In this document: positions 1 through 64,000 of the stretch, piece by piece | Position numbering within the stretch: the stretch's first letter is position 1 | Layout of the letters: the number at the start of each line of letters is the position of its first letter | From: Candidatus Heimdallarchaeota archaeon | GTDB lineage: Archaea > Asgardarchaeota > Heimdallarchaeia > JABLTI01 | Reading direction: 5' to 3' | Assembly (NCBI GenBank): GCA_018238155.1 | Contig: JABCTZ010000019.1 | Span: forward strand, 1-64,000 | DNA length: 64,000 nucleotides | Notes under the pieces: generated by a model | Told to the model about the DNA's origin: nothing | Databases searched by the model: none | What the model saw: the letters and a program-made list of their open reading frames with translations, nothing else | Position numbers and translations under genes: made by a program

Positions 1-2246
1 TTGATATTTGCATAAGCAGAAGAGGAGGATAGACCATAGGTATTAACCCACCAAGTATATTCAGCCTTATCACTTATGCCGTCATTGTCTGTGTCAGAAT
101 CTGTTGGATTGGTTTCAGAAGTGAAGACTTCAAAATAATCTGACCAACCATCTCCATCTGTATCTGCAACATTTGGGTTAGTGTAATAATTTACTACTTC
201 TACTTTATCATTTAATCCGTCATTATCAGTATCTGTATCTCTTGGGTCACAATTATTGATGTACTCGTCAATATTTGTTAATCCATCGCCATCTGCATCA
301 CTTTGAGCATCATCAATTAGAGGGAATAAATTATTAGCAACTTCCCAACCATCGTTCATTCCATCATTGTCAGTATCATTGTCATTTGGATCAGTTCCTT
401 CTTGATATTCCTCATAATTGGTTAAACCATCAATATCTGGATTATTGTTTGCATCATTCACTAATGGATTAAGAGAATTATCAATCTCCCAACCATCAGG
501 CATCAAATCATCATCTGTATCAATGTCAAGTGGGTTTGTGCCAATACTCACTTCAAAGCCATCATCCAATCCATCATTATCAGTATCTGCTTTGTTTGGA
601 TCCGTTCCTGTTGTATATATTTCATATCCATCTTCCCAAGCGTCATTATCTGTAGTTTTATCCAAAGGATCAGTAAAGTAATTATAAATCTCTTGACCAT
701 CTGTTAAACCATCCCCATCGGTATCTGAATTTAATGGATCTGTATTATAAATACAAATTTCTCTGAAATCATTTAAATCATCATTATCGGTATCATCATC
801 AAGAGGATTTGTTCCATATATTAAAATTTCATCGCCATCTGATAAATAATCGGAATCTGTAGTCCAACTAAAAGGATTAGTGTCATATCCATAGAGTTCA
901 TTAAATTCTTCTATATCTGATAAACCATCACTATCAAAATCTTGAACACCTAAAAGTCCAGCAACATTAAGTATTCCGTTCCCATAATATTTCCAGTAAT
1001 ATTCTTCACTCTGAAATGGGTCATATTCCTTAGCGGGGATTGCAAGACCCTTTAAGTAATTTTCAATGTCAATGTTATTCCAACCAGCATTCATCAATAA
1101 TGCAATTGAACCTGCTACAATTGGAGTGGAAAAACTCGTCCCATGTAATCCAGTTACTATAAGAGGTTCCAACTCTGAATATTCATCAACAGCACAATAA
1201 TAAGCTGAAGTTAAATCACAAGCTGTTGCCATTATTTCCAAATCAGTTTCTTGTTTATTAAATTCATTATACCCATTATACCCGCTAAGAATTCTTTGGC
1301 CAGGTGTTAGTGTACCACCTAAAGTTCCAAAATAATAATCTCCGTCTGATATGCTGCCTATGCCAATTATACCATCAAAGTTTCCCATAGAACCATAACA
1401 TAAATCAGTACTTAAATCATGTTGTATATCATTTCCTGTTGAAATTGTAAACATTACATCCCAGTCAAGAATAAGTGAGAGAATCTTTGCTCGTAGTGGG
1501 GTATTATAGCTGTTATCAGATGGATCTCCATTTGAACTAATTGTTATAATGTCAATATTGCCACCATCTTCGATATATTGGTAAGCTCAATCAAGTGCAC
1601 TCATATGAGCCACAGCAAGAAGATCACGTCTCGCAACGTTTACTCCCATAGAAATTATGTTTGCTTCTGGTGCTACTTGTTTTATTAGCCCTGCAATAGA
1701 AGTCCCGTGATTTAGATCCGATGCCCTAAAATCATCAGTACCGAAATCGAAATGATTAGGAAAATTACCAGTATAAGTTGGTGCTGATTGTGGATTGCCT
1801 ATTGTAAATTCATAATTATCACATGGAATTACATATAACAACTACTCTGTTAGTGACACGTATCCATCTTGAGTGAATATTTCATGTCTATAATCTACTG
1901 GAGTGTCAATAACTAAAACATCAATACCTGTACCTTTAGATACACTATGGGAAGAAAAGATATTGTGAAAATTCATCATCGATATGTCATATATTGATTC
2001 AGAGGTTGTATGTGTTGATATTATGATATCAGATAAATCATCATCTTGTACTACATTTATTGAGGTTTCAAGAAGAAACTCTTTTTCTTTAATATAATTA
2101 TTAATAATGTTATTTTCAGATTTGGAAATTCCTTCTTCGCTTAAAAAACATTGATATCCTTTATTCGTTGTAATTAAAAAATTTGAAAACAAGGATATTA
2201 TTGAAATAAATATTATTATGTATTTAACAAAAGTATTTCTTTTCAT
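1..2246 (-). pseudogene. Secreted S8 (subtilisin-like) serine protease with C-terminal DxDxDG Ca-binding (TSP3-like) repeats; interrupted by two in-frame stops; runs off the left edge
   Basis: ORFs 1842-2246, 1587-1841 and an open frame from 1586 to <1 are all in one frame. Triad motifs are VIDTPVD, HGTSIAG and GTSFSTPIVAG, followed by many DSDGDG/DTDNDG repeats. Stops are TAG 1842-1844 and TGA 1587-1589. Confidence 0.85.
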
Positions 2247-2319
2247 ATTCTCACCCTTTTATTTCTTATTCAATATTAAAAGGTTGATAAACATAGGAAG
2301 GACTCTATTTAAATTTTTT

Positions 2320-3699
2320 TCATTTTTTTTTCTTTAATAAAACAAAAGAAATAAATGAACCTAAAACGAATGTAATACTAATTGGGATTACAACATATAG
2401 GAAATTTAAATTTTTGTTTATCCTTCCATTTATAAAATATATTTCCCAAGATCCTTCATGTGAGTAATCATTCCAGATTATAAAAAATTGATTGGTATCT
2501 ATAACAATTTGTGGAAAAAAAAGTACTAGTTCTTGATCTGAAATAATAAAATTGTCTGACCAACCTTTCCCTTCAACAAAATATATGAAAAGAATTTTCT
2601 CGCTTTCGTACCAAGTTATATATTGATTATTATATCTATCAGAATATACCGATGGATGAAATCCATCGTTTGAAGAGTTAATTTTCTTAATTTCACTTAG
2701 GTTGCCAGAATTAATATTTCTGTAATAGATATTGTAATATGGATATGTACTATCTTCCCAAACAATATGTAAAATATCATTTTCATCAAGTGTTATTGAA
2801 GGTCGCTGTGATATAATATCATCAGGATTACTAACAATTATTGAAGAATTAAGTGTCCAGTTATTGTCTAAGATCTTTTTATATTGTATTTCAGGATATG
2901 TTGAATTTGTAGTACCTTGTACCCAAACCAAATGCATGTTATTAGATGCATCTATTGCTAAATTTGGTGAGAGTGAAGCACGTGAACTATTTGTAATCTG
3001 TTGTATATTAGTCCATTTATCATTAATTAATGAATATGATCTAAAGAATAACTCGTAATTTTGAGTTTTGTTTTTATTATTCCACACAAAGTGAATATTT
3101 TCATCTTTATCAACAACTAAATCATGAGCAAAAGTAGTTTTATTTAGTTGTACAACAGTTTTCACATCCCCCCAATAACTTCCATTGTAATATCGATATT
3201 TTAGATAATTTTGTGTACCTCTCTCTCGCCATATTACATGAATTCTATTTCTTGAATCTAATTTAATAATAGGATATTGTGAATATTTGTTTTTAACGCC
3301 TTCTGAGATGATAGTTATATTTGACCAATTTTCGTCAGCAATACTATAATTTCTATAAATGATGTCTTCTCTGTAATACCTACTACTATACCAAACGGTA
3401 TGTATAATTCCATTATCATCTAACGCAATATCTGGAAGAAAAGCTCCTTCATTATATTCCTCTGAAATTTTATAAGCATCAAAAATCTTAATCTTTGAAT
3501 TTTTACTAATGCTATAAAAAGAACCATGACTATTATTGTTAATTGATCCCAACTTTTTATAAGATGATGTGTTTGAAATTTTAGGTTTTGTATTCTGTAG
3601 AACATTACTAAATAAGAGTAGAAGCAAGAAAATATTACATAATTTAGCAAAAGTGAGTTTATTTTTGTAAATACTTCTCTTTTCGTTTTTATTTTTCAT
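2320..3699 (-). CDS. Surface protein with repeated IHxVW beta-propeller (BNR/sialidase-like) blades and C-terminal TM anchor
   Basis: N-terminal hydrophobic segment, repeated P.I..D....IH.VW units, C-terminal TM followed by KKKK. Confidence 0.7.
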   Translation of the reverse strand: MKNKNEKRSIYKNKLTFAKLCNIFLLLLLFSNVLQNTKPKISNTSSYKKLGSINNNSHGSFYSISKNSKIKIFDAYKISEEYNEGAFLPDIALDDNGIIHTVWYSSRYYREDIIYRNYSIADENWSNITIISEGVKNKYSQYPIIKLDSRNRIHVIWRERGTQNYLKYRYYNGSYWGDVKTVVQLNKTTFAHDLVVDKDENIHFVWNNKNKTQNYELFFRSYSLINDKWTNIQQITNSSRASLSPNLAIDASNNMHLVWVQGTTNSTYPEIQYKKILDNNWTLNSSIIVSNPDDIISQRPSITLDENDILHIVWEDSTYPYYNIYYRNINSGNLSEIKKINSSNDGFHPSVYSDRYNNQYITWYESEKILFIYFVEGKGWSDNFIISDQELVLFFPQIVIDTNQFFIIWNDYSHEGSWEIYFINGRINKNLNFLYVVIPISITFVLGSFISFVLLKKKK

Positions 3700-3822
3700 A
3701 TTTTCTCTAACCTAATTTCCATCTCTGTTTACTATTAAAATTCCGAATTTAAATTTGTTGTGTTTTATCTCTCAAGTAGAATTAGTTTTTGTTATAGTGG
3801 TAACTCTCGAGAGTGATAATGA

Positions 3823-4596
3823 ATGGATTCAAATGAGAAGTATTATAGTTTCAAAAAAAATCCACAATTGGAATTACTTATGGGATTTGTTATAATATCA
3901 ATTATATTTTCTACTTGTTGTGTAATCTATCATTATTTAGATAAATTCATTTTTGATAAAAGAGACAACATAATGCCTATTAGTAATCCTAATGATTATG
4001 CAACTGTCAAACTTCTTAATGTAGTAGTAATTTTTCTTTGCCTGATTGTCATAGCATTTCTCCTATGGGGGTTATGGGAAGGACTCCGAATCTTCTTCCA
4101 AAGAGAAAGAGTCGTATTAGCAAAAATCACTCGAATATCAACCGAACAAATCGGAGAATTTGAAGACTCAACCGACTTCACCAATGCTTCTCTTTCTAAA
4201 GCTCTTGCGAAAAATTTCAAACAAGTAACTATTCATCAAAAAACTTCCAAAGGAAGAATAGAGAAAATCTGTATCTATGCCTCACAAGCAAAAGTCTTTT
4301 TTTATCCGTCTTCTTCGGATATTTTTTCTCATTTAGCAGGAACATTCAGCAATTTTGGTATGGAGATCATTCCTTTTGAACAAGGAGATTTCGATGACTA
4401 TCAGAAGGATTTCGATTTACAGTACGGGAATCCTACTAAATTCCAAGTGAAAGGGTTAAGCATTGTCGGTGAACCTGCTAACCAGCACATCAAAAATTTT
4501 GTTACTCCTGTAGATGGCCTTGTCGAAAGAATAGTAAAATTAAGTCAAGATGTTGAGATCCAAAGAAGGAAACTAAACCTCTCTTTACAACAGTAG
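3823..4596 (+). CDS. Hypothetical membrane protein (2 N-terminal TM segments)
   Basis: 257-aa ORF with two hydrophobic helices and a soluble C-terminal domain. Confidence 0.55.
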   Translation: MDSNEKYYSFKKNPQLELLMGFVIISIIFSTCCVIYHYLDKFIFDKRDNIMPISNPNDYATVKLLNVVVIFLCLIVIAFLLWGLWEGLRIFFQRERVVLAKITRISTEQIGEFEDSTDFTNASLSKALAKNFKQVTIHQKTSKGRIEKICIYASQAKVFFYPSSSDIFSHLAGTFSNFGMEIIPFEQGDFDDYQKDFDLQYGNPTKFQVKGLSIVGEPANQHIKNFVTPVDGLVERIVKLSQDVEIQRRKLNLSLQQ

Positions 4597-4601
4597 GTAA
4601 A

Positions 4602-5564
4602 TTGGTCTATGGTAAGAATCAGTATCCTACTATCTTACGAGGATTCCGAGGATTTGTTACAATCAGTTGTGTGGTGTTTTCAGAAGAACAACTAAAGAGG
4701 AAAATAGAACCATTTCTCCAGAAATCATTCTTGGGTTCAAAGACTACTGAAGGGTATGGTAGAGTCATTTGGGAATCATGTGAAATCAAGGACTTCACAA
4801 AACCAATTCCTACTGTAACAGTTCCTTTGTTTGAGAAATGTCCTCAATGCAAGAATTCAACAACAATCTATGATAAAAATTCTAAACTCAAACGATGCAC
4901 TTCTTGTAATCAGACATGGCAGTATAAGAAATTCAAAATTCGAGCTGGTTTACGAACAGATTACCCTGAGGAATTACAAAGATTACTTATTGCACTCATG
5001 CTACACGATTTTGTCCACACAGAGAAACACAAAAGTAAGATTTACCAACAAATAACCATAGAAGATGAGAAAATAAGTGAAGCTTGTCTAAACCACCACA
5101 ATGGAGAAGGGTGTACCAATATGCTCTTACCAATAGTGCAGTATTACGATAGACTTGCCTCTTACATCTCTCGAAAGAAACCATTCAAAACCGATTTTCG
5201 ATATAATAAATTAGAAGGGAAAATTGATTTCAAACAGTTGAAACAAGCAATCGAAGAAAAACAAAACAATTATGTAAAACTATATTCCTATATCCACAAC
5301 TCAAAAGAATTAAACAGAATTGTAGAATCAATGTTCTACAGTAATAGCCGTTTGCGAAATCATCTATTAATGATGGTGAACTTGGCAATAAATGATTATT
5401 ATAACCAAAAATTAATAATAACCAATGGAAATATCTCAATGTCGGTAAGTGAAAGAGAAGAGCTCGACACTACTATGGATGCTGAGATGCATTCCTTCAC
5501 TGACCATGATAATGCTGACTCTGAGAGGACAATCACCTCAAAGAAGAGAAGGCTTGAAGCATAG
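4602..5564 (+). CDS. Orphan Cas5-like RAMP-HD nuclease fusion, paralogue of 18483-19466; N-terminally short, with a Zn-ribbon insertion
   Basis: RGFV...FLGSKTTEGYGRV Gly-rich RAMP loop; CPQC...CTSC insert; LMLHDF, CLNHH, YYDRLA and LRNHL HD motifs; clear similarity to 18483-19466. Confidence 0.75.
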   Translation: MVYGKNQYPTILRGFRGFVTISCVVFSEEQLKRKIEPFLQKSFLGSKTTEGYGRVIWESCEIKDFTKPIPTVTVPLFEKCPQCKNSTTIYDKNSKLKRCTSCNQTWQYKKFKIRAGLRTDYPEELQRLLIALMLHDFVHTEKHKSKIYQQITIEDEKISEACLNHHNGEGCTNMLLPIVQYYDRLASYISRKKPFKTDFRYNKLEGKIDFKQLKQAIEEKQNNYVKLYSYIHNSKELNRIVESMFYSNSRLRNHLLMMVNLAINDYYNQKLIITNGNISMSVSEREELDTTMDAEMHSFTDHDNADSERTITSKKRRLEA

Positions 5565-5595
5565 GCAGAGAAGTAGGTAGACAAGAAAATCTACT
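5433..5595 (+). ncRNA. Putative structured ncRNA overlapping the 3' end of the RAMP-HD gene (copy 1)
   Basis: Collinear with 19380-19542 at offset 13947; four hairpins preserved by compensatory and G-U changes. Confidence 0.6.
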
Positions 5596-5607
5596 GGTGA
5601 TAAACAA

Positions 5608-6330
5608 ATGACCTATTGTCCAAGATGTGGTGTAGAAGTGGAAGCAAACAAAATAAAATGCCCACTATGTAATACCACCTTACAACCACTTGATGAAGAA
5701 CAACCAAATTATCAAAGTAAATATCCAGATGATGTTCAAAAGGATGAACAAAAACAACCAAAAGCGAAGAAAAAGAAAAGACTGCTAGCTTTTGAAATTA
5801 CAAGCGTTGTACTAGTTATCCCACTAATAGTATCTATAACAACAAATCTCATAATCGATGGAATAATAACTTGGTCGCTATATCCAATTGCATCACTGCT
5901 ACTTGCTTGGTTTATGATTTCCGCACCACTACTATTTCCAAAGAAAATAGCTATAATCGCAGTGGGTGAATTTATTCCGTTATTAGTTTACTTTTTAGTA
6001 ATTGATATAATAGATAATGGAACATTGAATTGGTATGTAAGAGTTGCCTTGCCAATAATTGCTTCAATAGGAGTAGCAGGGTTCATAATTGCATTTGGAA
6101 CTATAAAATCAAAAAATAAGGGATTGAATATACCCGCTTACATCTTATTTGGAGCAAGTATAATTTGTCTAATAGTTGATGTATGTCTAACAAGCTACAT
6201 TAATAACACACTCGGATTGGAATGGTCATTATATATTCTAGTGCCTGCTGTGCTAACAGGAGGATTCTTACTCTATCTGCATTTCCGTGTCACAAAAAAT
6301 AAGGATCTAAAAAGAAGATTACAATCATAA
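5608..6330 (+). CDS. Zinc-ribbon multi-TM membrane protein (DUF6320-like)
   Basis: YCPRCGV...CPLC N-terminus followed by about 6 TM helices. Confidence 0.7.
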   Translation: MTYCPRCGVEVEANKIKCPLCNTTLQPLDEEQPNYQSKYPDDVQKDEQKQPKAKKKKRLLAFEITSVVLVIPLIVSITTNLIIDGIITWSLYPIASLLLAWFMISAPLLFPKKIAIIAVGEFIPLLVYFLVIDIIDNGTLNWYVRVALPIIASIGVAGFIIAFGTIKSKNKGLNIPAYILFGASIICLIVDVCLTSYINNTLGLEWSLYILVPAVLTGGFLLYLHFRVTKNKDLKRRLQS

Positions 6331-6477
6331 GAAAATGAGCGAATCACTTGATTATTGGAATTGAGAAAAGAGCTTTCCAATAATTATTTCTAATCTAATA
6401 AAGAGTAATTTTATTGATATTTCATTACTTAGCTTTAAATAATGGTGAATAAAATAATTTAATGGAGATAACTGTTA

Positions 6478-6864
6478 TTGGATGATTCTAACCAAGAAAA
6501 AGTTTGTAAGGTTTGTGGAAATTCGGACATCAATCGTTCTATAAGTGGTCGACCGAATAAACGTGATATCCCTCCATTTTATTGTTCTTACAAATGTAAA
6601 ACAATAAGTGAAAGGCATATAGAACTGGGTTATGCTATTTTATCTATTATCATAGGAATTGGAGGCATATATTATCTCAATCAACAATTCACTCATATTG
6701 CTGCTCCAATTATGGTAGGTGTTTTTGTAGGTATATTTTCACTAAAGTCTCTATCAAGAAGTATCTATGGATATATTACCAATAGTAAAAGGAATAAACG
6801 TGAATTGGAACCAAATTATTCAGAAGATGTGAGCTCAAATCAAATAAAAAATGAATGGGTGTAA
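6478..6864 (+). CDS. Small Zn-binding membrane protein
   Basis: CKVC...YCSYKC followed by two TM helices. Confidence 0.6.
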   Translation: MDDSNQEKVCKVCGNSDINRSISGRPNKRDIPPFYCSYKCKTISERHIELGYAILSIIIGIGGIYYLNQQFTHIAAPIMVGVFVGIFSLKSLSRSIYGYITNSKRNKRELEPNYSEDVSSNQIKNEWV

Positions 6865-7097
6865 TGAAGCGGGTCACTAATTTTGTTGAACGAAAGAGAT
6901 GAAGGGGTCATCTCTAACTAAAGATTACTAATTCATTTATTTTTGATCTTTTTTCTGTAGATTAGTAGACACAGTACAACTACCAATACAGCAAATACAG
7001 GTACCCTGCGCTTCACTATCATCATCTTCTCAAGTAAAAGAAAGAACAGATGTAGAAGAAGGATTTTTTTCTGAAAATCGACTTTTACTTTAGGTAT

Positions 7098-7925
7098 TCA
7101 TAATTGATTCTCAAGAAGAAATTCAGTTAATACTCTGTTAAATTCCTTGGGGTTTTCCAAATTTGAAGTATGACCTGCATTATGAATAATTGCCATTGAG
7201 GAATGCTCTATTAATTCGTTCATTTTATTAGCATGTTTAAAAACAGCTTTTGATTCAAATTCACCATTAATTAGTAAAGTGGGAACATTGACTTGAGAAA
7301 GATCTTGAATTTTATAATCATAAATCGCACTAAATATCTTGTTAAATTCCTTAACAGTAAATCTGTTCATTTCTCCTTTTTCATAGTCAATAATACTATC
7401 ATCCTCACCAACCCACTTCTTCCCTCGAGACACTTTGGCAAACCAAAAAGCAAAGTTAGTATATCGTTTTACTCCAAATATTCGCACTATTAGTAGAAAC
7501 AACCATTTTGGGGCAAAAAGATACTTTAGTAGCTTATCGCCGAATGTAAGTTCAGAAGAAATTGCGGTATCAGATAGAATAAGTGCTTTAATACCATAAT
7601 CAGAGAATTTTGTTGCTAAAACTTGAGCAACCATTCCACCCATTGAAAGTCCAACGATAATTGGATTTCTTATTTGAAGCTTTTCTAACATCTCTTTCAA
7701 ATCAAAAGCAAATAACTCCATTGAATATCTCTTCTTCAAAGAACCGCCAGTACGTCCATGACCTCGAATATCAAAAGTAATAACTTGATAATTATTTGAA
7801 AAATGTTTCACTTGGGGCGCCCACATCTTGTGACTGACCCAGCCACCATGAATAAAAAGCAAAGGATGTCCTTTGCCAAGAATTTCATAATAAATATCAA
7901 TATCACTAATAGCTATTTTTGGCAT
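7098..7925 (-). CDS. Alpha/beta hydrolase
   Basis: FIHGG, DIRGHG, GLSMGG nucleophile elbow, AGH. Confidence 0.9.
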   Translation of the reverse strand: MPKIAISDIDIYYEILGKGHPLLFIHGGWVSHKMWAPQVKHFSNNYQVITFDIRGHGRTGGSLKKRYSMELFAFDLKEMLEKLQIRNPIIVGLSMGGMVAQVLATKFSDYGIKALILSDTAISSELTFGDKLLKYLFAPKWLFLLIVRIFGVKRYTNFAFWFAKVSRGKKWVGEDDSIIDYEKGEMNRFTVKEFNKIFSAIYDYKIQDLSQVNVPTLLINGEFESKAVFKHANKMNELIEHSSMAIIHNAGHTSNLENPKEFNRVLTEFLLENQL

Positions 7926-8080
7926 AATAATACTTCTCTTTATTCATTTGAATAGGTTTCTCATAAGCATTAAATAAAATCAAAAAAAGGAAAATATTCC
8001 TTCAATGAGCATGATAATGGGTTACAAATAATTTGTAGTATAATTCAAATAACAGAAATAACATCATAATAAATCCAGAG

Positions 8081-8890
8081 TTGAGCATTGACGTGGAAAT
8101 TACGAATGTAATAGCTATTGTTGTATTCATTGGACCTACTCTAGGAATAATTGCTTTTCTAATAGGGATGAAATTAACAGGTATGGAACGAAGAAATTAT
8201 TCTGTTCGTAAATCAAGTGATATCGTTAATGGAAAAAAGGCAATTGAGATAGTTGAAAAATATAAGCCAATAATATATCAAACGGATAATATAGAGAAAG
8301 ATATTCAATTCCTTTTTTATGAGCTAGTGGAACAAAAGGAAAAAATAGTACTAATCTATAGACCAGTATGGAATGACGAAATACATCCTAACCCGATCAT
8401 TCACTCATTATACAAATACTTTAGATGGATTTTCTATGGATCAGTAAAAGACATAGAATTTATTGAAATTTATATTGACAAAAAAACAGGCGAAGTAGAA
8501 TCATTCAATTATGAAACTCTAACAGAAGGGTCTACAATAGAAGCTCCTGAACACGAATTCACAGAAATAGAGAAGAAAGGGGAAAAATACTACAACAAAA
8601 CGAAGGGAAAAGAACTTGGTTATAGTCCATTTGAAGAGTATCGATGCATTTTACAAGTGAAAACTTGGAATCATTTACTAAGCATCACAGAAAAACCTCA
8701 GGGAAAGAAGTTTGACAGTCCTGTAACACCCTTAACAAATTGGCTATTTAGGAAATATTCTATCTCAAGAAGATCAACCGGGTATATAAGAACAAAATCA
8801 AAGAAATGGGTGAAATATATGGTGTCATTTGTATTACTGATTGTTTTTGGTATTGGTTTCCCACTTGTACTGTATTCCATCCTTCTGTAA
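8081..8890 (+). CDS. Hypothetical membrane-anchored protein
   Basis: 269-aa ORF with N- and C-terminal TM segments. Confidence 0.6.
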   Translation: MSIDVEITNVIAIVVFIGPTLGIIAFLIGMKLTGMERRNYSVRKSSDIVNGKKAIEIVEKYKPIIYQTDNIEKDIQFLFYELVEQKEKIVLIYRPVWNDEIHPNPIIHSLYKYFRWIFYGSVKDIEFIEIYIDKKTGEVESFNYETLTEGSTIEAPEHEFTEIEKKGEKYYNKTKGKELGYSPFEEYRCILQVKTWNHLLSITEKPQGKKFDSPVTPLTNWLFRKYSISRRSTGYIRTKSKKWVKYMVSFVLLIVFGIGFPLVLYSILL

Positions 8891-8985
8891 TCAGCATGAA
8901 TTCCAATTAAGGTGGAAATATCTTCTCAACGTTAGCAAGGAAAAGAGGAGCAAAATTTCAACTTTGTTTTCTATAGGATGTTGAT

Positions 8986-9246
8986 TTAGAGGTTTGAATT
9001 TTCGGTCTGTTTGCTAGTTTTGCGCAATCGGCTAAAACTTACTCCAAAGATTATTGTTGGAATCAATGAGATAAGAAAAACAAAAGCCATAATTAACGTC
9101 ATTGTTGGTAAGATAAAGTATTCCTCAGTCAAACCCACAATAATAGTTCCAATAAGAAGAAATACTGATAAAATAAGGAAGATAATAAAGAAGCTAATCC
9201 TTCTTCTAATTCTTTTTGTTAGATTTTCTGCCAAAGTATTGAACAT
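8986..9246 (-). CDS. Small 2-TM membrane protein
   Basis: 86 aa, two hydrophobic helices. Confidence 0.5.
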   Translation of the reverse strand: MFNTLAENLTKRIRRRISFFIIFLILSVFLLIGTIIVGLTEEYFILPTMTLIMAFVFLISLIPTIIFGVSFSRLRKTSKQTENSNL

Positions 9247-9655
9247 CCATATTCTTTTCTAGAAATAACAACGTGAAAGTACTTTTTAAAGAAATCGTAA
9301 GAACAAAATAATTGATAGATGTTCTTTAAATATTACCAATTACAAGTACAACAACCTATATACTATAATCTCCTAAGTCAACCTCAAAATCTCTAAATGT
9401 CCTATAATTTTTAATATGAATGTGTTTAATTCTCACTATTTATATGCCCCAATATTAATCTTCGAAGTTTAAAATAGAATTAATTGTTGTTTATTATGTA
9501 AACAAAAATTAGCCCATTTTCCAAATTCATTATATCTATACCAACATTGTTTTTAAATATAATTCTGATGAAAAAATAATGAAGAACTCAATTTAATTAC
9601 TTGGCTTAAGAAAAATAAGACGAAAACAATAATATAGCTTTCTTTACCTTCTTCT

Positions 9656-10393
9656 TTACTCAATTTTACAAACATCTGTTAATCTACAATTCCAGCAAGA
9701 AGTTTCGATTAATGGAAATTTCTCTTGGGAAATCTCGGAGAGTATTCGTTGATAAGATTCTTGAAAAGATAATAACTCATCTACTTTCAATTCAAAGATT
9801 CTCTCAATTCCTGATTTGTAATAATAGCAACCAATTTCTACTACATTATACAAGAATTCATCATATTCCATATTTTCAGCCCTAAAGTTGTTTAACAAAT
9901 TTGCATAAAATACCAGTGCTAGCTTATCATTTTGATGAGGTTCAGATTTATAGTCAATTATTCTTAATCCATCTTTACTCTTGCACAATTCCACACAATC
10001 AATTATTCCTCTCTGCCTTTCTGTCATTAATCGTGACTCTGTTTGAACAGGTATCCAGTAATCAGAGTCTTCGAAATATTTTCTCTGTTGATACAACCAA
10101 TAAAGTAATTTTATTTGATTACTAGCAATTTCTTTTGGTGGTTCTGGTTCAGTTATTCTATTCCGATATTTTTTATGAAACGTTTCAAAGAATGAGTGTT
10201 TGATTATTCCATTCAAATTATCTCCACTATAATTACGCAGAACATAGCTAGAAGTGCTCCTTTTTGAATTCATGAAAGCCGTCTTGTAGGGTATTGGATT
10301 CAATATTCGATGAATGCGGAATTTCTGAAGGCACTCAAGATAATACAAATATTCCGTTTTGCTTAAATTTATTTCATAATCAAGAACTACCAT
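9656..10393 (-). CDS. Cas4-like PD-(D/E)xK nuclease
   Basis: N-terminal YLEC, RGIID...IIDYKS, LVFYA helix, C-terminal CWNCxxxxxC (four-Cys Fe-S staple of Cas4/RecB-type nucleases). Confidence 0.75.
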   Translation of the reverse strand: MVVLDYEINLSKTEYLYYLECLQKFRIHRILNPIPYKTAFMNSKRSTSSYVLRNYSGDNLNGIIKHSFFETFHKKYRNRITEPEPPKEIASNQIKLLYWLYQQRKYFEDSDYWIPVQTESRLMTERQRGIIDCVELCKSKDGLRIIDYKSEPHQNDKLALVFYANLLNNFRAENMEYDEFLYNVVEIGCYYYKSGIERIFELKVDELLSFQESYQRILSEISQEKFPLIETSCWNCRLTDVCKIE

Positions 10394-10399
10394 CCTTAT

Positions 10400-11095
10400 T
10401 CACCCCTTATGTTTTAAAGAAAAAACCAAAGAAGGCTCTTCCATAAGTAAACTTTCAATGTTCTTCAGAATTCCTTTTTTCTTCCCTACTTTACTATGCC
10501 AATACATCGAAGCTATTTTTTCAGCTAATTGCTCTATTGATCGTTTATTAGCTGGAAGAATTCTCTTTTTTTCTCCCTCTAATTTCTCTCTCTTTTCCTC
10601 ATATTTTGCTAATTTAGAATAATAATTTCTTGTTGCTTTTTTCAGATCTACCAGTGAACTTTTTGGTATTTTTTTCTGATGTTTCAGACAGTGGAATAAC
10701 CTCAATTCTTGCAATGATATGCGTTCAAATTTATTGTTGAAAAAATCTTCAAGGGTAAGACAGCAATTCTTTTTGCCAGTAGCATCTCGAGAGTATATTA
10801 GTAATCCACTCTCTTCTAATGCATCACAATATTTCTTTGTCTGATCCCAAGACCAAGGAAGTGCGGAACGAATTTCATGCAAACTCTTACTAGATAATTC
10901 CCCCATCTCAAATAATTCATTTATCCAATTGACGAGGAATGCGTGTGTTCGTATGAATCCTTTTTGAGCTATAGTTTTGATTACTAGGCTCAAATTTCGA
11001 TGATTGTTCTTCTTCACTAGTTTATAATCATGTTCTCGTTGTAGACAAGCAACATTCTCATGCAACAATGCTATACAATCTTTCTCAAAAACCAT
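10400..11095 (-). CDS. Putative winged-HTH DNA-binding protein in the cas1-cas4 operon
   Basis: SLHEIRSALPWSWDQTKKYCDALEESGLLIY resembles a wHTH; tightly packed between cas1 and cas4. Confidence 0.5.
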   Translation of the reverse strand: MVFEKDCIALLHENVACLQREHDYKLVKKNNHRNLSLVIKTIAQKGFIRTHAFLVNWINELFEMGELSSKSLHEIRSALPWSWDQTKKYCDALEESGLLIYSRDATGKKNCCLTLEDFFNNKFERISLQELRLFHCLKHQKKIPKSSLVDLKKATRNYYSKLAKYEEKREKLEGEKKRILPANKRSIEQLAEKIASMYWHSKVGKKKGILKNIESLLMEEPSLVFSLKHKG

Positions 11096-11108
11096 AATCT
11101 TACCACCT

Positions 11109-13127
11109 TCAATTTACCTCATCAATCGATAAAGGCTTAAAAACAAAATTCTCTGAAAAGAACCGTTGAGAGAAAGTTTGTATTTGTTGCCGTTCCTTTT
11201 GAGTTAAAACATCTATCCTCTTTGTTTGTTGTAGCTTCTTCCAAAGAGTGAGTAGTTTGCTATTTGTTGATTGTTCTCTGCCTGTTAATTCTACAGAATG
11301 ATTTGCCAGTTTATTCACGAGTTCTTTCTGTTGCTGAAGATAGCTTTCATACGCTCGTTTAAGGTTCGTGTTTTGTCCCGAGGTTAAACTTATTGTTGTA
11401 TTAAGAGCACGCAAACCGATTTTTCTAATGAGTGTGTGAACATCTGAGTTGGGTTCAACACAGTAGTACGGGTCATAGCGTTTCCCTCGATTGACTAGAA
11501 AGTCGCCAGGACGTATTTCTTCGTTTCGGATTGCTTCATGAATCCAGAGTAAAGCAATGATCTTAGCTTGTTCGATAGTATCCAAGTATAAACCGAAGGA
11601 ATAACCTCGATGACACCAGCCACGAAAACCATCCCAAGCAAGAGAAATGACATTATAGATCTCCTTCTTCAAGTATGAAGTAATGATCAAGTTGACACCA
11701 TTAATAAGAGAATCATAAGCAGAACGAGCATAGAAATAGGCAAAGGGAAGGAACCGTTCAAAACGAACCATACGAGAAACGCTACGAGCGGGAGTCAGGA
11801 AACCATATTTCTGTGCTTCACGTTTTAATGGTTCAACCATCAAACTACTAACACCACCTTCATATCTTTGCCACTGCTTGAAATGAAGACTAGGCACACT
11901 CCAATAATTGCGAATAGTGTCTTTCATGTTGTCTAATGCATCGATAAAATAGATTTTCAGGTCAGCATCAACAAATTTTCGTATCTTCGTTTCAATAAGC
12001 GTTACTCGTGTTCGAAGGTTTGCTTGAAAAGTAGGGATATTGAGAATACTGCTAGCAATAAGGAGCTCATTACCACCAACCTCTTTATCCTGTGGTTCGA
12101 CACTTTCGATAGTATCAATTGGGGAATAGAGTCTGATTTTATAGTAGAGTTTGAGACCTGTTGCAGGATCAATCTTGTGGAGTAGATTCTCAAGATAATG
12201 ATAATCATCCCAGTGCTTTGCATAAATATATTTTAACTTTCGAAGAGGAAAATAAGTCAGATCAGCAGAATGGACCAGCTCTTCTGTAGTGGTTTTACTG
12301 CCAATAAATAAGTTCTCTTCTTTAGTACGAAGAGTAAAACTGCCAGGTTTAATGATAGAAATACCATACCAATATTTTTCTAGAGAGTCGAGACTATCCT
12401 TATTTTGAGGTGGAAGTGTTTCGCCAGTAAGATCATGAAAGCTCTTCTGGAGAATGTCAAAATGACTGTCCCAATAGTACACACGATAATCATCAAAGTG
12501 CTCATCATATCCAAATTCCATAGGCGAACCACAGTGAGGACAGTAAAAAGTAGTAGAACCAATTCTGATGTTCTGCAAATAAAAACTAAATGCACCAATA
12601 ACTTGCTTGCAACGGTCAATCGGACAACGAAAGAATTCACCATCTCTATTCTCTCGAATAAAACGAGCCATCGTTCTACTCTTCAGTTGTCCAGGCACTC
12701 GACAGTTAAAGAATTCGCATTTGGGAGCATCACGAGGAACTGCTTGAAGAGCTACCCGGAGTTTCAAATGAGCAGCCATAAGCGAAGGATTGCTCTTGAA
12801 AGCAAGGTCTAATAATGTGCACCTTTGGATAGCAGATAACCACTGACAAGCACCACAATTAGATCGGTCATCAGTTGGAGCTTCATCTTCTTGAGGTTGT
12901 CCTTCTGAACTATAATATAACCGAACAGATCGTTCAAGGGATTGCTTGTCAGTATAATACTGAATATTTCCTTGGACAGCAAGGGTACGTAATACTTGAC
13001 AGATTTGTGAATGGCTCCTGTTTAAATTAATAGCAAGATCCTTACTTGAAACAGCTTGTGTGGGATCTACGCGGTCATGCACCAAAGATGCAACTAAAGA
13101 GCGAAGATCATTTCTACCTGTTCTCAT
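11109..13127 (-). CDS. cas1: Highly divergent Asgard-type Cas1 integrase with N-terminal wHTH and Cys-rich Zn-binding domains
   Basis: C-terminal Cas1 catalytic pattern YEG...ARSAYDSLINGVNL...GWCH..SFGLYLDTIE (canonical EG...D.vNalLN...GflH...L..DlmE). N-terminal wHTH, CGAC/CPxxxC/CPHC clusters. Start placed at MRTG (13127, GAGG upstream); the ORF track starts at 13193. Confidence 0.7.
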   Translation of the reverse strand: MRTGRNDLRSLVASLVHDRVDPTQAVSSKDLAINLNRSHSQICQVLRTLAVQGNIQYYTDKQSLERSVRLYYSSEGQPQEDEAPTDDRSNCGACQWLSAIQRCTLLDLAFKSNPSLMAAHLKLRVALQAVPRDAPKCEFFNCRVPGQLKSRTMARFIRENRDGEFFRCPIDRCKQVIGAFSFYLQNIRIGSTTFYCPHCGSPMEFGYDEHFDDYRVYYWDSHFDILQKSFHDLTGETLPPQNKDSLDSLEKYWYGISIIKPGSFTLRTKEENLFIGSKTTTEELVHSADLTYFPLRKLKYIYAKHWDDYHYLENLLHKIDPATGLKLYYKIRLYSPIDTIESVEPQDKEVGGNELLIASSILNIPTFQANLRTRVTLIETKIRKFVDADLKIYFIDALDNMKDTIRNYWSVPSLHFKQWQRYEGGVSSLMVEPLKREAQKYGFLTPARSVSRMVRFERFLPFAYFYARSAYDSLINGVNLIITSYLKKEIYNVISLAWDGFRGWCHRGYSFGLYLDTIEQAKIIALLWIHEAIRNEEIRPGDFLVNRGKRYDPYYCVEPNSDVHTLIRKIGLRALNTTISLTSGQNTNLKRAYESYLQQQKELVNKLANHSVELTGREQSTNSKLLTLWKKLQQTKRIDVLTQKERQQIQTFSQRFFSENFVFKPLSIDEVN

Positions 13128-13905
13128 GTAACCTCTTCTCCAGTATAAAATCATCAACCATAAGACTATGGGGACCGATAGAAGATTCATCAAGCCAAGG
13201 AGGAAGCTCCTGGTAATCGGTAAAGACTGAGAGAATAATCTCTATCAATTCTTTATCATTCAAATCGTTAGCTCGAGTAATTTCCACTTGATTGATCCGA
13301 GAAACAACCTCTTCAGAGAATAGTTGTAAGGAATTATCATCATAATCATCCGATTCTTCTCTCTTCGAATCCTTCGCATAAGCAATCGTTCGTTTAATCT
13401 TTTTGACCCACTCAAACCATTCCTGATACTCAGCAATTGATTTATCAACGGTTCGTTCCTTCAGTTGAAGGAAGGTCAGAAATTTAGGAACATTCTCAGC
13501 AGAAGGAAGAAAACCGAAGGAATGATCGTCACTACAACCATCTTCACTATCCAACTTATTAGCTAACCAAGCATTAAAACCGAAAAAACGAAACAAAGCA
13601 CTAGAAAGAAAAGGATGGTCAAGCTGAAGATCAACAACACGACGACGACCTGAACGATAATACGTAATAAGACCAAGATTTGCCAGTGACTTGAGACTAG
13701 AACCAATAGCATTAGGGGATCGGTCTAGAAACCGACAAAGAAAACCAACAATATTGACAAACTTGCATGTGAAATTCAAGATAAACAATAACTGAAGTGT
13801 AAGCAAAACTTCCTCCATAACAGGAGTGAATTTAACATTCATATTCAACTCAGCAAAACGATACTCGTCTACCTCTGTTAAGACAAGATTATTCTGAAAC
13901 TTCAT
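13114..13905 (-). CDS. ArsR/MarR-like winged-HTH protein, first gene of the cas1 operon
   Basis: LCRFLDRSPNAIGSSLKSLANLGLITYYRSGRRRVV. ATG start chosen because 13956-14070 is a repeat region. Its stop overlaps the cas1 start. Confidence 0.6.
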   Translation of the reverse strand: MKFQNNLVLTEVDEYRFAELNMNVKFTPVMEEVLLTLQLLFILNFTCKFVNIVGFLCRFLDRSPNAIGSSLKSLANLGLITYYRSGRRRVVDLQLDHPFLSSALFRFFGFNAWLANKLDSEDGCSDDHSFGFLPSAENVPKFLTFLQLKERTVDKSIAEYQEWFEWVKKIKRTIAYAKDSKREESDDYDDNSLQLFSEEVVSRINQVEITRANDLNDKELIEIILSVFTDYQELPPWLDESSIGPHSLMVDDFILEKRLHENR

Positions 13906-13955
13906 AAGATTTTTCTCCAACAGAACTCTCCGACAAAATTGCTTATAAACCTCTA

Positions 13956-14070
13956 ACTCACAAAAAATACCAGAATGCCTTCCCAATACTCACAAATAAT
14001 TCAGAAAACCAATGCACTTCTAGGTAAATTTACGCAAATTTCCTTCACTCACAAAAAATTCTGTAAACTC
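13956..14070. repeat. Three iteron-like direct repeats ACTCACAAAWAATW upstream of the cas1 operon
   Basis: actcacaaaaaataccag (13956), actcacaaataattcag (13988), actcacaaaaaattctg (14047). Confidence 0.7.
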
Positions 14071-14235
14071 CTTTAGTCCGCGCTATTCTTACTTCTAAGA
14101 ATGCCAATTTTCCTCTTCTTATCCCTTCTCATGACTAAATAAACCCCTCTTGTACATTAGCGAAAGTTAAACTCTATTCCTATTAACAAAGTACTCAAAG
14201 AAGAAAAAAATTGTTGAAATTTAAATTTGCTTTTT

Positions 14236-14358
14236 TCAAGATTCCAATTCATTCATTCGTTTCTCAAATGCATCAAGTCTTCTCCAAACTTCTTTTATTT
14301 GTTCATCAAGCTTTTGCTCTAGTTTGTCAATTCTTTTGTTTACGTACATGCTACTCAT
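14236..14358 (-). CDS. Unannotated 40-aa coiled-coil protein
   Basis: MSSMYVNKRIDKLEQKLDEQIKEVWRRLDAFEKRMNELES*; heptad pattern; GAGGA upstream. Confidence 0.55.
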   Translation of the reverse strand: MSSMYVNKRIDKLEQKLDEQIKEVWRRLDAFEKRMNELES

Positions 14359-14519
14359 TATTATCCTCTTCCTATATTGATTTTCTAATAGTTACTCGCG
14401 TTGGAACGTTAAGCAAGACCACTGTAAGTGGGCTTGTAGTGACCGCGAATCTGCGACTAGCAGAGCTATTAGGAATTTCTTTCTTCTATGAACACTACTT
14501 AAAAAATAGATTAGTATAT

Positions 14520-16094
14520 TTAATGATTTTCTTGTTTTACTAGGTTACTAAAAGTTTTTAAAAAATACCTTACAACTCCATTCCTAATTAGATTTTTTTC
14601 TATTTCTGTTCCAAAATGTTCTTCAATTTGAGAAAGCAATTTCTTATCATCTGAATCAATTCGAATATAACTTTCATAAAAAATCATTTTTTTTGCAAAG
14701 TATTTTAGTTGGGCATTTGGTCTCAAATCAAGGAAAACTGGTGCTGCTCTAAACCTTCTATATTGTATTCGACGTCCATGATAAAGTAAAAATTCCATCA
14801 AAGATTTTTTCTCCTCTGATAAAATTTTTTCAAGTACTTTTATTGATACTGCACTTTTTCCTGCTTCTATATATTGAACAGACTTAGTACTAATCCCTAG
14901 TTTCTGTGCAAACTCAAATTGTGTTGTTTTTTTTCTATATCCCTTTAGTAATTGTCCTAATCCAACTATTTGTAAATCTGATATTAAACTAAAATCAAAA
15001 TAGCCGTTTGGTATAGTGTCTTTCTTGAAATCTTGAAATTGATAAGAAATTTTGCTTTTTATCTCTCTTCCTTCTTTTAACTTTAAGAATTGCACCCTCT
15101 TTTCAGGATGACAACTGTACATTTCACTCTTGTATATTTGATTATACTTTCTAGGAATGTATATTTGAAATGTATTGTCTGGTCTTTCAGTTAATCTTGA
15201 CTTGATAGATAATGATACTAAGAATCTAGTGAACTCATTTACATAAAATTTACTTGCACTTGTGAATGTAATACTGCCACTAGCATAGCTCCCATCAGCA
15301 TCCATTACACCAGACCAATAATGTGAACGAAATGGTTGTTCTTGGAAAAGTAACGGCTCACGTAATTTTTGATATTTCCTTCCACCAATAGGTTGATTTG
15401 TAAGAAAAGAAAATAATCGTGCTACCCAGAGATTGGTAATAATGAGTTTCGGGCAATTCTCAGTTTGAAGTTGAATTCTCCCTGTTTGCTTGAATAATCG
15501 TTCGAACTGTTCCTTTAACTGTCGAATGTTTTCAATGGAATAATCAACAATATTGAGAACATATTTAGTGATATTCCCATCACCATTGACCATACCACAA
15601 AGATAAGCAAGCTCAGTAGTTAAGCTAGTAGGCATCGCAAAGGTTTCACCTCGAGAGGATTCAAGTATTCGTTCATGGAAATTAAGTTCAAAGTGATCCG
15701 GAAAGCAACGATAGAAGGGCAGGGGAACAGCACCTCGCTCGAGATACTTTCGAAGGATATCACGCCATTCGAGGATCTTACGATTATCAGATCGGTAAAA
15801 ATAATCACGCAATTTTTCAGCGACAAGAAGGTCTTGATTACTTACAAGTTCCTTTTCCTCCTCAGTAAGCTGAACATAGGGTAAACGAGCAAGGATACGG
15901 TCAGAATGTTTTTCCCGGACAAAATCCGCCCTGCGAACAAGGATAGGAAAAAGGTTGAGAATATTGGTACCTTCAAGAATGATTTCTTTTCCTCGATTGC
16001 TTTCTAGTAACTCATTGGCGTTTATCCACTGATTGACCGGCTTAACCTCTGCATCAAAATAGATCGAATCATTAAGCCAATTGAGCACTGCCAA
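14520..16094 (-). CDS. Stand-alone double-motif LAGLIDADG endonuclease with C-terminal XRE-type HTH
   Basis: LAYLCGMVNGDG and YWSGVMDADGS motifs; TQFEFAQKLGISTKSVQYIEAG; no intein splice junctions. Confidence 0.8.
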   Translation of the reverse strand: MAVLNWLNDSIYFDAEVKPVNQWINANELLESNRGKEIILEGTNILNLFPILVRRADFVREKHSDRILARLPYVQLTEEEKELVSNQDLLVAEKLRDYFYRSDNRKILEWRDILRKYLERGAVPLPFYRCFPDHFELNFHERILESSRGETFAMPTSLTTELAYLCGMVNGDGNITKYVLNIVDYSIENIRQLKEQFERLFKQTGRIQLQTENCPKLIITNLWVARLFSFLTNQPIGGRKYQKLREPLLFQEQPFRSHYWSGVMDADGSYASGSITFTSASKFYVNEFTRFLVSLSIKSRLTERPDNTFQIYIPRKYNQIYKSEMYSCHPEKRVQFLKLKEGREIKSKISYQFQDFKKDTIPNGYFDFSLISDLQIVGLGQLLKGYRKKTTQFEFAQKLGISTKSVQYIEAGKSAVSIKVLEKILSEEKKSLMEFLLYHGRRIQYRRFRAAPVFLDLRPNAQLKYFAKKMIFYESYIRIDSDDKKLLSQIEEHFGTEIEKNLIRNGVVRYFLKTFSNLVKQENH

Positions 16095-16172
16095 TTATTT
16101 TTCCTCAGCAGCTTTGGTCAAATAAGAAATAAATACTCTTCTCTAAAAGAATTATTTCTACCTTAAAAATAG

Positions 16173-16487
16173 CTATTTCTTTATTATTTTACGCTCTCTA
16201 TAATTTGATTCAGCAGTAAAATTCTCATCATCAGGATAGTATGAAGTTCTTACCCAAATAATCTTAGTTTTAAAATCAGGTTCACATGGAATATGTACAA
16301 ATCGACTATTTTCTAATTCCCCCCACAACAAGTACCGTCCATCTTTTGTATCCTCAATAACATCCCATTGTCGAACAATTTCTTCTATTTCATCTGGTGG
16401 TATACTTCGCTCTCTCCAACGAAGCTCTCCATGTCCTCTCTGAAAGCGAATAATAAATTCTTTGTTTTTTTCTTTAAAGTGGTTCAT
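16173..16487 (-). CDS. DUF4258-like (RelE/BrnT-fold) putative toxin
   Basis: H...R..ER.I...EI......VIED....RYLLWG......HI.......V.TSY.P pattern. Confidence 0.6.
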   Translation of the reverse strand: MNHFKEKNKEFIIRFQRGHGELRWRERSIPPDEIEEIVRQWDVIEDTKDGRYLLWGELENSRFVHIPCEPDFKTKIIWVRTSYYPDDENFTAESNYRERKIIKK

Positions 16488-16614
16488 GGAACTAGAGGGG
16501 GAAATATATAAATCTTGTGCATCTATACACTACACATGTGTTTATCCTCTGGATCTATTATTTGCTGAAATAGTGTTTCCATTTCCTAAATCTCATTTAT
16601 TGAATAACTGAACC

Positions 16615-17370
16615 GTGAGAAAAATGAAACAAAGTAATCCCTATTCTAAAGAAGAGAAATTTAGAGAACTAATAAAAGAAGCTTACAGAAAAGTCTTCAT
16701 CACGGAAAAACAAAAAACCGCACTTTTAGCAAAATATAATCGAAAGTATGATGGAGACGCTCTGTCCATGCAAGATAGAAATGCTCTGCGAATGCTAAGA
16801 AAAACTATAATACAGTATCGAACTTCTGTGTCTGAGTCTGCAATAGCTGCTCTAAAATTTGAAAGTGTTCTTGAATTACTTTCACTTGTGGATAAAAGCT
16901 CTGGTATTTATTGTCATGTTTGTAAAGTGGGAATATTAGTATCACGAACCGTGAGTTCTTGGATTGTGGGTAAGGATTATGAATTAATTTTAGAACAGAA
17001 ACCTGCGAAAGTATGTAGTAACAATACTTGTAAAAGTACTTCATTTAGCTTAGCAGTAGAGAAATATGAGGATGAGCTAATCAATGAAGTTGAAAAGCAA
17101 TTACGATCGATTAGAATTACAAACACCGAAAAATTAGATCAAAAGAAATGTCCGCAGTGCCGTTCAGAAACGTTAGAAGCAAACCATACTGGTGATGTAT
17201 ACAAATATCATCAGGGATTATATCATATCAAGATCAGGGATGTTCCACTAAAAGCATATTGCAACATTTGTCACTATCAAGAAGTAGGAGAAAATATAAT
17301 AATAGAATTGGAAAAATTAGAAACCCTCTTAGATACTGAAACACTCGAATTGTTGAAATTGGATGGCTAA
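16615..17370 (+). CDS. Protein with two YgiT/MqsA-type zinc fingers (putative antitoxin)
   Basis: CHVC..G...KPAKVC...C and CPQC...IRDVP..YCNIC. Confidence 0.6.
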   Translation: MRKMKQSNPYSKEEKFRELIKEAYRKVFITEKQKTALLAKYNRKYDGDALSMQDRNALRMLRKTIIQYRTSVSESAIAALKFESVLELLSLVDKSSGIYCHVCKVGILVSRTVSSWIVGKDYELILEQKPAKVCSNNTCKSTSFSLAVEKYEDELINEVEKQLRSIRITNTEKLDQKKCPQCRSETLEANHTGDVYKYHQGLYHIKIRDVPLKAYCNICHYQEVGENIIIELEKLETLLDTETLELLKLDG

Positions 17371-17420
17371 TAAATTAAATTCTCTCTGCTAATAACTATA
17401 CTAAACACTGTTATAAATTG

Positions 17421-17597
17421 CTATTTTGTCAACTCAAAAACTATCTTCTTTGACCCATCAAGATAACACAACACTTCTTCTCCAGGTTCAATATTGAGTG
17501 CCTCAACTAATTCTAATGGAATGCTGACCCGATGTGTTCCAGAACTGAAAATTATTTTTCTCTTAAAGATAATTTTAGGATCTTTTTCTTCATCCAT
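17421..17597 (-). CDS. AbrB/MazE/SpoVT-family DNA-binding protein (missing from the ORF track)
   Basis: MDEEKDPKIIFKRKIIFSSGTHRVSIPLELVEALNIEPGEEVLCYLDGSKKIVFELTK*; typical V.IP......L.I.PG..V motif. Confidence 0.8.
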   Translation of the reverse strand: MDEEKDPKIIFKRKIIFSSGTHRVSIPLELVEALNIEPGEEVLCYLDGSKKIVFELTK

Positions 17598-17653
17598 ATC
17601 TAATCACAATAAATGATGGTTTAAAATATTTAAAAATGCTGTTCAAATCGGTC

Positions 17654-17700
17654 AGAGAAGTGCTTATATATGATGACTAACAACATAATAATATGATGAT
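17654..17700 (+). promoter_or_regulatory. Putative BRE/TATA promoter of the cas7 operon with ATATGATGA direct repeats
   Basis: agagaagtgcTTATATAtg; atatgatga at ~17668 and ~17691, between the divergent AbrB and cas7 genes. Confidence 0.45.
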
Positions 17701-17721
17701 TGAGCTAATTGGTGAACAAAA

Positions 17722-18489
17722 ATGAATGTCTCTCGAAACTTTAAGCGAATAAAAATAACCGCAAAAACAGCAATAGCAAAACCCGGGAACGGGCAAATTG
17801 GGGGAGGAAATACCAAGAACTTATTACTAGTTCATAACGGACGAGGGTATGGGCGAGAAGGAAAGAGATACCTAGTGAAGGGATTAAGAGGATTGCTAAA
17901 TCATTCAATGATGGAGCTTGCAAAACAAAAAGGAATAGAAGTATGTCACTCATCGGACAAAAAAGAAACACAAACAGGAGAAAAATTGCTACCAGACGCA
18001 TTTCATCCAAACGGCTCGTGCTATCCAGAAGAGGAGTGCATAAGACACAGATTAATGGGTTCAATGAAAAAACAATCAGTGCTGCGATTTGAACCAGTAG
18101 TGATAGTATCGGATAATATAACAGGGGAGTTCGAAGACGCACAGAAAATACACATAGCAACGGACAAAAGAAATGCGCTAGTGCAAGGAACAAAAAGAAG
18201 CATACAAGATTTCGGAGAAAGATACATAGCAGGAGAATTTACCTATTCGATAGAATTATTGAAAGAAATCTCTCTAGAAGAAATGGGATTCTTACTGAAA
18301 AGTATTCTCTACATGCCAGAATTGCGGTGGGGTGCATCAGGAAATAATGGAGCGGGAAAATTAGAATTAGAAGAAGTAAATCTACAAGAAGTAATGCGCA
18401 CAAGAACTGTCAAGAAAGGAAAAGTGTCCGAAAAAGAAAATGAAAAAAATCTTTGGAAACAAATGGAGGAGGGACTTAAAGCTTGGTAA
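17722..18489 (+). CDS. Cas7-group RAMP (Csm3/Csf2-like) backbone protein
   Basis: KGLRGLL; C...C..HRLMGS...SVLRF Zn region; E..IAGEFTYSIEL; EMGFLL; G-loop WGASGNNGAGKL. Confidence 0.8.
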   Translation: MNVSRNFKRIKITAKTAIAKPGNGQIGGGNTKNLLLVHNGRGYGREGKRYLVKGLRGLLNHSMMELAKQKGIEVCHSSDKKETQTGEKLLPDAFHPNGSCYPEEECIRHRLMGSMKKQSVLRFEPVVIVSDNITGEFEDAQKIHIATDKRNALVQGTKRSIQDFGERYIAGEFTYSIELLKEISLEEMGFLLKSILYMPELRWGASGNNGAGKLELEEVNLQEVMRTRTVKKGKVSEKENEKNLWKQMEEGLKAW

Positions 18490-19466
18490 TAAGGGAAATA
18501 TATACACTAGAAGGAGAATTGCTGTCACCAATTATTGTTTCTTCATCATTGATAAAGAAAGGAAGAATTTGGATTAGAATAGTAAGGGAGTTAGGAACTG
18601 AAGAAAAACCACAAAAGAGCTTCACTGCGAAACTAATAAAGGGGGAACGAAAAGCACCAGACCATGTGAACGCATACAGAGGATTTGTGAGAATAACTAC
18701 AGTTGATTCAAACACATCTCGAGCGAAGAAAAACATTGATCTCTATCTTAACAAAGATTTCCTTGGAAGACGTGTAAACGAAGGATTTGGAAAAGTCAAG
18801 TGGTTGAATTATAAAATAGAAAATTACGTAAGAAATGCAACTGAAAAAAAACAAAAGAAATTCAGAATACGAAAAGGACTAGGACCAAATTATCCAAAAG
18901 AATTGCAAAGATTGCTTAGAGCTCTAATGTTACATGATTTTGTGGAAACAGAAAAACATCCAAGTAAGATATTCAAAGAAATTTCAATTAAGGATGAGGA
19001 AATAAGAGAAGCTTGCTTAAAACATCATAATGTAGGATACTGCAAGAATATACTACTCCCACTGGTCAGGTATTATGACCATTTAGCTGCATACATGAAC
19101 AGAAAAAGCGTACACATAAGAAACTGCAGATATGATTATGAGAATGGAAAAATAGATTTTGAAAAATTAGCTAATGACATAGAAGAAAGACAACAATCTG
19201 CCTATAAATTATATAATTTCATCTATTACTCAAAAGAATTAAGTAGAACAGTGGAAGCAATGAAATTTGGAAAAACATCTCTGCGAGATCATTTGTTGTT
19301 AATGGCTAATCTAGCTATACATGGCTACTGCAATAGGTGGTTAATAATGGAAAATGGAAAAATTGAACTCGAAAAGAAAATCTCATCATCGGTAACAAGA
19401 AAGGATGAACTTGAATGTGCTAAAGATGTTGAGATGCATCTGTTATCTAGTATGAGCAATGCTTAA
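18483..19466 (+). CDS. Cas5-like RAMP fused to a Cas10-type (permuted) HD nuclease
   Basis: YTLEGELLSPIIV first RAMP strand; FLGRRVNEGFGKV G-loop; LHDF, CLKHH, YYDHLA, SLRDH; overlaps the cas7 stop. Confidence 0.8.
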   Translation: MVIREIYTLEGELLSPIIVSSSLIKKGRIWIRIVRELGTEEKPQKSFTAKLIKGERKAPDHVNAYRGFVRITTVDSNTSRAKKNIDLYLNKDFLGRRVNEGFGKVKWLNYKIENYVRNATEKKQKKFRIRKGLGPNYPKELQRLLRALMLHDFVETEKHPSKIFKEISIKDEEIREACLKHHNVGYCKNILLPLVRYYDHLAAYMNRKSVHIRNCRYDYENGKIDFEKLANDIEERQQSAYKLYNFIYYSKELSRTVEAMKFGKTSLRDHLLLMANLAIHGYCNRWLIMENGKIELEKKISSSVTRKDELECAKDVEMHLLSSMSNA

Positions 19467-19542
19467 TCGTAGAGTACGTTCAACTCAATGATCGAGAAAG
19501 TAAAAAACATAACTGGGTAAAAAATAGCAAATAGAAGCTATT
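19380..19542 (+). ncRNA. Putative structured ncRNA overlapping the 3' end of the RAMP-HD gene (copy 2)
   Basis: Covarying stems shared with 5433-5595, continuing 76 nt past the stop codon. Confidence 0.6.
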
Positions 19543-19554
19543 AGAAAGTAAAAT

Positions 19555-19699
19555 TGGCGCCCCGAACGGGATTCGAACCCGTTTATGGTGCTTGATTTTT
19601 TTTCAAGCTTGTCCATCGGGCTCTGCAGCCAAAAGCTTGCAGTGCACATTTCTTGGCTTTGACAGCCGAAGATGATGAGCCGTACTACACTATCAGGGC
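19555..19699 (-). tRNA. tRNA-Asp(GUC) with two BHB introns (37/38: 19621-19659; 48/49: 19583-19610); CCA encoded
   Basis: Acceptor stem GCCCUGA/UCGGGGC-G-CCA, CU-GUC-A loop, T arm ACGGG-UUCGAAU-CCCGU after splicing; both inserts form bulge-helix-bulge motifs. Confidence 0.9.
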
Positions 19700-19772
19700 G
19701 TAATTACTTTTTTTCTGTTCTTTTTTCCTTTTTAATCTTTTCTAAGCTTATGTTTTTGATGTTTGTTTGTTT

Positions 19773-21089
19773 TTAAAATATCTTAATTTCTACTATGTGT
19801 TCTATTGGATATTTATCTGTGTAGTTTCCCGGGTCGATAATATATTCTACTCCTGGGAACCATACTAATTCTGACCAGTAATTCCCTTGATCGGTTTCTT
19901 CATCAAACCATTTTGTAAATCCTACAAAATCAGAACAATTACCTTCTACCCTTGCTTGTGAGTGGATTTCTGTGATGTTATTATAGTTATTGTCTATGAA
20001 ATTATTATTCCATATTGTTGCATTTACTGCTTCCGTTTCTATTCCGTATTGTTCATTGTGCTCTAATATGTTGAAATTGATAGCTGTAATATTTGAACAT
20101 CGTAAAGACATTCCTATAGTATTATCAAAGCAACTATTATTTGTTATAGTACAGAGATCATTCATTAACATTGCAATACCATATTCTCTATTAGATTTGA
20201 AAGCATTGCTTTGACAACAGCTGTTTTTGCTTCTAACCATCAACAACCCAAAATTGCTTCCCGTACAATTGTTTCCAATTATTGTACAGTTGTTTGAATA
20301 ATATACACCTATCCCCCGAAAAGAATTATTAGTTATATTATTGTTTAGTAACCTAATATTTACGCAATCCAAAATACCGATACCATAGTTCCCATTTTCT
20401 ATGGTATTATTTTCCACAATTACATTTGAAGCTGTAAGAATGTCGATATCCTCTGAACCAGTATTTGTGAAATAATTATTCTGAACAGTTACATTATCTA
20501 CCTGACTTAAGGTTATTCCGTAATCACAACTTTGGAAAATATTTCCTTCTACTCTCGAATTATTACTCATATATAATTCAACCCCTCCATCATTATAATT
20601 TCTGTAAAATCTATTGCTTGTAATATTTACAGTTCCAAAACGTACCTCAATTCCTTGCCGGTAATTTCTATCGAAAGAATTATTTGTAATTAGGCATTTC
20701 TCGAGATAACTGATAGAGATTCCAATATCTCCTCCAATTAAATTATTTTTAATAACTATAGTTCCATCTGCAGTGATATTTGATAGTTTTATTCCACATG
20801 ACAGCCTACAATTTTGAATGATAAAATGCTTTGTTACTCCACTAATTTTGATACCATATAGGACTCCTTGCAAGGTATATCCCTCTATAATGTATGGTTC
20901 TTCCTTTGTGCCTTTCCCTGGAAAGTTATATTTCCAGTAGAAATCTGAATCTCTCTTAATCTCTATTATCTCGATATCTTTTCTTAGATTAATCCATCTA
21001 CCCAAGAAAATTCCTGAAATTGTTACAGAACAAACTAATACAACAATTAGAATTACTTTTACTGATTTTTTTAAGTCTCTGAATCCCAC
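19773..21089 (-). CDS. Membrane-anchored right-handed parallel beta-helix (NosD/CASH-like) protein, paralogue 1
   Basis: N-terminal TM, G.GT.E.PYII, many GI.l....N..I..N repeats, GNYWS. Confidence 0.85.
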   Translation of the reverse strand: MGFRDLKKSVKVILIVVLVCSVTISGIFLGRWINLRKDIEIIEIKRDSDFYWKYNFPGKGTKEEPYIIEGYTLQGVLYGIKISGVTKHFIIQNCRLSCGIKLSNITADGTIVIKNNLIGGDIGISISYLEKCLITNNSFDRNYRQGIEVRFGTVNITSNRFYRNYNDGGVELYMSNNSRVEGNIFQSCDYGITLSQVDNVTVQNNYFTNTGSEDIDILTASNVIVENNTIENGNYGIGILDCVNIRLLNNNITNNSFRGIGVYYSNNCTIIGNNCTGSNFGLLMVRSKNSCCQSNAFKSNREYGIAMLMNDLCTITNNSCFDNTIGMSLRCSNITAINFNILEHNEQYGIETEAVNATIWNNNFIDNNYNNITEIHSQARVEGNCSDFVGFTKWFDEETDQGNYWSELVWFPGVEYIIDPGNYTDKYPIEHIVEIKIF

Positions 21090-21338
21090 TCTGAATTCCT
21101 CTTCGATTGTTTGGTAATTGTAGTATTTATACCTTTCAGTTTTGAAAAATAATGATTGTATAAATCATTTGACATATTTCTTTATGAAAACAGTTTTCTT
21201 TACATTATATTTTGATCATTACTATTTTGATTTAAGAAATCTTCTTATTTTTGTAATCGATTGTTTATGTACCTTTTTTCGGGGGGATGATAATTTGAAT
21301 AAAAGGTTTTCACTGTTTTTTGTTTTCTTTTTCTTGCT

Positions 21339-22652
21339 TTATATTTTGATTGTCACTGGTTCTTCTAGGGGATAGTTATCTGTGTAATTTCCTGGATCGA
21401 TAATATATTCCATTCCTGAGAACCATACTATATCCGACCAGTAATTCCCTTGATCGTTTTCTTCATCAAACCATTGTGGGTATCCAACATAATCAGTACA
21501 GTTTCCCGCTACTTTAGCTTGTGCTTGTATTGATGGTATGTTATTGTAGTTATTATCTATAAAATTATTATTCCAGATAGTTGTGTTTACTCCTTGTGTC
21601 ACCATTCCATATTCCAAATTATGTTCGAATACATTGAAGCTAATTCTTGGTATCCTTGAACAATATAGTTCCATCCCAAGTGTATTGTTATAGTATGAAT
21701 TATTATTTATCTCTGTAGAGTAACTTAACCAAACATAAAGTCCACTAACATTATTCGAAATAAGATTATTGTTGGAAAAGAGGCTATCTGAAATTCCATA
21801 AGCAGAAATTCCGTAATAAACATTTTTAGAACAATTATTTTCCTTAATTAAGCCATTGTTTGTGTAACTAATTAATAACCCAGAACCATTCTCTGTTAAA
21901 TTATTTCCCACAATATTGACATTTTGACTATAAACAATAGCAACACCTAAACCACAATTTATTACTGTGTTATTATCAAATTGGATATTCTTTATATATT
22001 GCATTTGTGCACCCCATCTTGTACAGTTTATGAGATAATTTTTCTCTATAGATATTAGTTCAGAATCCAAAATTGTAAATCCATCTTCGCAAGAATCGAA
22101 GGTATTTTTCTTTATGCTTGTATTATAATTATCTAGTACATGTATTCCATCTCCTTGATTTTTGAGAAAAGTATTTGAAGTAATTTCCAAGCTACCAGTA
22201 GATGTTGCTTCTATTCCTCTGCCATTTTTGAAGAATTTATTACCACTTATTAGGCAATTGCTACTTATTCTTATAATAACCCCATAGTCATTACTTTGTA
22301 TAGTATTGTTTACTATTTTTGCAATACCATTTGATAATCCTCTTAAATCAATACCCTTATTGGAGTTTCGTAAAACACAATTTTGAATGACAAAATGTTT
22401 TGTTATATCATAGATTTTGATATTGTGAAACCTATTACCAGATAATTCATAGCCATCAATAATAAACGGATCTTCTTCTGTTCCTTTTCCAGGAAAGTGA
22501 TATTTTCGAGAAAAATCCTTATCCTCATATATTTCTATCACATTTATTGGTCGAAACCATACACCTAAGAAAATTGCAGTTCCAGTTATTGTTACAACTA
22601 ATCCAATTATTACTATTGTAAGAACTTTGTTGTTTATTTTCTTCAATTCCAA
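21339..22652 (-). CDS. Parallel beta-helix (NosD/CASH-like) protein, paralogue 2
   Basis: Same architecture; GNYWSD...IDPGNYTD.YPL. Confidence 0.85.
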   Translation of the reverse strand: MELKKINNKVLTIVIIGLVVTITGTAIFLGVWFRPINVIEIYEDKDFSRKYHFPGKGTEEDPFIIDGYELSGNRFHNIKIYDITKHFVIQNCVLRNSNKGIDLRGLSNGIAKIVNNTIQSNDYGVIIRISSNCLISGNKFFKNGRGIEATSTGSLEITSNTFLKNQGDGIHVLDNYNTSIKKNTFDSCEDGFTILDSELISIEKNYLINCTRWGAQMQYIKNIQFDNNTVINCGLGVAIVYSQNVNIVGNNLTENGSGLLISYTNNGLIKENNCSKNVYYGISAYGISDSLFSNNNLISNNVSGLYVWLSYSTEINNNSYYNNTLGMELYCSRIPRISFNVFEHNLEYGMVTQGVNTTIWNNNFIDNNYNNIPSIQAQAKVAGNCTDYVGYPQWFDEENDQGNYWSDIVWFSGMEYIIDPGNYTDNYPLEEPVTIKI

Positions 22653-22916
22653 TTTCTCACCATTTTGTTATATGTAGCACTATAAATACCATTTCAGATT
22701 TTACATTGAGTAATTCTAATGTTTTTTTTGTTTCTTATAGGTTAAGTGAATTTCTGTAAATTCTCTCTACATTTCTAGGATTTGTTTTAAGATGCCTTTT
22801 TCCTTTCTTTTCCAACTGAATTTTCTTAATCATTAATTCATTCTAGTCTTAGTGAAAGGGAAATTTGAGTGCCTGCTAGAAAATATTATATTAAGCAATT
22901 AATTACTCACATTAAA

Positions 22917-23159
22917 GATTTTTCTTTTGACAGTGATCTTGATTCAATATTTGCTACTTCTCGTGCTCTTTAATCCTTAGAGCGGTATAGAGAGGACATT
23001 CCTGAGTTGCTTTCTCTTTCAATGAAGCTTTTGAAGGATTTTTATCTCCAAGAGAATGAAATTACTTTTCCAGTCAATCTTAGAATGACTGATGAAAGAT
23101 AAATAGCTATTTCTGAAGTTTACTGGAATGCTCTCCATGCCATACATTTTCACGATTGA
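22917..23159 (+). pseudogene. Possible decayed gene remnant
   Basis: Frame reads DFSFDSDLDSIFATSRAL*SLERYREDIPELL...DER*IAISEVYWNALHAIHFHD*, protein-like but with stops. Confidence 0.3.
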
Positions 23160-23191
23160 TCTGTTCCCTCTCATATTGCTTTTTTCTTGCT

Positions 23192-24538
23192 TTAGAGATT
23201 GATTGTCACTGGTTCTTCTAGTGGGTAGCTATCAGTATAATTTCCTGGGTCGATAGTATACTCCACTCCTGTATACCATACTAACTCCGACCAGTAATTT
23301 CCCCTTCCCATTACTTCATTATGCCACTTTGTGTGTTCTTCATAATATGTTCCATCAAATGAGCAATTTCCATTACTTCTTGCTTGTGAATGTATTGTTG
23401 TAATGTTGATGTAATTATTGTCTATGAAATTATTATTATAAATGGTAGTATTTACTCCTTGAGTTACTATACCATATTCTAAATTGCGTTGAATAATATT
23501 ACAATTAATTTGAGTAATATTTGAACAAAATAATTCCATTCCTAGACCATTATCAACAAAGCTATTATTGTTTATTGAAGAGATATCACTTGCCCACATT
23601 GATATTCCACTTTTATTATTTCCATTAAAGAAATTGTTACAACAATTACTATTGGTTAACCAATATATCCTGATACCAAAATCACTATTTCCTGATCCAT
23701 TATTTCCCGTAATTAAGCATTTGTTTATGGTTTCTAAATAAAAACCGTTACCTCTATTGTCCACTGAAGTATTATTTACTAAGTCTATATTTTGACTTTG
23801 ACATATTCCGAATCCTAAACTACAATTTGTTGCTGAATTATTACCTATAATTATATTCATTACTTCTTCTGCATAAAATCCTAATATGCAGTTTGTAAAA
23901 TTGTTTCTTTTTGTTAGAATATTTTCCGAACGATAAATTACTAATCCACTATTAAAAGAGTCAAAGGTATTGTCTTCTATTCTTGTATTATTGTTATCCG
24001 AAAAATTCATCCCTTCAATCCAAGCAATGTGGTCATACTTGTTATTGATAAGGATATTTGATTGTATTGTATAACTACCTGTTCCCGCTTCTATTGCTTG
24101 ATGGTTATTGATGAAAGTGTTATTACTGATGATACAATTATTATATCCTCTAATAATAATTCCAAAATCATTATCTCTTATAGTGTTGCTTAGTATTTGT
24201 GCAACTCCATAAGTTAAGTTAACTAAATCCATACCTTTGCTGGATTTTTCCAAAATACAATTTTGAATGATGAAGTATTTTGTTATGCCTACAATTCTGA
24301 TGTTATGATGAGAATTTCCTGATAACTCGTAACCGTCAATAATATAGGGGTCATCCTCTGTTCCACTGCCTGGAAAATGATATTTTTGTGAGAAGTCCTT
24401 ATCATCAAAAATTTCTATTTGTTCTATTGTTCTAAACCGCCAGCCAAAGAAAATCGCTGTCCCAATTGTTGACACGACTATCGCTATGATTATTACTGCT
24501 TGAACTTCACTACTTAGTTTTCTAAATCTCACTTTCAA
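23192..24538 (-). CDS. Parallel beta-helix (NosD/CASH-like) protein, paralogue 3
   Basis: Same architecture and conserved C-terminus. Confidence 0.85.
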   Translation of the reverse strand: MKVRFRKLSSEVQAVIIIAIVVSTIGTAIFFGWRFRTIEQIEIFDDKDFSQKYHFPGSGTEDDPYIIDGYELSGNSHHNIRIVGITKYFIIQNCILEKSSKGMDLVNLTYGVAQILSNTIRDNDFGIIIRGYNNCIISNNTFINNHQAIEAGTGSYTIQSNILINNKYDHIAWIEGMNFSDNNNTRIEDNTFDSFNSGLVIYRSENILTKRNNFTNCILGFYAEEVMNIIIGNNSATNCSLGFGICQSQNIDLVNNTSVDNRGNGFYLETINKCLITGNNGSGNSDFGIRIYWLTNSNCCNNFFNGNNKSGISMWASDISSINNNSFVDNGLGMELFCSNITQINCNIIQRNLEYGIVTQGVNTTIYNNNFIDNNYINITTIHSQARSNGNCSFDGTYYEEHTKWHNEVMGRGNYWSELVWYTGVEYTIDPGNYTDSYPLEEPVTINL

Positions 24539-24648
24539 ATCCCTAATACATTATCTTTTACTATATACTAAATATCTTTTCCATCTTTTCTAAAGAATAT
24601 ATTCATGCTTTTTTTGTTTTCTTCTTCATTATTACTGTTATTTGCTAC

Positions 24649-25087
24649 TCAACCAGATAGACAAAAACTTGTCGTTGGAACTTGAGGATAACCCATTGAA
24701 ATGTGGCAAACATCTATACGGTAAACAGGATCTCTCATAAAAGTCACAAATCGATTTGCTGTTGGGATTGTTGTTGAATATATCCTTAGTTCTCCTTCAA
24801 CACAAACAATGATTTCCTCTCTCCAATCACCAAAAACATCTGCCCAAGCAATACCATCATTTGGTAAGGATGCTATTTTCTGATCCGAAATCAAATATTG
24901 TCTTATCGTGTATTAATTCTCTTTGCAAATCTGCATCCCAATAAGCAGCAAATAATGTATAACCAAAGTCGTATTCTTGTTCTGTTGCGATGACTGAACC
25001 ATTTGCTGCATGTATTCTTCGGTAAGGCGCTTTTTTATCTCCCGAATATCCTTCCATGCCAGGGTACCGAGAGTCAAAATCTGACAC
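24649..25087 (-). pseudogene. Frameshifted C-terminal fragment of a PL11 rhamnogalacturonan lyase-like protein
   Basis: DFDSRYPGME, WDADLQREL, DVFGDWREEII...LRIYSTTIP...MRDPVYR...GY.Q.P..SF, split over two frames. Confidence 0.7.
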
Positions 25088-25151
25088 TAATCCTTGACCA
25101 TGAATATGATTTAGCAGGTGTTTTCTCTTCTTTTTTTTTGAATAGTTATTT

Positions 25152-25682
25152 TTAGCCTTTGAATCTTCTATTGAGATTTTCCAAATTTCTCTCTTCTTTC
25201 GTTTCTTTGTGATTGTTTATCTGAATAATTTCTTCAATGGTCTCTCCAATAATTTCGTCATTTTCTAATAGAAACCCTTCATCTTCTTCTGTTGGTCGAA
25301 CTATTGACACATTATCGTTTTCCTTGAAATGTAATTTTGATAAATTTTCTTCCTCTTTGTTTTTCTCCTTTGAATTCTTCTTATAATTATTTTTGGTTTT
25401 CCGTCTAATGTAGATGATCCCTATTACACCACTTATTATCACTGCCAAAACTACAACTATGATGAGCATTATTTTTCCTATTCGTATTAGCTCAGAAATA
25501 TCATTTACACCAAAATATAATGGTATAAGCATTATCCCTGCAAAAACCAAGAAAACGATGAACCCTAGGTCTGAGCTTTGATTATTCTTCATTTCTCTCA
25601 CCTTAGAATGATTGATGAAGTGATTTAAAGACCGCTTTTTTTTTGATAAATACGCGTCCTCTAAATAACTCACTAGAAACAT
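25152..25682 (-). CDS. Hypothetical 2-TM membrane protein
   Basis: Two TM helices and a charged tail; the true start is probably MKNNQ. Confidence 0.55.
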   Translation of the reverse strand: MFLVSYLEDAYLSKKKRSLNHFINHSKVREMKNNQSSDLGFIVFLVFAGIMLIPLYFGVNDISELIRIGKIMLIIVVVLAVIISGVIGIIYIRRKTKNNYKKNSKEKNKEEENLSKLHFKENDNVSIVRPTEEDEGFLLENDEIIGETIEEIIQINNHKETKEERNLENLNRRFKG

Positions 25683-25795
25683 TTTAGTGAAAAATCTAAA
25701 AAGGGATAGACTAAATTATAAGTTAGTTAATTTCATTTCTACTAAAAAATGGGATTATTATAAGATCATACTTCCTAGACTGAAGAGGCGAATAA

Positions 25796-28558
25796 ATGTC
25801 AAAAGAACAATCTTCCTTGGATTCATTTTTTGGTGTAAAGGCCAAAAAAGAAGCGAAAGTGGAAAAGAAGAGAAAGAAATTTTCCGAAAAAGAAAAGAAA
25901 CAACCTAACAGTTCTACAAGAAATAATCAGGGACCTGCTTCAAAAAAAGTTATTGTTGATTTAGAGGAAGAGGATGATATCTCTGAATTTGAGAAAAAGG
26001 GTGTTGATGTGGAGGTTATCCATGAGGGTGCCCCTGTAGAATACTGTCCGAAAAATTCTCCCCCTAGTTGCCTTTTCCAGTCTATTTATGAAGGAAAAAG
26101 CGCCAAAGGATTTCTCTCCTTACTTGACGAGCAATCCAATCGATTAATTGGCTATTACGATAGTACTGGTCATAAACCCTATTTGCTTACAGATTTAACC
26201 GTGGAACAACTACAACAAATTTCTTCTGTTAAGAATTTTAGGAAGATTATCGCTTACAAGAAAGTGCAATTGAAAAATCTCCTTACTGATAAAGATGTAA
26301 ATATGACTAAAATAGTCGTTACAGATCCTTTAGCCATTGGTGGTAGATATGATAGTCTCCGAGAAAAATTACCCGCTGCCTGGGAAGCAAATATTCGTTA
26401 TCACAAAAATTACTTGTATGATTTGAAGCTTTACCCGGGAATGTTTTATCAATTAAAAGATGGTCATCTGAAACCTGCTGTTCAGAAGCTAGACAAAAAA
26501 GTAGAAGCTCAAATTAAAGAATTATTCAAAGATTCTCCCAAAGAAGTACAGGATCTTATTCCTATTTATTTGCCCTTGTTTTTGACTCGAGTCCCCCATA
26601 TCAAGCGCGCAGCAATTGATATTGAAGTTTTCACTAAAAACATGGATCGAATTGCTGACCCTGCAAAAGCTCTTGAAAAAGTGATTTCAATTTCATTAGT
26701 AGGTAATGATGGAGCTAAATTTGTCCTTGTTTTACAACGTGATGACGTTCCTCGTGGCACTCGCCCAAAGGAGCTTGCTGCTGATGTTAAAGTAGAATTC
26801 TTTGACGATGAAAAAGAGCTTCTCTTGAAAACTTTTGCATTAATGAAAGATTATCCAGTTATTATAACCTTCAATGGTGATAATTTTGATTTACCATATC
26901 TTCGGAATCGAGCGAATCGTTTGAAAATAGACTCTCGAGATAATCCTTTAATTGAAAACAGAGATTACTATTCCATTCGGAATGCCATTCATTTTGATGC
27001 TTACAAATTCTTCAATCAAGCGGCAATCAAAGTTTATGCTTATGGTGGTAAGTATAATGTTAGTTCTTTAAATGCTATCACTTCTGCTTTGCTTAAAGAT
27101 CACAAAGTAGAATTAGATAAAGACATAGGTCTGTTAAATTGCTATGAACTTGCTTACTATAATTATTGGGATAGTAAAATCACTCTGGAATTGACTACTT
27201 TTAATGACAACCTTACTATGCGATTAATAATTATGTTAATGCGTATAACTGGTATGCCCTTTGAGGATATAACAAGACAAGCAGTTTCTACTTGGATACG
27301 AAGTTGGTTATTCTCAGAGCATCGTCATAGAAATTATCTTATTCCTCGTCCTGAAGAGATTATTGGCTCCCGAGGGGATTCAACTACAAGCGCGATGATC
27401 AAAGGAAAGAAATACAAAGGAGCCATTGTTGTTTCTCCTTCTCCAGGTATTCATTTTGATGTTACCGTTTTAGATTTTGCAAGCCTCTATCCAAGCATAA
27501 TTAAAATTTGGAATCTCTCTTATGAGACAATGAATTGTACGCACGAAAGTTGCCAAAAGAATAAGAAAATGATACCTGACACTGATCATTGGGTCTGTAC
27601 TAAAAATAAAGGGCTTATGTCTATTTTAATAGGCTTTATTAGAGATATTCGAGTTGATTGGTTTAAACCCAAAACCAAAGATAAATCACTTGATCAAAAC
27701 ACCAGAGACTTTTACAATGTTATTCAAGCTGCGTTAAAAGTCGTTATTAATGCTTCTTATGGTGTTTTTGGTGCTGCTCATTTTCCATTCTATTGTCCGC
27801 CTTTAGCTGAAGCAACGACAGCAATAGGTAGAAAAGCTATTACAGATACGATTGAGAAATGTGAAGAAATGGGCATTCCAGTTATCTATGGTGATACTGA
27901 TTCGGTTTTTCTAAAAAGCCCCACAAAAGCTCAAATAAAAGAACTCATCAAATGGAGTGATGATCATCTAAAAATTGACCTTGATGTCGAAAAAAACTAT
28001 CGATACTTGGCATTATCTGATAGAAAGAAAAACTATCTTGGTGTGTATCACGATGGAAAAGTTGATGTCAAAGGATTATTGGGCAAAAAACGAAATACTC
28101 CTACATTCCTCAAAGATGTGTTTAATGATGTCGTTCAAATTTTAAGTGAAATAAAAGTTGAAGAAGATATCGTGGATGCGCGAAAGAAAATTGAAGAGCG
28201 AGTACAACAATGTTATAAAGACCTCAAAAACAGAAAATTACCTATTGAAGATCTTGTATTTCGAGTACAGTTAAACAAAGCTCTCGCACAATATATTAAA
28301 ACTACACCTCAACATGTTAAAGCCGCTCGAATATTGTTGGAAACAACTGGTAAAGAGTTGGGTGCAGGTGATTTGATATCTTTTGTGAAAACATCAAGTG
28401 GAATTGGTGTTAAACCCTTAGAACTAGCAAAAATTTCTGATATCGATATCGATAAATATTTAGCTCAAATGGAATCAACTCTAAAACAAGTTTTGGAACC
28501 AGTTGGTGTTTCCTTTGAAAAAATAATTGGTATTAGGTCTCTTGATGATTTCTTTTGA
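25796..28558 (+). CDS. polB: Family B DNA polymerase (PolB1-like)
   Basis: DIE and FNGDNFD exonuclease motifs, DFASLYPSII, K...NASYG, YGDTDS. Confidence 0.95.
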   Translation: MSKEQSSLDSFFGVKAKKEAKVEKKRKKFSEKEKKQPNSSTRNNQGPASKKVIVDLEEEDDISEFEKKGVDVEVIHEGAPVEYCPKNSPPSCLFQSIYEGKSAKGFLSLLDEQSNRLIGYYDSTGHKPYLLTDLTVEQLQQISSVKNFRKIIAYKKVQLKNLLTDKDVNMTKIVVTDPLAIGGRYDSLREKLPAAWEANIRYHKNYLYDLKLYPGMFYQLKDGHLKPAVQKLDKKVEAQIKELFKDSPKEVQDLIPIYLPLFLTRVPHIKRAAIDIEVFTKNMDRIADPAKALEKVISISLVGNDGAKFVLVLQRDDVPRGTRPKELAADVKVEFFDDEKELLLKTFALMKDYPVIITFNGDNFDLPYLRNRANRLKIDSRDNPLIENRDYYSIRNAIHFDAYKFFNQAAIKVYAYGGKYNVSSLNAITSALLKDHKVELDKDIGLLNCYELAYYNYWDSKITLELTTFNDNLTMRLIIMLMRITGMPFEDITRQAVSTWIRSWLFSEHRHRNYLIPRPEEIIGSRGDSTTSAMIKGKKYKGAIVVSPSPGIHFDVTVLDFASLYPSIIKIWNLSYETMNCTHESCQKNKKMIPDTDHWVCTKNKGLMSILIGFIRDIRVDWFKPKTKDKSLDQNTRDFYNVIQAALKVVINASYGVFGAAHFPFYCPPLAEATTAIGRKAITDTIEKCEEMGIPVIYGDTDSVFLKSPTKAQIKELIKWSDDHLKIDLDVEKNYRYLALSDRKKNYLGVYHDGKVDVKGLLGKKRNTPTFLKDVFNDVVQILSEIKVEEDIVDARKKIEERVQQCYKDLKNRKLPIEDLVFRVQLNKALAQYIKTTPQHVKAARILLETTGKELGAGDLISFVKTSSGIGVKPLELAKISDIDIDKYLAQMESTLKQVLEPVGVSFEKIIGIRSLDDFF

Positions 28559-28561
28559 GCT

Positions 28562-29077
28562 CTATGAGAGCTCTGCATCATCATTTTTCATTTTTATTTG
28601 TCTTTGCAATTGGAGCTCTAATTTTCTAAAAGTTTGTGAACTAACTATTTTTCCGCTTTCATCTCTATGATATGGTATTGCAATTGCAATAAGCTCTTCA
28701 ATGTCATTCTCTCGACGTATATCGTTTATCTCAAGAAGCTTGCCATATGTCTCAGGACTGAGAACAATAAATTCTAATTCGGGAATTTCATCTGCATATT
28801 GAGTTGCTTTGGATAGCTCTCTAATATCTATTCTATCATCTATTACTCCCAAGGAGTGTAAATAATCTCTTACATCACCTGCACGTTTTTCAAAAGGATA
28901 GATTAAATCAGGTATCTCTTTTCCTCTTCGTGCAAGATCATCACTTGTGATGCCAATGAGCACTCTTTCAGATAATTTAAAAGCTACTTTCAATAGAAGT
29001 TTATGACCACCATGTACTCTATCAAAGGTACCACCTAAGCACCCATATTTAAAATGACATTTCTTTGCTTCGGGCAA
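28562..29077 (-). CDS. coaD: Phosphopantetheine adenylyltransferase
   Basis: GGTFDRVHGGH, SPET, IVSS. Confidence 0.85.
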   Translation of the reverse strand: MPEAKKCHFKYGCLGGTFDRVHGGHKLLLKVAFKLSERVLIGITSDDLARRGKEIPDLIYPFEKRAGDVRDYLHSLGVIDDRIDIRELSKATQYADEIPELEFIVLSPETYGKLLEINDIRRENDIEELIAIAIPYHRDESGKIVSSQTFRKLELQLQRQIKMKNDDAELS

Positions 29078-29234
29078 ATCATTTCCTCACAGTTAGTAAT
29101 TGTTTGAGAATACTAATTATTCGTTGTATTCTAAATTTAATTTCATTCTGCGTTCAAAAAAGCTTCAAGTGTATTTAATTTCTTTGTTTCCTCTCCTATG
29201 TGTAAAGAAGAGAGAAAAAGGAAGCTCCACTTCC

Positions 29235-30155
29235 TTAAAAGCTTCTTTTTGGAAGGGATGCTGCAGAAAACAGTACTCCCATAAATGCTACTACACCTGA
29301 AACAAAAGATAGGAATGGTGCCAACCAAGTTGGTAATGAATCATGTGACGGTAAACTATCTGCATTATTTGACATTGTCTCAATTGCAGTAATTGCCTTA
29401 TCAGATAAAGTGCAGTACAGTACTCCAAACAACAATATACCTATGAATACACCGGCAATAACAAATGATGTTGGACTATTATAGCCTTTTGCTCTAGCAC
29501 CTGTGCTGAGTGCAATAGCACCAATTAATCCAATAAACCAGAATATTAGTAACCAATATGCCTTTCTAATGTGTATTACAACAACAATTTGCAAGGTCAA
29601 AGAAATACTAATTAAAATTCCACCAATAAGGGCACCTGGCTTGACACCTTTCATTTGTTTGTTAGTGCCTGTTATGATGAACAAGAAGGACGCAGCAACC
29701 ATAATTGCCGATAGAGAGGAAAATCCCACTGCTCCAATGACCCAATAGCTATTTCCGAGTTCAAGGGAATCTACAATATTATCCCATTGAAAGAGTATGA
29801 AATATATTGTAAGAGATATAATTGCACCAAATCCAATACCTGATATTGTGAAATGCTCCATTTTCTCACTTTCCCCAAAAGCAGTTCCGCCCCAAATGTA
29901 AAATCCACCTGCAATAAATCCTGCTCCTAAAATGAATAGTAACCACCAAAATTGAGCAATTTCTAATAGAGTAACAACTTGTAATGCAAGTGCAATTGCA
30001 ATAATAAATCCACCAATGATTGAACCAGGTTTGACCATTTTTTTATCGATAGCTCCAACAATAGTCTTTAACAGAGAATGAGCTGAAAAACTAAAAAAGG
30101 TTTGCATTCGAAAAAGTAAAGAGTTTGATGTTGATAGAAATAATTTATTTGCCAT
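29235..30155 (-). CDS. Multi-pass membrane protein with an internal duplication
   Basis: VKPG..IGG..I.I...LQ occurs twice; the start is probably MVKPG. Confidence 0.65.
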   Translation of the reverse strand: MANKLFLSTSNSLLFRMQTFFSFSAHSLLKTIVGAIDKKMVKPGSIIGGFIIAIALALQVVTLLEIAQFWWLLFILGAGFIAGGFYIWGGTAFGESEKMEHFTISGIGFGAIISLTIYFILFQWDNIVDSLELGNSYWVIGAVGFSSLSAIMVAASFLFIITGTNKQMKGVKPGALIGGILISISLTLQIVVVIHIRKAYWLLIFWFIGLIGAIALSTGARAKGYNSPTSFVIAGVFIGILLFGVLYCTLSDKAITAIETMSNNADSLPSHDSLPTWLAPFLSFVSGVVAFMGVLFSAASLPKRSF

Positions 30156-30418
30156 TTATTCTTCAAGTTACTTATGAAAACTAAGTCAGGAAAACAAAGA
30201 AAAATATGAACCTCAATACTCTACCAGATAAACTATTTTAGTAAAAAGTTTGGTTTTCAGGTCAATTAAATAGTGCTAAATCAAAAGCTAAAAATATGCT
30301 ATTACCCTAATAATAATCAAAGTAAATCTTAAAGACACAAAGATTGCTCAAAAGAAGCATTTTTGCTATTTAGAAAGCTTTTATTTAGTGAACGTAAAAT
30401 ATTGTGTTATTAGAATAA

Positions 30419-31048
30419 ATGGATGGAAAAATTACTATGGTATTTGGAAAATTCGCTCGCTGGTTAGGCGGCGGTAAATCTACTCGAGATTATATTATTG
30501 ATTTGAAAATGGTAAATAAACGACTATCCCGAACTTCAAGAAAACTTGAAAATGACGAAGCAAAGATTCAACGAAAAACACGTGAAGCGATGCGTAAGGG
30601 ATTAATGGATCAAGCACGACTTTATGCATCCAATGTAGCTAGAAATCGTAAATGGGTTTACAGTTACACTCGCTTAACAACCCGAATTGAAGGAATAATT
30701 TTCAGATTAGAACAAGCAGATTCTGTTCAACAACTCGCAGGTGAACTGAAAGGAATGGCAGGAGCTCTTCGTGAAGTAAATGCAACATTAAATGCACCTG
30801 AAATTTCTTCTTTGATTAGTGATTTGGAGAATTCCTTTGAAGGAATTGAAATGACCACTGATATGATGGATGAAGGTTTTGAAGACATGATGTCATTGGA
30901 TGTTGATGAAACTGACGTAGATAAAATAATGGGTGAAATTGGTACTGAAATTGGATTAGGTGCTGAAACCGGTTTGCCTACCCCTGATATCCGCTCATCT
31001 GAATTAGCTAAAGAAATAGAAGAATTACGTAAAGAAAAAGAAACGTAA
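30419..31048 (+). CDS. ESCRT-III protein (Snf7 family, Vps2/24/46 group)
   Basis: Basic N-terminal coiled coil, ARLYA....R, acidic C-terminal half. Confidence 0.85.
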   Translation: MDGKITMVFGKFARWLGGGKSTRDYIIDLKMVNKRLSRTSRKLENDEAKIQRKTREAMRKGLMDQARLYASNVARNRKWVYSYTRLTTRIEGIIFRLEQADSVQQLAGELKGMAGALREVNATLNAPEISSLISDLENSFEGIEMTTDMMDEGFEDMMSLDVDETDVDKIMGEIGTEIGLGAETGLPTPDIRSSELAKEIEELRKEKET

Positions 31049-31235
31049 TTCATTCATTTTTTATCACAATCCTCCTTATCTTAGTGTAGATGTCCACTGA
31101 CTGATGGACAATCAGTTTTTTTTACTGCTGAACATCTTATTCTTTCTATTTTTTGTAAAAAGAATTTGTTTTTGTTTACCTCAGCAATAATGTTTTTTTA
31201 GGTAGAGAGCTTAAATTAATGAGATTATATAATAT

Positions 31236-32162
31236 TTGATTCAATTATTTGTGGTGAATACCTTGTCCGTTTCTAAAGATGATCCCCAAAAAATCTTAAT
31301 TACAGGTCTACCTGGTGCCGGTGTAAAAACAATCAAAGCTGTTGTTGTTGATAATATTCCTCCTAAGGATATGAAAGCAGCAATAGAACGATTAGACATT
31401 GGCAATTCTTTACGAGATATTTTACAACAACGTGTACTGTTTCTCCCGTGTGGTGGTGAGAATAATATCCAAGATGTAATCGATCGTGATAGTGATCCAA
31501 TATACCAACATGTTCAAGCATTAGTTTTTGTATTAGATGTTACTGAACAATCAAGCTACTCAATAGCTAAATATTGGTTTGATGCATTTGTGAAACATTT
31601 ACATAAATTTAGCAAAGATGCGCGGATTTTTCTTCTCCTTAACAAAGTAGACTTACTCGCTGAAAATGATAATGCTTCTGATATCATTCGTGCAACAAAA
31701 AATCTCTTTATTACTCCCGGCTTAGATATCTTTATTCATGAAACTAGCATTTTTGACGCTTCAACTTATTTAGCATTTAAAGATATGCTGACTAAAGAAA
31801 CGGATGATCAAGTTTCAATAAAACAATATCTAAATCGCTTTGTGAAAGATTCTTGTTATAGTGGTCTCGCTGTTTATTCTAATGATGGATTGCCTATATA
31901 TGAAGTAGGAGTACTTCCACCTTTAGTGGACTTTTCTGCAAATGTTATCTTGGGTTCAATTGAACGAATTGTTGAAGAACTTGATGCTGGAGATGGAATA
32001 AGTTCAACAATAATACAACTGAAAACTAATATTTTTATTGTATTCAAAGCAGTAAATCAAAAGAGTATCTTTGTAGGTTTAAGCAAAAAACGACCAAAAC
32101 TAGGTCAAATGCTTATTGAATCAGATCAAATCGTAGAAGTATTGAGGAAATCAATGAGTTAA
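31236..32162 (+). CDS. Rag/Gtr-like small GTPase with C-terminal roadblock-like domain; degenerate G1/G3
   Basis: GLPGAGVKT, PCGGE, LVFVLD, NKVD, TSIFD; C-terminal AVYSNDGLPIY. Confidence 0.7.
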   Translation: MIQLFVVNTLSVSKDDPQKILITGLPGAGVKTIKAVVVDNIPPKDMKAAIERLDIGNSLRDILQQRVLFLPCGGENNIQDVIDRDSDPIYQHVQALVFVLDVTEQSSYSIAKYWFDAFVKHLHKFSKDARIFLLLNKVDLLAENDNASDIIRATKNLFITPGLDIFIHETSIFDASTYLAFKDMLTKETDDQVSIKQYLNRFVKDSCYSGLAVYSNDGLPIYEVGVLPPLVDFSANVILGSIERIVEELDAGDGISSTIIQLKTNIFIVFKAVNQKSIFVGLSKKRPKLGQMLIESDQIVEVLRKSMS

Positions 32163-32168
32163 GAAAAA

Positions 32169-32993
32169 CTAGATTTCTCCTTTGAAGATTGTTCCAAACT
32201 CTTCTTGTTTGAGAATTTCTAATTCTGGGAGATCTATAGATATTTCTTCCATTATTCTTCTTCTTATTTTTCCCAATAATGCATTTTCTAAAATTCTCCG
32301 TGAGAGATGTATGTAGGGTATCTTGCTTAAATGCAAGTTGTGTAGAGATTCGTAATCAATATCACCAAAGATTATAGCATTAATTTTTGTTTTCTCTTTA
32401 ATCTTGTAGATGATATCCTTGTTAGTAATTTCATTAAAAAGTGCTACGCCTTTAATAGACGATTGATCGTACCCTGAATATCTAAAGGGACATTCTAATT
32501 GTTGATACAGAAGTTGAACCAAATCTTTTAACTTTATTTTGGTTTTCCTCTCACCATACCTACAAACAATTTTTCTATTATTGTGTAAATTATCGATGAA
32601 GTCAATCTCTATTTTATGGCGATAATCGAAATTAAGCATACTTAAGAAATAGTCAAAACCACCTTGCTCTGAAAATAACCAGCCCTCACCAAATGAATAA
32701 ACAGCAATTTTATTCCTAATTAGATTTTGTAATAAATCCATTTTAATTGGTGGTATTTCAATCGAATCGCTCTTTGTAAAAGAGGGGGGGTATATGGTGA
32801 TGATAATTTTCGCATTATCTTTCATAGCAGTAGCAATAACTTTTCGTGTTAAATGGGCTGCGATAAGACACTTTCGTATATTTGTTTTTGAAAGTCTAAT
32901 CCATTCTCCACCCAAGATTACTCCGCTAGTTTGACTATCTTTTGAGCTTGATTCGCCTTTCATTTTATCTAATAATGTAAATATTTGAGACAT
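32169..32993 (-). CDS. Divergent NIF3/DUF34-like protein
   Basis: I.KC.IA..LT..VI..A......IIT..P, L....IAVYS; metal-binding His residues absent. Confidence 0.5.
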   Translation of the reverse strand: MSQIFTLLDKMKGESSSKDSQTSGVILGGEWIRLSKTNIRKCLIAAHLTRKVIATAMKDNAKIIITIYPPSFTKSDSIEIPPIKMDLLQNLIRNKIAVYSFGEGWLFSEQGGFDYFLSMLNFDYRHKIEIDFIDNLHNNRKIVCRYGERKTKIKLKDLVQLLYQQLECPFRYSGYDQSSIKGVALFNEITNKDIIYKIKEKTKINAIIFGDIDYESLHNLHLSKIPYIHLSRRILENALLGKIRRRIMEEISIDLPELEILKQEEFGTIFKGEI

Positions 32994-33222
32994 TTTCTAC
33001 ACAGCTTTATCTTTAAACAACAATCAAATGATTTCTAATTAGATGTTAACTTCTTCTTTTTTTAAGGTTTCATGATGGGCAGAGGTAACTGAAAGAAATA
33101 TAGTAAAAAAAGTAGTTTTTTATCATTGAGAAATCTTAAAAGAGCTAAAGTTTATATTTAAATTTCGAGGTCACTAGTAACTCGGATAAAAAAAAAGCAT
33201 CCATTTGGAAGTAGTTTAAAAC

Positions 33223-34650
33223 ATGACTGAAAATCCTTTGCATAAATTTTTCCAAGCGAAGAGTATGGCTATTTTTGGTGCATCTGTTTCTAAGGATAAA
33301 CCAGGTTTTGTTATTGCTGAAAATTTTATTAATAATTTTAATGGCAAAACAATCTTAGTCAATCCCAAAGGAGGAGAGATATTAGGACATCCTGTTTTCA
33401 AATCCTTAGAAGAAGTAGAGGACACAGTTGAAGCTGCAATAATTATCGTTCCTGCGAAATATGTCCCAGCTGCAATGGAAGATTGCGCTAAAAAGGGAGT
33501 AAAATCTGTTACGATAATATCTGGCGGTTTTAAGGAAATCGGTGAAGAAGGAATTAAATTACAACAACGCATTGATACTATTGCCAAAGAACATGATATC
33601 AGAATTATCGGACCAAATTGTATTGGTTTGTTCTATCCTAAAAGAGGATTAGATATGGTTTTCTTACCTGAGGAAAAACTAAAAAGGCCAACAGAAGGAG
33701 GAATATCAATTCTGTCACAAAGTGGCGCATTTGGTTCTGCATTCCTAGATGTTATGGGTTCATTGGGAAAAGGTAATTACCTCTCAAAATTTATTAGCTT
33801 TGGAAATGCTTCAGATATCAATGAGGCAGATATACTCGAGTATTTTGGTGAAGACCCTGAAACAAAAGTCATTCTTATTTATCTTGAAGGATTTAAGAAT
33901 GGACGAAAATTCATAGAAACAGCACGTAAAGTTTCATTAAAGAAACCGATTATTGCAATAAAAGCCAATAGGACAGAAGCTGGAGCACAAGCGGTTGCAA
34001 GTCATACTGCTTCTTTAGCAGCGAATGATGATGTCACAGATGCTCTTTTCAAAGAAGCAGGAATTATAAGAGCATACACTTGGGATGATCTATTTGATTG
34101 TATGAAAGCATTCAATAGCACATTATTACCTAATGGAAATCAAGTTATTGTGATCACTGATGGAGGAGGTGCAGGAGTGATGGCTTCAGATGCTATTGGA
34201 ATGTTAGGTCTTGAGTTAGCTGATTTATCTCCTGAGATTGAAAAGAAAATGAAGGAAGATTTACCACCATATTTCTCTGTTGCGAATCCTATTGATTTAA
34301 CCGGAAGTGCTACAGCAAAAGAATATCTATATGCTTTGGAACAAACAATAAACGATCCTGCAGTAGATGCAATTACTTATATTATCATACCAACCCCCCC
34401 CGCAATAAATGTAAAAGAATTGATGGACGGATTGAAACCATATGCAAAAACCATCAATAAAACAGTTACTTTCTGTGCTATTGGTGGAGAAGAAGCCGCT
34501 TATATTCGAGAAGAATTAGAGCAAATGAATTTTCCCTTTTTCCCAACACCGGCAAGAGCGGTTTATGCAATTGATAAATTAGCTGAATATGCAGATTATC
34601 TGCGAACCCATGGGCAAAAATTGCCTGTTATTAGGGAGATACCAAAATAA
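33223..34650 (+). CDS. acdA: ADP-forming acyl-CoA synthetase, alpha subunit
   Basis: GPNCIG, SQSGA, SHTASLA phospho-His, NPIDLTG. Confidence 0.9.
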   Translation: MTENPLHKFFQAKSMAIFGASVSKDKPGFVIAENFINNFNGKTILVNPKGGEILGHPVFKSLEEVEDTVEAAIIIVPAKYVPAAMEDCAKKGVKSVTIISGGFKEIGEEGIKLQQRIDTIAKEHDIRIIGPNCIGLFYPKRGLDMVFLPEEKLKRPTEGGISILSQSGAFGSAFLDVMGSLGKGNYLSKFISFGNASDINEADILEYFGEDPETKVILIYLEGFKNGRKFIETARKVSLKKPIIAIKANRTEAGAQAVASHTASLAANDDVTDALFKEAGIIRAYTWDDLFDCMKAFNSTLLPNGNQVIVITDGGGAGVMASDAIGMLGLELADLSPEIEKKMKEDLPPYFSVANPIDLTGSATAKEYLYALEQTINDPAVDAITYIIIPTPPAINVKELMDGLKPYAKTINKTVTFCAIGGEEAAYIREELEQMNFPFFPTPARAVYAIDKLAEYADYLRTHGQKLPVIREIPK

Positions 34651-35370
34651 TTGGAGGAAAACAAATTGGCAGATACAAAAAATATACCAGAACCATTTGC
34701 TACAGCATATAAAGAAGGACGCTCTTTTCTATTAGAGCATGAAGCCCTCAAAGTTTTTGAAAACGTTGGAATTGTTTTCCCACCGAACATGCTTGCAAAT
34801 AATGTTGATGAAGCAGTGACTTTTGCTAAGGAAATTGGTTTTCCCGTTGTAATTAAAGCAATGTCACCAAAAATTCTACACAAGTCAGACTATCACGCAG
34901 TGGTTATTGGTATTGATTCTGAAGTAGCACTAGAGAACCAATTTAATGATATGAAATCACGTTTGAAAAAACATGATTTAGTTGGTATTCTTGTTGAAAA
35001 GCAAGTGAAGAAAGGTACGGAAATTCTAATTGGAATGAATATCGATCCAACTTTTGGTCCTGTTGTTGCATTTGGTATTGGAGGAATCCTAGTTGAAGTA
35101 ATAAGTGATGTTTCATTTAGATTGTGTCCAACAACAAAACAACGTGCTTTACGTTTGATTAGTGATATAAAAACGCAAAAAATGCTCAATGGATTTAGAG
35201 GATTACCTCCAGTAGATAGAGAGCCATTAGCTGAAATGATTGTTAAAGTATCCCAAATAGCTGTTGACTTAGACAAATATATCAAAGAAATTGATTTGAA
35301 TCCTGTAATAGCCAATGAGGATGGCATATTTGGCGTAGATGCGAGAATAATTCTAAAAAAACTCGATTAA
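34651..35370 (+). CDS. acdB: ADP-forming acyl-CoA synthetase, beta (ATP-grasp) subunit
   Basis: GFPVVIK, HKSD, FGPVVAFGIGG, EIDLNPV, VDARI. Confidence 0.9.
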   Translation: MEENKLADTKNIPEPFATAYKEGRSFLLEHEALKVFENVGIVFPPNMLANNVDEAVTFAKEIGFPVVIKAMSPKILHKSDYHAVVIGIDSEVALENQFNDMKSRLKKHDLVGILVEKQVKKGTEILIGMNIDPTFGPVVAFGIGGILVEVISDVSFRLCPTTKQRALRLISDIKTQKMLNGFRGLPPVDREPLAEMIVKVSQIAVDLDKYIKEIDLNPVIANEDGIFGVDARIILKKLD

Positions 35371-35373
35371 TTC

Positions 35374-36456
35374 TCACTTCTTCCCTTTTCTTCTTTTTTT
35401 ATCCGGTTCTTTGTAGTTGTTTAGAAATTCATATACTTCTTTCATTAGAATTGATGGTTGAAGAATCGGTATTTCCACTGTTGGTTTGAAATCATTTTCC
35501 TCGGATTTAGATAAGAAACATCTCATTTCATTTTTTGTTAAAGAATCACTAACAAAAGCTCTACTTAAATTCTTTAATCTATGAGCATTTGACAGCTGCT
35601 CAAAATTATTAGTATGTGGTATCATCCAAATATTTTTCTTTGCTATACATGCTTCCCAAGCTAAATTGAACCCTGCATTACCAATAACGTTTTTACATGA
35701 AGTTAAATCTTTAAGAAATCCATCTCGAGATGTCTTCTTAAAGAAAACGTTGTTGCATTTTTCATTAATATTAAATCCATAAACATAAAATATTTCTCCT
35801 GGAAATGTTGATAAAACTTTAATTATTTCATCTTTATCACATCTTGCAAGATACACTAGATTGTGCTTTTCATAAGTGATTTTAAGATCATTAAATTCAG
35901 ATTTCCAAATTAAAGGAAAAAGGCTGTGGTTGTCTACCGCTTGAATTTTATTAACAAAGTCAATTGAAAAACAATGAGAAAAATATGGTGCCATTATCCG
36001 TATAGCAAATTTCATTCCCATTTTTAGAATATTTTTTGCCGGAGCTTCATCATTCGCCGGATGAAAAAGAGATTGCTGATGATCAATACAAACAACGGGT
36101 TTTTTTAAAATCCTACCAACAACCGAAGATGTTGGTTCAAAATCAGTAAAGATTACATCATATTTCTCTGCATTAGTGATTTCTAAGAGGTCTCTTCTAC
36201 TTCTAGTTAGCTTGCCCATTGACCCTAAATTCACTTGTAATGTTTTTGAGACATCCACTTTGTTATCCTTATACATATCAATCGGACCGAGGCGATAAAA
36301 AGCCACAGGAGCAATATCATATGCATATTTTGGAGGTTCCTTTCCTGAAAAAAGGACATGTACTTCATGACCATCTTTCATTAACTCATTAATAATGACC
36401 CTAGAGCGATTAATATGTCCTTGACCATTTGTATTGATGCCATAAAGAATTTTCAT
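35374..36456 (-). CDS. MJ1255/VC2487-like glycosyltransferase
   Basis: MKILYG...GQGH.NRS, TDFEP, IDHQ, NAGF, EQ..NA. Confidence 0.85.
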   Translation of the reverse strand: MKILYGINTNGQGHINRSRVIINELMKDGHEVHVLFSGKEPPKYAYDIAPVAFYRLGPIDMYKDNKVDVSKTLQVNLGSMGKLTRSRRDLLEITNAEKYDVIFTDFEPTSSVVGRILKKPVVCIDHQQSLFHPANDEAPAKNILKMGMKFAIRIMAPYFSHCFSIDFVNKIQAVDNHSLFPLIWKSEFNDLKITYEKHNLVYLARCDKDEIIKVLSTFPGEIFYVYGFNINEKCNNVFFKKTSRDGFLKDLTSCKNVIGNAGFNLAWEACIAKKNIWMIPHTNNFEQLSNAHRLKNLSRAFVSDSLTKNEMRCFLSKSEENDFKPTVEIPILQPSILMKEVYEFLNNYKEPDKKRRKGKK

Positions 36457-36546
36457 ATGAAACAGCTATTACGAGGAAATATTTAAAGGATTACACAAAG
36501 TTTACGATTTACAATTAGATGAAAATCTTTCCTAGGTGTTTTTCTA

Positions 36547-38364
36547 TTGTCAAATAAGGATCTTGATACTGCTCGACTTTTAATTACTAAATATGGTTTG
36601 GAAAATGCTGTTCACCATAATGGTACTGCTAACGAGAAATCGGTTATGCAAAAAATAATGGCAACTCATCCTGAAATGAGAAAACTTTCCAAACAAATTA
36701 GCAATCTTATCGAAGAAATGGTTCCAATAATTAATGATCTTTCAACCAAAGAACAACAAGAACAGCTTTCAGAAATTGCTCCGGAACTGCTTGCAAAAAA
36801 AGAGTCTCAAAAAAGAATACGAGAGTTACCACCATTAAAAGATGCAGTGGATGGCAAAGTAATCACTCGTTATGCCCCCGAACCAAATGGTGAGATGCAT
36901 TTAGGTCATGCGTATACTGCTTTCTTTGCAGATTACTATGCTAAGAAATATCGTGGAACATTTGTCTTACGGTTTGAGGATACAAATCCAAAACAAGAAC
37001 GGGTAGAATATATGGATGCTCATCGAGAAGATTTGGATTGGTTAGGATTAGAGCCTACTAAGGAAGTAATCGTTTCAAATGATATGCTTGTTTTTTACGA
37101 AAAAGCAGTTGAGCTTATTGAGAAGAACTATGCATACACATGTATCTGTTCCGTTGATAAAATGAGAACATTGCGTGGAGAAATGAAATCTTGTGAACAC
37201 TCTAAGAATAATTCAACAGATACAATGAATGATTGGAAGAAAATGCTCGCAGGAGATTATAATGAGGGTGAAATAGTCTTGCGCTTAAGAAGCGATATGG
37301 AGAATAAAAATGCAGTAATGAGAGATCCGGCTATTTTCGCAATTAGAAAGGGAGATCATTGTCTCCAAGGAGAGAAATATTCCCTATGGCCACTATATGA
37401 TTTTGCTGTTGCAGTTGAGGATAATTTGTGTGGAATAACACATGTAGGGCGTAGTGCCGAATTTGATTCTAGAATTGAATTACAAAACAAAATACGTGAA
37501 TTATTAGGTTTACTACCACACCCTGACATTTTCCACTATGCGCGATTCAATGTTTTAGGTAGCCCCGCATCTAAGAGAAAAATCAAGCCTTTAGTAGAAG
37601 AAGGTAAAGTAGAGGGTTGGGATGATATTCGTTTAGTAACAATTAAAGGAATGAAGAAAAGAGGTATTGTTCCCGAGGCTATTAAACAAGTGATAAAAGA
37701 AGTAGGAATGACTACTCAACCAACAAATATCGATTGGAGCCTCCTAACAGCTACAAATAGGAAGATAATTGATTCATCATCTAATCGGTATTTCTTCGTA
37801 TCTGAACCAGTTGTTATCTATATTGAGGGTGCTCCTGAAAACAGAATCAGTAAAATGTTGCTACATCCTGATGATGCTAAGAGAGGTTCTAGGAAAATAA
37901 CAACAAATGGTCTTTTCTTAATTGATCAATCTGATTATGAAAATATGAAAGTAAATGATGAATTTAGACTAAAAGATCTTTACAATGTAAAATTGATTAA
38001 TAAGAAAATCAATCCTAATAAAATTGATTCTGTGAAAATAAGTGAAGAATTGAAATCTTTTCTGAAGCAATTTCCTGTACATTGTATTGGGAAATACTCT
38101 GGTGAAGAATTGAAACCCGGTCCAAAAATTCAATGGGTTGTTGCAGATGCTAAACAAACTGTTCTAGTTGAAGTAAAGGTGCCTGGTGTCTTATTCATTG
38201 ATGGCACATTCAACGAAAATAGTTTGAAAATTGAAACTGGTTATGCAGAAGCTGGTGTTGCAAAATTATTGCCTGATACTATAGTACAATTTGAAAGATA
38301 CGGTTTTGTTAGAGTAGATAAAGCAACCAAGAGCAAAATCTTTGTCAATCTTGCACACAAATAA
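36547..38364 (+). CDS. gltX: Glutamate-tRNA ligase (archaeal type)
   Basis: RYAPEPNG.MHLGH, RFEDTNP, SKRK, GWDD.RL.T, QFER.GF. Confidence 0.95.
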   Translation: MSNKDLDTARLLITKYGLENAVHHNGTANEKSVMQKIMATHPEMRKLSKQISNLIEEMVPIINDLSTKEQQEQLSEIAPELLAKKESQKRIRELPPLKDAVDGKVITRYAPEPNGEMHLGHAYTAFFADYYAKKYRGTFVLRFEDTNPKQERVEYMDAHREDLDWLGLEPTKEVIVSNDMLVFYEKAVELIEKNYAYTCICSVDKMRTLRGEMKSCEHSKNNSTDTMNDWKKMLAGDYNEGEIVLRLRSDMENKNAVMRDPAIFAIRKGDHCLQGEKYSLWPLYDFAVAVEDNLCGITHVGRSAEFDSRIELQNKIRELLGLLPHPDIFHYARFNVLGSPASKRKIKPLVEEGKVEGWDDIRLVTIKGMKKRGIVPEAIKQVIKEVGMTTQPTNIDWSLLTATNRKIIDSSSNRYFFVSEPVVIYIEGAPENRISKMLLHPDDAKRGSRKITTNGLFLIDQSDYENMKVNDEFRLKDLYNVKLINKKINPNKIDSVKISEELKSFLKQFPVHCIGKYSGEELKPGPKIQWVVADAKQTVLVEVKVPGVLFIDGTFNENSLKIETGYAEAGVAKLLPDTIVQFERYGFVRVDKATKSKIFVNLAHK

Positions 38365-38545
38365 TCAAACCAAAATTTCAAACCAGTGCTTTCCTTGACT
38401 TAGCTAGGGAATGCTTTATTTAATAAAGGTATTAATACTAAGATGCTCAATTACCAATTGTAGAAAGAAATCACTTTGGATATAAATGGCGGGATAAAAA
38501 ACGGACCCTTGGATTATATTTATAATAATATTTTGTATTACACTA

Positions 38546-39769
38546 TTGATTATTATTATTGCTTCTATAAGAAGAAAGAAGGGAAAAGACAAGAAAACAC
38601 CAACTAAAACAATTCAAGCTTATCTTGAATATGGTGATTTTGTGTCTGCTGGAAGTTTGTATTTGAAACAGAATAAACATGTTGAAGCTTCTAATCTCTA
38701 CTTTCAAATACCTCCTGAAAAAAGACCAAGTTATGAATCAATGATCGTTCAAAAACTAGGGCAACAAGGAGCCCAATTTTTTTGGATTAAAACAGGAAGA
38801 CGATTTGAACGCTCTAATCCTGAAAGAGCACAGATTTCCTTTTTACTTGCAAACGCTTATTTTGATGTCGTGAAAATGTATATTGATACAAATGACGTTT
38901 CTCGAGCAATTAATATTGTAACAAATAATATGCCTGTCAATCTTCGTGCTGGAACTGTAAGAAGATTAGCTCAATATGCTTTCAATAGAGGGAAGTATAC
39001 TATCGCTGGTGATCTTCTAAGAGCTATTAACTTAGGTGAGGAAGCAGATGCTATCCTCGCAGTAGCTGCTCATGAATATGGCGCAATTGAACGCCCACAA
39101 GTTGCTGCAGATATTTATGACTCGGTGGGACGACAAGATTTAGCCGGTGCTTCACAAGAACGTCAAGGTGAAATAGCTTTATCTGAAGGGCGTATTGAAG
39201 CAGCTAAATCTGCTTTTAAGAAAGCTGTAGAAGGTTATGATGGCTCTAATAAACCAAAAGATGCTCTGCGAGTGGAACAAAATTTAGAAAAGTTCGATTT
39301 ACTAGACCGTTTTAGAGAATACGTTACAAAAGGGCAAGTAGATAATGCTGAAGACATGATTGATGCAATATCCTCCAGTTTCCCTGGAATTGCAATTTCT
39401 GATTTATATGCCGAAATTGCTTCCGTTTTGGAGAAAAGCAATCGTACTACTGATGCTATTACATATTATGATAAAGCTGCAGATTCAACAAATAATCCAA
39501 TTAAGAGACAAAGCTATGTAAATTCTCTGCGCAGAATAGGATCACAAATTGCTGCTGAGCCTTCTAAAGGAGAAACTATTGCTACTGAAGATTTCTCAGA
39601 TAGATGTATTGTTTGTAGAGGTTTGATCCGCAAAGGAGATTCATATGTTCTGTGCCCCAATTGCAAGAAACCTGCTCATTACTCGCACTTTCTTGAATTT
39701 GTTAAAGTACGTGGTGTTTGTCCAAACTGTAATATACCTTTGAAGACAGACGATTTAAAAAACGAGTAA
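38546..39769 (+). CDS. TPR/alpha-solenoid protein with C-terminal RING-type zinc finger; likely N-terminal membrane anchor
   Basis: CIVC...CPNC...HYSH...CPNC; helical repeats; an in-frame hydrophobic stretch extends upstream to 38501. Confidence 0.75.
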   Translation: MIIIIASIRRKKGKDKKTPTKTIQAYLEYGDFVSAGSLYLKQNKHVEASNLYFQIPPEKRPSYESMIVQKLGQQGAQFFWIKTGRRFERSNPERAQISFLLANAYFDVVKMYIDTNDVSRAINIVTNNMPVNLRAGTVRRLAQYAFNRGKYTIAGDLLRAINLGEEADAILAVAAHEYGAIERPQVAADIYDSVGRQDLAGASQERQGEIALSEGRIEAAKSAFKKAVEGYDGSNKPKDALRVEQNLEKFDLLDRFREYVTKGQVDNAEDMIDAISSSFPGIAISDLYAEIASVLEKSNRTTDAITYYDKAADSTNNPIKRQSYVNSLRRIGSQIAAEPSKGETIATEDFSDRCIVCRGLIRKGDSYVLCPNCKKPAHYSHFLEFVKVRGVCPNCNIPLKTDDLKNE

Positions 39770-39819
39770 TCGCTACTTTAAAATTCATTATTTCTATTTC
39801 ATACTGCGGTTGTTGTATT

Positions 39820-40725
39820 TTGTCCAAAATTAATGCAGAAATATTAGCTACTAAAATAGCAAAGAATTATGATTATGCCTTAAAGTTAAAAGAAGATGAT
39901 ATTAGATCTCTCCTAGCAAAAATTCGTTATTTGCTAAAAAAACAACCTCTTTGTAAAAGAATTAAAACAGGAACTGTTTTAGCTGTAGGAGACATACATG
40001 GTGATTTCAATATGTTGAAAAAAGTAATCACTATTTTTCAAAAGGACAAACAAATTGATCATCTCATTTTCCTTGGAGATATTGTGGATAGGGGTTCTAA
40101 ATCAATTGCCTGTCTGAATCTGATTTTTGCATTAATTATAACACAACCGGATAGAGTTCATTTTCTTCGAGGAAATCATGAAGCAATTACTGTGAACTCT
40201 CGGTATGGTTTTGCAGATGACATTCAAGCATTTGGTGCAGATGAGAATTTATATTTGCTTTTTAATTATGTTTTTAGTGAACTTTCTTTAACACTCGTCC
40301 ATGAAGAACAAAAGATATTTTATGTTCACGGTGGAATTCCAATAAAACCTTGCTTACTAGAAGATATAGATAAACTTCCAAAAGGGGATATGCAGCTAAA
40401 TAACAAAACCATCAAACAATTACTTTGGAATGATCCTAAGAATGAAATTTCACAATACGAATATAGCATAAGAGGAGAAGGAATCTTCAACTATGGTTTA
40501 GAGCTTGTAGAGGAATTTCTAAAAATGAACAATTTAGAAATGATAGTAAGAGCTCACGAAGCGTTTTCTGATGGCTACAAATATTTCTTTGAAAAGAAAG
40601 TCCTAAGTGTCTTCACATCTGAAGAGTATTATGAATATATTAGTGCGAAAATTGCTTTTATTGATGAAAAAAGACAGATAAAGATTTTCCATCCAAGCGA
40701 TTACGAAAATGCTACAATAAGGTAA
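39820..40725 (+). CDS. PPP-family Ser/Thr protein phosphatase
   Basis: GDIHG, GDIVDRG, RGNHE, HGG, LLWNDP, RAHE. Confidence 0.9.
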   Translation: MSKINAEILATKIAKNYDYALKLKEDDIRSLLAKIRYLLKKQPLCKRIKTGTVLAVGDIHGDFNMLKKVITIFQKDKQIDHLIFLGDIVDRGSKSIACLNLIFALIITQPDRVHFLRGNHEAITVNSRYGFADDIQAFGADENLYLLFNYVFSELSLTLVHEEQKIFYVHGGIPIKPCLLEDIDKLPKGDMQLNNKTIKQLLWNDPKNEISQYEYSIRGEGIFNYGLELVEEFLKMNNLEMIVRAHEAFSDGYKYFFEKKVLSVFTSEEYYEYISAKIAFIDEKRQIKIFHPSDYENATIR

Positions 40726-40764
40726 ATCTGTTCTTTGAAAAATAGAGGAAAGAATGGTTTCGGT

Positions 40765-42678
40765 TTACAACTCCACCAAGCCGACTAACACCCACAAAAC
40801 TACTGATACAGTTGAGAGTAGTAGTATTCCTATAATATCCAATATAAATCCAACTCGAAATATTTCCTTTACACTGAAATACCCTGTTGAATAACTGATC
40901 ATCGTTGGTGGAGTACCAAATACTAATGCATAATCCACACTAGAACCAATAGCAACTATTACTGCTAACATAACAGGACTGATTCCCAAACTAATTGCAA
41001 TTGGAATAACGAGAGGAATAAGCATAGCTGCACTCGCAGTATTGCTAGCAACGGCAGTGACTAATAATGATATTCCACCAACTATTAATGCAATTATGAT
41101 GTAATGTTTTCCTTCTATAACACCCATTTTCGAAGCAATCCAATCACCAATGCCTGTACTAACTAATGCATTGCCCAACGCTAACCCTCCACCAAAAAGG
41201 AAGAGCGCATTCCAATTGATTTTCTTTACATCTTTGGGTTCAAGTGTATTGGTTCCAAAAATAAGCACTACAGCAATAATTGCTATTATACCAGAACTAA
41301 GAGCAATTCCTCCCTCTGTCGCTTTGCTAATTGGTTTTGCAAGAAGCCAGAGTGCAATGGTGAACAAGAAAATAATCACCGTTATCCATTGTTTCTTGTT
41401 CATTTTCCCCATTTTTTTCAAATCCTTCTTGAAAACAATTTGAGCATCAGCTAAACTTTCTCTCGATACTTTTGGTTTATAGACAAGAAGAAGATACCCC
41501 CAAATAATGAAAATCATAATCAATACAAATGGCAACCCAAAAGCGAACCATTTGAGGAATGAAATTTCGATACCAATATTATTCAGCCCTGCAATGGCAA
41601 TGGGATTTGCTGGCGTTCCGATAACAGAAGCGATCCCTCCTGTGGAGGCAGCATAACCTATCCCTAATACTAACGCTTTTTTGAATCCGGAAATGTCTTT
41701 CTCTCGTCCACTAGCACTTATTTGATCGACCATCGCAATAGCAATTGGAATCATTACTGCTGCACTTGCAGTATTGCTCATCCACATTGAAAGGAAAGCA
41801 GCTAATCCCATTAGAATTAGGAGTAAAAGATTGGGTCGAACAGTAGCATTTCCAACGATACCTAGAGCTAAACGGCGATCAATATTATGCTTTTTGAGCG
41901 CTTCAGCGATAATAAACCCACCAAAGAATAAGCCTATTACTGGATCAAAAAAAGGTTGCAATGCAATAGTAGTATTTGATATACCTGCAATTACCATAAC
42001 AATTGGAACGAGAAATGCTCCAACAATGGTAGGAACGATTTCAGATATCCAAAGACCTGCAACTATGACTAACAAACCTATAGCAATACCAGCTTTATAT
42101 GGAATTGCCATTGTAAAATAACCAACAGTAACCATAGCATCCAATTCGTTGCTATAAACTTTTTCAATTTTTGTAGTTCGGATTTTTCTTTCTATCCCCT
42201 CTCCTACAATTTGAGAGCTAAGGTCTGTTAAAGCAAGTGTGTTAATGGAATGTTTAGTTTCATTTAAAATACCTACACGATACTCTATTTTTGATTGAGT
42301 TGAAGATTTGAACGCTTGATTAGTTATAACGATACATGAATTTCCACTGCTCCCAAGATCAAAAATATATTCCACTTGTTGTGAGTTAGCACTAGTATCC
42401 ATTGTGATATCAAAAATAATGTTATAAGAGTCAGTACCATGAGTTACATTTAATTGAACTTGATATAATCCTGGTTTCATGTTTGAAGGACCAAGAAAGG
42501 AAGCACCAATTGAGAGACCAATAATAACAGCTGCAATAATAGAGGTTTGAATTATCTTCTTTTTTCTTACTTTTTTTTCCTCTGAAGTAAACTCTTTTTT
42601 AGATTCACTTTTTTTTATATCGCTTTTAGTTTCAAGTTCCAAATTTTCATTGTCTATTTGTGATGCTTCTTTTGACAT
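40765..42678 (-). CDS. DASS/SLC13 family anion transporter
   Basis: SMWMSNTA, GTPAN, SNTASAA, GTPP. Confidence 0.9.
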   Translation of the reverse strand: MSKEASQIDNENLELETKSDIKKSESKKEFTSEEKKVRKKKIIQTSIIAAVIIGLSIGASFLGPSNMKPGLYQVQLNVTHGTDSYNIIFDITMDTSANSQQVEYIFDLGSSGNSCIVITNQAFKSSTQSKIEYRVGILNETKHSINTLALTDLSSQIVGEGIERKIRTTKIEKVYSNELDAMVTVGYFTMAIPYKAGIAIGLLVIVAGLWISEIVPTIVGAFLVPIVMVIAGISNTTIALQPFFDPVIGLFFGGFIIAEALKKHNIDRRLALGIVGNATVRPNLLLLILMGLAAFLSMWMSNTASAAVMIPIAIAMVDQISASGREKDISGFKKALVLGIGYAASTGGIASVIGTPANPIAIAGLNNIGIEISFLKWFAFGLPFVLIMIFIIWGYLLLVYKPKVSRESLADAQIVFKKDLKKMGKMNKKQWITVIIFLFTIALWLLAKPISKATEGGIALSSGIIAIIAVVLIFGTNTLEPKDVKKINWNALFLFGGGLALGNALVSTGIGDWIASKMGVIEGKHYIIIALIVGGISLLVTAVASNTASAAMLIPLVIPIAISLGISPVMLAVIVAIGSSVDYALVFGTPPTMISYSTGYFSVKEIFRVGFILDIIGILLLSTVSVVLWVLVGLVEL

Positions 42679-42816
42679 ATTTTTATCCTCTTTCGATTTT
42701 CTCGAAATATTCGTTGAAGTTTTTTTTCTACAAATAATTAGTCAAAAAATGTTACCTATATAATTCTAGCGGAATGTGTCAAATAGTCTTCTGTTAACTC
42801 TCTTATGAGTTATTCT

Positions 42817-43578
42817 TTATGCTGCAAAGTAATATGTAAGCAATAGTGCAATAAAGAGGATTACTGGTAATCCTGTTGAGATTGTTGCTTCAATCCATGA
42901 GAAATTGTTTACTGGTTTCACCATAAAGACGATGTATACTCCGGAAATTATGAACCCTAAGATATTAATGATTAATCCAAAGATGCCTGCAAAGGAATTT
43001 CGGAATCCAGTCATTGTAAATAAAACATCGCTAAAATTGAAGATATTTGTTCTATTCCATGGTAAAGCAATAATGTACAAAATAGCATTGAATAATGATG
43101 CTAAAGTAAGTGGTAACATACCATAACCTACGACCCCTCGAATCTGTTTTCTTGAAGCTTTACTTCCAAGGAGTCGAGCAGTAGTACGAATAGCAAAGCT
43201 ACCAAATAACCATAAAGACAAAGGAAGTAACATTGAAAAAATCCACATGAAAATAAAAATGATTGGTAATCTCCAGCTGAAGAAATAATTATGCATCAAT
43301 AGAGCGAAAACTTGCAAAGCTATCCCAAAAGCAATTGCAAAGATAAAAAGAATAACTCCTTTTGAATCTGGATTACTTGAAATATCTTGAAAAGCAGATC
43401 GAGGTTTTGTCAACAATGACTTGATTCGACCCCAAACTTCTTTGTAACCAACTGGAGGAAAGATTTTGGTTTCATAGATGGTAGTTAGATCTGCTCCACA
43501 AAAAGGACACAACAAGTATCCTTGGGGAGCGTTTTCTTTGCAAATGGGGCATTGGATTAAAGCTTCATCAGTACTCAT
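42817..43578 (-). CDS. Zinc-ribbon plus Yip1-domain membrane protein
   Basis: CPIC...CPFC; L..P...F; about 5 TM segments; GY..LP. Confidence 0.75.
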   Translation of the reverse strand: MSTDEALIQCPICKENAPQGYLLCPFCGADLTTIYETKIFPPVGYKEVWGRIKSLLTKPRSAFQDISSNPDSKGVILFIFAIAFGIALQVFALLMHNYFFSWRLPIIFIFMWIFSMLLPLSLWLFGSFAIRTTARLLGSKASRKQIRGVVGYGMLPLTLASLFNAILYIIALPWNRTNIFNFSDVLFTMTGFRNSFAGIFGLIINILGFIISGVYIVFMVKPVNNFSWIEATISTGLPVILFIALLLTYYFAA

Positions 43579-43705
43579 AATTTTCTGCTCCGTGAGAAGA
43601 ATTTTTTTTAATATAGAATCAAGAGCTCTAAAACCTAATAATCATTTCGATTTGGGTCGAAAAGGATTATCTTTTTAAGCGAATAAAAACGATGTTTGAC
43701 TCTAA

Positions 43706-44359
43706 TTGGTGATTAAAATGAAGAAAATTCTTTTGACGGGCTTTGGTCCTTTTGGAAAAGACTCCATTAATCCTGCTTTATTAGTTGTTCAAGAATTAGA
43801 TAACCAAAAGCTAATTCTAAACAAAGGGAGAAATAATTCTGAAGTAAAAATAGTTTCAAAAGAGCTACCTGTTGTTTTTAGTAAAACAATTAATGAATTT
43901 ATTACCATCGTTGAGACCACTAATCCCGACTTGATTCTCTCAATTGGACAAGCAGGAGGTAGAATGGGTATATCTCTTGAACGAATAGGCATCAATGTAG
44001 CCGATGCAGATATTATTGATAATGAGAAAAACAAACCAAGAGATGAACCAATAATCCGACATGGTCCTGCAGCATACTTTACTACAATAAATATTCGACA
44101 GACCTTTCATGCAATAAAAGAAGCAGGTATTCCTGTAATGATATCAAATTCTGCCGGAACATTCGTTTGTAACAACCTAATATATGGAGCCTTACACTTC
44201 TTTGCTTCTAGTAAAAAATTTACAAAAACTAAATATGGTTTTATTCATATCCCCTATCTTCCTAAACAAGCTGCAGAAAAGAAGAAGATCACTCCTTCTA
44301 TGTCCTTATCTTTAATTAAAAAAGCGATTCTTATTGCAATAAAAGCAAATTTAGGTTAG
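43706..44359 (+). CDS. pcp: Pyroglutamyl-peptidase I
   Basis: LTGFGPF, GQAGGR, ER, SAGTFVCN, GFIHIP. Confidence 0.95.
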   Translation: MVIKMKKILLTGFGPFGKDSINPALLVVQELDNQKLILNKGRNNSEVKIVSKELPVVFSKTINEFITIVETTNPDLILSIGQAGGRMGISLERIGINVADADIIDNEKNKPRDEPIIRHGPAAYFTTINIRQTFHAIKEAGIPVMISNSAGTFVCNNLIYGALHFFASSKKFTKTKYGFIHIPYLPKQAAEKKKITPSMSLSLIKKAILIAIKANLG

Positions 44360-44418
44360 CTTTTCAAACATACGCATCTTATTTTTTTTATACTTGGAGG
44401 AATACTCTGTAGAATACA

Positions 44419-47343
44419 ATGCTTTCAAAGGCTCGTTTTAAAAGACTCTTCGTCTATTGCATTGTAATTCTTCTAATTACAATAATTTATTTTGACTCGA
44501 TGAATAGTATTAATTTTTCAAAAACTTCCTATCAACCCACTTCTAAGGAAGAACATTTCAATAATAATTTTCTAAACTATGCTAAAGATCAACAGAAAAA
44601 AGCAACTAATTTTCTGGGGAGTGGAAATATCGTTATTAATTCAATTGTCATAGAGGATAATGTTATTTTAAAAGGCGAAAACGCAAAAGCATCAATCAAT
44701 TTGGAAAACGAAATTGCCACTTCAGATATTTCACTCCTCCTTACTCTTGTTAGCATTCCATCAAAATATGGTCTTGAATATTTTCAAGATGCAAATACAG
44801 ATGGAGAACTTGAATCATTAGAACTAGAAATTTATATTGAAGATTTTTGTTCATCTCTAAGTGCACACGAGGTATTTACGAAAGAAATTACTTTTGGACC
44901 CGATTTCGATGAAGGTTTAGTGAATGCTCATGCATTAATTCCTCTGAATCGTGGTTCTTGGCAAATAATTGCTATTGCATTTACTTCTGCAGAAGGTGAA
45001 AGCTCATATACACTTGAGGATTCTCTTATTGTTCATGTGTCTTTTAATCCAGATGAACATATTGTTTTAGCTTATTTTGTTCATGATGACATTCCTACAT
45101 TTTCAAATGGAAAAACAGTACGAGATTCTGTTGATCAAGCTGTTGAGAGATTGGAAAACAACTATGCTTTTAGTATTAACATCGAAGTTTTAGTTGAAGA
45201 TACAGAGTGGCAACCGGATATCTCACTTATAAATAACAGTCAGATGATTGCAGATGCTTGGACCCATGTCGGCAAAAAACTCGGATTGAAGGATGAAACA
45301 TGGGATCATTTACATGATTTTGATTTAGTTACAGGTCTTTGGACAACTACCAAACCAATGAACGGTGGTTATGATATTCTCATTACTGTTTCAGATCGTC
45401 CTGGTGATTCCCTTGGCATTGCAGCTTATTGTGGGAATTGGGCATATGTTAGTGGTGGTCGTTATAATCTTCTCAATTACCATATAAGTCAAAATCAATT
45501 TGATAATATTATTCAACATGAACTGTCACACGTCTTTGGTGCTTTAGATCGTTCGCATTCAAATACAATAATGGATACAGAATTAATTTATACTGGATCA
45601 GAATTCACTTCACCTTGTCTTGAAGAGATCAACTATTTGTCTATTGATATTTCACATATGAAATATCATTCGATTCGATTTGATGGGCCCCCAAATCCAA
45701 CTTTTCCTTTTACTTTGGAACAAGAGAAAACTCTATCAACAATTTTCAATACAAAATGGATTGCCCCAAAATTAGCTCAATCAAAAAATAATAGCTATCC
45801 ATTGTTACATTCAGTTGCAGGTATAAAGTATGGAAACAATAAGATTGTATTATATCATAGCAGTTCATATAACGGTGATTGGAATAACTATCAACAAATA
45901 TCCACATCAAATCAAAATGCCTCTAATGCGGAGCTTACAATTGATGCAAAAGGAAATCTACATCTAATTTGGATTGTACATAATGATAGTGATTCTTCAA
46001 GTCATCTTTATTATAGAAATAGAACTAATACTGGTTCTTGGCGACCTATTGAAATTTTAGAAAACGAAACGATAATAAGAGATGTTAAGATCTCTGCTGA
46101 TGGGGTTGGCAATGTTTTCCTTATTTACACCAAAGAAAATGAAACCGTTTCGGAAATCTATTATAGAACTAGAAACTATGGTGATTGGACTGCACCCCAA
46201 AAACTACTTACTGGGTCTACACAGTCAAAAAAACCAACAATACATTTCGATAAAAATAATGATTTGCACATTTTATGGTATGAAAGAGATTTAGTAAACA
46301 CACAAAACAAACTTTACTATATTATTCGTGATAATAGCTCATTATTTAGTACAAAAGAATTACTATTTACTGGAAGTTCAAGTGCAAATTTGATTAATTT
46401 ACAAGTGCTATACAATGATGAACTTTCTATTGTTCATTATCTTTGGGCGGAAATAACTGATAGTCAGCGTTCGCTCTTTTATTGTGAAAAATTCAATAAT
46501 GGAACACTCTCTGATATTGATCTCTTATTTCATGATAATGAGACTGCTGCATGTAATGCCAGATTTATTGTAACGATTGATGCAAAAGTCTTGGTCGTCT
46601 GGGAAGATTTGAATAAATATCATAATCAAACGTTTCTACTTTATAGAGGAAAGTTAGCAAACTCTGATTGGTCATTTACTAATAGATTCTCCCCAGTAGA
46701 GAAGAGTTATTCTTATCCATACTTGTTGTACGATGAAGAGTTTGATGAAATTCGTTTTATTTACAGTACGAATGAGTTTTCCTATTCCTCCTCTGAACTT
46801 TATTCAAGAATAATTTATAGAACAATCTATCTCAAAAATTTTCAGATATCAGTACAAGATTTTAACTTCACTGCAACTATTGATTTGAATTCAGAATCAA
46901 TATTTTTCAGTTTTGAAAACATTCAAGCCTACTCTAATTTTACAAATATCGGTCTTCTAGATGAAATAGGAAAAACAAAAGTCCATAGCTTTGGTATAAT
47001 GCGAATTGATGAAGTTCTACCTCTAAGTCGAGGAATACTGACGTTAAATTCTTCTTCTGGAACTTGGTTTAGTTCAGCTACAGTTACTGATGTTCAACCT
47101 GGAGAATATTATGTTGTGGTAGCTTTTATGGATTCAGAGAATATCTATTCGGGTCAATTTAACTCGTTCAACTCTTTCATAATTGAGGGAGAGGAAAATG
47201 AAGAAGAAAATCCCCCTTCGAATAAACTGAAAATTCTAATTATATCTCTATCAATTGGTATCCCCGTTATTTTAACTGGCACTATAGTACCGACTGTTTT
47301 AATACTAAAGAAAAGAAAAAAGTATTCATCAACTGAATCTTAA
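44419..47343 (+). CDS. Secreted membrane-anchored zinc metalloprotease (HExxH) with beta-propeller region
   Basis: QHELSHVFGALD...IM Met-turn; LH..W repeats; C-terminal TM. Confidence 0.7.
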   Translation: MLSKARFKRLFVYCIVILLITIIYFDSMNSINFSKTSYQPTSKEEHFNNNFLNYAKDQQKKATNFLGSGNIVINSIVIEDNVILKGENAKASINLENEIATSDISLLLTLVSIPSKYGLEYFQDANTDGELESLELEIYIEDFCSSLSAHEVFTKEITFGPDFDEGLVNAHALIPLNRGSWQIIAIAFTSAEGESSYTLEDSLIVHVSFNPDEHIVLAYFVHDDIPTFSNGKTVRDSVDQAVERLENNYAFSINIEVLVEDTEWQPDISLINNSQMIADAWTHVGKKLGLKDETWDHLHDFDLVTGLWTTTKPMNGGYDILITVSDRPGDSLGIAAYCGNWAYVSGGRYNLLNYHISQNQFDNIIQHELSHVFGALDRSHSNTIMDTELIYTGSEFTSPCLEEINYLSIDISHMKYHSIRFDGPPNPTFPFTLEQEKTLSTIFNTKWIAPKLAQSKNNSYPLLHSVAGIKYGNNKIVLYHSSSYNGDWNNYQQISTSNQNASNAELTIDAKGNLHLIWIVHNDSDSSSHLYYRNRTNTGSWRPIEILENETIIRDVKISADGVGNVFLIYTKENETVSEIYYRTRNYGDWTAPQKLLTGSTQSKKPTIHFDKNNDLHILWYERDLVNTQNKLYYIIRDNSSLFSTKELLFTGSSSANLINLQVLYNDELSIVHYLWAEITDSQRSLFYCEKFNNGTLSDIDLLFHDNETAACNARFIVTIDAKVLVVWEDLNKYHNQTFLLYRGKLANSDWSFTNRFSPVEKSYSYPYLLYDEEFDEIRFIYSTNEFSYSSSELYSRIIYRTIYLKNFQISVQDFNFTATIDLNSESIFFSFENIQAYSNFTNIGLLDEIGKTKVHSFGIMRIDEVLPLSRGILTLNSSSGTWFSSATVTDVQPGEYYVVVAFMDSENIYSGQFNSFNSFIIEGEENEEENPPSNKLKILIISLSIGIPVILTGTIVPTVLILKKRKKYSSTES

Positions 47344-48044
47344 ACAGTTAATGAAACAATTATTTGTTCTGGTGTTATCCCTTGAATTACATCAGTTACA
47401 ACAACAGGTACATTATAAACATAGGTTCCATTGTAATAATTGACAGTTGGTGTTCCGTTAACTGTAACATCTGCATATCCAAGATTATTTGTTCCATAAT
47501 TGGTCTCATAATAGAAATTAATTATTGTTGAAGAAGCTGTATTGGTGTACTCAATTGTATATTTATTATCATATTGCAATTCTGTATCTATTGATAGATA
47601 ATTACACTCTAAATAGATATCAATATTGGCTCTTATAGAAATAAATCCATTACCTTTTGCCACTTCAATTGGTAAGGTAATTGGTACAATTTCATTAATT
47701 TCCAAAACAGCGAAATACCCTTTTGCCAAGATTTGACTTTCAGCGAAGTCCAACCAATTTTGAAGTATTGTACCTGCTGTTATGTTGCTGTTAATAACTG
47801 TAGCTATTTGAGAATAATTTGTAAGCATTCCATTCATGAAAGCATTGGTTTCAGTTTTGAAATTATCGTATGTAGCTTGAAATTCGTTGAGTTCAGTAGT
47901 TCGACTATATTGTGTTACATTTAATTCATAAACGATAGTTATGAATGAAAGCATGTAAATAGTTATTATTATCGTACAAATTAAGAAAATTTGTGCTTTG
48001 TTGTTTTTCCGTAAATTTTTCTTAATATTAAGTAACCAATTCAT
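47340..48044 (-). CDS. Archaeal pilin-like protein (class III signal peptide)
   Basis: NKAQ|IFL followed by a hydrophobic helix. Confidence 0.65.
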   Translation of the reverse strand: MNWLLNIKKNLRKNNKAQIFLICTIIITIYMLSFITIVYELNVTQYSRTTELNEFQATYDNFKTETNAFMNGMLTNYSQIATVINSNITAGTILQNWLDFAESQILAKGYFAVLEINEIVPITLPIEVAKGNGFISIRANIDIYLECNYLSIDTELQYDNKYTIEYTNTASSTIINFYYETNYGTNNLGYADVTVNGTPTVNYYNGTYVYNVPVVVTDVIQGITPEQIIVSLTV

Positions 48045-48051
48045 TTTACAT

Positions 48052-48504
48052 TCACCCTATGATTCTCCAAAGCTCAAGGTGAATAGTTCGATAATGAGAT
48101 AAATTATCACCTTCACCATAAATGAAATAATTTGTAACTCCAACTGAACTTCCAATTGGAGGAGTTCTGTCCCAATAAATTTGGAATTGTGTGGATTCAG
48201 TACTATCTTCAACTGATAATCGCCAAATAATATTTTCTGGAAGTGCTTCATTTAAACTCTCAGCTAATTCTAGAGTTTGAGCATTAAAAACTAATGATTT
48301 TAAATCACCTGCTACATTCAAAGATTCTAAGGCATTATGCCCTATATCAGAAAGATCATCTTGATAGCTAGGTAATGAAGTAAATTCAACTTGATAAATT
48401 GCAACCATTAGGAGGATTAGCACCGTTAGGGCAATGAAAACTTCTAGAAGGAATAATTGTCCTTTCTTATTTCTTAAATTAGTAGTTTGTTTTATTCTGG
48501 CCAT
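48052..48504 (-). CDS. Archaeal pilin-like protein (class III signal peptide)
   Basis: KKGQ|LFLLE followed by a hydrophobic helix. Confidence 0.7.
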   Translation of the reverse strand: MARIKQTTNLRNKKGQLFLLEVFIALTVLILLMVAIYQVEFTSLPSYQDDLSDIGHNALESLNVAGDLKSLVFNAQTLELAESLNEALPENIIWRLSVEDSTESTQFQIYWDRTPPIGSSVGVTNYFIYGEGDNLSHYRTIHLELWRIIG

Positions 48505-49586
48505 ATATAAAACACCGCCTTAAATATGCATTGTCTAATGATTACTAGTTTTTCTGTTTTGAAAACCTCAACGTTATTTGGTAATGTATCATCACCAAAT
48601 ATTGTTCCGAATTTATTGCTTAATTGTGATGGGAAAACGAAATATTTTCTAGTGTATTCACTTGCACCATTTATTCCAGTTAAGAGAGTTACACATGTTC
48701 CATTAGTTGGCAATCTTAAACTAAGAATTTCATTTGTTGTTGGTGATGCGATGGTAACAGATTCGTTTCCAAACTTTTCTTCTCCAATTTTATAAGGAAA
48801 CAGATTAATTGCTCTTAATGAAACCAAAGTTCCATCATTTTCTGTTGTTATTGAAGCTAATCCATTATTCTTTTCTTGTTCTTGAACTAAGAGTTTTAGT
48901 CCCATGTAAGTTTCAGGTCCAATAACACCATTTTGTACATCTACTGCAAAACAACCTTCTCTACTTTGTGCAAATATAACCAATGTATAGAACCCATTGG
49001 GTGATGCAGCTAATGTAAAAGTGTTGCTTAATTTACCCGTGCTATCTGTGACTGATCTATTTGTATAAAGAATAGTGCCAGATGGTCCCACTAAGAAACT
49101 CCAAACAGTACAATTTTCTACAGTAGTACTAATATCAATAGTTGCTGTAGGTAGGGAAAGTGTAAATATACCATTAACATCAAATATTGATTCAATATGT
49201 AATTGAAATCCAAAATTTCTCTCTTGTGATAAATTACCTTTCAAATTGTTATAATCGAGAAAATATAATCCTTTGGAGTTAATACGAGATAGCTTATTTG
49301 CATCAAGATTTGTGCTACCAATCTCTCGTAATCCGAATGAATTAAACCGAGTTGTTAAATTGTATTCCCAATGAGATGGATACCCAGTACTACCGAAAAA
49401 CATCTCTGATATTTGACTTGCTTGAGATTGAAAAGCTTGATCATCCAAATTTTGAAATTTCGGTTCAATATAGGATAATGATAGTACGATAACTTCTGCA
49501 AACATAATCATAAAAATAACCATTGCCAGAGCGAAGTCAACACCCTGAATTTGTCCTTTCTTATTTCGCCAAATTGATTGCTTCAA
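48492..49586 (-). CDS. Archaeal pilin-like protein (class III signal peptide)
   Basis: KKGQ|IQGVDF, G.P..W, GL. Confidence 0.7.
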   Translation of the reverse strand: MKQSIWRNKKGQIQGVDFALAMVIFMIMFAEVIVLSLSYIEPKFQNLDDQAFQSQASQISEMFFGSTGYPSHWEYNLTTRFNSFGLREIGSTNLDANKLSRINSKGLYFLDYNNLKGNLSQERNFGFQLHIESIFDVNGIFTLSLPTATIDISTTVENCTVWSFLVGPSGTILYTNRSVTDSTGKLSNTFTLAASPNGFYTLVIFAQSREGCFAVDVQNGVIGPETYMGLKLLVQEQEKNNGLASITTENDGTLVSLRAINLFPYKIGEEKFGNESVTIASPTTNEILSLRLPTNGTCVTLLTGINGASEYTRKYFVFPSQLSNKFGTIFGDDTLPNNVEVFKTEKLVIIRQCIFKAVFYIWPE

Positions 49587-49935
49587 ATCAAATTACACCT
49601 CAACAACTGTATGTTTTCTATAGAGAATCTCTTGGTATTAAATAAGTCATTATTTTAACTCTAAAATCTTTTTGCTTGGTATTAATTAACTAATACTATG
49701 TAACTTTCCTCTAAATAACTTAAGTATTTCTAAGATGGATGAGAGGAAAAAACATCAATCTTTTTTATAAAATTAGCGTGGAAAAAATAAATAATACTAA
49801 AAGGGGAAATATAGTAGAAACAGAGAATTTATTTATCATTAAACTCTTAAATAATCACTAGAGAAATTTTAGACTTATTTCCCGAATTAATATTTATTTA
49901 AAGTCTGCATAATTTCATTTAGTGAGGAAAAATCG

Positions 49936-50829
49936 ATGCCAAAAGTTACGCAAAAAACCCAGAATCTCATTTGGGGAATATCGGTTAGTGTTGGAGTGCT
50001 AATGGCTACATTAGCTGCTCTTGTTTGGTTTGAAATATTTAATTCTGGTCCAATTACTGCAAGTGACTTTATAGCATTTGCAATACTATTTACAATAACA
50101 CCTCCATCAATTGCTGTATATATTGATGAAATTTGGAGAAGTGGAATTGATTCAAATTTACCCAATCTTCTCAGAGATATAGCTGATGCTCAAAGAACAG
50201 GATTATCTCTTCCAAGAGCAGTCACAGAATCCTCTAAGAGAAATTATGGTCCTCTTACTCCAGAGCTTAAAAAAATGGCTGCAAAAATCTCCTGGGGCAT
50301 TCCTTTTGATCAAGCTATGCGCTCTTTCACTGATGTTGCAGATACCGAACTAAATAATAGATCATCAATTCTGATACTGGAAGCTCAGCGGTCTGGTGGA
50401 GTTATTGAAGATATTTTTGAATCTGCACAAAAACATGTTGAAGATATATTAGGACTAAGAAAAGAACGTCTCGGTCAAATGAGACCATATATTTGGATAA
50501 TTTATGCTGCATTCATTATTTTCCTTCTGGTAATCGTAGTTCTGTTTCAGACATTCTTCTACCCAATGGCTTTAATGTATGAAAATTTCCAAGATAGTGG
50601 ACTTGGAGGAGTACAAATGGGTCTACCACCAACAGTACTTGAATCATATAAAACACTCTTCTTGCACATGACTATGATTGAGGGTCTTTTCAGTGGTTTA
50701 GTAGCTGGAAAAATGGGTGAAGGAAAAGCAAAAGCTGGTTTGAAGCATTCTACAATAATGGTTCTTATTGGTTGGATTACTTATAAATTGACAATTGAAT
50801 TACAAATCATTGTTATCCCTATAGGTTGA
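49936..50829 (+). CDS. Type IV pilus/T2SS F-family membrane platform protein (TadC/FlaJ-like)
   Basis: LP..LRD.A....G..L..A, YG.L..E, SGG, GL.AGKM.EG...AGLKH. Confidence 0.85.
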   Translation: MPKVTQKTQNLIWGISVSVGVLMATLAALVWFEIFNSGPITASDFIAFAILFTITPPSIAVYIDEIWRSGIDSNLPNLLRDIADAQRTGLSLPRAVTESSKRNYGPLTPELKKMAAKISWGIPFDQAMRSFTDVADTELNNRSSILILEAQRSGGVIEDIFESAQKHVEDILGLRKERLGQMRPYIWIIYAAFIIFLLVIVVLFQTFFYPMALMYENFQDSGLGGVQMGLPPTVLESYKTLFLHMTMIEGLFSGLVAGKMGEGKAKAGLKHSTIMVLIGWITYKLTIELQIIVIPIG

Positions 50830-50833
50830 AAAG

Positions 50834-51256
50834 GTGAAATATTTGGCAAAAATAGACCAAGAAATAAATGAAATTAAGAAATCAGTTGCAAAATTAGATG
50901 ATAAGATAGGTAAATTGCAATTCTTTCTTGTGCAGATAATGAATAAACTAAATGAAGCTGCTGAATCTTCTGATGGTGGCAGTGTTGCAGCTGCTACTCA
51001 GGGAGCTGTTACAGTTGATATAACTCCCCTTGAAGATAGATTGGAACAATTATCAAAAGTAATGGTATCAAAGGCAGATTTAGTTCCTATTCAACAAGAG
51101 TTGGTAAAAATTCGCGATGAACGCATGAAGGAAGCTGAAGAAACAATTGATAATGTTACTGTATTATTAGAAAAAGGTTTGTCGTTAACGGAACTTGCTG
51201 CATCTCTTAAAGAAATTGAATCTCATCTCCAAGAAATTGTTGCACCACCAAAATAA
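50834..51256 (+). CDS. Coiled-coil hypothetical protein
   Basis: 140-aa heptad-rich ORF directly after the F-family gene. Confidence 0.6.
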   Translation: MKYLAKIDQEINEIKKSVAKLDDKIGKLQFFLVQIMNKLNEAAESSDGGSVAAATQGAVTVDITPLEDRLEQLSKVMVSKADLVPIQQELVKIRDERMKEAEETIDNVTVLLEKGLSLTELAASLKEIESHLQEIVAPPK

Positions 51257-51258
51257 TT

Positions 51259-51296
51259 TACCGAGTGTATTACTTCTCGGTTTCTTCTTCTTTTTA
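51259..51296 (+). terminator. Hairpin plus pyrimidine tract
   Basis: accgag...ctcggt followed by ttcttcttctttttt. Confidence 0.4.
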
Positions 51297-51354
51297 GTAG
51301 ACTTTATTAACTATTGATTCTTCCTTTGGAATATAAAGAGTGAGCTGTTGATAA

Positions 51355-51630
51355 ATGAAAAGTGCAAGCCTAAGAGCAGAAAAGGGTGTTATAGAAGTAG
51401 AATTGGTTGTTGAAAAGAACACAATCATAGAACTAAAAATAACCGGTGATTTCTTCATTTACCCTGAGGAAGCTATTGAAGATATTGAACAAACAATAAT
51501 TGGTTGCTCTTCAAATGAAAAAGACATTAAAGCATGTTTAACTCAATTATATAAACAGAAATCGATTTCCACACCAGGAATCACAATAGATGATTGGGTT
51601 AAAGTGCTTATGATAGCAATTAACAAATAA
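51355..51630 (+). CDS. Lipoate-protein ligase small (C-terminal domain) subunit
   Basis: KG.IEV......I...KITGDFF.YPEE.I..IE. Confidence 0.8.
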   Translation: MKSASLRAEKGVIEVELVVEKNTIIELKITGDFFIYPEEAIEDIEQTIIGCSSNEKDIKACLTQLYKQKSISTPGITIDDWVKVLMIAINK

Positions 51631-51667
51631 TCTAACAAAAAAAAATAATTTATCTCGAGGGAATGAT

Positions 51668-51940
51668 TTGAAAGTAAAATTCATTTTCAAAGGTTCGGTG
51701 TTTGAACAGAAAGAACCGATAGAATTAGATTTAGTTGAAAATTCAACTATTCTTGAAGCTCTAAATCTTGTAAGTGAAAAAAAACCAAAATTACATTCTT
51801 TACTCTTTAAAGACGGACAACTACGAAGTGATATATTGGTAATTGTGGATAAAACTGATGTCCTTTCAATGGGTTTGTTAGACTTTCAGCTTTCAAATAA
51901 TCAAGAAATAGTTATTCTTCCTTTGGCTCACGGTGGATGA
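51668..51940 (+). CDS. MoaD/ThiS/SAMP ubiquitin-like protein
   Basis: Beta-grasp pattern, C-terminal LP..HGG. Confidence 0.85.
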   Translation: MKVKFIFKGSVFEQKEPIELDLVENSTILEALNLVSEKKPKLHSLLFKDGQLRSDILVIVDKTDVLSMGLLDFQLSNNQEIVILPLAHGG

Positions 51941-54045
51941 ATATCCACATAACAAAAAAAGTATCTGGATTTGACAACTTGCATCAAGTAGAAAAAATTG
52001 CTCTATTAATGGAGAATCAAAAAAATATTCGTAACGTTGTTTTAGTTGCTCATATCGACCACGGGAAAACAACACTATCTGATTCCCTATTAGCCTCTGG
52101 TGGTATTTTAGCTCCTTCAACAGCAGGTGAAGCTCGAGCACTTGATTTTCTCCCTGAAGAGCAAAGGCGTGGAATTACCATGAAAACAGCAAATATATCT
52201 TTAATTTTCAAGCAAGCAAATGAAGATTATTTAGTCAATCTCATTGATAGTCCTGGTCATGTTGATTTCTCCGGGAAGGTAGCTCGTGCGCTGCGCATTG
52301 CTGATGGTGCAATAGTGGTAATTGATGCAGTAGAACAAGTTATGGCTCAAACTGAAACCGTTATTCGTCAATGTATTGCTGAAGGAGTAAAACCAATTCT
52401 TTTTATCAATAAAATAGACCGGCTTATCAAAGAATTAAAATTATCTGCACAACAGATAGCCGAGAGAATTGAGATAATTTACAATAATTTCAATTCACTT
52501 GTGAGTAAATTTTCCAAGGAGAAAATTTTGCCAAAGTGGCGTAGTTCTACTAGAGATGGTAGTGTGGTCTTTGGCTCTGCTTTGCATCGTTGGGCTATTT
52601 CTTTACCAATTGTAAAGGAAACTGATATCACCTTTGAAAAAATAATTGACCTTTACAATAAAAAAGAAGAAACGATATTGCAAGAACTCTTGCCTATTGA
52701 GAAACCACTAATTGAAATGATTATTGATCATTTGCCAAATCCAATTGAAGCTCAAAAATACCGTATACAGAAGATTTGGCGTGGTGATTTAAGTTCAAAC
52801 GTTGGGAAAGCAATGGTGGGATGTAAAGCTTCCGGAGAGGAGGATATTCCTTTAGTATTCTGCACAACAAAAACGTTGCGAGATCAACATGCAGGTTCAC
52901 TAGTTCTAGGAAGAATATTCTCTGGTGTGTTAACTGAAAAAACTGAAGTATTTTTAGTTAATTCAAATACAAAAGTGAAAATTCAAAATGCTTATGTTTT
53001 TATGGGTTCTGATAAAAAAAGGATTAATAATATTCCTGCAGGAAACACTGTTGCAGTTTCTGGTTTAGGCACAGTTCACCCAGGAGAAACAATCGCCAAT
53101 ATTTCATCAAAAGAACTTGTACCATTTGAGGATATAGAATATCTAGCAAATCCTGTAGTTACTATTGCCTTAGAACCAAAAATGTTGAGAGATTTACCTG
53201 TTCTAAAAAGAGCTCTTGAACGTTTTGATCTTGAAGATCCAAATCTAATTGTCACGATAGATGAAAAATCAGGTGAAATTCTATTACTCGGATTAGGTGA
53301 ACTTCATCTCGAGACCGTTGTGACAGATTTGTCTGAAGAGATAGCTTGTACAGTCTCTCCACCAATTGTAATCATTGCTGAGAGAATCAAGGCTTCCAGC
53401 AAAAAAATCGTTTCTGAAATGTTTGGCTCAAAAGTAAGTTTGTATGTGCACCCTATTAACAAAACACAAAAAACAATGACTGAGGAAAAAGAACAGCAAA
53501 ATTCTGCCGATGAACAAATATTTGTGGAGAAGTTCAAGCAATATAATAACGAATTAATTATACCTCAAAAGTTGATTTCAAAATTATCTTCTGAAGCAAA
53601 AGCAAATATTATCACTGGAGTCAAAGATGCACTGCATACTGGTCCTATTTCTTCAAAACATGTGTTTGGTGTTCGAGTAATAATTCATGATTTTATCACA
53701 GAGAGCGGAGAAAAATATGAACACACAGTGCCATTGTTACGAAATGCTGTCTGGGAAGCATTAAGAGATGGTAAAATAACTCCTCAAGAACCAGTTTATA
53801 GAATACAAATTACTACTCCAACAACTTATCTTGGAAAAATTACCTCAATATTAGGGAAACGTAGAGGAAGTATTGTTGATGTACGCACTGATCAGGATTT
53901 ACTAATTATAACAGGTGATTTGCCTGTAGCTGAATCATTTCACATTGATCATGATTTAAGATCCGACACAGAAGGAAGAGCATTTTGGCAAATGACCTTT
54001 GATAGATACGAGCCGATACCAAAAAAAAACGTTGAAAATTTCTGA
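51937..54045 (+). CDS. Elongation factor 2 paralogue (aEF-2p-like) lacking the diphthamide motif
   Basis: AHIDHGKTT, RGIT, DSPGHVDF, NKID, G.GELHL; domain IV lacks the HRG loop. Confidence 0.85.
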   Translation: MNIHITKKVSGFDNLHQVEKIALLMENQKNIRNVVLVAHIDHGKTTLSDSLLASGGILAPSTAGEARALDFLPEEQRRGITMKTANISLIFKQANEDYLVNLIDSPGHVDFSGKVARALRIADGAIVVIDAVEQVMAQTETVIRQCIAEGVKPILFINKIDRLIKELKLSAQQIAERIEIIYNNFNSLVSKFSKEKILPKWRSSTRDGSVVFGSALHRWAISLPIVKETDITFEKIIDLYNKKEETILQELLPIEKPLIEMIIDHLPNPIEAQKYRIQKIWRGDLSSNVGKAMVGCKASGEEDIPLVFCTTKTLRDQHAGSLVLGRIFSGVLTEKTEVFLVNSNTKVKIQNAYVFMGSDKKRINNIPAGNTVAVSGLGTVHPGETIANISSKELVPFEDIEYLANPVVTIALEPKMLRDLPVLKRALERFDLEDPNLIVTIDEKSGEILLLGLGELHLETVVTDLSEEIACTVSPPIVIIAERIKASSKKIVSEMFGSKVSLYVHPINKTQKTMTEEKEQQNSADEQIFVEKFKQYNNELIIPQKLISKLSSEAKANIITGVKDALHTGPISSKHVFGVRVIIHDFITESGEKYEHTVPLLRNAVWEALRDGKITPQEPVYRIQITTPTTYLGKITSILGKRRGSIVDVRTDQDLLIITGDLPVAESFHIDHDLRSDTEGRAFWQMTFDRYEPIPKKNVENF

Positions 54046-54143
54046 ACAATAAATCATTAACTAATAATTGACTATCTTTTTAAATCGAATTCAAACAAGT
54101 TAAATTAGAATCGAAAATTATTTTCTGTATCATTTGAACTTAG

Positions 54144-54800
54144 GTGAACAATAAGGTGCAAAATGAAGATGATTTAGGAAAAACAGTGGATCTTGAGGAT
54201 AATTTAGCTCGTATGATTCTAATAGAACAAGCTGTTGATGCTGCATATGAAATTAAAGACAAAGTAGCAAGAAGTTATGCTTTCTGTGATTGTATTATTG
54301 GAATTATTGAATATGCTCGAGAGATAAACAAAGAAGATACCTTAGAAAAAATACCTGCTCTTTTTACTGAAATAACTAATAAAGGTGCATATGTTCGAGC
54401 ACAGAGTTTCTATGCAATTGCTTTAGCTTCTTTCGGACATGAAGATGAGGCAGAAAATGTTCTCTTGGAATCAATCAAAAATTCTATCAAAATAAAAGAC
54501 GACTTTGATAGAAGAGATGCAATACTTGATATCACGACGGCTGCTGGCGATATGTCATTTCTCTTAGATAAAAACGAATTAATAACTACAGCATTGAATC
54601 TCGCTGAGAATTTAACTAAGGCGCAAATGGCCTATCTTTATGGGTATTTGTCTGTAATTCTATCTGGTGAAGAAAGCACTTCATTAATTAGTAAAGCCGT
54701 GGATATTGCAAATAGTATCCGTGATCCAATAGCTAGATCTAAAGTTTATTTGGAATTGTCAAGTCTCTCAACAAATCTTGACAGAACATTTGAAGAGTAG
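54144..54800 (+). CDS. Alpha-helical repeat hypothetical protein
   Basis: A..I.D...R repeats. Confidence 0.6.
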   Translation: MNNKVQNEDDLGKTVDLEDNLARMILIEQAVDAAYEIKDKVARSYAFCDCIIGIIEYAREINKEDTLEKIPALFTEITNKGAYVRAQSFYAIALASFGHEDEAENVLLESIKNSIKIKDDFDRRDAILDITTAAGDMSFLLDKNELITTALNLAENLTKAQMAYLYGYLSVILSGEESTSLISKAVDIANSIRDPIARSKVYLELSSLSTNLDRTFEE

Positions 54801-54807
54801 AACAATA

Positions 54808-55560
54808 TCAAAATCGTACTATTCTTCTTCCTGTTTTTGGAGTAAAAGCTATCGCGAAGGCATTTCGAATATCATAGAAATCAATCGGTTTAATTTTTGG
54901 AATAGTTTTATGTTTTCTAAGTGCTTCTAAGATTTCCTCTTCAGTTCGCACACCATTAGTATCAACCAATGTATAACAAGTACCAATAGCTTTAGCAAAA
55001 TGAGCATCAGACCCTCCCACTCTGCCAAAACTTTTATGTCGAAAAGAAACTTCAGCCATATAGTTGGGAAAATTGAAAAAGATTTTTGCAAATCCATTAT
55101 AGAACTCCATAGCATCAGCTTTAACAATGTAGGATTTCCATCCAATACTATTATGTGACATTAATGGATGAGGTATAATAGATACTCCTCCTAAATCGCG
55201 TATTATTTCGACTGTTTCTTCTGCGGAGCGGTCTCTTGGGATCTCTTGGTTAATTCCATATGCAACTAAATGACCATCAGCAGTATCAATTTCTACGCCT
55301 GCAAAGTAAACTTTCTTCTTATCTTTCTCTCTAAATTTATCAACAATTTTTTTAGCAAATCGAAAATCATTATGTGTAAGAATACCGACTCCATCTATGC
55401 TTCGAGCACGTAAAACATTTGGTATTTCCCAATATTTAACTCGTTCATCAACATGGACGTGAAAATCAATTGAGAGGTTAACATTTTCATGTTTGGTCAT
55501 AGTAGATATTACTTTGATAATTGCCTTTTGAAACTTTTTACACAAACCGACAATTCTCAA
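54808..55560 (-). CDS. PHP-domain metallophosphoesterase
   Basis: DFHVH, HN, GVEI, GH, HP, GGSDAH; the start is probably MTKH. Confidence 0.85.
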   Translation of the reverse strand: MRIVGLCKKFQKAIIKVISTMTKHENVNLSIDFHVHVDERVKYWEIPNVLRARSIDGVGILTHNDFRFAKKIVDKFREKDKKKVYFAGVEIDTADGHLVAYGINQEIPRDRSAEETVEIIRDLGGVSIIPHPLMSHNSIGWKSYIVKADAMEFYNGFAKIFFNFPNYMAEVSFRHKSFGRVGGSDAHFAKAIGTCYTLVDTNGVRTEEEILEALRKHKTIPKIKPIDFYDIRNAFAIAFTPKTGRRIVRF

Positions 55561-55628
55561 ATAGTAGGGAAACGCTTTTCAGTAAACAAGTTCTCTGTTG
55601 TACTATCAGTTTAATGAGTGTAATAAAA

Positions 55629-55829
55629 ATGGTCATTAAAGTCGTAGAAATAATTGGCTCTTCCGATAAAAGTTGGGAAGATGCTGCAAGAAATGCTGTT
55701 GAAGATGCCTCTAAATCTCTTCGTGGGGTTACAGGTGTAGATGTTGTTAATTTTACTGCTACTGTGAAAAATGGTAAAATTGTGAAATACAAAGCTTGCT
55801 GTAAACTAGCTTTTTCAGTTGAAGACTAG
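55629..55829 (+). CDS. Dodecin (flavin-binding)
   Basis: KVVEIIGSS..SWEDAA.NAV..ASK.LR. Confidence 0.9.
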   Translation: MVIKVVEIIGSSDKSWEDAARNAVEDASKSLRGVTGVDVVNFTATVKNGKIVKYKACCKLAFSVED

Positions 55830-55862
55830 TTAGCTAGTTAGATTAAAGTACAGAAAGTCTTG

Positions 55863-55895
55863 AAGGGATAAATCCCTTCTTGTCTATTTTTTCCA
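55863..55895 (+). terminator. Hairpin plus T tract after dodecin
   Basis: gaaggga-taaa-tcccttc followed by a T-rich run. Confidence 0.5.
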
Positions 55896-55979
55896 AAATA
55901 TTTGGAAATACTTTAAGTTATCTCTCTACTGATAATTTTAAAGCAGGTAATAAACAGAAAATTTGGATGCAATTTTATT

Positions 55980-57950
55980 ATGAGTAAATTTGTTTTAGCT
56001 GAGGGTCTCATACCAATGGGTGATCAACCAAGAGCTATAAAGGCTCTCGTTGATGGATTAAATAAGGGATTACGATACCAAATTTTAGAAGGTGTAACAG
56101 GTTCTGGAAAAACCTTCTCAGTTGCAAATATTATAGAACAGATTCAGAAACCGACTCTCGTTCTCTCTCCAAACAAGACATTAGCTGCACAATTATGCTC
56201 AGATTTCAGACGTTATTTCCCTGATAATGCAGTTGAGTATTTTGTGTCTTACTATGATTATTATCAACCTGAAGCATATGTTCCAAGATCAGATTCTTAC
56301 ATTGCAAAAGAGACTTCGATAAACGAAGAAATCGAAAAAATGAGACATTCAACTACTCATTCCCTTGCCACACGGAATGATGTTATTGTTGTTGCAAGTG
56401 TGTCAGCAATTTACGGTTTAGGCGCACCACGATCGTACAGAACAAAGCTTTCACTTGTGAAGGGAATGAAAATAAAGCGTCAAGAATTTCTCCGAAGACT
56501 TGTTGTTCTTCAATTTGAACGAAATGATTTTGAAATCAAACGAGGTACTTTTCGAGCTAAAGGCGATACCATCGAAATTTTTCCACCACACTCAGATAAG
56601 AGCACTATCCGAATAGAGATGTTTGGTGATGAAATTGAAAAAATAACTGAAAATGAGTTTCCTACAGGCAATAAAATTCAAGAAATCGAATCCTATGAAG
56701 TATATCCTGCTTCTCATTTTATGACAGAAGATGAATCACTAGAAAAACATGCAGTAAGAATTGAAGAAGAGCTTGAAAAACGCATCAAATACTTTAAAGA
56801 AAATGATCTCCTTCTTGAGGCTCAAAGGATAGAAGAAAGAACAAGATATGATATTGAGATGCTTCGATCTGTTGGGTACTGCTCTGGAATCGAAAATTAC
56901 TCGATGTATTTTGACGGAAGAAAAGTGGGGGAAAGACCCTTTGTATTACTAGATCATTTTCCTGATGATTTTTTAATGGTAATCGATGAATCTCATATAA
57001 CTATACCTCAAACCAATGGAATGTACGGTGGAGATCGTTCCCGGAAAAAAACATTAATTGAATATGGTTTTCGTCTTCCAACTGCTCTGGAGAATCGCCC
57101 TCTCAAATTTAATGAATTTGAATCTTTCATGCGTAAAACTATTTTTACATCTGCAACACCAGGTCCGTTTGAACTAGAACACGCCGAATTAGTAGCAGAA
57201 CAAATTATTCGTCCAACGGGATTAGTAGATCCCGAAATAATAATTAAACCAATTGAACATCAAATAGATGTGGTGCTTGATCAGATCAAATTAAGAACAG
57301 CAAAAAATGAACGAACATTAGTGACTACATTAACTAAAAGAATGGCTGAAGAATTATCAGAGTATCTTATTGAGAAAGGTATTAAAGCCCATTATATTCA
57401 TTCTGAAGTTCACACAATTGATAGAGTAGCAATTTTACGTGACCTCAGAAAGGGAAAATATGATGTACTTGTGGGAATAAATTTACTAAGAGAAGGACTT
57501 GATTTACCTGAAGTATCGTTAGTGATGATTTTAGATGCTGATAAAGAAGGCTTTCTCCGTTCCGTTCGTTCCCTTACACAGATAATTGGTCGTGCATCAA
57601 GGAATATTAATGGAAGGGTAATTCTTTTCGCTGACAAGATGACCAATTCAATAAAACGCACAGTTGAAGGTAATAATCGTAGAAGGCGTATTCAAATTGC
57701 TTACAATAGAAAACACAATATTACTCCTAAAACAATTCAAAAATCACTAGAAAATATTACTGATAGTTTATTGAAAATTGAAACGATTTCAGCAAAGAAA
57801 GTTAAAGAATTGGCTCAAATGGAGGAGAGTGATCTTGTTTTGGTCCTTATGGAATTGAAAGAACAAATGAGAGATGCAGCTCAAAAACTTGAATTTGAAA
57901 AAGCAGCAGAACTTCGTGATTTAATACGTGAAATTGAGGGCAATAATTAG
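55980..57950 (+). CDS. uvrB: Excinuclease ABC subunit B
   Basis: GVTGSGKT, YYDYYQPEAY, DESH, GINLLREGLD, UVR tail. Confidence 0.97.
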   Translation: MSKFVLAEGLIPMGDQPRAIKALVDGLNKGLRYQILEGVTGSGKTFSVANIIEQIQKPTLVLSPNKTLAAQLCSDFRRYFPDNAVEYFVSYYDYYQPEAYVPRSDSYIAKETSINEEIEKMRHSTTHSLATRNDVIVVASVSAIYGLGAPRSYRTKLSLVKGMKIKRQEFLRRLVVLQFERNDFEIKRGTFRAKGDTIEIFPPHSDKSTIRIEMFGDEIEKITENEFPTGNKIQEIESYEVYPASHFMTEDESLEKHAVRIEEELEKRIKYFKENDLLLEAQRIEERTRYDIEMLRSVGYCSGIENYSMYFDGRKVGERPFVLLDHFPDDFLMVIDESHITIPQTNGMYGGDRSRKKTLIEYGFRLPTALENRPLKFNEFESFMRKTIFTSATPGPFELEHAELVAEQIIRPTGLVDPEIIIKPIEHQIDVVLDQIKLRTAKNERTLVTTLTKRMAEELSEYLIEKGIKAHYIHSEVHTIDRVAILRDLRKGKYDVLVGINLLREGLDLPEVSLVMILDADKEGFLRSVRSLTQIIGRASRNINGRVILFADKMTNSIKRTVEGNNRRRRIQIAYNRKHNITPKTIQKSLENITDSLLKIETISAKKVKELAQMEESDLVLVLMELKEQMRDAAQKLEFEKAAELRDLIREIEGNN

Positions 57951-58049
57951 TTAAAAATCAATTAGTTGACCAATTGTTTAAAAAGTGATTTTTCTCAGTT
58001 AATATATTAACCTGTGATACTTCTACAGAATTTGTGATGTGACTAAAAG

Positions 58050-58631
58050 ATGAACGAAACTCTTGATAATGAAAAACTAACAAACAAGAAAAAGCAAAAT
58101 TCTTCTGCAATAATAGCAAAATTCCAAGAGGGTTCGATTCTCGTAGAAGATCATCAAGATGCACGCATAATTTATGATAATGGATTCTATGGATTGCTAA
58201 ACAAAGATAAAACTCTTACTCTAAATTTTGAAGAAGCTCTTCATCTCTTTGAGCGTGGAGTAATTTGTATATCAAACGAATCAGGAATTGCTTTAAGTAT
58301 AAGTGATTGTTCAACAATATTTTCTAAAAGAGAGAAAGGGTTCTGGAGCGATTACCTTGTCTATAAAGACCTAAGAAATAGAGGATATATTATAAATCGT
58401 GGAATTAGTAATTTGGTGAAATATCGATTATATCCTCGTGGTGCAAAGATTGGAAAAACACCTTCAAAAACAATGATTTGTCCACTCGCTGAAGGACAAA
58501 CGATAAATCTCGAAGAGCTTGATAAGATTGTTGTACAAATTCAGAGCATTAAAAAAGAGCTACTAATTGCTTGTGTGGATCGTTTAGGTGATGTTTCCTA
58601 TTACGAGTTACAAGCGTTATTCACATCCTAG
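58050..58631 (+). CDS. endA: tRNA-intron endonuclease subunit
   Basis: L...EAL.L.E.G, YLVYKDLR.RGY, RLY..G, V.YY. Confidence 0.8.
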   Translation: MNETLDNEKLTNKKKQNSSAIIAKFQEGSILVEDHQDARIIYDNGFYGLLNKDKTLTLNFEEALHLFERGVICISNESGIALSISDCSTIFSKREKGFWSDYLVYKDLRNRGYIINRGISNLVKYRLYPRGAKIGKTPSKTMICPLAEGQTINLEELDKIVVQIQSIKKELLIACVDRLGDVSYYELQALFTS

Positions 58632-59364
58632 TATTAAAATTAACGAGATGAATTATATGCCTACCCAAAAACAAGACGAAAAATTGCTAATGAAACAAAG
58701 ATCTGCAAAAAAAGCACTTGAATATGTAAAGGAAAAAATGATTCTTGGAGTTGGAAGTGGTTCAACTGTTAGAGAATTTATTAAATTGCTTAAAAAAGCT
58801 GATATTAATCTTAGTGAAATAATTTGCATTCCAAGTTCATTTGATACAGAAGCAATGTTAATTGAACAAGGTTGTCATGTTGGGTCATTGAATCAATACC
58901 CTAAAATCGATTTAACAATCGATGGGGCAGATCGAGTTGATAGGGATTTAAATATAATTAAAGGTGGAGGTGGAGCAATGCTACAAGAAAAAATCATTGC
59001 CGGAGCTGCACGTGAAGTAATTATTATTGTAGATGCTTCAAAAATAGTTCCAACATTGGGCGATAGCTTTCCAGTACCTGTTGAAGTAATACCATTAGCA
59101 AAAGAATTTGTGAAAAGAGAATTGGAAGCTTTGGGTGGTAAAGCATCACTAAGAAAATCTTCAGATAAACTTGGACCAACGATTACTGATAATGGAAATA
59201 TAATTCTTGACACTGATTTCAAAGAAATTGCTAATCCCGAGCAATTGGAAAAACAATTGAATAATATTCCTGGTGTTATGGAAAATGGTCTTTTTCCAAA
59301 AGGATTGATTTCTCGAGTAATTATTGCTGAGAAAAATGAAATAAAATTATTAGAGAAGGAATAA
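58588..59364 (+). CDS. rpiA: Ribose-5-phosphate isomerase A
   Basis: GVGSGST, DGAD, IKGGG, EK, TDNGN, PGV.E.GLF; the true start is likely downstream (MPTQ). Confidence 0.95.
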   Translation: MMFPITSYKRYSHPSIKINEMNYMPTQKQDEKLLMKQRSAKKALEYVKEKMILGVGSGSTVREFIKLLKKADINLSEIICIPSSFDTEAMLIEQGCHVGSLNQYPKIDLTIDGADRVDRDLNIIKGGGGAMLQEKIIAGAAREVIIIVDASKIVPTLGDSFPVPVEVIPLAKEFVKRELEALGGKASLRKSSDKLGPTITDNGNIILDTDFKEIANPEQLEKQLNNIPGVMENGLFPKGLISRVIIAEKNEIKLLEKE

Positions 59365-59377
59365 CTTTCTCTAACAA

Positions 59378-61228
59378 TTATTTTAATTTGGCAAAAATCA
59401 TTTCGCCTTTATTAATAATTTTGATTATTTCTTTTGCAATAGAGGTTGAACGATCAATCTTTATTTCTCCTTTCTTACCAATCGAACCTGAAAAGATACT
59501 TCTATTTTCTGTAACTACTTCAATATTAGTTCCCTGTTGGTGTTCTGGAAAGCTTAAAATGATATAACTTTTAGTAAGGCGAACATCAATTGGAGTTTTT
59601 CCATTTTTCGTTTCAATCTCTTTGGATTCCTTAATATCTTCATTGCTTGAAGAAATTGGTTTCACATCAATACGCATGCCAATTTTGTTCTCGAGTTCGT
59701 TGATTGTTTTACCTTTACGCCCAATAATACGTGGAATATCCTCTGAATATACTTCAAGGCGAATCGAATTTCGACCGATTTTTGTAATAATTAATCGATC
59801 AACGTTTATTGCTTTTCGAATTGTTTTTTCAATACTTTTCTGTTCACTCTTCTTTAATGGTGGAAGGTTTGCAGTACCAACTTTATCAACAGGTATCACA
59901 GATACTTGTTCACCAAAAACAAATATATCATATCGTAATCGATGTGTTTCAAAATCACTGACTTCAATTACTGGTCGTGCAAGATCACGCTCTTGCATAC
60001 CTGAGGGAACTTTTACAGTCATTCGAAGCTCAACAACATCGGCAATTTTACCATCCTTGACATAGATGACAGTATCTAATATACTAGGAATTAATCCAAG
60101 GTCAATTCTACCAATAAATCTTTGAATTGCTTCTATTGCAGTCGTAGAATGTATGACTCCAACTAAACCAATGCCTGCAAGACGCATATCTCCAAAAGCT
60201 TCAAAATCAGCCGTTTTTCTTAGCTCATCAAAGATAACAAAATCTGGTCTAATGAGCAACATAATATCTGCTGTTTTTCTGAAATCACCACCTAATGCAG
60301 TATACTGAGATACTTCAGGACCAACTTGAAGATCTCGCGGCTTTTCCACCGTTTTTACAGTTTTATTCTGAGAAGCAAAAAAGTCTGCTACAGCTTGTGC
60401 AAAGGTTGACTTTCCTGCTCCCGGAGAGCCGGCAATTAATACTCCTTCTGCACCTTCTCGTAATCTGTTGAGGAGGCTTTCAGTTAAATGATAATCATCT
60501 AGTGAGAGTCTAACAATGGGTTTAACAGCTGTTATCTCGAGAGCATCTGAAAATGGAGGTCTTGCAATAACAACTCTCATCGCATCAAGTTGGATAACTT
60601 GTACACCAGGTTCATCCATTTCAATAAAACAATTGGGAGTTGTACGAGCAATAGAAACAATATCAGTTATTACTTCATTTATTTCTTCATGTGTGGAAAT
60701 ATTTTCACCAATTTTTACTAATTCCCAATCTCCAGGCTTTCCCTTTTTTGCTTGCGGATGAACTTTTTCTCGTAAATGAATTGACATTGTCGTATCATCA
60801 AAATAATCAAAAATACGTTTAAGTGGTTTTTTTCTAGGTGGACTTTTTATATATTCAACATCAATGCCTTCAACTTCACACATTGAGACTAATACTTTAT
60901 CACTTGTATAAAGAACTGCATTATGTTCTCGTGCAACATCACGTATTTTTGAATCAAGTTCACCAGAAGAAGCAAGTTTGATTTCATCGAGGTTTGGACG
61001 TGCACCTGCTAATGTAACTGAAATACCAAGATGGTTGCATTCAAATCTAAGGTTCTTTAATTCCTCTAATCCCTCAAATCCTTTCGAACGACGATTATTT
61101 GCCATGTTCTCTATTTCACTAATAACAATTCGGGGGAGAATAATTTCCTCAATTTCGTCTTTTAATTGAAGGATTTCTGCTACAATAAATCTGGATACAA
61201 TGACACTAGTATCTGGAACAATTTTCAA
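59378..61228 (-). CDS. PIN-domain ATPase with KH domain (PINA/MJ1533-like)
   Basis: VPDTS PIN motif, GSPGAGKST, DE.R, KH motif IIGRKG. Confidence 0.9.
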   Translation of the reverse strand: MKIVPDTSVIVSRFIVAEILQLKDEIEEIILPRIVISEIENMANNRRSKGFEGLEELKNLRFECNHLGISVTLAGARPNLDEIKLASSGELDSKIRDVAREHNAVLYTSDKVLVSMCEVEGIDVEYIKSPPRKKPLKRIFDYFDDTTMSIHLREKVHPQAKKGKPGDWELVKIGENISTHEEINEVITDIVSIARTTPNCFIEMDEPGVQVIQLDAMRVVIARPPFSDALEITAVKPIVRLSLDDYHLTESLLNRLREGAEGVLIAGSPGAGKSTFAQAVADFFASQNKTVKTVEKPRDLQVGPEVSQYTALGGDFRKTADIMLLIRPDFVIFDELRKTADFEAFGDMRLAGIGLVGVIHSTTAIEAIQRFIGRIDLGLIPSILDTVIYVKDGKIADVVELRMTVKVPSGMQERDLARPVIEVSDFETHRLRYDIFVFGEQVSVIPVDKVGTANLPPLKKSEQKSIEKTIRKAINVDRLIITKIGRNSIRLEVYSEDIPRIIGRKGKTINELENKIGMRIDVKPISSSNEDIKESKEIETKNGKTPIDVRLTKSYIILSFPEHQQGTNIEVVTENRSIFSGSIGKKGEIKIDRSTSIAKEIIKIINKGEMIFAKLK

Positions 61229-61434
61229 TGGTCTAACACTCCAAAGAATCTAATCGCTATTTACAAAATAATTTGTAATACCAATTAGTAAACATCTGGT
61301 TCTTATGGTGAAAAGCAAAGATTATTGTTCTTTAATACTTTCGTATGTAGAGCTATTTTTAAAATGAAATAAAACGGTTAATTTCGAAATAAACGAATGA
61401 TTTTTGATGGTAAATTGATAATAATTATTTAAAG

Positions 61435-61893
61435 ATGGTTGATGCTATGCCCTCTGATAATCTTGATGATTTTATAAATGAAAACAAAGAAGACATAGAG
61501 GAAGGAGAAATTGATTTTTCTTCACTAACTTTGGAAGAAAAGGATGCACTCATTCTTGAGATGCAAACAGATGAAATGATGCAGAAGAAAAAAGAAGACA
61601 CTGCAACAGATTCCACATCAAAAGTTAGACAGAAACGAAGGCGTAGAAAACAAAAGAAATCATCAAATACAAATATTGCTCCTGGATTGGGTTGGGTAGC
61701 AATTAAAATGGGTTCAGCAATGACTTTTAGTTTGACCTTTGCTTTCTTAGGACCACTACTTATTTTTGTGGCTCTTTTCAAAGGATTTAGTGATAGATCG
61801 GTATATGATTGGTTTGATTTATTATGGGGCTGCATAGGAATCGGTTTAACAATTGCCGCATATTTCTTATTTAGATATATAATAAAAGACTAA
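61435..61893 (+). CDS. Hypothetical membrane protein
   Basis: Acidic/basic N-terminus followed by TM helices. Confidence 0.6.
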   Translation: MVDAMPSDNLDDFINENKEDIEEGEIDFSSLTLEEKDALILEMQTDEMMQKKKEDTATDSTSKVRQKRRRRKQKKSSNTNIAPGLGWVAIKMGSAMTFSLTFAFLGPLLIFVALFKGFSDRSVYDWFDLLWGCIGIGLTIAAYFLFRYIIKD

Positions 61894-61960
61894 TTAAATA
61901 CAACACAATCAAATAATTCGAAATTAGTGAAAAAAGCTATTCAGCATAAAAAAAAAGAAT

Positions 61961-62167
61961 TTATCCTCCTTTAAGGATAGGGAGAACAATAATTTCATCA
62001 TTTTTCTCAACAAATTGGTCGAGATTATCTACTCTTTCACAATTTATTAAAACAATATGACGTTCGATATCGCTGACACCTTCAGCTTCTAGAAATCCTC
62101 TCAACACAATCCTCTCTTCAGGTACATATTTCATTATACTACTTTTTATACGTCCAGTACCGCTCAT
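61961..62167 (-). CDS. MoaD/ThiS/SAMP ubiquitin-like protein
   Basis: VLIN......D.I.VLP...GG C-terminus. Confidence 0.8.
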   Translation of the reverse strand: MSGTGRIKSSIMKYVPEERIVLRGFLEAEGVSDIERHIVLINCERVDNLDQFVEKNDEIIVLPILKGG

Positions 62168-62333
62168 GAGTTGCCACCAGGATATAATAGATTAAATAAT
62201 AAATACTTAGAGATTGAATCTATATAGAATAGAGTCTATAATAATTTTTTCCTAAGTAGGAATTATCATTTAGAATAGAAAATGTTACTTTGAAGCAGAA
62301 ATTTTAAAAAAAAACAGCAAAAAATACCACTTT

Positions 62334-62921
62334 CTAAGTGGGTTTTGAAGTGGAAACTCTGGGAATATTACGATTAGCACGGCGGGTTTTTGTTGTAAGA
62401 ATTTGATCATGAATCCATTGAAATGCTTCGTAAATACCTAGACCAGTTTGTGCACTTGTATTTTGTACATGAATTGTTCTTTCAAACATTGTTGTGAGAT
62501 GAAAATTTTGAATAATATAGGCAAGAGAGCAGACATTATTCATATCTTGCTTAGTGGCTAAAATCAAAATGGGAATATTTGGTGTACAATAATTTTCTAC
62601 TGCTTCGTGGAAAATCTCTCTCGCTAAAGATAATCTTTGAATATCACTTGAATCAAGGACAAAAATGAGTATATCTGCTCGTTCAATATATCCTGGCCAA
62701 AACTGCCGGAAAATTTGTTGGCCTCCTAAATCCATTATTGAAAGTTCTAATTTACCTAGTTTCAATCTCTCAAAATTGACACCCATAGTAGCTAGACTTT
62801 CACTGGGCTCACCATTCTTCAAATAATTAAGAATTGATGTTTTTCCTGCATTATCTAACCCACACATAGCAATATTGACTTTTTTATCAAATTTTCTAAA
62901 CAATTTTGAAAGAATGCCCAT
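62334..62921 (-). CDS. Arf-family small GTPase
   Basis: MGILSKLF amphipathic N-terminus, GLDNAGKT, DLGGQ, TKQD, TSA..G.G. Confidence 0.9.
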   Translation of the reverse strand: MGILSKLFRKFDKKVNIAMCGLDNAGKTSILNYLKNGEPSESLATMGVNFERLKLGKLELSIMDLGGQQIFRQFWPGYIERADILIFVLDSSDIQRLSLAREIFHEAVENYCTPNIPILILATKQDMNNVCSLAYIIQNFHLTTMFERTIHVQNTSAQTGLGIYEAFQWIHDQILTTKTRRANRNIPRVSTSKPT

Positions 62922-63098
62922 TCTAAATTCATCCTGATCTTCCATTGATCAAATGTTTTCGGTTGCAATAAAAGATAAAAAAAATACCTTATAAACACCA
63001 CAAAAAATGACTTGTGGAATACAAAACTCGCATTACATGAATTAACATAAGGAAAAAGTAATGGTCCCATTATTTTGAGACCAAAGGAAAATTTCTCT

Positions 63099-64000
63099 CT
63101 ATTCAATTTCTGGAACGAATATTTTGAAAATTTCTTCAGATTCGCGACTTAGAACAATGTCCTCACGAGATTGAAACTTATCTCGAAGATTAAGGGGGAT
63201 TTGTAGTGCTCCAAAAGCATCAACAAAAACGGGTATTTTTTCCGGATTAACAAAACCTCTTCTTACACTGGTTATACGTCCATCAACTAATAACATTGTA
63301 CGGTAACCACGTGCCATTAATCGCCGGTCATGGGTAGCTAAAATCATGGTAATGCCAAGGTCTCTGTTAATTTTTTCAAGGAAATCAATGATTTTTTCGG
63401 ACGTTTGTGAATCTAATTCTCCTGTGGGCTCATCGAGAACGACTAGTTCTGGACTATTAGCCAGTGCCACAGCCAAAGAAATCCTTTGAATTTCTCCTCC
63501 TGAGAGCTGTGTAGGTTTATGATGAGCTCTATCCAGTAATTCAACTTCTTCAAGAAGTTCATGGGTGCGAGCCATTCTTTCTTCCCTGGGCATTCCGAGA
63601 ATTCTCATCGGCACTTGAATGTTTTGTGAAGCAGAAAGCTCCCAGATAAGATTCATTTGTGGAAGTTGCCAAACAACTCCAACACGTCTTTTTCTATAAT
63701 CAACCATTTTTGCACGAGAGAATTTTGCGATATCAGTGTCTCCTACTCTCACTAAACCTGCTGAAGGTAATAGATTTCCTGCAAGAATGTTGAGAAGAGT
63801 TGATTTACCTGAACCACTGGGTCCAACAACAAGTGAGATTTCCCCTTGAGCAATTTGCATTTCTAATCCGCGAAGTGCAGGAACTCTAACTCTGTTTTTT
63901 TCATCTGCATAGATTTTAATCAAATCTCTGCATTCAATGAATATCTTCTTTTCTCTCTCTTTGAGAGTGATGTTTTCTCCTTGTGCTTTTGGACTACTTG
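63099..64000 (-). CDS. LolD/MacB-type ABC transporter ATP-binding protein (5' end beyond the window)
   Basis: GPSGSGKST, LSGGE, DEPTG, ATHD; the frame stays open to the window edge. Confidence 0.9.
   Translation of the reverse strand, partial: SSPKAQGENITLKEREKKIFIECRDLIKIYADEKNRVRVPALRGLEMQIAQGEISLVVGPSGSGKSTLLNILAGNLLPSAGLVRVGDTDIAKFSRAKMVDYRKRRVGVVWQLPQMNLIWELSASQNIQVPMRILGMPREERMARTHELLEEVELLDRAHHKPTQLSGGEIQRISLAVALANSPELVVLDEPTGELDSQTSEKIIDFLEKINRDLGITMILATHDRRLMARGYRTMLLVDGRITSVRRGFVNPEKIPVFVDAFGALQIPLNLRDKFQSREDIVLSRESEEIFKIFVPEIE

Follow-up and report, generated by a model that had tools for sequence, protein, structure and literature searches.

Genes related to CRISPR-Cas systems that stand beside a tRNA gene and lack a CRISPR array may belong to a mobile element or to a defence module, and a Heimdall-group (Asgard) island next to a tRNA-Asp gene raises this question. 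The island lies in the window, by which we mean the whole stretch of 64,000 nucleotides analysed, and it is CRISPR-derived and array-less. It is not a new kind of locus, since with its two linked modules it can be placed in ARAMP, a published class of type III-derived CRISPR relatives without arrays (Makarova 2020) that later papers outline. We favour, with a probability of about 0.6, the reading that the island is a Cas1-driven element that lacks a polymerase, has tRNA genes as its targets and brings along an array-less nuclease module.

Composition of the island

The confirmed parts of the island all fall inside 9656-19466. An earlier note on this DNA had described a wHTH-Cas1-HTH-Cas4 series accompanied by Cas7 and Cas5-HD genes; folds and profiles bear out this content, with folds that do match Cas1, Cas4 and RAMP. 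The genes that it named are real, but it had overlooked a LAGLIDADG-HTH gene, a DUF4258/YokU pair and an AbrB/MazE-like gene inside the interval, together with a conserved 17-nt box and a second, damaged RAMP-HD copy at 4551-5564. Its description of the island as array-less and CRISPR-derived also holds. Searches with Pfam, NCBIfam and PADLOC gave no sign in the island of Cas2, Cas6, a Cas8/Cas10 palm domain or a Cas3 helicase, and a k-mer scan detected no CRISPR array on the island's contig, C17. The same scan placed CRISPR arrays on contigs C12, C15 and C27; contig C15 also encodes a canonical Cas1, and C26 has type III RAMPs.

The core genes of the first module are all on the minus strand. 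The Cas1-like gene (11109..13127) encodes a wHTH (residues 1-77), a Cys-rich Zn region and a Cas1 domain in one 672-aa protein; the ORF extends up to 13193, and translation probably starts at the Met at 13127 because homologues begin there. Sequence profiles gave no match to this protein, and hhalign and HMM searches did not align its family to canonical Cas1. The assignment comes from the fold: with an AlphaFold model (pLDDT 82.7), Foldseek detected the Cas1 fold at E 1.4e-7, and its 28 matches at E<=0.001 were without exception Cas1 or casposase. VIA aligned residues 255-669 with Archaeoglobus fulgidus Cas1 (Z 18.1) and also matched the casposase of Methanosarcina mazei (PDB 6opm; Z 17.1). 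E423, H506, D516 and E519 are invariant in 19 homologues and, by pattern only, are putative catalytic residues of the Cas1 E-H-D/E motif.

The Cas4-like PD-(D/E)xK nuclease (9656..10393, 245 aa) matches Pfam PDDEXK_1 (E 3.2e-9, 37.6 bits vs a cut-off of 22) and weakly matches Cas4 profiles (TIGR00372 cas4, E 0.007; PADLOC Cas4, E 0.002). It has an Fe-S pattern of four Cys, one N-terminal and three in a C-terminal CxxCx5C, and its gene is the last of the cassette, a position kept in every type A cassette. As for the HTH protein that had been placed between Cas1 and Cas4, a 231-aa protein, here called X, is indeed encoded there (10400..11095), whereas its HTH character comes from weak leads, namely a weak Sso10a match and language-model look-alikes in HTH_36/MarR clusters. 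X has no Pfam match and is probably a winged-helix DNA binder; every type A cassette has it between its Cas1 and Cas4 genes, where the syntenic homologues are 31-52% identical.

Upstream of Cas1 lies a gene for a wHTH protein of ~265 aa with a weak ArsR/SmtB match (13114..13986). Homologues align from about residue 25 onward, and the start is probably the Met at 13905, since an iteron-like repeat overlaps the initial 27 codons of this ORF. The first large gene of the cassette encodes a 524-aa LAGLIDADG-HTH protein (14520..16094; Pfam LAGLIDADG_3, E 3.4e-8; HTH_3, E 4e-6) with a Cro/C1-type HTH and two LAGLIDADG motifs (..VNGDGN.. and ..MDADGS..) that keep their acidic residues. All cassette loci examined, of type A and type B alike, have this gene. 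A 58-aa AbrB/MazE-like gene (17421..17597; PF04014, E 2.8e-5, 24.4 bits vs a cut-off of 24.7) is upstream of Cas7 in seven of ten loci, receives a MazE_antitoxin call in L003 and L004, and is the ancestral first gene of the LAGLIDADG-Cas1 operon, divergent from Cas7. Between it and the LAGLIDADG gene is inserted a toxin-antitoxin-like, non-core pair identified with Pfam/NCBIfam, comprising DUF4258 (16173-16487, minus strand) and a YokU/YgiT zinc-finger protein (16615-17370, plus strand); the window and L022, its closest orthologue, are alone in having this pair with the cassette, and a second copy of the pair lies on contig C36.

The second module is on the plus strand. Its Cas7 (17722..18489, 255 aa) is a Csm3-like RAMP: Csm3 profiles match 22 of the 31 family members, and its PDB matches include type VII Cas7 (E 3e-4) and Csm3 (E 1e-3). 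C75, H76, C100, C106 and H109 are conserved. The adjoining RAMP-HD gene (18483..19466, 327 aa) fuses a Cas5/Csm4-like RAMP domain (residues 1-121), which matches Csm4, type VII Cas5 and Cas6 at Z ~7-8, to a Cas10-type HD domain (residues 138-303), whose best 11 VIA matches to the Cas10/Csm1 HD domain have Z 8.1-10.5; H151, D152, H159, H181, H182 and D199 are invariant. A stop at 19466 cuts off the C-terminal tail, which homologues still encode and of which a decayed remnant lies beyond. The damaged paralogue (4551..5564, plus strand) is 42% identical, contains a Zn-ribbon insert, is interrupted by a stop in its N-terminal part and has no Cas7 beside it. An interface between Cas7 and the RAMP domain of RAMP-HD was predicted with an ipSAE of 0.77, vs 0.01 for the best of three controls, and passes a mark that 58 of 80 solved complexes attained, against 2 of 110 mismatched pairs; agreement between runs covers 56% or more of contacts and partner pLDDT is 72 or higher, although this pass may partly reflect memory of Csm3-Csm4 structures.

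Joint recurrence of the modules and conserved DNA sites

The earlier note had allowed that the Cas1 and RAMP modules might never co-occur in other genomes. New here is that the Cas1 cassette and the Cas7/RAMP-HD pair recur jointly in one fixed divergent layout at no fewer than eight loci, with 35-65% protein identity. RAMP-HD and Cas7 occupy one strand, and the genes from LAGLIDADG onward the other, in the window and in L022, L023, L024, L025, L004 and L054; the layout is looser in L046, and in L064 and L065, from other genera, the LAGLIDADG gene is divergent from Cas7/RAMP-HD. Both module families occur in the same eight of the ten genomes of the window's genus. They are multi-copy and diverged, with numerous RAMP-HD pseudogene fragments.

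Two kinds of DNA site mark the cassette, both read on the minus strand. The 17-nt box TAATGTACAAGAGGGGT (14143..14159) is conserved at the upstream edge of the wHTH-Cas1-X-Cas4 block. It occurs once in this genome and is exact at eight distinct cassette loci (11 entries, some of them duplicates), the proteins of which are only ~37% identical to those of the window. Upstream of the wHTH gene stand three iteron-like direct repeats of ~22 nt (13957..14068; consensus about GTTTnCnGAATTnTTTGTGAGT, from an alignment of seven loci), which are probably operator or binding sites.

Insertion at tRNA genes

The tRNA-Asp(GUC) gene claimed beside the island is real (19555..19699, minus strand); it has two introns and an encoded CCA, and its 3' end faces the island. 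Rfam scores it at 28.6 bits (E 7e-4), just below the gathering score of 29, and ARAGORN misses it while calling its orthologues Asp(gtc); the orthologue in one related genome, G077, is 91-93% identical. The gap of 12 nt that had been given between effector and CCA is actually 88 nt, from the ORF stop at 19466 to the CCA at 19555-19557.

Synteny had been suggested as a means of finding an empty tRNA-Asp site. In three congeners (G072, G073 and G075) tRNA-Asp directly adjoins the orthologue of a DUF6320 gene (5608-6330) that lies 13.2 kb away in the window, an observation that is new here; the missing DNA comprises the island and four further genes at 6331..9655 (for a 128-aa protein, an alpha/beta hydrolase, and proteins of 269 aa and 86 aa). 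At least the site in G075 is a secondary deletion rather than one that was never occupied, because a 3' fragment of RAMP-HD remains there beside an inverted tRNA-Asp.

Also new here is a fourth congener, G074, in which a homologous cassette lies within an insertion of ~9.3 kb at whose boundaries nt 1-36 of tRNA-Asp are duplicated (36 bp). At the nucleotide level G074 and G072 are 88% identical up to tRNA-Asp nt 36, after which G074 continues with the Cas4 stop codon, and at the far end of the insertion the sequence picks up again from tRNA nt 1; the junction of the two G074 contigs falls within the LAGLIDADG gene. Two paralogous cassettes are bounded by halves of other tRNAs. On contig C6, 8 kb with LAGLIDADG, Cas4, wHTH, Cas1, X and Orc1/Cdc6 genes lie between an intact tRNA-Leu and a 42-nt copy of the 3' half of that tRNA, and on C43 a cassette is accompanied by tRNA-Ala and by 31-nt and 28-nt copies of its 3' end. 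A further new observation is that, of the five paralogous cassettes of this genome, four have a tRNA gene no more than 655 nt away; at least four did so in 0 of 20,000 random placements. Seven other type A loci (~129 kb in all) contain no tRNA at the Rfam gathering score.

The earlier proposal of a Cas1-driven mobile element thus gains direct support from relatives, through the occupied/empty pair with its 36-bp tRNA duplication and the tRNA-half repeats at two paralogous cassettes, but this support concerns the mobility of homologous cassettes and not that of the window copy, in which we detected no terminal inverted repeats, no target duplication and no second tRNA-Asp fragment. No tyrosine or serine recombinase was found in the bounded elements with Pfam and PHROGs, and Cas1 is the candidate integrase because no other recognisable integrase is present. 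Against this reading, the repeats of 31-42 bp also resemble the att sites of tyrosine integrases, and an unrecognised integrase could hide in the bounded elements because several genes have no known family (e.g. a 450-aa ORF in G074).

Interpretation and relation to known systems

In the element that we favour, the AbrB-like, LAGLIDADG-HTH, wHTH, wHTH-Zn-Cas1, wHTH-like X and Cas4-like genes would form an operon that is the core of a polymerase-less integrative family inserting into or beside tRNA genes. The Cas1-like protein would act as integrase, its own wHTH and Zn modules would join the accessory wHTH proteins in selecting the DNA ends and the tRNA target, Cas4 would trim the ends, and the 17-nt box and iterons would serve as end or operator site. 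Divergent from the LAGLIDADG side, Cas7 and the Cas5-like RAMP fused to a Cas10-type HD may together make a minimal complex, Csm3-Csm4-like and equipped with an HD DNase, and serve as nuclease cargo for defence or inter-element competition. This pair appears not to be needed for integration, because most tRNA-flanked cassettes lack it.

Casposons, especially those of family 2, share with the island a Cas1-fold integrase (here a candidate), an association with tRNA genes, the behaviour of a mobile element and the absence of a CRISPR array; those of family 2 insert at the 3' ends of tRNAs. In contrast to casposons, the island yielded neither a family B DNA polymerase nor terminal inverted repeats, its Cas1 has N-terminal HTH and Zn modules, and the flanking repeats of its relatives are 31-42 bp rather than 14-15 bp. 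The place of PolB is taken by Cas4, LAGLIDADG and sometimes Orc1/Cdc6. In type III-A Csm complexes, the counterparts of Cas7 and the RAMP domain are Csm3 and Csm4, and the island HD can be superposed on the HD at the N terminus of Csm1 (Z up to 10.5); Csm4 binds Cas10 there, whereas the two parts are fused here. The island differs from type III-A in lacking Cas10 palm/cyclase domains, Cas11, Cas6 and an array, so that its 'large subunit' is the HD domain alone.

The paper by Makarova et al. (CRISPR J 2020) cited in the earlier note exists, and two later papers from the same group (PMC8730458, PMC12669027) cite it for ARAMP. As described there, ARAMP are type III-derived Cas5/Cas7 systems that Asgard archaea carry without arrays, and a distinct Cas1 accompanies most of them; the island shares the Asgard host, the lack of an array, the distinct Cas1, very diverged Cas7/Cas5 homologues nearest type III, and associated PD-(D/E)xK and HD nucleases. 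HRAMP of Haloarchaea, which has neither array nor adaptation genes (PMC8730458, PMC12669027), and type IV-C, in which Csf1 has a Cas10-like HD, are likewise reduced type III-derived Cas5/Cas7 systems with added nucleases. Unlike the island, HRAMP has no Cas1, and type IV-C retains arrays and a separate large subunit.

The island may instead be a stationary defence island in a tRNA-linked hotspot, with all eight genes forming an array-less immune system as proposed for ARAMP/HRAMP, which we consider unlikely. Cas1 and Cas4 would then act on invader DNA or in signalling rather than in moving the island, and the tRNA-half repeats would be the work of other integrases or of recombination within a variable region. 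PMC8730458 and PMC12669027 regard ARAMP and HRAMP as probable defence systems, and this reading also accommodates the toxin-antitoxin-like genes and NERD nucleases of the neighbourhood, to which L004 adds a type I restriction system, the variation of the tRNA-Asp locus on both sides of the tRNA among congeners, as expected of a hotspot, the absence of boundary repeats from the window copy, and a Cas7/RAMP-HD pair that stands alone in 17 of the 22 genomes of another genus. It is opposed by the exact end of the G074 duplication at the Cas4 stop codon of the cassette, by two more cassettes bounded by halves of different tRNAs with Cas1 as the sole recognisable integrase, by a frequency of tRNA-adjacent cassettes far above chance, and by the Orc1/Cdc6 replication initiator of the C6 element, which is typical of archaeal integrated plasmids.

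Homing, in which the LAGLIDADG-HTH protein cuts a specific site, either a tRNA gene or the 17-nt box, and repair copying spreads the cassette while Cas1 and Cas4 have another role, seems improbable. No other partner is as constant or as numerous as the LAGLIDADG gene (more than ten copies in this genome, solo copies included), its motifs retain their acidic residues, and nucleotide homology among loci, and with metagenome contigs X1 and X2, stops exactly at the edge of the box beside this gene (14160), like conversion tracts at a cut site. Homing does not, however, produce target duplications of 31-42 bp; the distance and orientation of the LAGLIDADG gene relative to the tRNA boundary vary, and the box travels with the wHTH-Cas1 block when insertions part it from the LAGLIDADG gene.

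More doubtful still is RNA-guided integration similar to that of CRISPR-associated transposons (CAST), in which Cas7/RAMP-HD, loaded with an RNA that is perhaps half of a tRNA, would guide Cas1 to the matching tRNA gene. The tight and repeated linkage of the modules, the tRNA genes as targets, and the RNA-binding scaffolds of Cas7 and the Cas5-like RAMP, predicted to bind each other, are consistent with it, and a mobile element with a reduced Cas5/Cas7 module is common to both. CASTs, however, have Tn7-like transposases, crRNA from an array and effectors without nuclease activity, whereas the island has a Cas1-like integrase candidate, retained nuclease residues that suit a nuclease over a pure targeting role, and neither a candidate guide nor a conserved structured RNA found near the Cas7/RAMP-HD pair. 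The three clear tRNA-half-bounded cassettes (G074, C6 and C43) also have no such pair adjacent.

That the Cas1 operon and RAMP pair are chance neighbours with over-read protein assignments is hardly credible: sequence-profile matches are weak for Cas7 and Cas4 and lacking for Cas1 and RAMP-HD, but structure matches are specific and consistent, and the recurring synteny, which spans three genera, already contradicts it.

Gene layout and the proteins of the Cas1 cassette

The island belongs to a 4.08 Mb genome (46 contigs, ~33% GC), and relatives of its proteins carry the source labels Heimdallarchaeota, Gerdarchaeota or 'Asgard group'. The reverse strand carries genes for a Cas4-like protein (9656-10393), the 231-aa protein X (10400-11095), a large Cas1-like protein (11109-13127) and a wHTH protein (13114 to ~13905) and, across a 534-nt spacer, a LAGLIDADG-HTH protein (14520-16094) and a DUF4258 protein (16173-16487). 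A YokU-type zinc-finger gene (16615-17370, forward strand) and a 58-aa AbrB/MazE-like gene (17421-17597, reverse strand) separate this block from the forward-strand genes for Cas7 (17722-18489) and RAMP-HD (18483-19466), the latter a Cas5/Csm4-like RAMP fused to a Cas10-type HD domain; a tRNA-Asp gene (19555-19699, reverse strand) follows. The stretch upstream of Cas7 was considered as an RNA and rejected, the small AbrB-like gene being found there instead.

The earlier note had described this gene content as an adaptation-like operon and a two-gene effector with no repeat-spacer array. Folds and profiles confirm the gene content, and two details required correction. The effector was placed 12 nt from the CCA end of tRNA-Asp, which is wrong: the RAMP-HD reading frame stops at 19466, 88 nt from the CCA, and the sequence beyond this stop still resembles the C-terminal tail of the homologues, broken by two stops. 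The lack of an array holds for the island and for its contig (C17), on which a k-mer scan found no array and Rfam at gathering score no CRISPR repeat family; the genome-wide search found arrays with a 37-nt repeat on contigs C12, C15 and C27, a canonical Cas1 adjoining the C15 array, and type III RAMPs on C26. A hairpin of 5-6 bp between RAMP-HD and the tRNA 3' end (19520-19548), whose pairing is kept by compensatory changes in the genomes G077 and G075 and whose match to CRISPR-DR17 is at chance level, is probably a terminator.

The Cas1-like protein has no match in Pfam, NCBIfam, PADLOC or the PDB sequences (phmmer), and the profile of its family finds only weak wHTH matches in the PDB. Eighteen close homologues of ~665 aa, all from Asgard metagenomes, provided the alignment for a structure model (pLDDT 82.7, pTM 0.78) with which Foldseek retrieved 28 chains at E<=0.001, every one a Cas1 or a casposase (best E 1.4e-7). 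By VIA-align, the model matches Archaeoglobus fulgidus Cas1 over 286 residues (model 255-669, Z 18.1, rmsd 6.7) and the Methanosarcina mazei casposase 6opm over 242 residues (Z 17.1, rmsd 3.4); residues 1-77 form a winged helix (Z ~11), and eight invariant cysteines lie in the segment between this and the Cas1 part. E423, H506, D516 and E519 are invariant, and the pattern ..GWCH-x9-D-x2-E.. resembles the Cas1 active site as a pattern match, not as an alignment. Comparison of the family profile with this genome's canonical Cas1 by hhalign gave no meaningful alignment and, since neither hhalign nor HMM searches aligned the family to canonical Cas1, no residue-level mapping between them is offered. 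The family is tiny: among 1.84 billion representatives its profile has 31 matches at E<=0.001; all full-length ones belong to the cassette family, and the weakest are four longer proteins matched in their C-terminal part only. The Cas4-like protein scores above cut-off for PDDEXK_1 and weakly for the Cas4 models themselves; it qualifies as a Cas4 by its PD-(D/E)xK core and, judged from its sequence, a four-cysteine Fe-S pattern (C21 and a C-terminal CxxCx5C).

An invariant 17-mer, TAATGTACAAGAGGGGT, lies between the LAGLIDADG and wHTH genes (14143-14159, reverse strand) and is followed by three 22-nt iteron-like repeats. It occurs once in the genome and recurs exactly in loci at which protein identity to the window is only ~37%; nucleotide homology between loci begins exactly at this box and, in related-strain contigs from two sediment metagenomes, homology to the window is lost exactly at 14160. 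For the wHTH-Cas1-X-Cas4 block, we read the box as a putative end, operator or cleavage site. No convincing inverted repeats were found between the box and the Cas4-side end, and Rfam gave only chance-level matches in window 13900-14600. A GC-rich stretch of 80 nt just downstream of the LAGLIDADG gene (14392-14472, reverse strand) is ~97% identical to its counterpart on G077:C9 (genome:contig), the flanks being ~73% identical; it matches nothing in Rfam and does not fold significantly (z -1.3, -1.9). Folding of four regions, comprising both strands of this stretch, the 17-nt box region and the RAMP-HD-tRNA hairpin, gave z scores from -0.07 to -1.86, none significant.

The Cas7/RAMP-HD pair and its linkage to the cassette

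Cas7 matches Csm3 models weakly, yet such matches occur in 22 of the 31 family members, and a PDB search with its profile picks up type VII Cas7 and Csm3. For RAMP-HD, phmmer gave no match among the PDB sequences. In the RAMP-HD structure model (pLDDT 83.2) the N-terminal RAMP is nearest to Csm4, type VII Cas5 and Cas6 at Z 7-8, a match that taken alone is only suggestive. For the helical domain, the top eleven VIA matches are all N-terminal HD domains of Csm1/Cas10 (Z 8.1-10.5; 133-152 residues aligned at 14-22% identity), and all 37 sequences compared share H151, D152, H159, H181, H182 and D199. The folds proposed in the earlier note are thus borne out, by structure matches for Cas1 and RAMP-HD, by the PDDEXK_1 profile for the Cas4-like protein and by Csm3 profiles for Cas7. 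A complex of Cas7 with the RAMP domain is predicted with an ipSAE of 0.77 against 0.01 in the best of three controls, but because Csm3-Csm4 complexes have already been solved, this prediction may reflect likeness to them and is not independent evidence. Among solved complexes 58 of 80 reach the ipSAE mark, and among mismatched pairs two of 110; for Cas7 with RAMP-HD, contacts agree by at least 56% between runs and partner pLDDT is at least 72.

The two modules form a unit, though not an obligatory one. Their shared order, with RAMP-HD and Cas7 on one strand and (AbrB) LAGLIDADG, wHTH, Cas1, X and Cas4 on the other, recurs as in the window on G077:C9, G077:C67, G081:C26, G075:C89 and one JGI metagenome contig, at identities of 35-65% to the window. 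A second cassette type, with Cas4 inverted and a Cas1 only ~25% identical, keeps the LAGLIDADG-to-Cas7 junction in G077:C122 and, more loosely, on contig C42 of the window's own genome (G000), and LAGLIDADG is divergent from Cas7/RAMP-HD on short contigs of two other genera. This recurrence across genomes speaks against the possibility, raised in the earlier note, that the modules are chance neighbours in a hotspot. Cassettes lacking the pair are about as common (loci L026, L029, L001, L043-45, L047, L052, L055 and L056), and in another genus, 17 of 22 genomes have a more distant Cas7/RAMP-HD pair with no cassette; the neighbours of stand-alone pairs in genus g16 include no informative families. 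Within the window's genus both families are present in the same eight of ten genomes, which are kin and so provide no independent count.

A second RAMP-HD paralogue (4551-5564, forward strand; 42% identical) lies on the far side of a DUF6320 gene from the island with no Cas7 beside it; it contains a CxxC...CxxC zinc-ribbon insert, as does the homologous protein P0071, and its N-terminal part is broken by a TGA.

Insertion of cassettes at tRNA genes

The tRNA-Asp gene was missed in the window by ARAGORN and by Rfam at gathering score because of its two introns, and was found with an E-value threshold; its orthologues are called as Asp(gtc). These introns vary within one genus, with two in the window (145 nt), one in the congeners G074 and G075 (108-112 nt) and none in G072 (78 nt; L040:9970-10047). 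In the congeners G072, G073 and G075, the right-flank genes (window 25152-34650) lead to tRNA-Asp and then directly to the orthologue of window gene 5608-6330. Window 6331-19554 (13.2 kb) and three NosD-like paralogues are therefore extra. The synteny check advised in the earlier note thus found three congeners without the 13.2 kb, one of them with a qualification: in G075 a RAMP-HD 3' fragment lies beside an inverted tRNA-Asp, so that at least this 'empty' site is a deletion remnant. The NosD/beta-helix paralogues stand in tandem on the 5' side of tRNA-Asp (19773-24538, reverse strand); they are missing there in G072, G073, G074 and G075 and present in G077, and a NosD-like gene also flanks the L001 cassette.

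An occupied site is preserved in G074. Its contig C246 matches the empty site of G072 at 88.5% over 1.75 kb, as far as nucleotide 36 of tRNA-Asp, where the Cas4-like stop codon begins at once and is followed by X, Cas1 and wHTH. Contig C185 resumes inside the LAGLIDADG gene, the ends of the two contigs abutting within ~21 nt when laid on the cassette locus L026, and continues through the gene for a NERD nuclease and an ORF of 450 aa to an intact tRNA-Asp, restarting at nucleotide 1, and the orthologue of 5608-6330. G074 thus holds an insertion of ~9.3 kb with a 36-bp duplication containing one mismatch.

Paralogous cassettes of the window's own genome have comparable positions. The C6 cassette, with an Orc1/Cdc6 gene inside, lies between tRNA-Leu and a 42-nt copy of the tRNA-Leu 3' half, the C43 cassette between tRNA-Ala and two copies of the tRNA-Ala 3' end (31 nt and 28 nt), and the C13 cassette 0.6 kb from tRNA-Val. 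For four of the five cassettes, the distance to a tRNA gene is no more than 655 nt, a result that none of 20,000 random placements reproduced. Searches of the bounded elements recognised neither a tyrosine nor a serine recombinase, though several genes there have no assigned family, and no convincing inverted repeats were found at the C6 and C43 element ends.

For the window copy, neither flanking direct repeats nor inverted terminal repeats were found, and a Smith-Waterman search of window 1-19540 for a partial tRNA-Asp copy did no better than shuffled sequence. Direct repeats shared by the Cas4 end and the LAGLIDADG upstream region were sought in ten loci, with AT-rich chance matches as the only outcome, and Rfam at gathering score found no tRNA in seven other cassette loci. 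Four sediment metagenomes contain 6-12% of the words, as contigs.

Relation to known systems and possible function

The ARAMP systems of Asgard archaea are described in PMC8730458 and PMC12669027 as array-less, with type III-derived Cas7 and Cas5, HNH and PD-(D/E)xK nucleases and in most cases a distinct Cas1. The island is alike in its Asgard host, its type III-like Cas7 and Cas5 homologues, the lack of an array at the locus, the PD-(D/E)xK Cas4-like nuclease and the diverged Cas1 fold, and has an HD domain besides. Every ARAMP feature taken from these two sources is present, and on that description the island is therefore an ARAMP member, so that its novelty as a class is modest.

Other known systems fit less well. 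Casposons have a casposase, a family B DNA polymerase, terminal inverted repeats and a target site duplication of ~14-15 bp. The island shares with them a candidate Cas1-fold integrase, matching 6opm, and an affinity for tRNA genes, but there is no family B DNA polymerase in the island or the bounded elements, and the direct repeats of the bounded relatives are 36, 42 and 31 bp. No convincing terminal inverted repeats were found at the ends of the cassette or of the bounded elements, where the sequence is AT-rich and the boundaries are uncertain. The missing polymerase and the different duplication size place the island outside the casposons. Unlike a Cas1-Cas2 adaptation module, which integrates into an array with a leader, the island has no Cas2 match and no array as target. 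Type III CRISPR-Cas systems have a Cas10 with palm/cyclase domains, Cas11 and array-derived crRNA; here Cas10 is reduced to its HD domain, which forms a 327-aa protein together with a RAMP, and no further large gene was found in the Cas7/RAMP-HD module.

Most likely, the Cas1 cassette would be the engine of a polymerase-less integrative element aimed at tRNA genes, and the Cas7/RAMP-HD pair a linked but separable nuclease module of predicted type III ancestry. Since it is missing from the cassettes with clear tRNA boundaries, the pair probably serves in defence or in competition between elements rather than in integration. Of the interpretation in the earlier note, an array-less CRISPR-derived island stands and the mobile-element alternative is backed by the relatives, with the reservation that the window copy has no boundary repeats.

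A bolder proposal, which we consider rather unlikely, is that the cassettes represent a still-living intermediate linking casposons with CRISPR adaptation. A Cas1 integrase with neither polymerase nor Cas2 would insert DNA at tRNA genes and duplicate a tRNA stretch the size of a CRISPR repeat, with a minimal Cas7/Cas5-HD nuclease already linked to it. The duplicated stretches measure 31-42 bp against 37 nt for this genome's own CRISPR repeat, and repeated insertions could produce rows of repeat, cargo and repeat built of tRNA halves.

ARAMP systems, recognised in sequence data since 2020, have to our knowledge neither an assigned function nor an explanation for a Cas1 without an array, and the value of the locus is that it turns this question into specific experiments. 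If the Cas1-like protein makes repeat-sized duplications at tRNA genes, this would bear on how a spacer integrase arose from a transposase, and the protein might be a source of site-specific integrases for tRNA loci. Experiments can start from the pair of occupied and empty sites with the 36-bp tRNA-half duplication, the 17-nt box bordering the Cas1 block on one side, the defined set of partners and a predicted two-protein complex of Cas7 and Cas5-HD small enough to purify.

Remnants and smaller units are scattered through the same genome. About a dozen RAMP-HD pseudogene fragments lie on contigs C39, C19, C10, C12, C11, C6, C13 and C44, mostly the C-terminal third only (profile positions ~200-335), and one on C39 abuts a Cas4-like fragment. 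Behind the tRNA-Ala cassette on C43, a second unit of 2.9 kb (128-3050; locus L044) is bounded by tRNA-Ala 3' copies, and the 40 nt after each copy are similar, as expected if the tandem elements are related. ARAGORN calls a tRNA-Lys with a 2549-nt 'intron' on C19 (11521-14158), which may be either a spurious call or a tRNA gene that an insertion has divided. On C36 (813-3955), two copies of the tRNA-Ala 3' end, each 30-31 nt long, enclose a second DUF4258/YokU pair, an arrangement resembling a small cassette that has tRNA-end repeats at its borders and no Cas1.

Follow-up and report, generated by a model that had tools for sequence, protein, structure and literature searches.

The 64,000-nucleotide stretch of DNA analyzed here (the window) encodes a giant Cas1 homologue (positions 11109 to 13127, minus strand; Asgard 'aCas1', family F1), which we predict to be an intact, diverged Cas1 integrase and, in a cassette with its neighbors, probably the mobility core of polymerase-less elements of 8 to 11 kb inserted at the 3' ends of tRNA genes. 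Since the related cassettes lie within tRNA-inserted elements, F1 probably serves as the integrase of an element that resembles casposons but has no polymerase.

The F1 open reading frame is uninterrupted over positions 11109 to 13193 of the minus strand. Initiation at the ATG at 13127 yields a protein of 672 residues, in agreement with the size of about 670 residues given in the original prediction; a TTG at 13193 is an alternative start. Twelve orthologues were found in Asgard MAGs, and comparison with the orthologue of genome G009 indicated purifying selection (dN/dS 0.14). The 672-residue query had no match in Pfam, NCBIfam, PADLOC, PHROGs, or, with phmmer, the PDB. A profile built from close orthologues retrieved nothing from the PDB, and the rows returned by a search of the ESM Atlas were at chance level (0.80). 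Only a distant relative, P0046, reached the Cas_Cas1 model (E 1.3e-8). That curated Cas1 family models miss F1 is explained by divergence, which still allows membership in the Cas1 superfamily.

The identity of F1 as a Cas1 emerged only from a widened family profile and from structure. The best PDB sequence for the widened profile was the casposase 6opm (E 1e-6), and hhalign of the F1 family against 26 canonical Asgard Cas1 sequences gave 97.3% (E 2e-11). The top Foldseek matches of the AlphaFold2 model were all Cas1 or casposase chains (6opm, E 4.7e-8). In VIA-align, residues 255 to 669 of the model aligned with residues 7 to 344 of the A. fulgidus Cas1 structure 4n06 (Z 18.2, 278 residues aligned), and the Z score against 6opm was 16.9. 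The model displays the two-domain Cas1 fold, with an N-terminal β domain (residues ~254 to 337; 12117 to 12368, minus strand), aligned to 4n06 from residue 7 and to 6opm from residue 8, and an α-helical catalytic domain (residues 338 to 672; 11112 to 12116, minus strand), assigned by hhalign and by HMM alignment to 6opm. The helical domain is thus present in the predicted structure, on which the Cas1 assignment had been proposed to depend. The pLDDT of the model was below 50 at residues 76 to 251, comprising the zinc region, and at residues 498 to 513, around H506. Judged from profiles and from the modelled fold, the relationship of F1 to Cas1 is genuine, albeit extremely distant.

Residues E423, N476, H506, D516, and E519 of F1 (codons at 11859-11861, 11700-11702, 11610-11612, 11580-11582, and 11571-11573, respectively, all on the minus strand) paired with the catalytic E/N/H/D/E of canonical Cas1 in hhalign, and the catalytic residues also aligned with those of 6opm in the HMM alignment; the grouping of E, H, and D is based on these alignments and not on distances within the model. 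The first four residues were invariant in 13 F1 orthologues (38 to 94% identity), and E519 was nearly invariant. After the addition of paralogues and distant relatives (19 to 25% identity), N476, H506, and D516 were still invariant. The motifs from which a Cas1 had originally been recognized, YEG (E423), GWCH (H506), and LYLDTIE (D516 and E519), are therefore both present and conserved.

The region preceding the Cas1 fold contains the additional modules that had been proposed for this protein. Residues 1 to 77 (12897 to 13127, minus strand) form a predicted winged helix-turn-helix (wHTH), which aligned with Zα, ArsR, and MarR folds (Z of 10 to 11.7 in VIA-align) and gave profile matches to Lrs14/MarR-type regulators (E 5e-6 to 1e-3). 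Residues 88 to 200 (12528 to 12866, minus strand) comprise two Cys4-type putative zinc modules, C91-x2-C94-x8-C103...C137 and C168-x4-C173-x22-C196-x2-C199. The eight cysteines were invariant or at least 90% conserved in sets of 13 and 23 sequences. Weak matches to zinc-ribbon Pfam models were also obtained at residues 207 to 227.

F1 is the core of a cassette present in all 17 loci examined, the other members being a LAGLIDADG-HTH nuclease (F4), a conserved non-coding site, an ArsR-like wHTH protein (F5), a MarR-like wHTH protein (F2), and a Cas4-like nuclease (F3). F5 (13114 to 13986, minus strand; likely ATG at 13908) is the first gene of the operon, and its end overlaps the start of the cas1 gene; it is conserved in 11 orthologous loci and gave a PDB profile match to SmtB (E 9e-5). 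F2 (10400 to 11095, minus strand), conserved in 17 of 17 loci, combines a winged helix of the MarR/TFE type with a helical C-terminal region in its AlphaFold2 model (pLDDT 70.9), for which the top Foldseek matches were all MarR/TFE wHTH proteins (E ~4e-3). Both genes flanking F1 thus encode HTH proteins, as had been suggested. F2 was also considered as a hidden Cas2, a possibility ruled out by its winged-helix fold.

The two nucleases of the cassette are likewise under purifying selection (dN/dS of 0.13 for F3 and 0.17 for F4). F3 (9656 to 10393, minus strand) is a Cas4-like PD-(D/E)xK nuclease with a 1+3 cysteine cluster, matching Pfam PDDEXK_1 (E 3.2e-9) and, weakly, Cas4 models; D132, Y148-K149, and C21 are invariant, and C233 and C242 nearly so. 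F4 (14520 to 16094, minus strand; 524 residues) is a fusion of a double-motif LAGLIDADG endonuclease and an XRE-type HTH (Pfam LAGLIDADG_3 and HTH_3). Its motif aspartates, D172 and D267, are both invariant in 14 sequences with identities down to 32%. F4 adjoins the cassette in 15 of the 17 loci, the remaining two being cut at this place by the contig end. A connection between tRNA introns and the LAGLIDADG gene was considered but rejected, because introns are present in 23 of the genome's 43 tRNAs.

The conserved non-coding site (13988 to 14160, minus strand; ~170 nt) is located between F4 and the Cas1 operon. It consists of a 'head' of 20 to 23 nt at 14138-14160 (AATGTACAAGAGGGGT...) and two 22-nt direct repeats, 59 nt apart, at 14047-14068 and 13988-14009. 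A single copy was detected in each of 16 loci, the locus L015 giving no match, and the site was always downstream of F4 wherever F4 was present. In its own genome, the site occurs only beside cassettes. Since neither a consensus RNA fold nor an Rfam match was obtained, it was treated as a DNA site. The original prediction had designated region 13956-14170 as a donor end of the element. We rejected this role because the site is internal, with one copy per locus and no inverted partner in our search.

The absence of Cas2, also part of the original prediction, held for the cassette. No Cas2 was found in any of the 17 cassettes and no Cas2-like gene among F2 and F5; the only cas1-cas2 pair of the genome, of the CRISPR type, is on contig C15, outside the contig carrying the cassette. 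No CRISPR array was found in the window.

The genome contains five paralogous cassettes, and others occur in MAGs at 38 to 55% identity with unrelated flanks. The family was detected in 8 of 10 genomes of the genus, in none of 30 genomes from other genera of the class, and in 19 of 301 in the phylum. This patchy, multi-copy occurrence, with broken copies, fits a mobile element. Canonical cas1 was found in only 2 of the 10 sister genomes, and presence of the cassette does not track it: G009 (90% completeness) has the cassette family and no detected canonical cas1. Among sequencing runs, no RNA dataset containing the locus was found, and only four sediment metagenomes contained small shares (0.06 to 0.12) of it as contigs. 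The latter are pieces from relatives, with some joints that are not assignable to excision; apparent breaks at ~14160 and ~9638 may only reflect divergence past the 90% cut-off.

Three of the five cassettes of the genome abut tRNA 3' ends. The tRNA-Val gene is 1 nt from the F2 stop codon, tRNA-Ala is 62 nt from the cassette, and tRNA-Leu is located 101 nt before F4; in a distant MAG, tRNA-Pro is found 43 nt after F3. The chance that at least three of five cassettes would be so placed by tRNA genes is ~1.6e-8. The related cassettes sit in insertions of 8 to 11 kb bounded by direct repeats of the tRNA 3' end, which overall span 25 to 47 nt and are partly non-identical. Distal repeats were identified for tRNA-Leu(TAG), with 45 nt at +7975; for tRNA-Ala(GGC), with two copies of 31 nt at +10224 and +13116, each with 1 to 2 mismatches; and for tRNA-Pro(TGG), with 27 nt at +9979 and 32 nt at both +11146 and +11819. 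The distal fragment at tRNA-Val derives from a different tRNA, which counts against assigning integration to Cas1. A related cassette of G006 corresponds to an 11.5-kb indel relative to an empty site in the genome studied here, with no tRNA and no duplication, and is therefore uninformative on mechanism.

The tRNA-Leu element is the most completely delimited. In the sister species G003 the site is empty, the flank found 8.1 kb away in the present genome following the tRNA after 128 nt. Seven genes, encoding F4, F3, F12, F1, F2, Orc1/Cdc6, and a 180-residue ORF, fully cover the 8.0-kb element. Its F1 paralogue has 627 residues. No tyrosine or serine recombinase was found among these genes or in the other elements examined. 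An element with the cassette, no RAMP gene, an empty site, and tRNA-end repeats requires an integrase, for which Cas1 is the only candidate. The two copies of the repeat differ at 5 of 30 positions, the distal copy being nearer to the tRNA of the sister species. These differences fit recombination between attP and attB, with an element-borne copy, better than simple target duplication, the repeats overall being compatible with either process. Terminal inverted repeats (TIRs) were sought at the termini of four delimited elements, where the best inverted matches were no better than those of shuffled controls, a comparison in which short or imperfect TIRs could be missed.

In the window, the cassette is part of a 13-kb variable island (6331 to 19554) between a DUF6320 gene and the 3' end of a tRNA-Asp(GTC) gene (19555 to 19699, minus strand). 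Besides the Cas1 cassette and F4, the island contains a hydrolase gene, a toxin-antitoxin pair at 16173-17370, and, at 17722-19466, a RAMP pair with weak RAMP/Csm3 matches. The tRNA-Asp gene, which has a 63-nt intron, was identified by reading the sequence and by ARAGORN with introns allowed; ARAGORN in default mode and Rfam at the gathering threshold both missed it. In three sister species the gene is intron-less and located 0.7 to 2.2 kb from the gene at 5608-6330. The corresponding site carries no island in G006, G003, or G002, and in G010 a 7.3-kb version that lacks the Cas1 operon and retains the RAMP and toxin-antitoxin part. A search of the window revealed no distal copy of the tRNA-Asp 3' end and no tRNA-like T-arm/CCA fragment, and neither TIRs nor defined ends were detected around the cassette. 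The Cas4 end faces the tRNA in the Val, Ala, and Pro elements but not in the window copy; in the tRNA-Leu element, F4 faces the tRNA. The copy in the window is probably an older, rearranged insertion. The window does encode a PolB (25796-28558), which is also found beside this tRNA-Asp in species that lack the island and is therefore a host gene. The module itself thus contains no PolB, as originally noted.

Asgard Cas1 variants have reportedly been grouped as 'aCas1' by Makarova and colleagues (CRISPR J 3:156, 2020). Two papers describe aCas1 as extremely diverged, restricted to Asgard archaea, and unlinked to arrays or Cas2, and propose that these proteins are transposases of unknown mobile elements, some adjoining TnpB (PMC8730458; PMC10691335). 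F1 corresponds to these descriptions: it is likewise extremely diverged, from Asgard archaea, and free of arrays and Cas2, with TnpB beside F4 in several loci. Loci combining aCas1 and TnpB with flanking repeats have been reported (Altae-Tran et al., 2023; PMC10691335). In the loci studied here, TnpB is not always present and falls outside the delimited element. As far as its sequence tells, F1 is a further member of the computationally predicted Asgard Cas1 variants or casposon-like elements. A full-text search of the literature found no paper joining Cas1, LAGLIDADG, and Asgard.

Casposons generate target-site duplications of 13 to 15 bp. The casposases of family 2, exemplified by those of Aciduliprofundum boonei and Methanosarcina mazei (PDB 6opm), carry a C-terminal HTH. 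Casposons insert at tRNA 3' ends, with direct repeats and tandem insertions (PMC9939771), features that are all shared by the elements described here. Both systems also have a Cas1-fold protein as the sole integrase-like gene product, without Cas2, and carry additional DNA-binding modules on this protein; the closest PDB sequence to F1 is itself a casposase, 6opm. The differences concern the direct repeats, which are here 25 to 47 nt and not always identical, the position of the added domains, which are N-terminal (wHTH and zinc modules) rather than C-terminal, and the LAGLIDADG-HTH, Cas4-like, and two wHTH partners, which are not casposon genes. In addition, no delimited element contains PolB or detectable TIRs, so membership among casposons fails on two defining features. 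The original proposal of a casposase-like transposase is thus strongly supported by comparison with the relatives, with their tRNA-end insertions, direct repeats, and empty site, but not by the window copy, which lacks detectable ends, nor by the termini, since no TIRs above chance were detected in the elements.

The elements also resemble CRISPR adaptation modules. Cas4 accompanies Cas1 and Cas2 in the adaptation modules of types I-A, I-B, I-C, I-D, II-B, and V, and the cassette similarly pairs a Cas1 integrase with a Cas4-like Fe-S nuclease. Repeat-sized repeats (~30 to 45 nt) are found beside a fixed, 'leader-like' tRNA, with older remnants distal. The cassette differs from adaptation modules by the lack of Cas2, arrays, and short spacers, by inserts in the kilobase range, and by the size of F1, about twice that of the usual Cas1.

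We infer that Cas1 carries out the integration, and the roles of the partners are assigned in the same manner. F1 would catalyze transesterification of the 3'-OH ends of the element into the 3' segment of the tRNA gene, site choice would be provided by its wHTH and zinc modules together with the two wHTH partners, and the Cas4-like and LAGLIDADG nucleases would prepare the DNA ends. Insertion would result in direct repeats of 25 to 47 nt of the tRNA end. The elements would target tRNA 3' ends in one genus of Heimdall-group Asgard archaea, and the RAMP pair of the ARAMP type and the toxin-antitoxin pair present in the window would be cargo or neighbors of the cassette. More tentatively, the cassette could be a self-contained Cas1-driven machine, lacking both polymerase and TIRs, that inserts kilobase elements beside a tRNA 'leader' and lays down ~30- to 45-nt copies of the tRNA end, the most recent element being closest to the tRNA. 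Its tRNA specificity might then be retargetable through the fused wHTH and zinc modules, and in its design the machine might be an extant intermediate linking casposons to CRISPR adaptation.

The presence of a RAMP pair 1.6 kb beyond F4 raises the question of a defence function, in which the cassette would be part of an array-less CRISPR-derived system, with Cas1 and the Cas4-like nuclease acting with the Cas7-like and RAMP-HD proteins on foreign DNA, for example by capturing or cutting it, rather than mobilizing their own coding DNA. Such systems, named ARAMPs, are array-less CRISPR derivatives of Asgard archaea (PMC8730458; PMC12669027), and most of them are summarized as having a distinct Cas1 (PMC8730458). 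The window shows a similar arrangement: its Cas7-like and RAMP pair has no array and is accompanied by a distinct Cas1 and a PD-(D/E)xK nuclease. A RAMP pair is common to 5 of the 17 loci, which allows for a defence role; NERD/Hjc-like nucleases occur beside F4 in other loci, as in defence islands, and defence genes also gather in tRNA-linked variable islands. The linkage is however not obligatory. The other 12 loci lack the RAMP pair and carry in its place either unrelated genes (TnpB or the F16/F11 pair) or no gene at all, and the G010 island, with its RAMP and toxin-antitoxin genes and no Cas1 operon, indicates that the two parts are separable. This separability makes the association resemble shared residence in a tRNA island, or cargo, rather than a single machine. 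The tRNA-Leu element, mobile in appearance and free of RAMP genes, also argues against this function, which we consider unlikely.

It is also rather doubtful that the cassette is a passenger, with a role in repair, replication, or addiction, of an element moved by LAGLIDADG homing together with recombination, by a host integrase that recognizes tRNA-like att sites, or by neighboring TnpB/IS machinery. The catalytic aspartates of F4 are invariant, and the 20- to 23-nt head of the conserved site, which follows F4 in 16 of 17 loci, has the right size for a LAGLIDADG target; homing, however, leaves no direct repeats behind. The differences between the proximal and distal tRNA ends resemble att recombination rather than duplication, but the elements examined encode no tyrosine or serine recombinase. 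TnpB adjoins F4 in several loci, yet at tRNA-Leu it is located upstream of the tRNA and thus not within the element. The conservation of the Cas1 active site and purifying selection across copies further argue against a passenger, as does the fact that relatives of this Cas1 are proven tRNA-targeting integrases (PMC9939771). Finally, the Cas1 and Cas4 composition, typical of many adaptation modules, and the cas1-cas2 pair of contig C15 could suggest that F1 integrates spacers in trans into an array located elsewhere. The lack of Cas2 in every cassette and of an array in the window, the five divergent copies in one genome, and the presence of the family in sister genomes with no detected canonical cas1, such as G009, render this function highly improbable. 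To our knowledge, LAGLIDADG and wHTH partners are foreign to adaptation modules.

Cas1 is the enzyme that links transposons, in the form of casposons, to the origin of CRISPR memory. Bench studies that we know of have been limited to three casposases and a few CRISPR Cas1 proteins, and include no Asgard Cas1 variant. The F1 family provides a compact, delimited system, comprising the 8-kb tRNA-Leu element with its empty site, the 10-kb tRNA-Ala element, and the tRNA-Pro relative, in which the active site is conserved and Cas1 has a Cas4-like partner, with neither Cas2 nor a polymerase. If Cas1 were not the integrase, these elements would move by an unknown mechanism, which would also be worth knowing. 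If Cas1 is the integrase, they would exemplify Cas1-driven mobility without the need for self-synthesis, the fused wHTH and zinc modules could be shown to steer site choice, and the repeat-sized duplications beside a leader-like tRNA would offer a concrete model for the origin of CRISPR arrays.

The giant Cas1 gene, on the reverse strand, occupies one uninterrupted open frame (11109-13193), in which an ATG at 13127 gives a protein of 672 residues. The window is AT-rich (GC ~33%) and yielded no CRISPR array, Rfam match or tRNA at default settings. The protein itself had no match in Pfam, NCBIfam, PADLOC, PHROGs or a PDB sequence search. It is a Cas1 homologue. The best Foldseek matches of an AlphaFold2 model (pLDDT 68.6) were Cas1 and casposase chains only (6opm, E 4.7e-8; 4n06, E 1.5e-7), and VIA-align gave Z scores of 18.2 against A. 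fulgidus Cas1, across model residues 255-669 and covering both Cas1 domains, and of 16.9 against the M. mazei casposase. Among PDB sequences, a widened family profile (23 sequences, paralogues included) matched casposase 6opm best (E 1e-6), and profile-profile comparison with 26 canonical Asgard Cas1 sequences gave a probability of 97.3% (E 2e-11, 247 columns). A distant relative, P0046, matched Pfam Cas_Cas1 at E 1.3e-8.

The original prediction had read a Cas1 catalytic E/H/D-E pattern in YEG, GWCH and LYLDTIE, preceded by a winged helix-turn-helix (wHTH) and cysteine clusters; both parts held. In the alignments, the catalytic motifs of canonical Cas1 pair with WQRYEGG (E423), NGV (N476), GWCH (H506) and LYLDTIE (D516, E519), and these five residues are invariant or almost so across the family. 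Clustering of E, H and D in space was judged from these alignments, the model being of low confidence in the loop around H506. Residues 1-77 form a winged helix (VIA-align Z 10-11.7, together with sequence matches), and residues 88-200, where model confidence is low, contain two clusters with eight conserved cysteines in all.

The twelve close relatives (662-680 residues, 38-94% identity) are all unnamed proteins of Asgard MAGs that bear Gerd- and Heimdallarchaeota labels. A search of 1.84 billion representative proteins with the giant Cas1 profile returned only 31 proteins. The family was matched in 19 of 301 Asgard genomes, among which the full-length architecture was restricted to the source genus and one other genome. 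Giant Cas1 was present in eight of ten sister genomes of the genus and canonical cas1 in two of the ten. Several copies were broken, being split or containing stop codons. Nine stretches of a 3922-residue protein, P0044, matched profile positions 292-362, and larger Asgard proteins (700-1336 residues; hits of 1000-1350 residues in other genera) had the Cas1 catalytic region (~390-590) embedded in them; these proteins represent further domain arrangements within diverged Asgard Cas1.

Comparison of the open reading frames of 17 loci (five in the source genome, nine in six sister genomes, three in distant MAGs) revealed one conserved cassette, in the order F4, a conserved non-coding site, F5 (F12 in a paralogous subfamily), giant Cas1, F2 and F3. 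F4 (524 residues) combines two LAGLIDADG motifs, in which both aspartates are invariant, with an XRE HTH. F3 is a Cas4-like PD-(D/E)xK nuclease with a 1+3 cysteine pattern. The two HTH genes predicted to flank Cas1 proved to encode an ArsR/SmtB-like wHTH (F5) and a MarR/TFE-like winged helix (F2). By its fold F2 is not Cas2, and the sole canonical cas1-cas2 pair of the genome is on another contig, in agreement with the predicted lack of Cas2. Values of dN/dS of 0.13-0.17 for cassette genes against their orthologues in sister genome G009 indicate purifying selection. Identity to the syntenic locus L017 (G009:C9) was uneven (Cas4-like 88%, F4 74%, Cas1 66%, F5 58%, F2 50%), which suggests that Cas1 and the wHTH genes, which would set specificity, may be evolving faster or have been exchanged. 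L017 also has a 1747-residue ORF inserted directly past the Cas4-like gene and a second LAGLIDADG-HTH copy (12829-18072; 2684-4258). Beyond F4, gene content varies among loci: five of them, the window locus included, have a RAMP pair, and genes found in this position elsewhere encode a NERD/Hjc-like protein of 710 residues together with a HEAT-like protein, or TnpB. TnpB (Cas12f-like TNB and OrfB_IS605) adjoins the LAGLIDADG gene in L014 (3845-5206), L020 (4961-6154) and L022 (4731-6227).

Related cassettes lie beside tRNA genes. The end of a tRNA-Val is 1 nt from the F2 stop codon, a tRNA-Ala is 62 nt past F2, a tRNA-Leu ends 101 nt ahead of F4 and, in a distant MAG, a tRNA-Pro is 43 nt past F3; the chance of at least three of five cassettes being so placed is ~1.6e-8 (43 tRNAs, 4.08 Mb). 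The tRNA 3' end is directly repeated distally for Leu (45 nt at +7975), Ala (31 nt at +10224 and +13116, 1-2 mismatches) and Pro (27, 32 and 32 nt at +9979, +11146 and +11819). On the far side of the tRNA-Val element, a piece of a different tRNA precedes a stretch of more than 100 nt in which the terminus of the element itself is repeated. Such an arrangement indicates stacked insertions, of which the newest adjoins the tRNA. In sister genome G003, the tRNA-Leu is separated by 128 nt from a flank that stands 8.1 kb off in the source genome, and thus represents an empty site. Seven genes fill the 8.0-kb tRNA-Leu element (F4, F3, F12, Cas1, F2, an Orc1/Cdc6 homologue and a 180-residue ORF); none encodes a tyrosine or serine recombinase. 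Terminal inverted repeats (TIRs) did not exceed chance. The TnpB gene near tRNA-Leu is not part of the delimited element but lies upstream of that tRNA. Several orphan distal tRNA 3' fragments (L016 (C43), L004, L013 (C13)) are preceded at 15-25 nt by a TATA-like box (TATTTTAAA / GTTTTAAAA), as if they had their own promoter. On contig C21 of the source genome (~101013-102478), ARAGORN reported a tRNA-Met with a 1378-nt intron. An antisense ORF and two further fragments resembling tRNA 3' ends (...CCCACCA) lie within this supposed intron, so that the tRNA has probably received stacked insertions as well.

In the window, a tRNA-Asp(GTC) with a 63-nt intron (19555-19699, reverse strand) was missed by default ARAGORN and by Rfam at the gathering threshold. 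Three sister species have an intron-less tRNA-Asp 0.7-2.2 kb from the homologue of gene 5608-6330; window positions 6331-19554 therefore make up an island of 13 kb at the 3' end of this tRNA. In G010, which has an island, the tRNA-Asp also has an intron (50 nt); the three species lacking the island have none. We infer mobility of the window copy from its relatives, since it has no recognisable ends, its RAMP pair, not its Cas4-like gene, faces the tRNA, and in G008 a related cassette, oppositely oriented, abuts a 5' half of tRNA-Asp. A gene pair at 3823-5564 is paralogous to the RAMP pair (17722-19466); both are on the forward strand and encode proteins of 257/255 and then 320/327 residues, respectively, the second proteins being 42% identical. 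A similar tail (~60-150 nt) follows each pair (5429-5492 and 19381-19523), and metagenome contigs of relatives join 5492 directly to 19530, so that the first pair abuts tRNA-Asp there. Between tRNA-Asp and the PolB gene, three tandem NosD/beta-helix paralogues (19773-24538, reverse strand; 43-45% identical) form a block that is also variable, the PolB-tRNA-Asp distance being only ~1-2 kb in sister species.

The conserved non-coding site occurs once per locus in 16 of the 17 loci (no match in L015), downstream of F4 and on the same strand wherever F4 is present. It consists of a head of 20-23 nt (AATGTACAAGAGGGGT..., 14138-14160, reverse strand) and two or three direct repeats of ~22 nt, ~59 nt apart (14047-14068 and 13988-14009 in the window). 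The repeat sequence varies between subfamilies and the head is retained. In the source genome the site was found only beside cassettes, and it had neither a consensus RNA fold nor an Rfam match. It is not simply an operon promoter, because it lies between convergent genes in the paralogous subfamily. Nor did the proposal that 13956-14170 is a donor end survive: with a single copy per locus and no inverted counterpart, the site is not an end of the element. A LAGLIDADG target, accompanied by iterons to which the wHTH proteins bind, would fit the size of the site. Directly downstream of the LAGLIDADG gene, a GC-rich stretch of ~75 nt (14387-14455) is 96-97% identical in two other species (L017 and L021), against ~70% around it; it had no Rfam match and a fold z-score of only -1.3 to -1.4.

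The best reading of these sequence comparisons is that giant Cas1 would be the integrase of polymerase-less, casposon-like elements targeting tRNA genes. Casposases, too, do without Cas2 and insert at the 3' ends of tRNA-Pro or tRNA-Leu; there, PolB and TIRs are present and the duplications measure 13-15 bp (PMC9939771, PMC8464041). The giant Cas1 elements share with casposons a putative Cas1-type integrase, the lack of Cas2 and sites at tRNA 3' ends. In contrast, their repeats are long and partly non-identical, the distal tRNA-Leu fragment resembles the sister species' tRNA more than the local one, and no TIRs exceeded chance; a simple casposase mechanism is made less likely by each of these features. 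The casposase-like character originally proposed is thus supported by the tRNA-end elements of relatives, but not by the lack of TIRs or by the window copy. A defence role together with the Asgard RAMP (ARAMP) pair is possible, although the Cas1 cassette and the RAMP module also occur separately. Some Asgard Cas1 variants have been placed in ARAMP systems and others described as "possibly associated with novel MGE" (PMC8730458). Giant Cas1 is accordingly a genuine and interesting instance of something already predicted, rather than a new kind.

Follow-up and report, generated by a model that had tools for sequence, protein, structure and literature searches.

RAMP proteins of class 1 effectors bind RNA, and a group of RAMP-based systems known as ARAMP was reportedly first described by Makarova et al. 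in 2020. In the available excerpt of one review, ARAMP and its haloarchaeal counterpart HRAMP are treated as CRISPR derivatives without arrays, and the mechanism of ARAMP is called enigmatic (PMC8730458). The excerpts available of this and a second review (PMC8730458, PMC12669027) mention neither an RNA component nor solo elements nor a fusion to the starts of host genes, and our literature search found no paper describing an ARAMP RNA component. The locus analyzed here resembles ARAMP in its Cas5-like RAMP next to a putative Cas7-like one, its nuclease domain, its Asgard host and the absence of an array from window positions 1-32000, and it differs in the nuclease, which is an HD domain fused to Cas5, whereas the excerpt of the second review gives HNH or PD-(D/E)xK as typical (PMC12669027). 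As a whole, the Cas7/Cas5-HD pair fits the ARAMP class as catalogued in the excerpted parts of both reviews (PMC8730458, PMC12669027).

The locus carries a structured, sense-strand element of approximately 185 nt, which consists, in order, of a three-part stem (H1), a middle domain containing H3, a further hairpin (H4) and a Shine-Dalgarno (SD)-like GGWKAY motif. The element has likenesses to three kinds of described RNA. Like the omega RNAs (reRNAs) of TnpB and IscB (OMEGA, IS200/IS605), it is a cis-encoded structured RNA that overlaps the 3' end of an effector gene, ends at a boundary with host DNA and occurs in stand-alone copies, and its end can supply an SD and start codon. It differs from them in that the effectors are RAMP and HD proteins rather than RuvC nucleases and the first flanking bases fold into a hairpin; moreover, neither a transposase nor transposon ends were found, no Rfam family matches and any guide is conjectural. 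With class 1 (type I/III) crRNA, CreA and CreR it shares Cas5/Cas7-type RAMPs as likely partners and a 3' hairpin, and its purine-rich core resembles the AUUGAAAG 5' handle of crRNA (a lead, not a test); unlike crRNA, it has no repeat-spacer unit and forms a fixed multi-helix structure of approximately 150 nt with no free variable segment. Finally, it resembles structured 5' leaders and intercistronic elements in lying directly before an SD and start codon and in being retained with the downstream gene, and it departs from them in that one element precedes unrelated genes and has its origin in a Cas gene end.

The window, by which we mean the whole 64,000-nt stretch of DNA analyzed, contains two copies of the element, each at the end of a Cas5-HD gene (Table 1). 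The paralogue at copy 1 (P0002) is 42% identical to P0001 and has no Cas7 gene upstream. All Cas5-HD homologues are annotated as hypothetical and lack a Pfam domain, and a profile search with the Cas5-HD alignment against PDB sequences gave nothing significant. For the AlphaFold2 model of Cas5-HD (pLDDT 79), each of the top 50 Foldseek matches is a RAMP subunit of a type III, VII or IV complex, including Csm3/4/5, Cmr1 and the type VII and type IV Cas7/Cas5 proteins (best E 2e-4); TM scores are low, as the N-terminal domain alone aligns, and the matches do not distinguish Cas5 from Cas7. The HD set H151 D152, H159, H181 H182 and D199 (H-HD-H-HH-D) is invariant in 19 homologues, and the HD domain gave no Pfam HD match and no PDB sequence match. 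The putative Cas7-like protein P0003 has a sub-threshold match to Pfam RAMPs (PF03787; E 6.4e-4; 20.7 bits, with 22.1 as cut-off), and its gene is syntenic in every full cassette. Window positions 1-32000 contain no tandem or spaced direct repeats, i.e. no CRISPR array, in keeping with the original prediction of an array-less system.

Table 1. Coordinates of the cassette genes, the two copies of the element and adjoining features in the window
Feature	Positions	Strand	Remarks
Cas5-HD paralogue, P0002	4602..5564	+	N-terminally truncated; Zn-ribbon insert
Copy 1 of the element	5433..5595	+	Model score 158.9 bits
Copy 1 H1	5433-5488	+	
Copy 1 long-range stem	5497-5505 with 5564-5571	+	
Copy 1 H3	5525-5528 with 5536-5539	+	
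Copy 1 H4	5576-5581 with 5590-5595	+	
Copy 1 tail: SD-like GGTGAT, then downstream ATG (5608)	5596..5610	+	ATG 12 nt after GG
Cas7-like RAMP gene, P0003, 255 aa	17722..18489	+	Overlaps Cas5-HD start
Cas5-HD: Cas5-like RAMP fused to HD nuclease domain, P0001, 327 aa	18483..19466	+	
Copy 2 H1: three-part stem (outer ATCTCA/TGAGAT, middle, inner)	19380..19435	+	Fold and family covariation
Copy 2 middle domain: long-range stem around two short helices and H3	19443..19520	+	Helices 4-7
Copy 2 H3	19472-19475 with 19483-19486	+	
Copy 2 H4: AATAGC-8 nt-GCTATT, variable-sequence hairpin, A-rich loop	19523..19542	+	
Copy 2 tail: degenerate SD-like segment (tagaaagtaaaat)	19543..19557	+	Reaches 3' end of minus-strand tRNA gene
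tRNA gene with ~70 nt of inserted sequence	19558..19699	-	Adjoins cassette end, 15 nt past copy 2 H4

The element was first recognized as a gapless alignment of 5433-5595 with 19380-19542 at an offset of 13947, and both the alignment and its coordinates were found to be exact, as were the stop codons given for the two genes (TAG at 5562-5564 in copy 1, TAA at 19464-19466 in copy 2). The fold z-scores of the two 163-nt stretches are -2.55 and -2.63, and their minimum free energy (MFE) architectures are nearly superimposable. In copy 2, H1 lies within the final 29 codons of the Cas5-HD gene and the middle domain is non-coding; orthologues of the copy 2 tail read GGAGATAAAAC and are followed by the tRNA. 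The tRNA gene itself scored 28.6 bits with Rfam RF00005 (gathering score 29; E 6e-4) and was not detected by ARAGORN. Copy 1 is followed by the gene for a Zn-ribbon/DUF6320 membrane protein, and its junction of SD-like motif and ATG has the identical arrangement at the orthologous site of genome G009.

In the window's own genome, BLASTN found approximately 11 copies, 75-85% identical across approximately 140 nt. Homology among these has a sharp 3' limit near position 140 (about 140-150), and the 5' limits range from -506 to +46. A covariance model was trained on the own-genome copies and then run on 61 related genomes, which yielded 13 copies in the own genome and 37 in 12 related Heimdall-group genomes, a total of 50 copies in 13 of the 61. 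Strong matches are confined to one family, with matches in 9 of the 10 same-genus genomes and in the sole sister-genus genome; two weak ones lie elsewhere in the class. The element is not confined to the two RAMP-HD genes of the window: most of the 13 own-genome copies are truncated or solo and stand before unrelated host genes. Rfam 15 returned nothing at the gathering score for the whole window and, for the two copies, nothing at E ≤1 except the adjoining tRNA, with no omega or RAGATH match.

The case for a conserved RNA fold rests on covariation. In the model-fitted alignment of 52 distinct rows, 88.4% of the cells in pairing positions are paired, compared with 38-43% for slid partners, and the double-change cells (247 versus 41-61) and covariation score (0.368 versus 0.06-0.09) are similarly separated. 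Since a model-fitted alignment may lean towards the model, the counts were repeated on 42 copies that MAFFT had aligned without regard to structure; there, 81.7% of cells are paired (34-44% for slid partners), 147 cells show double changes (30-71) and the score is 0.304 (0.06-0.11). None of 500 shuffles matched the observed pairing and covariation values, a comparison that overstates independence because the copies are related and many are orthologous. Compensatory changes occur at 27-30 of the 38 pairs, several of which switch among three to four Watson-Crick types (GC 23 / AU 20 at one pair; UA 22 / AU 9 / GC 7 at another). Without any alignment, the MFE z-scores of 43 copies average -2.8, and 30 of the 43 are below -2.

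Most of the predicted architecture survived this analysis. The original prediction, from two copies, was of four stems that differ in sequence and still pair, with a covariance model over homologues proposed as the check; the covariation of H1, H3 and H4 does hold across the family. The three helices of H1 are 84-93% paired with GC/AU swaps, and the closing pair of H3 swaps among GC, UA and CG. H2 is the exception. It pairs in both window copies, but across the family it shows no compensatory change and its pair 67-75 is kept in only 20% of copies, which rules it out as part of the conserved fold. In its place is a long-range stem joining positions 65-73 with 132-139, with double changes at all 8 of 8 pairs, that encloses two short helices and H3. 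Paired positions carry 179 G-U against 54 A-C combinations on the plus strand, an excess which indicates that the fold belongs to the gene strand, as had been proposed from G-U pairs in the two copies.

Several known RNA types were considered for this fold. CUGA/UGAUGA-like motifs raised the possibility of a C/D-box sRNA or a hammerhead-type RNA, and were set aside by eye on spacing and core misfit and for want of an Rfam match; H1 contains no BHB splice motif. The conserved core is purine-rich (…GAAGAGAAGGCUYGGAACAUAGG…). Its segment AGAAGGYTNRGA was considered as a fixed guide and rejected, since its other genomic occurrences resemble ordinary coding sequence.

As H1 lies in homologous coding sequence and the early stop of copy 2 is a derived truncation, it could be argued that the element has no function of its own and is instead the C-terminal coding part of a multi-copy gene, which decays slowly and is homogenized by gene conversion. 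This reading is strongly disfavored, and we regard it as extremely improbable. In addition to the compensatory changes, intact Cas5-HD frames stop at element positions as different as 75, 87, 108, 132, 144 and 175, and the indels between copies are not multiples of three and break the frame. Residues 298-327 of Cas5-HD, which H1 encodes, have an AlphaFold2 pLDDT of approximately 30 and are predicted to be disordered; the only conserved residues of this tail (IS…DAEMH) correspond to the two strands of the outer H1 stem. Moreover, solo copies without a detectable coding remnant still fold, and the element persists at orthologous sites across species where the rest of the gene is lost. The original prediction had likewise held that protein constraint cannot explain the stems, pointing to H3 lying past the stop in copy 2. 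Its conclusion stands, though this argument is weak alone because that stop is derived; the solo copies and variable stops make the case far more strongly. Our analyses show that selection on the nucleic acid of the gene strand maintains the fold in cassette-linked and solo copies alike.

At the 3' end, the conserved sequence …CAUAGGCAGRGAA is followed by H4, a 5-8 bp hairpin whose loop is A-rich and whose sequence varies by copy. At the orthologous tRNA site, AATAGC/GCTATT of the window is replaced by GACAGT/ACTGTT in G005 and G009, with two compensatory pairs. Recent paralogues in G009 share one H4, indicating that the hairpin travels with the element. H4 usually ends 0-2 nt before GGWKAY, even where a minus-strand tRNA comes next. 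Hairpins of at least 5 bp that end no more than 3 nt before an SD-like motif occur in 73% of copies, compared with 33% of ordinary SD-led host genes (P ~1e-4 with a positional control, relatedness uncorrected). H4 is thus more frequent at the element without being peculiar to it; the SD-like motif as such is present in 17% of ordinary host genes, and part of the H4-SD module could be generic leader anatomy. A start codon lies exactly 12 nt past the GG in 16 of 43 copies, which is the genome-wide optimum for SD spacing. H4 was also considered as a TATA box or intrinsic terminator, and both were rejected since many of its stems contain GC and no T-run follows.

All full Cas7+Cas5-HD cassettes end in the element, so that its predicted tie to the end of the RAMP-HD gene is sustained. 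The approximately 50 copies include some 16 at the ends of full cassettes, 5 at frameshifted cassettes, 10 behind 5'-truncated genes and 13 solo copies with little or no upstream coding remnant. Pairing in the solos is close to that in full cassettes (86% versus 93% in H1; 88% versus 89% in the middle domain). Solo and truncated copies are nearly always immediately 5' of a same-strand gene, and in the own genome these downstream genes are mutually unrelated and mostly housekeeping, among them eS19, a short eL37-like gene, the RFC small subunit, ABCE1 and rpo7, all named from their N-terminal sequences. Direct fusion to a downstream ORF is seen in only about half of the full cassettes; some have no downstream ORF, or an opposite-strand tRNA alone.

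Many copies are orthologous across species, and one site can differ in state. Before the rpo7-like gene, the cassette is full in G005, frameshifted in G009 and decayed in G000, and a solo stands in G006. Four species with an empty site have a TATA-like box, a small hairpin, GGTTGTGAT and a GTG/TTG start, none of which is present in the five species with an occupied site, where rpo7 begins with ATT straight after GGAGAC…ACA of the element. At the occupied sites, the native promoter, Shine-Dalgarno site and start codon of rpo7 have thus given way to the element. Between G003 (empty) and G006 (solo), the flanks are 92-95% identical and the 5' part of rpo7 is 87-89% identical, with a 416-nt segment of G006 in place of 162 nt of G003. 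No upstream synteny was found between G005 or G009 and the empty-site species at rpo7. Other junctions are less uniform. At ABCE1, the element is fused at the ATG in G000 and G011, and in G006 it lies 95 nt upstream and is followed by the native promoter region; at the RFC and eS19 sites, the element tail resembles the native 5' UTR of element-free species. These differences indicate that the exact 3' boundary varies between sites.

Evidence for transcription was sought in public data. A search for RNA runs with window positions 16500-20500 listed none, and a query with the eS19 solo locus returned a small share in one metatranscriptome run. One 181-nt metatranscriptome contig covers a related eS19-type solo from -94 to +87, a weak hint, as the contig does not give strand or ends and could stem from DNA carry-over.

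The host sites suggest that the element could be purely a cis-acting expression adaptor, the outward end of a mobile or decaying cassette, with no part as an RNA subunit of the RAMP proteins. It would then serve as a structured 5' leader that sustains expression of the host gene behind it through stability, processing or the presentation of the SD. The position of solo and truncated copies directly 5' of same-strand genes, many of them essential (eS19, eL37, RFC, ABCE1, rpo7), agrees with this, as do the loss of native signals at rpo7, the fold retained in solos and, weakly, the metatranscriptome contig. However, a leader role alone leaves unexplained the approximately 150 nt with conserved sequence in loops and the related element in a deeply diverged second cassette type (see below), and some full cassettes lack a downstream ORF or are followed by no more than a tRNA on the opposite strand. 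We consider this account possible but rather unlikely.

The cassette ends also adjoin tRNA gene ends at several sites, and 3' fragments of tRNAs are found left of the rpo7 solo in G006 and G002, which would suit a structure acting at the DNA level, e.g. a single-stranded recombination or attachment site marking the cassette end. The attC sites of integrons are a precedent in which the fold is conserved rather than the sequence. Yet G-U exceeds A-C threefold, so that the fold works on one strand, the transcribed one; a long multi-helix domain with conserved loops is no simple imperfect palindrome, and no integrase or att duplication was identified. A DNA-level role is very improbable on this evidence.

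A further possibility is a guide of the omega-RNA kind, in which the element is the conserved scaffold and the host sequence 3' of it the guide. Cas7/Cas5-HD would cut cassette-free alleles, repair or recombination would copy the cassette in (homing), the SD and start codon at the cassette end would keep the host gene alive, and solos would be irremovable scars. The TnpB/IscB-like anatomy, with a scaffold overlapping the 3' end of the effector gene, a break in homology at about 140-150 and host sequence directly after it, speaks for homing. So does the placement of insertions where highly conserved genes begin or at the ends of tRNAs, and the lower identity of the rpo7 5' part relative to its flanks in G003 and G006 is as expected from imported DNA. 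Against this, the first 25-30 nt past the scaffold are the self-paired H4, a poor guide, and H4 bears no resemblance to the gene behind it (tested as a copy of that gene's start, it scored a mean z of 0.18 and was rejected). Neither a PAM/TAM-like motif nor a defined left end was found. In IMG/VR, the one pattern tried, the 15-mer GATGCTGAGATGCAT, occurred in 24 viral contigs, none of which the model scored (best E 0.16); these are chance matches rather than copies of the element. On balance, we judge homing by such a guide improbable. The original proposal of a candidate guide likewise found no support in the variable parts of the element, which are paired stems. As far as the sequences indicate, the element would be a fixed scaffold rather than a programmable guide.

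A second, distant type of cassette bears on the choice between these accounts. Its Cas5-HD family has 33-36% protein identity to the one described here and stops earlier, and the stop is followed by a conserved non-coding segment. This contains a stem of 9-11 bp in 6 of 8 genomes (the remaining two have 6 bp and 4 bp), the sequence of which is different in every genome and fully covarying, enclosing the loop (A)UGAAAGNAGAAGGCUUGGA. Further 3' are another variable hairpin and a conserved AUCCUUAA. The sequence AGAAGGCUYGGA is common to the loop of the second type and the core of the element here. A related element in both cassette types indicates that the link between RNA and cassette predates the split of the two families, and its presence behind the second-type Cas5-HD gene fits an RNA partner.

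The explanation we favor, tentatively, is that the element may well be the 3'-terminal RNA module of array-less Cas7/Cas5-HD cassettes, serving both as a ligand or scaffold of the RAMP proteins and as a leader of the downstream gene. It would be part of the Cas5-HD transcript, which would continue into the following gene. The conserved purine-rich core and the stems would form the RNA ligand or scaffold for assembly of both RAMP proteins, and the 3' part (H4 and SD, often with a start codon 12 nt past the GG) would provide the host gene behind it with a translation leader. Such a leader role would explain why the element is retained after the cassette decays. Solos also persist with no neighboring cassette, where the RNA might act without RAMP proteins.

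The element is a strong candidate for the RNA part that ARAMP systems were thought to lack: a covarying RNA at every cassette offers a concrete and testable candidate for the missing ARAMP RNA. It also outlives the cassette before essential genes and, at one site, replaces the promoter, ribosome-binding site and start codon. This illustrates how a CRISPR derivative can become integrated into core gene expression in the archaeal lineage nearest to eukaryotes. The retention of solos hints at an addiction or homing strategy, and the homing reading, if true, would extend the TnpB/IscB logic to a class 1 derivative for the first time.

The rpo7-like gene, encoding RNA polymerase subunit E', apparently starts with ATT in the five species in which it lies immediately 3' of the element, and no in-frame ATG, GTG or TTG is present upstream of this ATT across 20 open codons. 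In four species without the element at this site, the start codon of rpo7 is GTG or TTG. Immediately to the left of the solo element at this site, one or two fragments similar to a tRNA 3' half (…GGATTCGA…) were observed, which could be remnants of an integration site.

Start-codon context was also examined across the whole genome of the window (G000). An SD-like motif (GGWGR or GGTTA) was located 9 to 15 nt 5' of the ATG in just approximately 17% of long ORFs, with the distance between motif and ATG peaking at 12 nt. A hairpin of at least 5 bp ending no more than 3 nt from the motif was found for one third of the long ORFs that carry such a motif.

Two further features were annotated around the cassette in the window (see table). 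The ORF upstream of the Cas7-like gene gave a weak match to a YokU-like Zn-ribbon (E 5.7e-5), which fell under the cut-off. The tRNA gene beside the cassette end scored 28.6 bits with Rfam, just below the gathering score of 29, and ARAGORN made no call at this position. Its insert probably represents one or more introns, and CCA appears to be encoded in the gene.

Coordinates of features at cassettes, elements and neighboring genes (G000, genome of the window; G002 and G006, related Heimdall-group genomes; L numbers, locus handles)
Feature	Location	Strand	Remarks
251-aa ORF	window 16615-17370	+	upstream of Cas7-like gene
tRNA gene	window 19558-19699	-	~70 nt inserted sequence
rpo7-like gene	G000:C19 about 117146 (L005:389-1117)	-	counterparts L087, L089, L091, L095
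tRNA 3'-half-like fragments	L100 (G006:C33) about 3230-3350; L091 (G002:C290) about 20-60	-	left of rpo7 solo element
Related element, second Heimdall-group family	L018, L020-L026		~0-230 nt after Cas5-HD stop
Third Cas5-HD subfamily	G000:C42:25051-26039 (L004)	-	380-450 aa; also L084, L039, L038
HD-only Cas5-HD remnant	G000:C39:168481-169653 (L002/L009/L041)		RAMP part just upstream, opposite strand

In the second family, the Cas5-HD stop is followed by a distinct but related element, in which a conserved loop, (A)UGAAAGNAGAAGGCUUGGA, is enclosed by a fully covarying stem (9 to 11 bp in six of the eight genomes), followed by another variable hairpin and then by the conserved sequence AUCCUUAA. 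The start of the loop presumably resembles the crRNA 5' handle AUUGAAAG. Among the other Cas5-HD variants, the split orientation of the HD-only remnant and its RAMP part is a local inversion in a decaying cassette. The G-rich tail of the third subfamily matched the covariance model weakly, at 30 to 40 bits over approximately 100 nt, and this subfamily may carry an element variant of its own.
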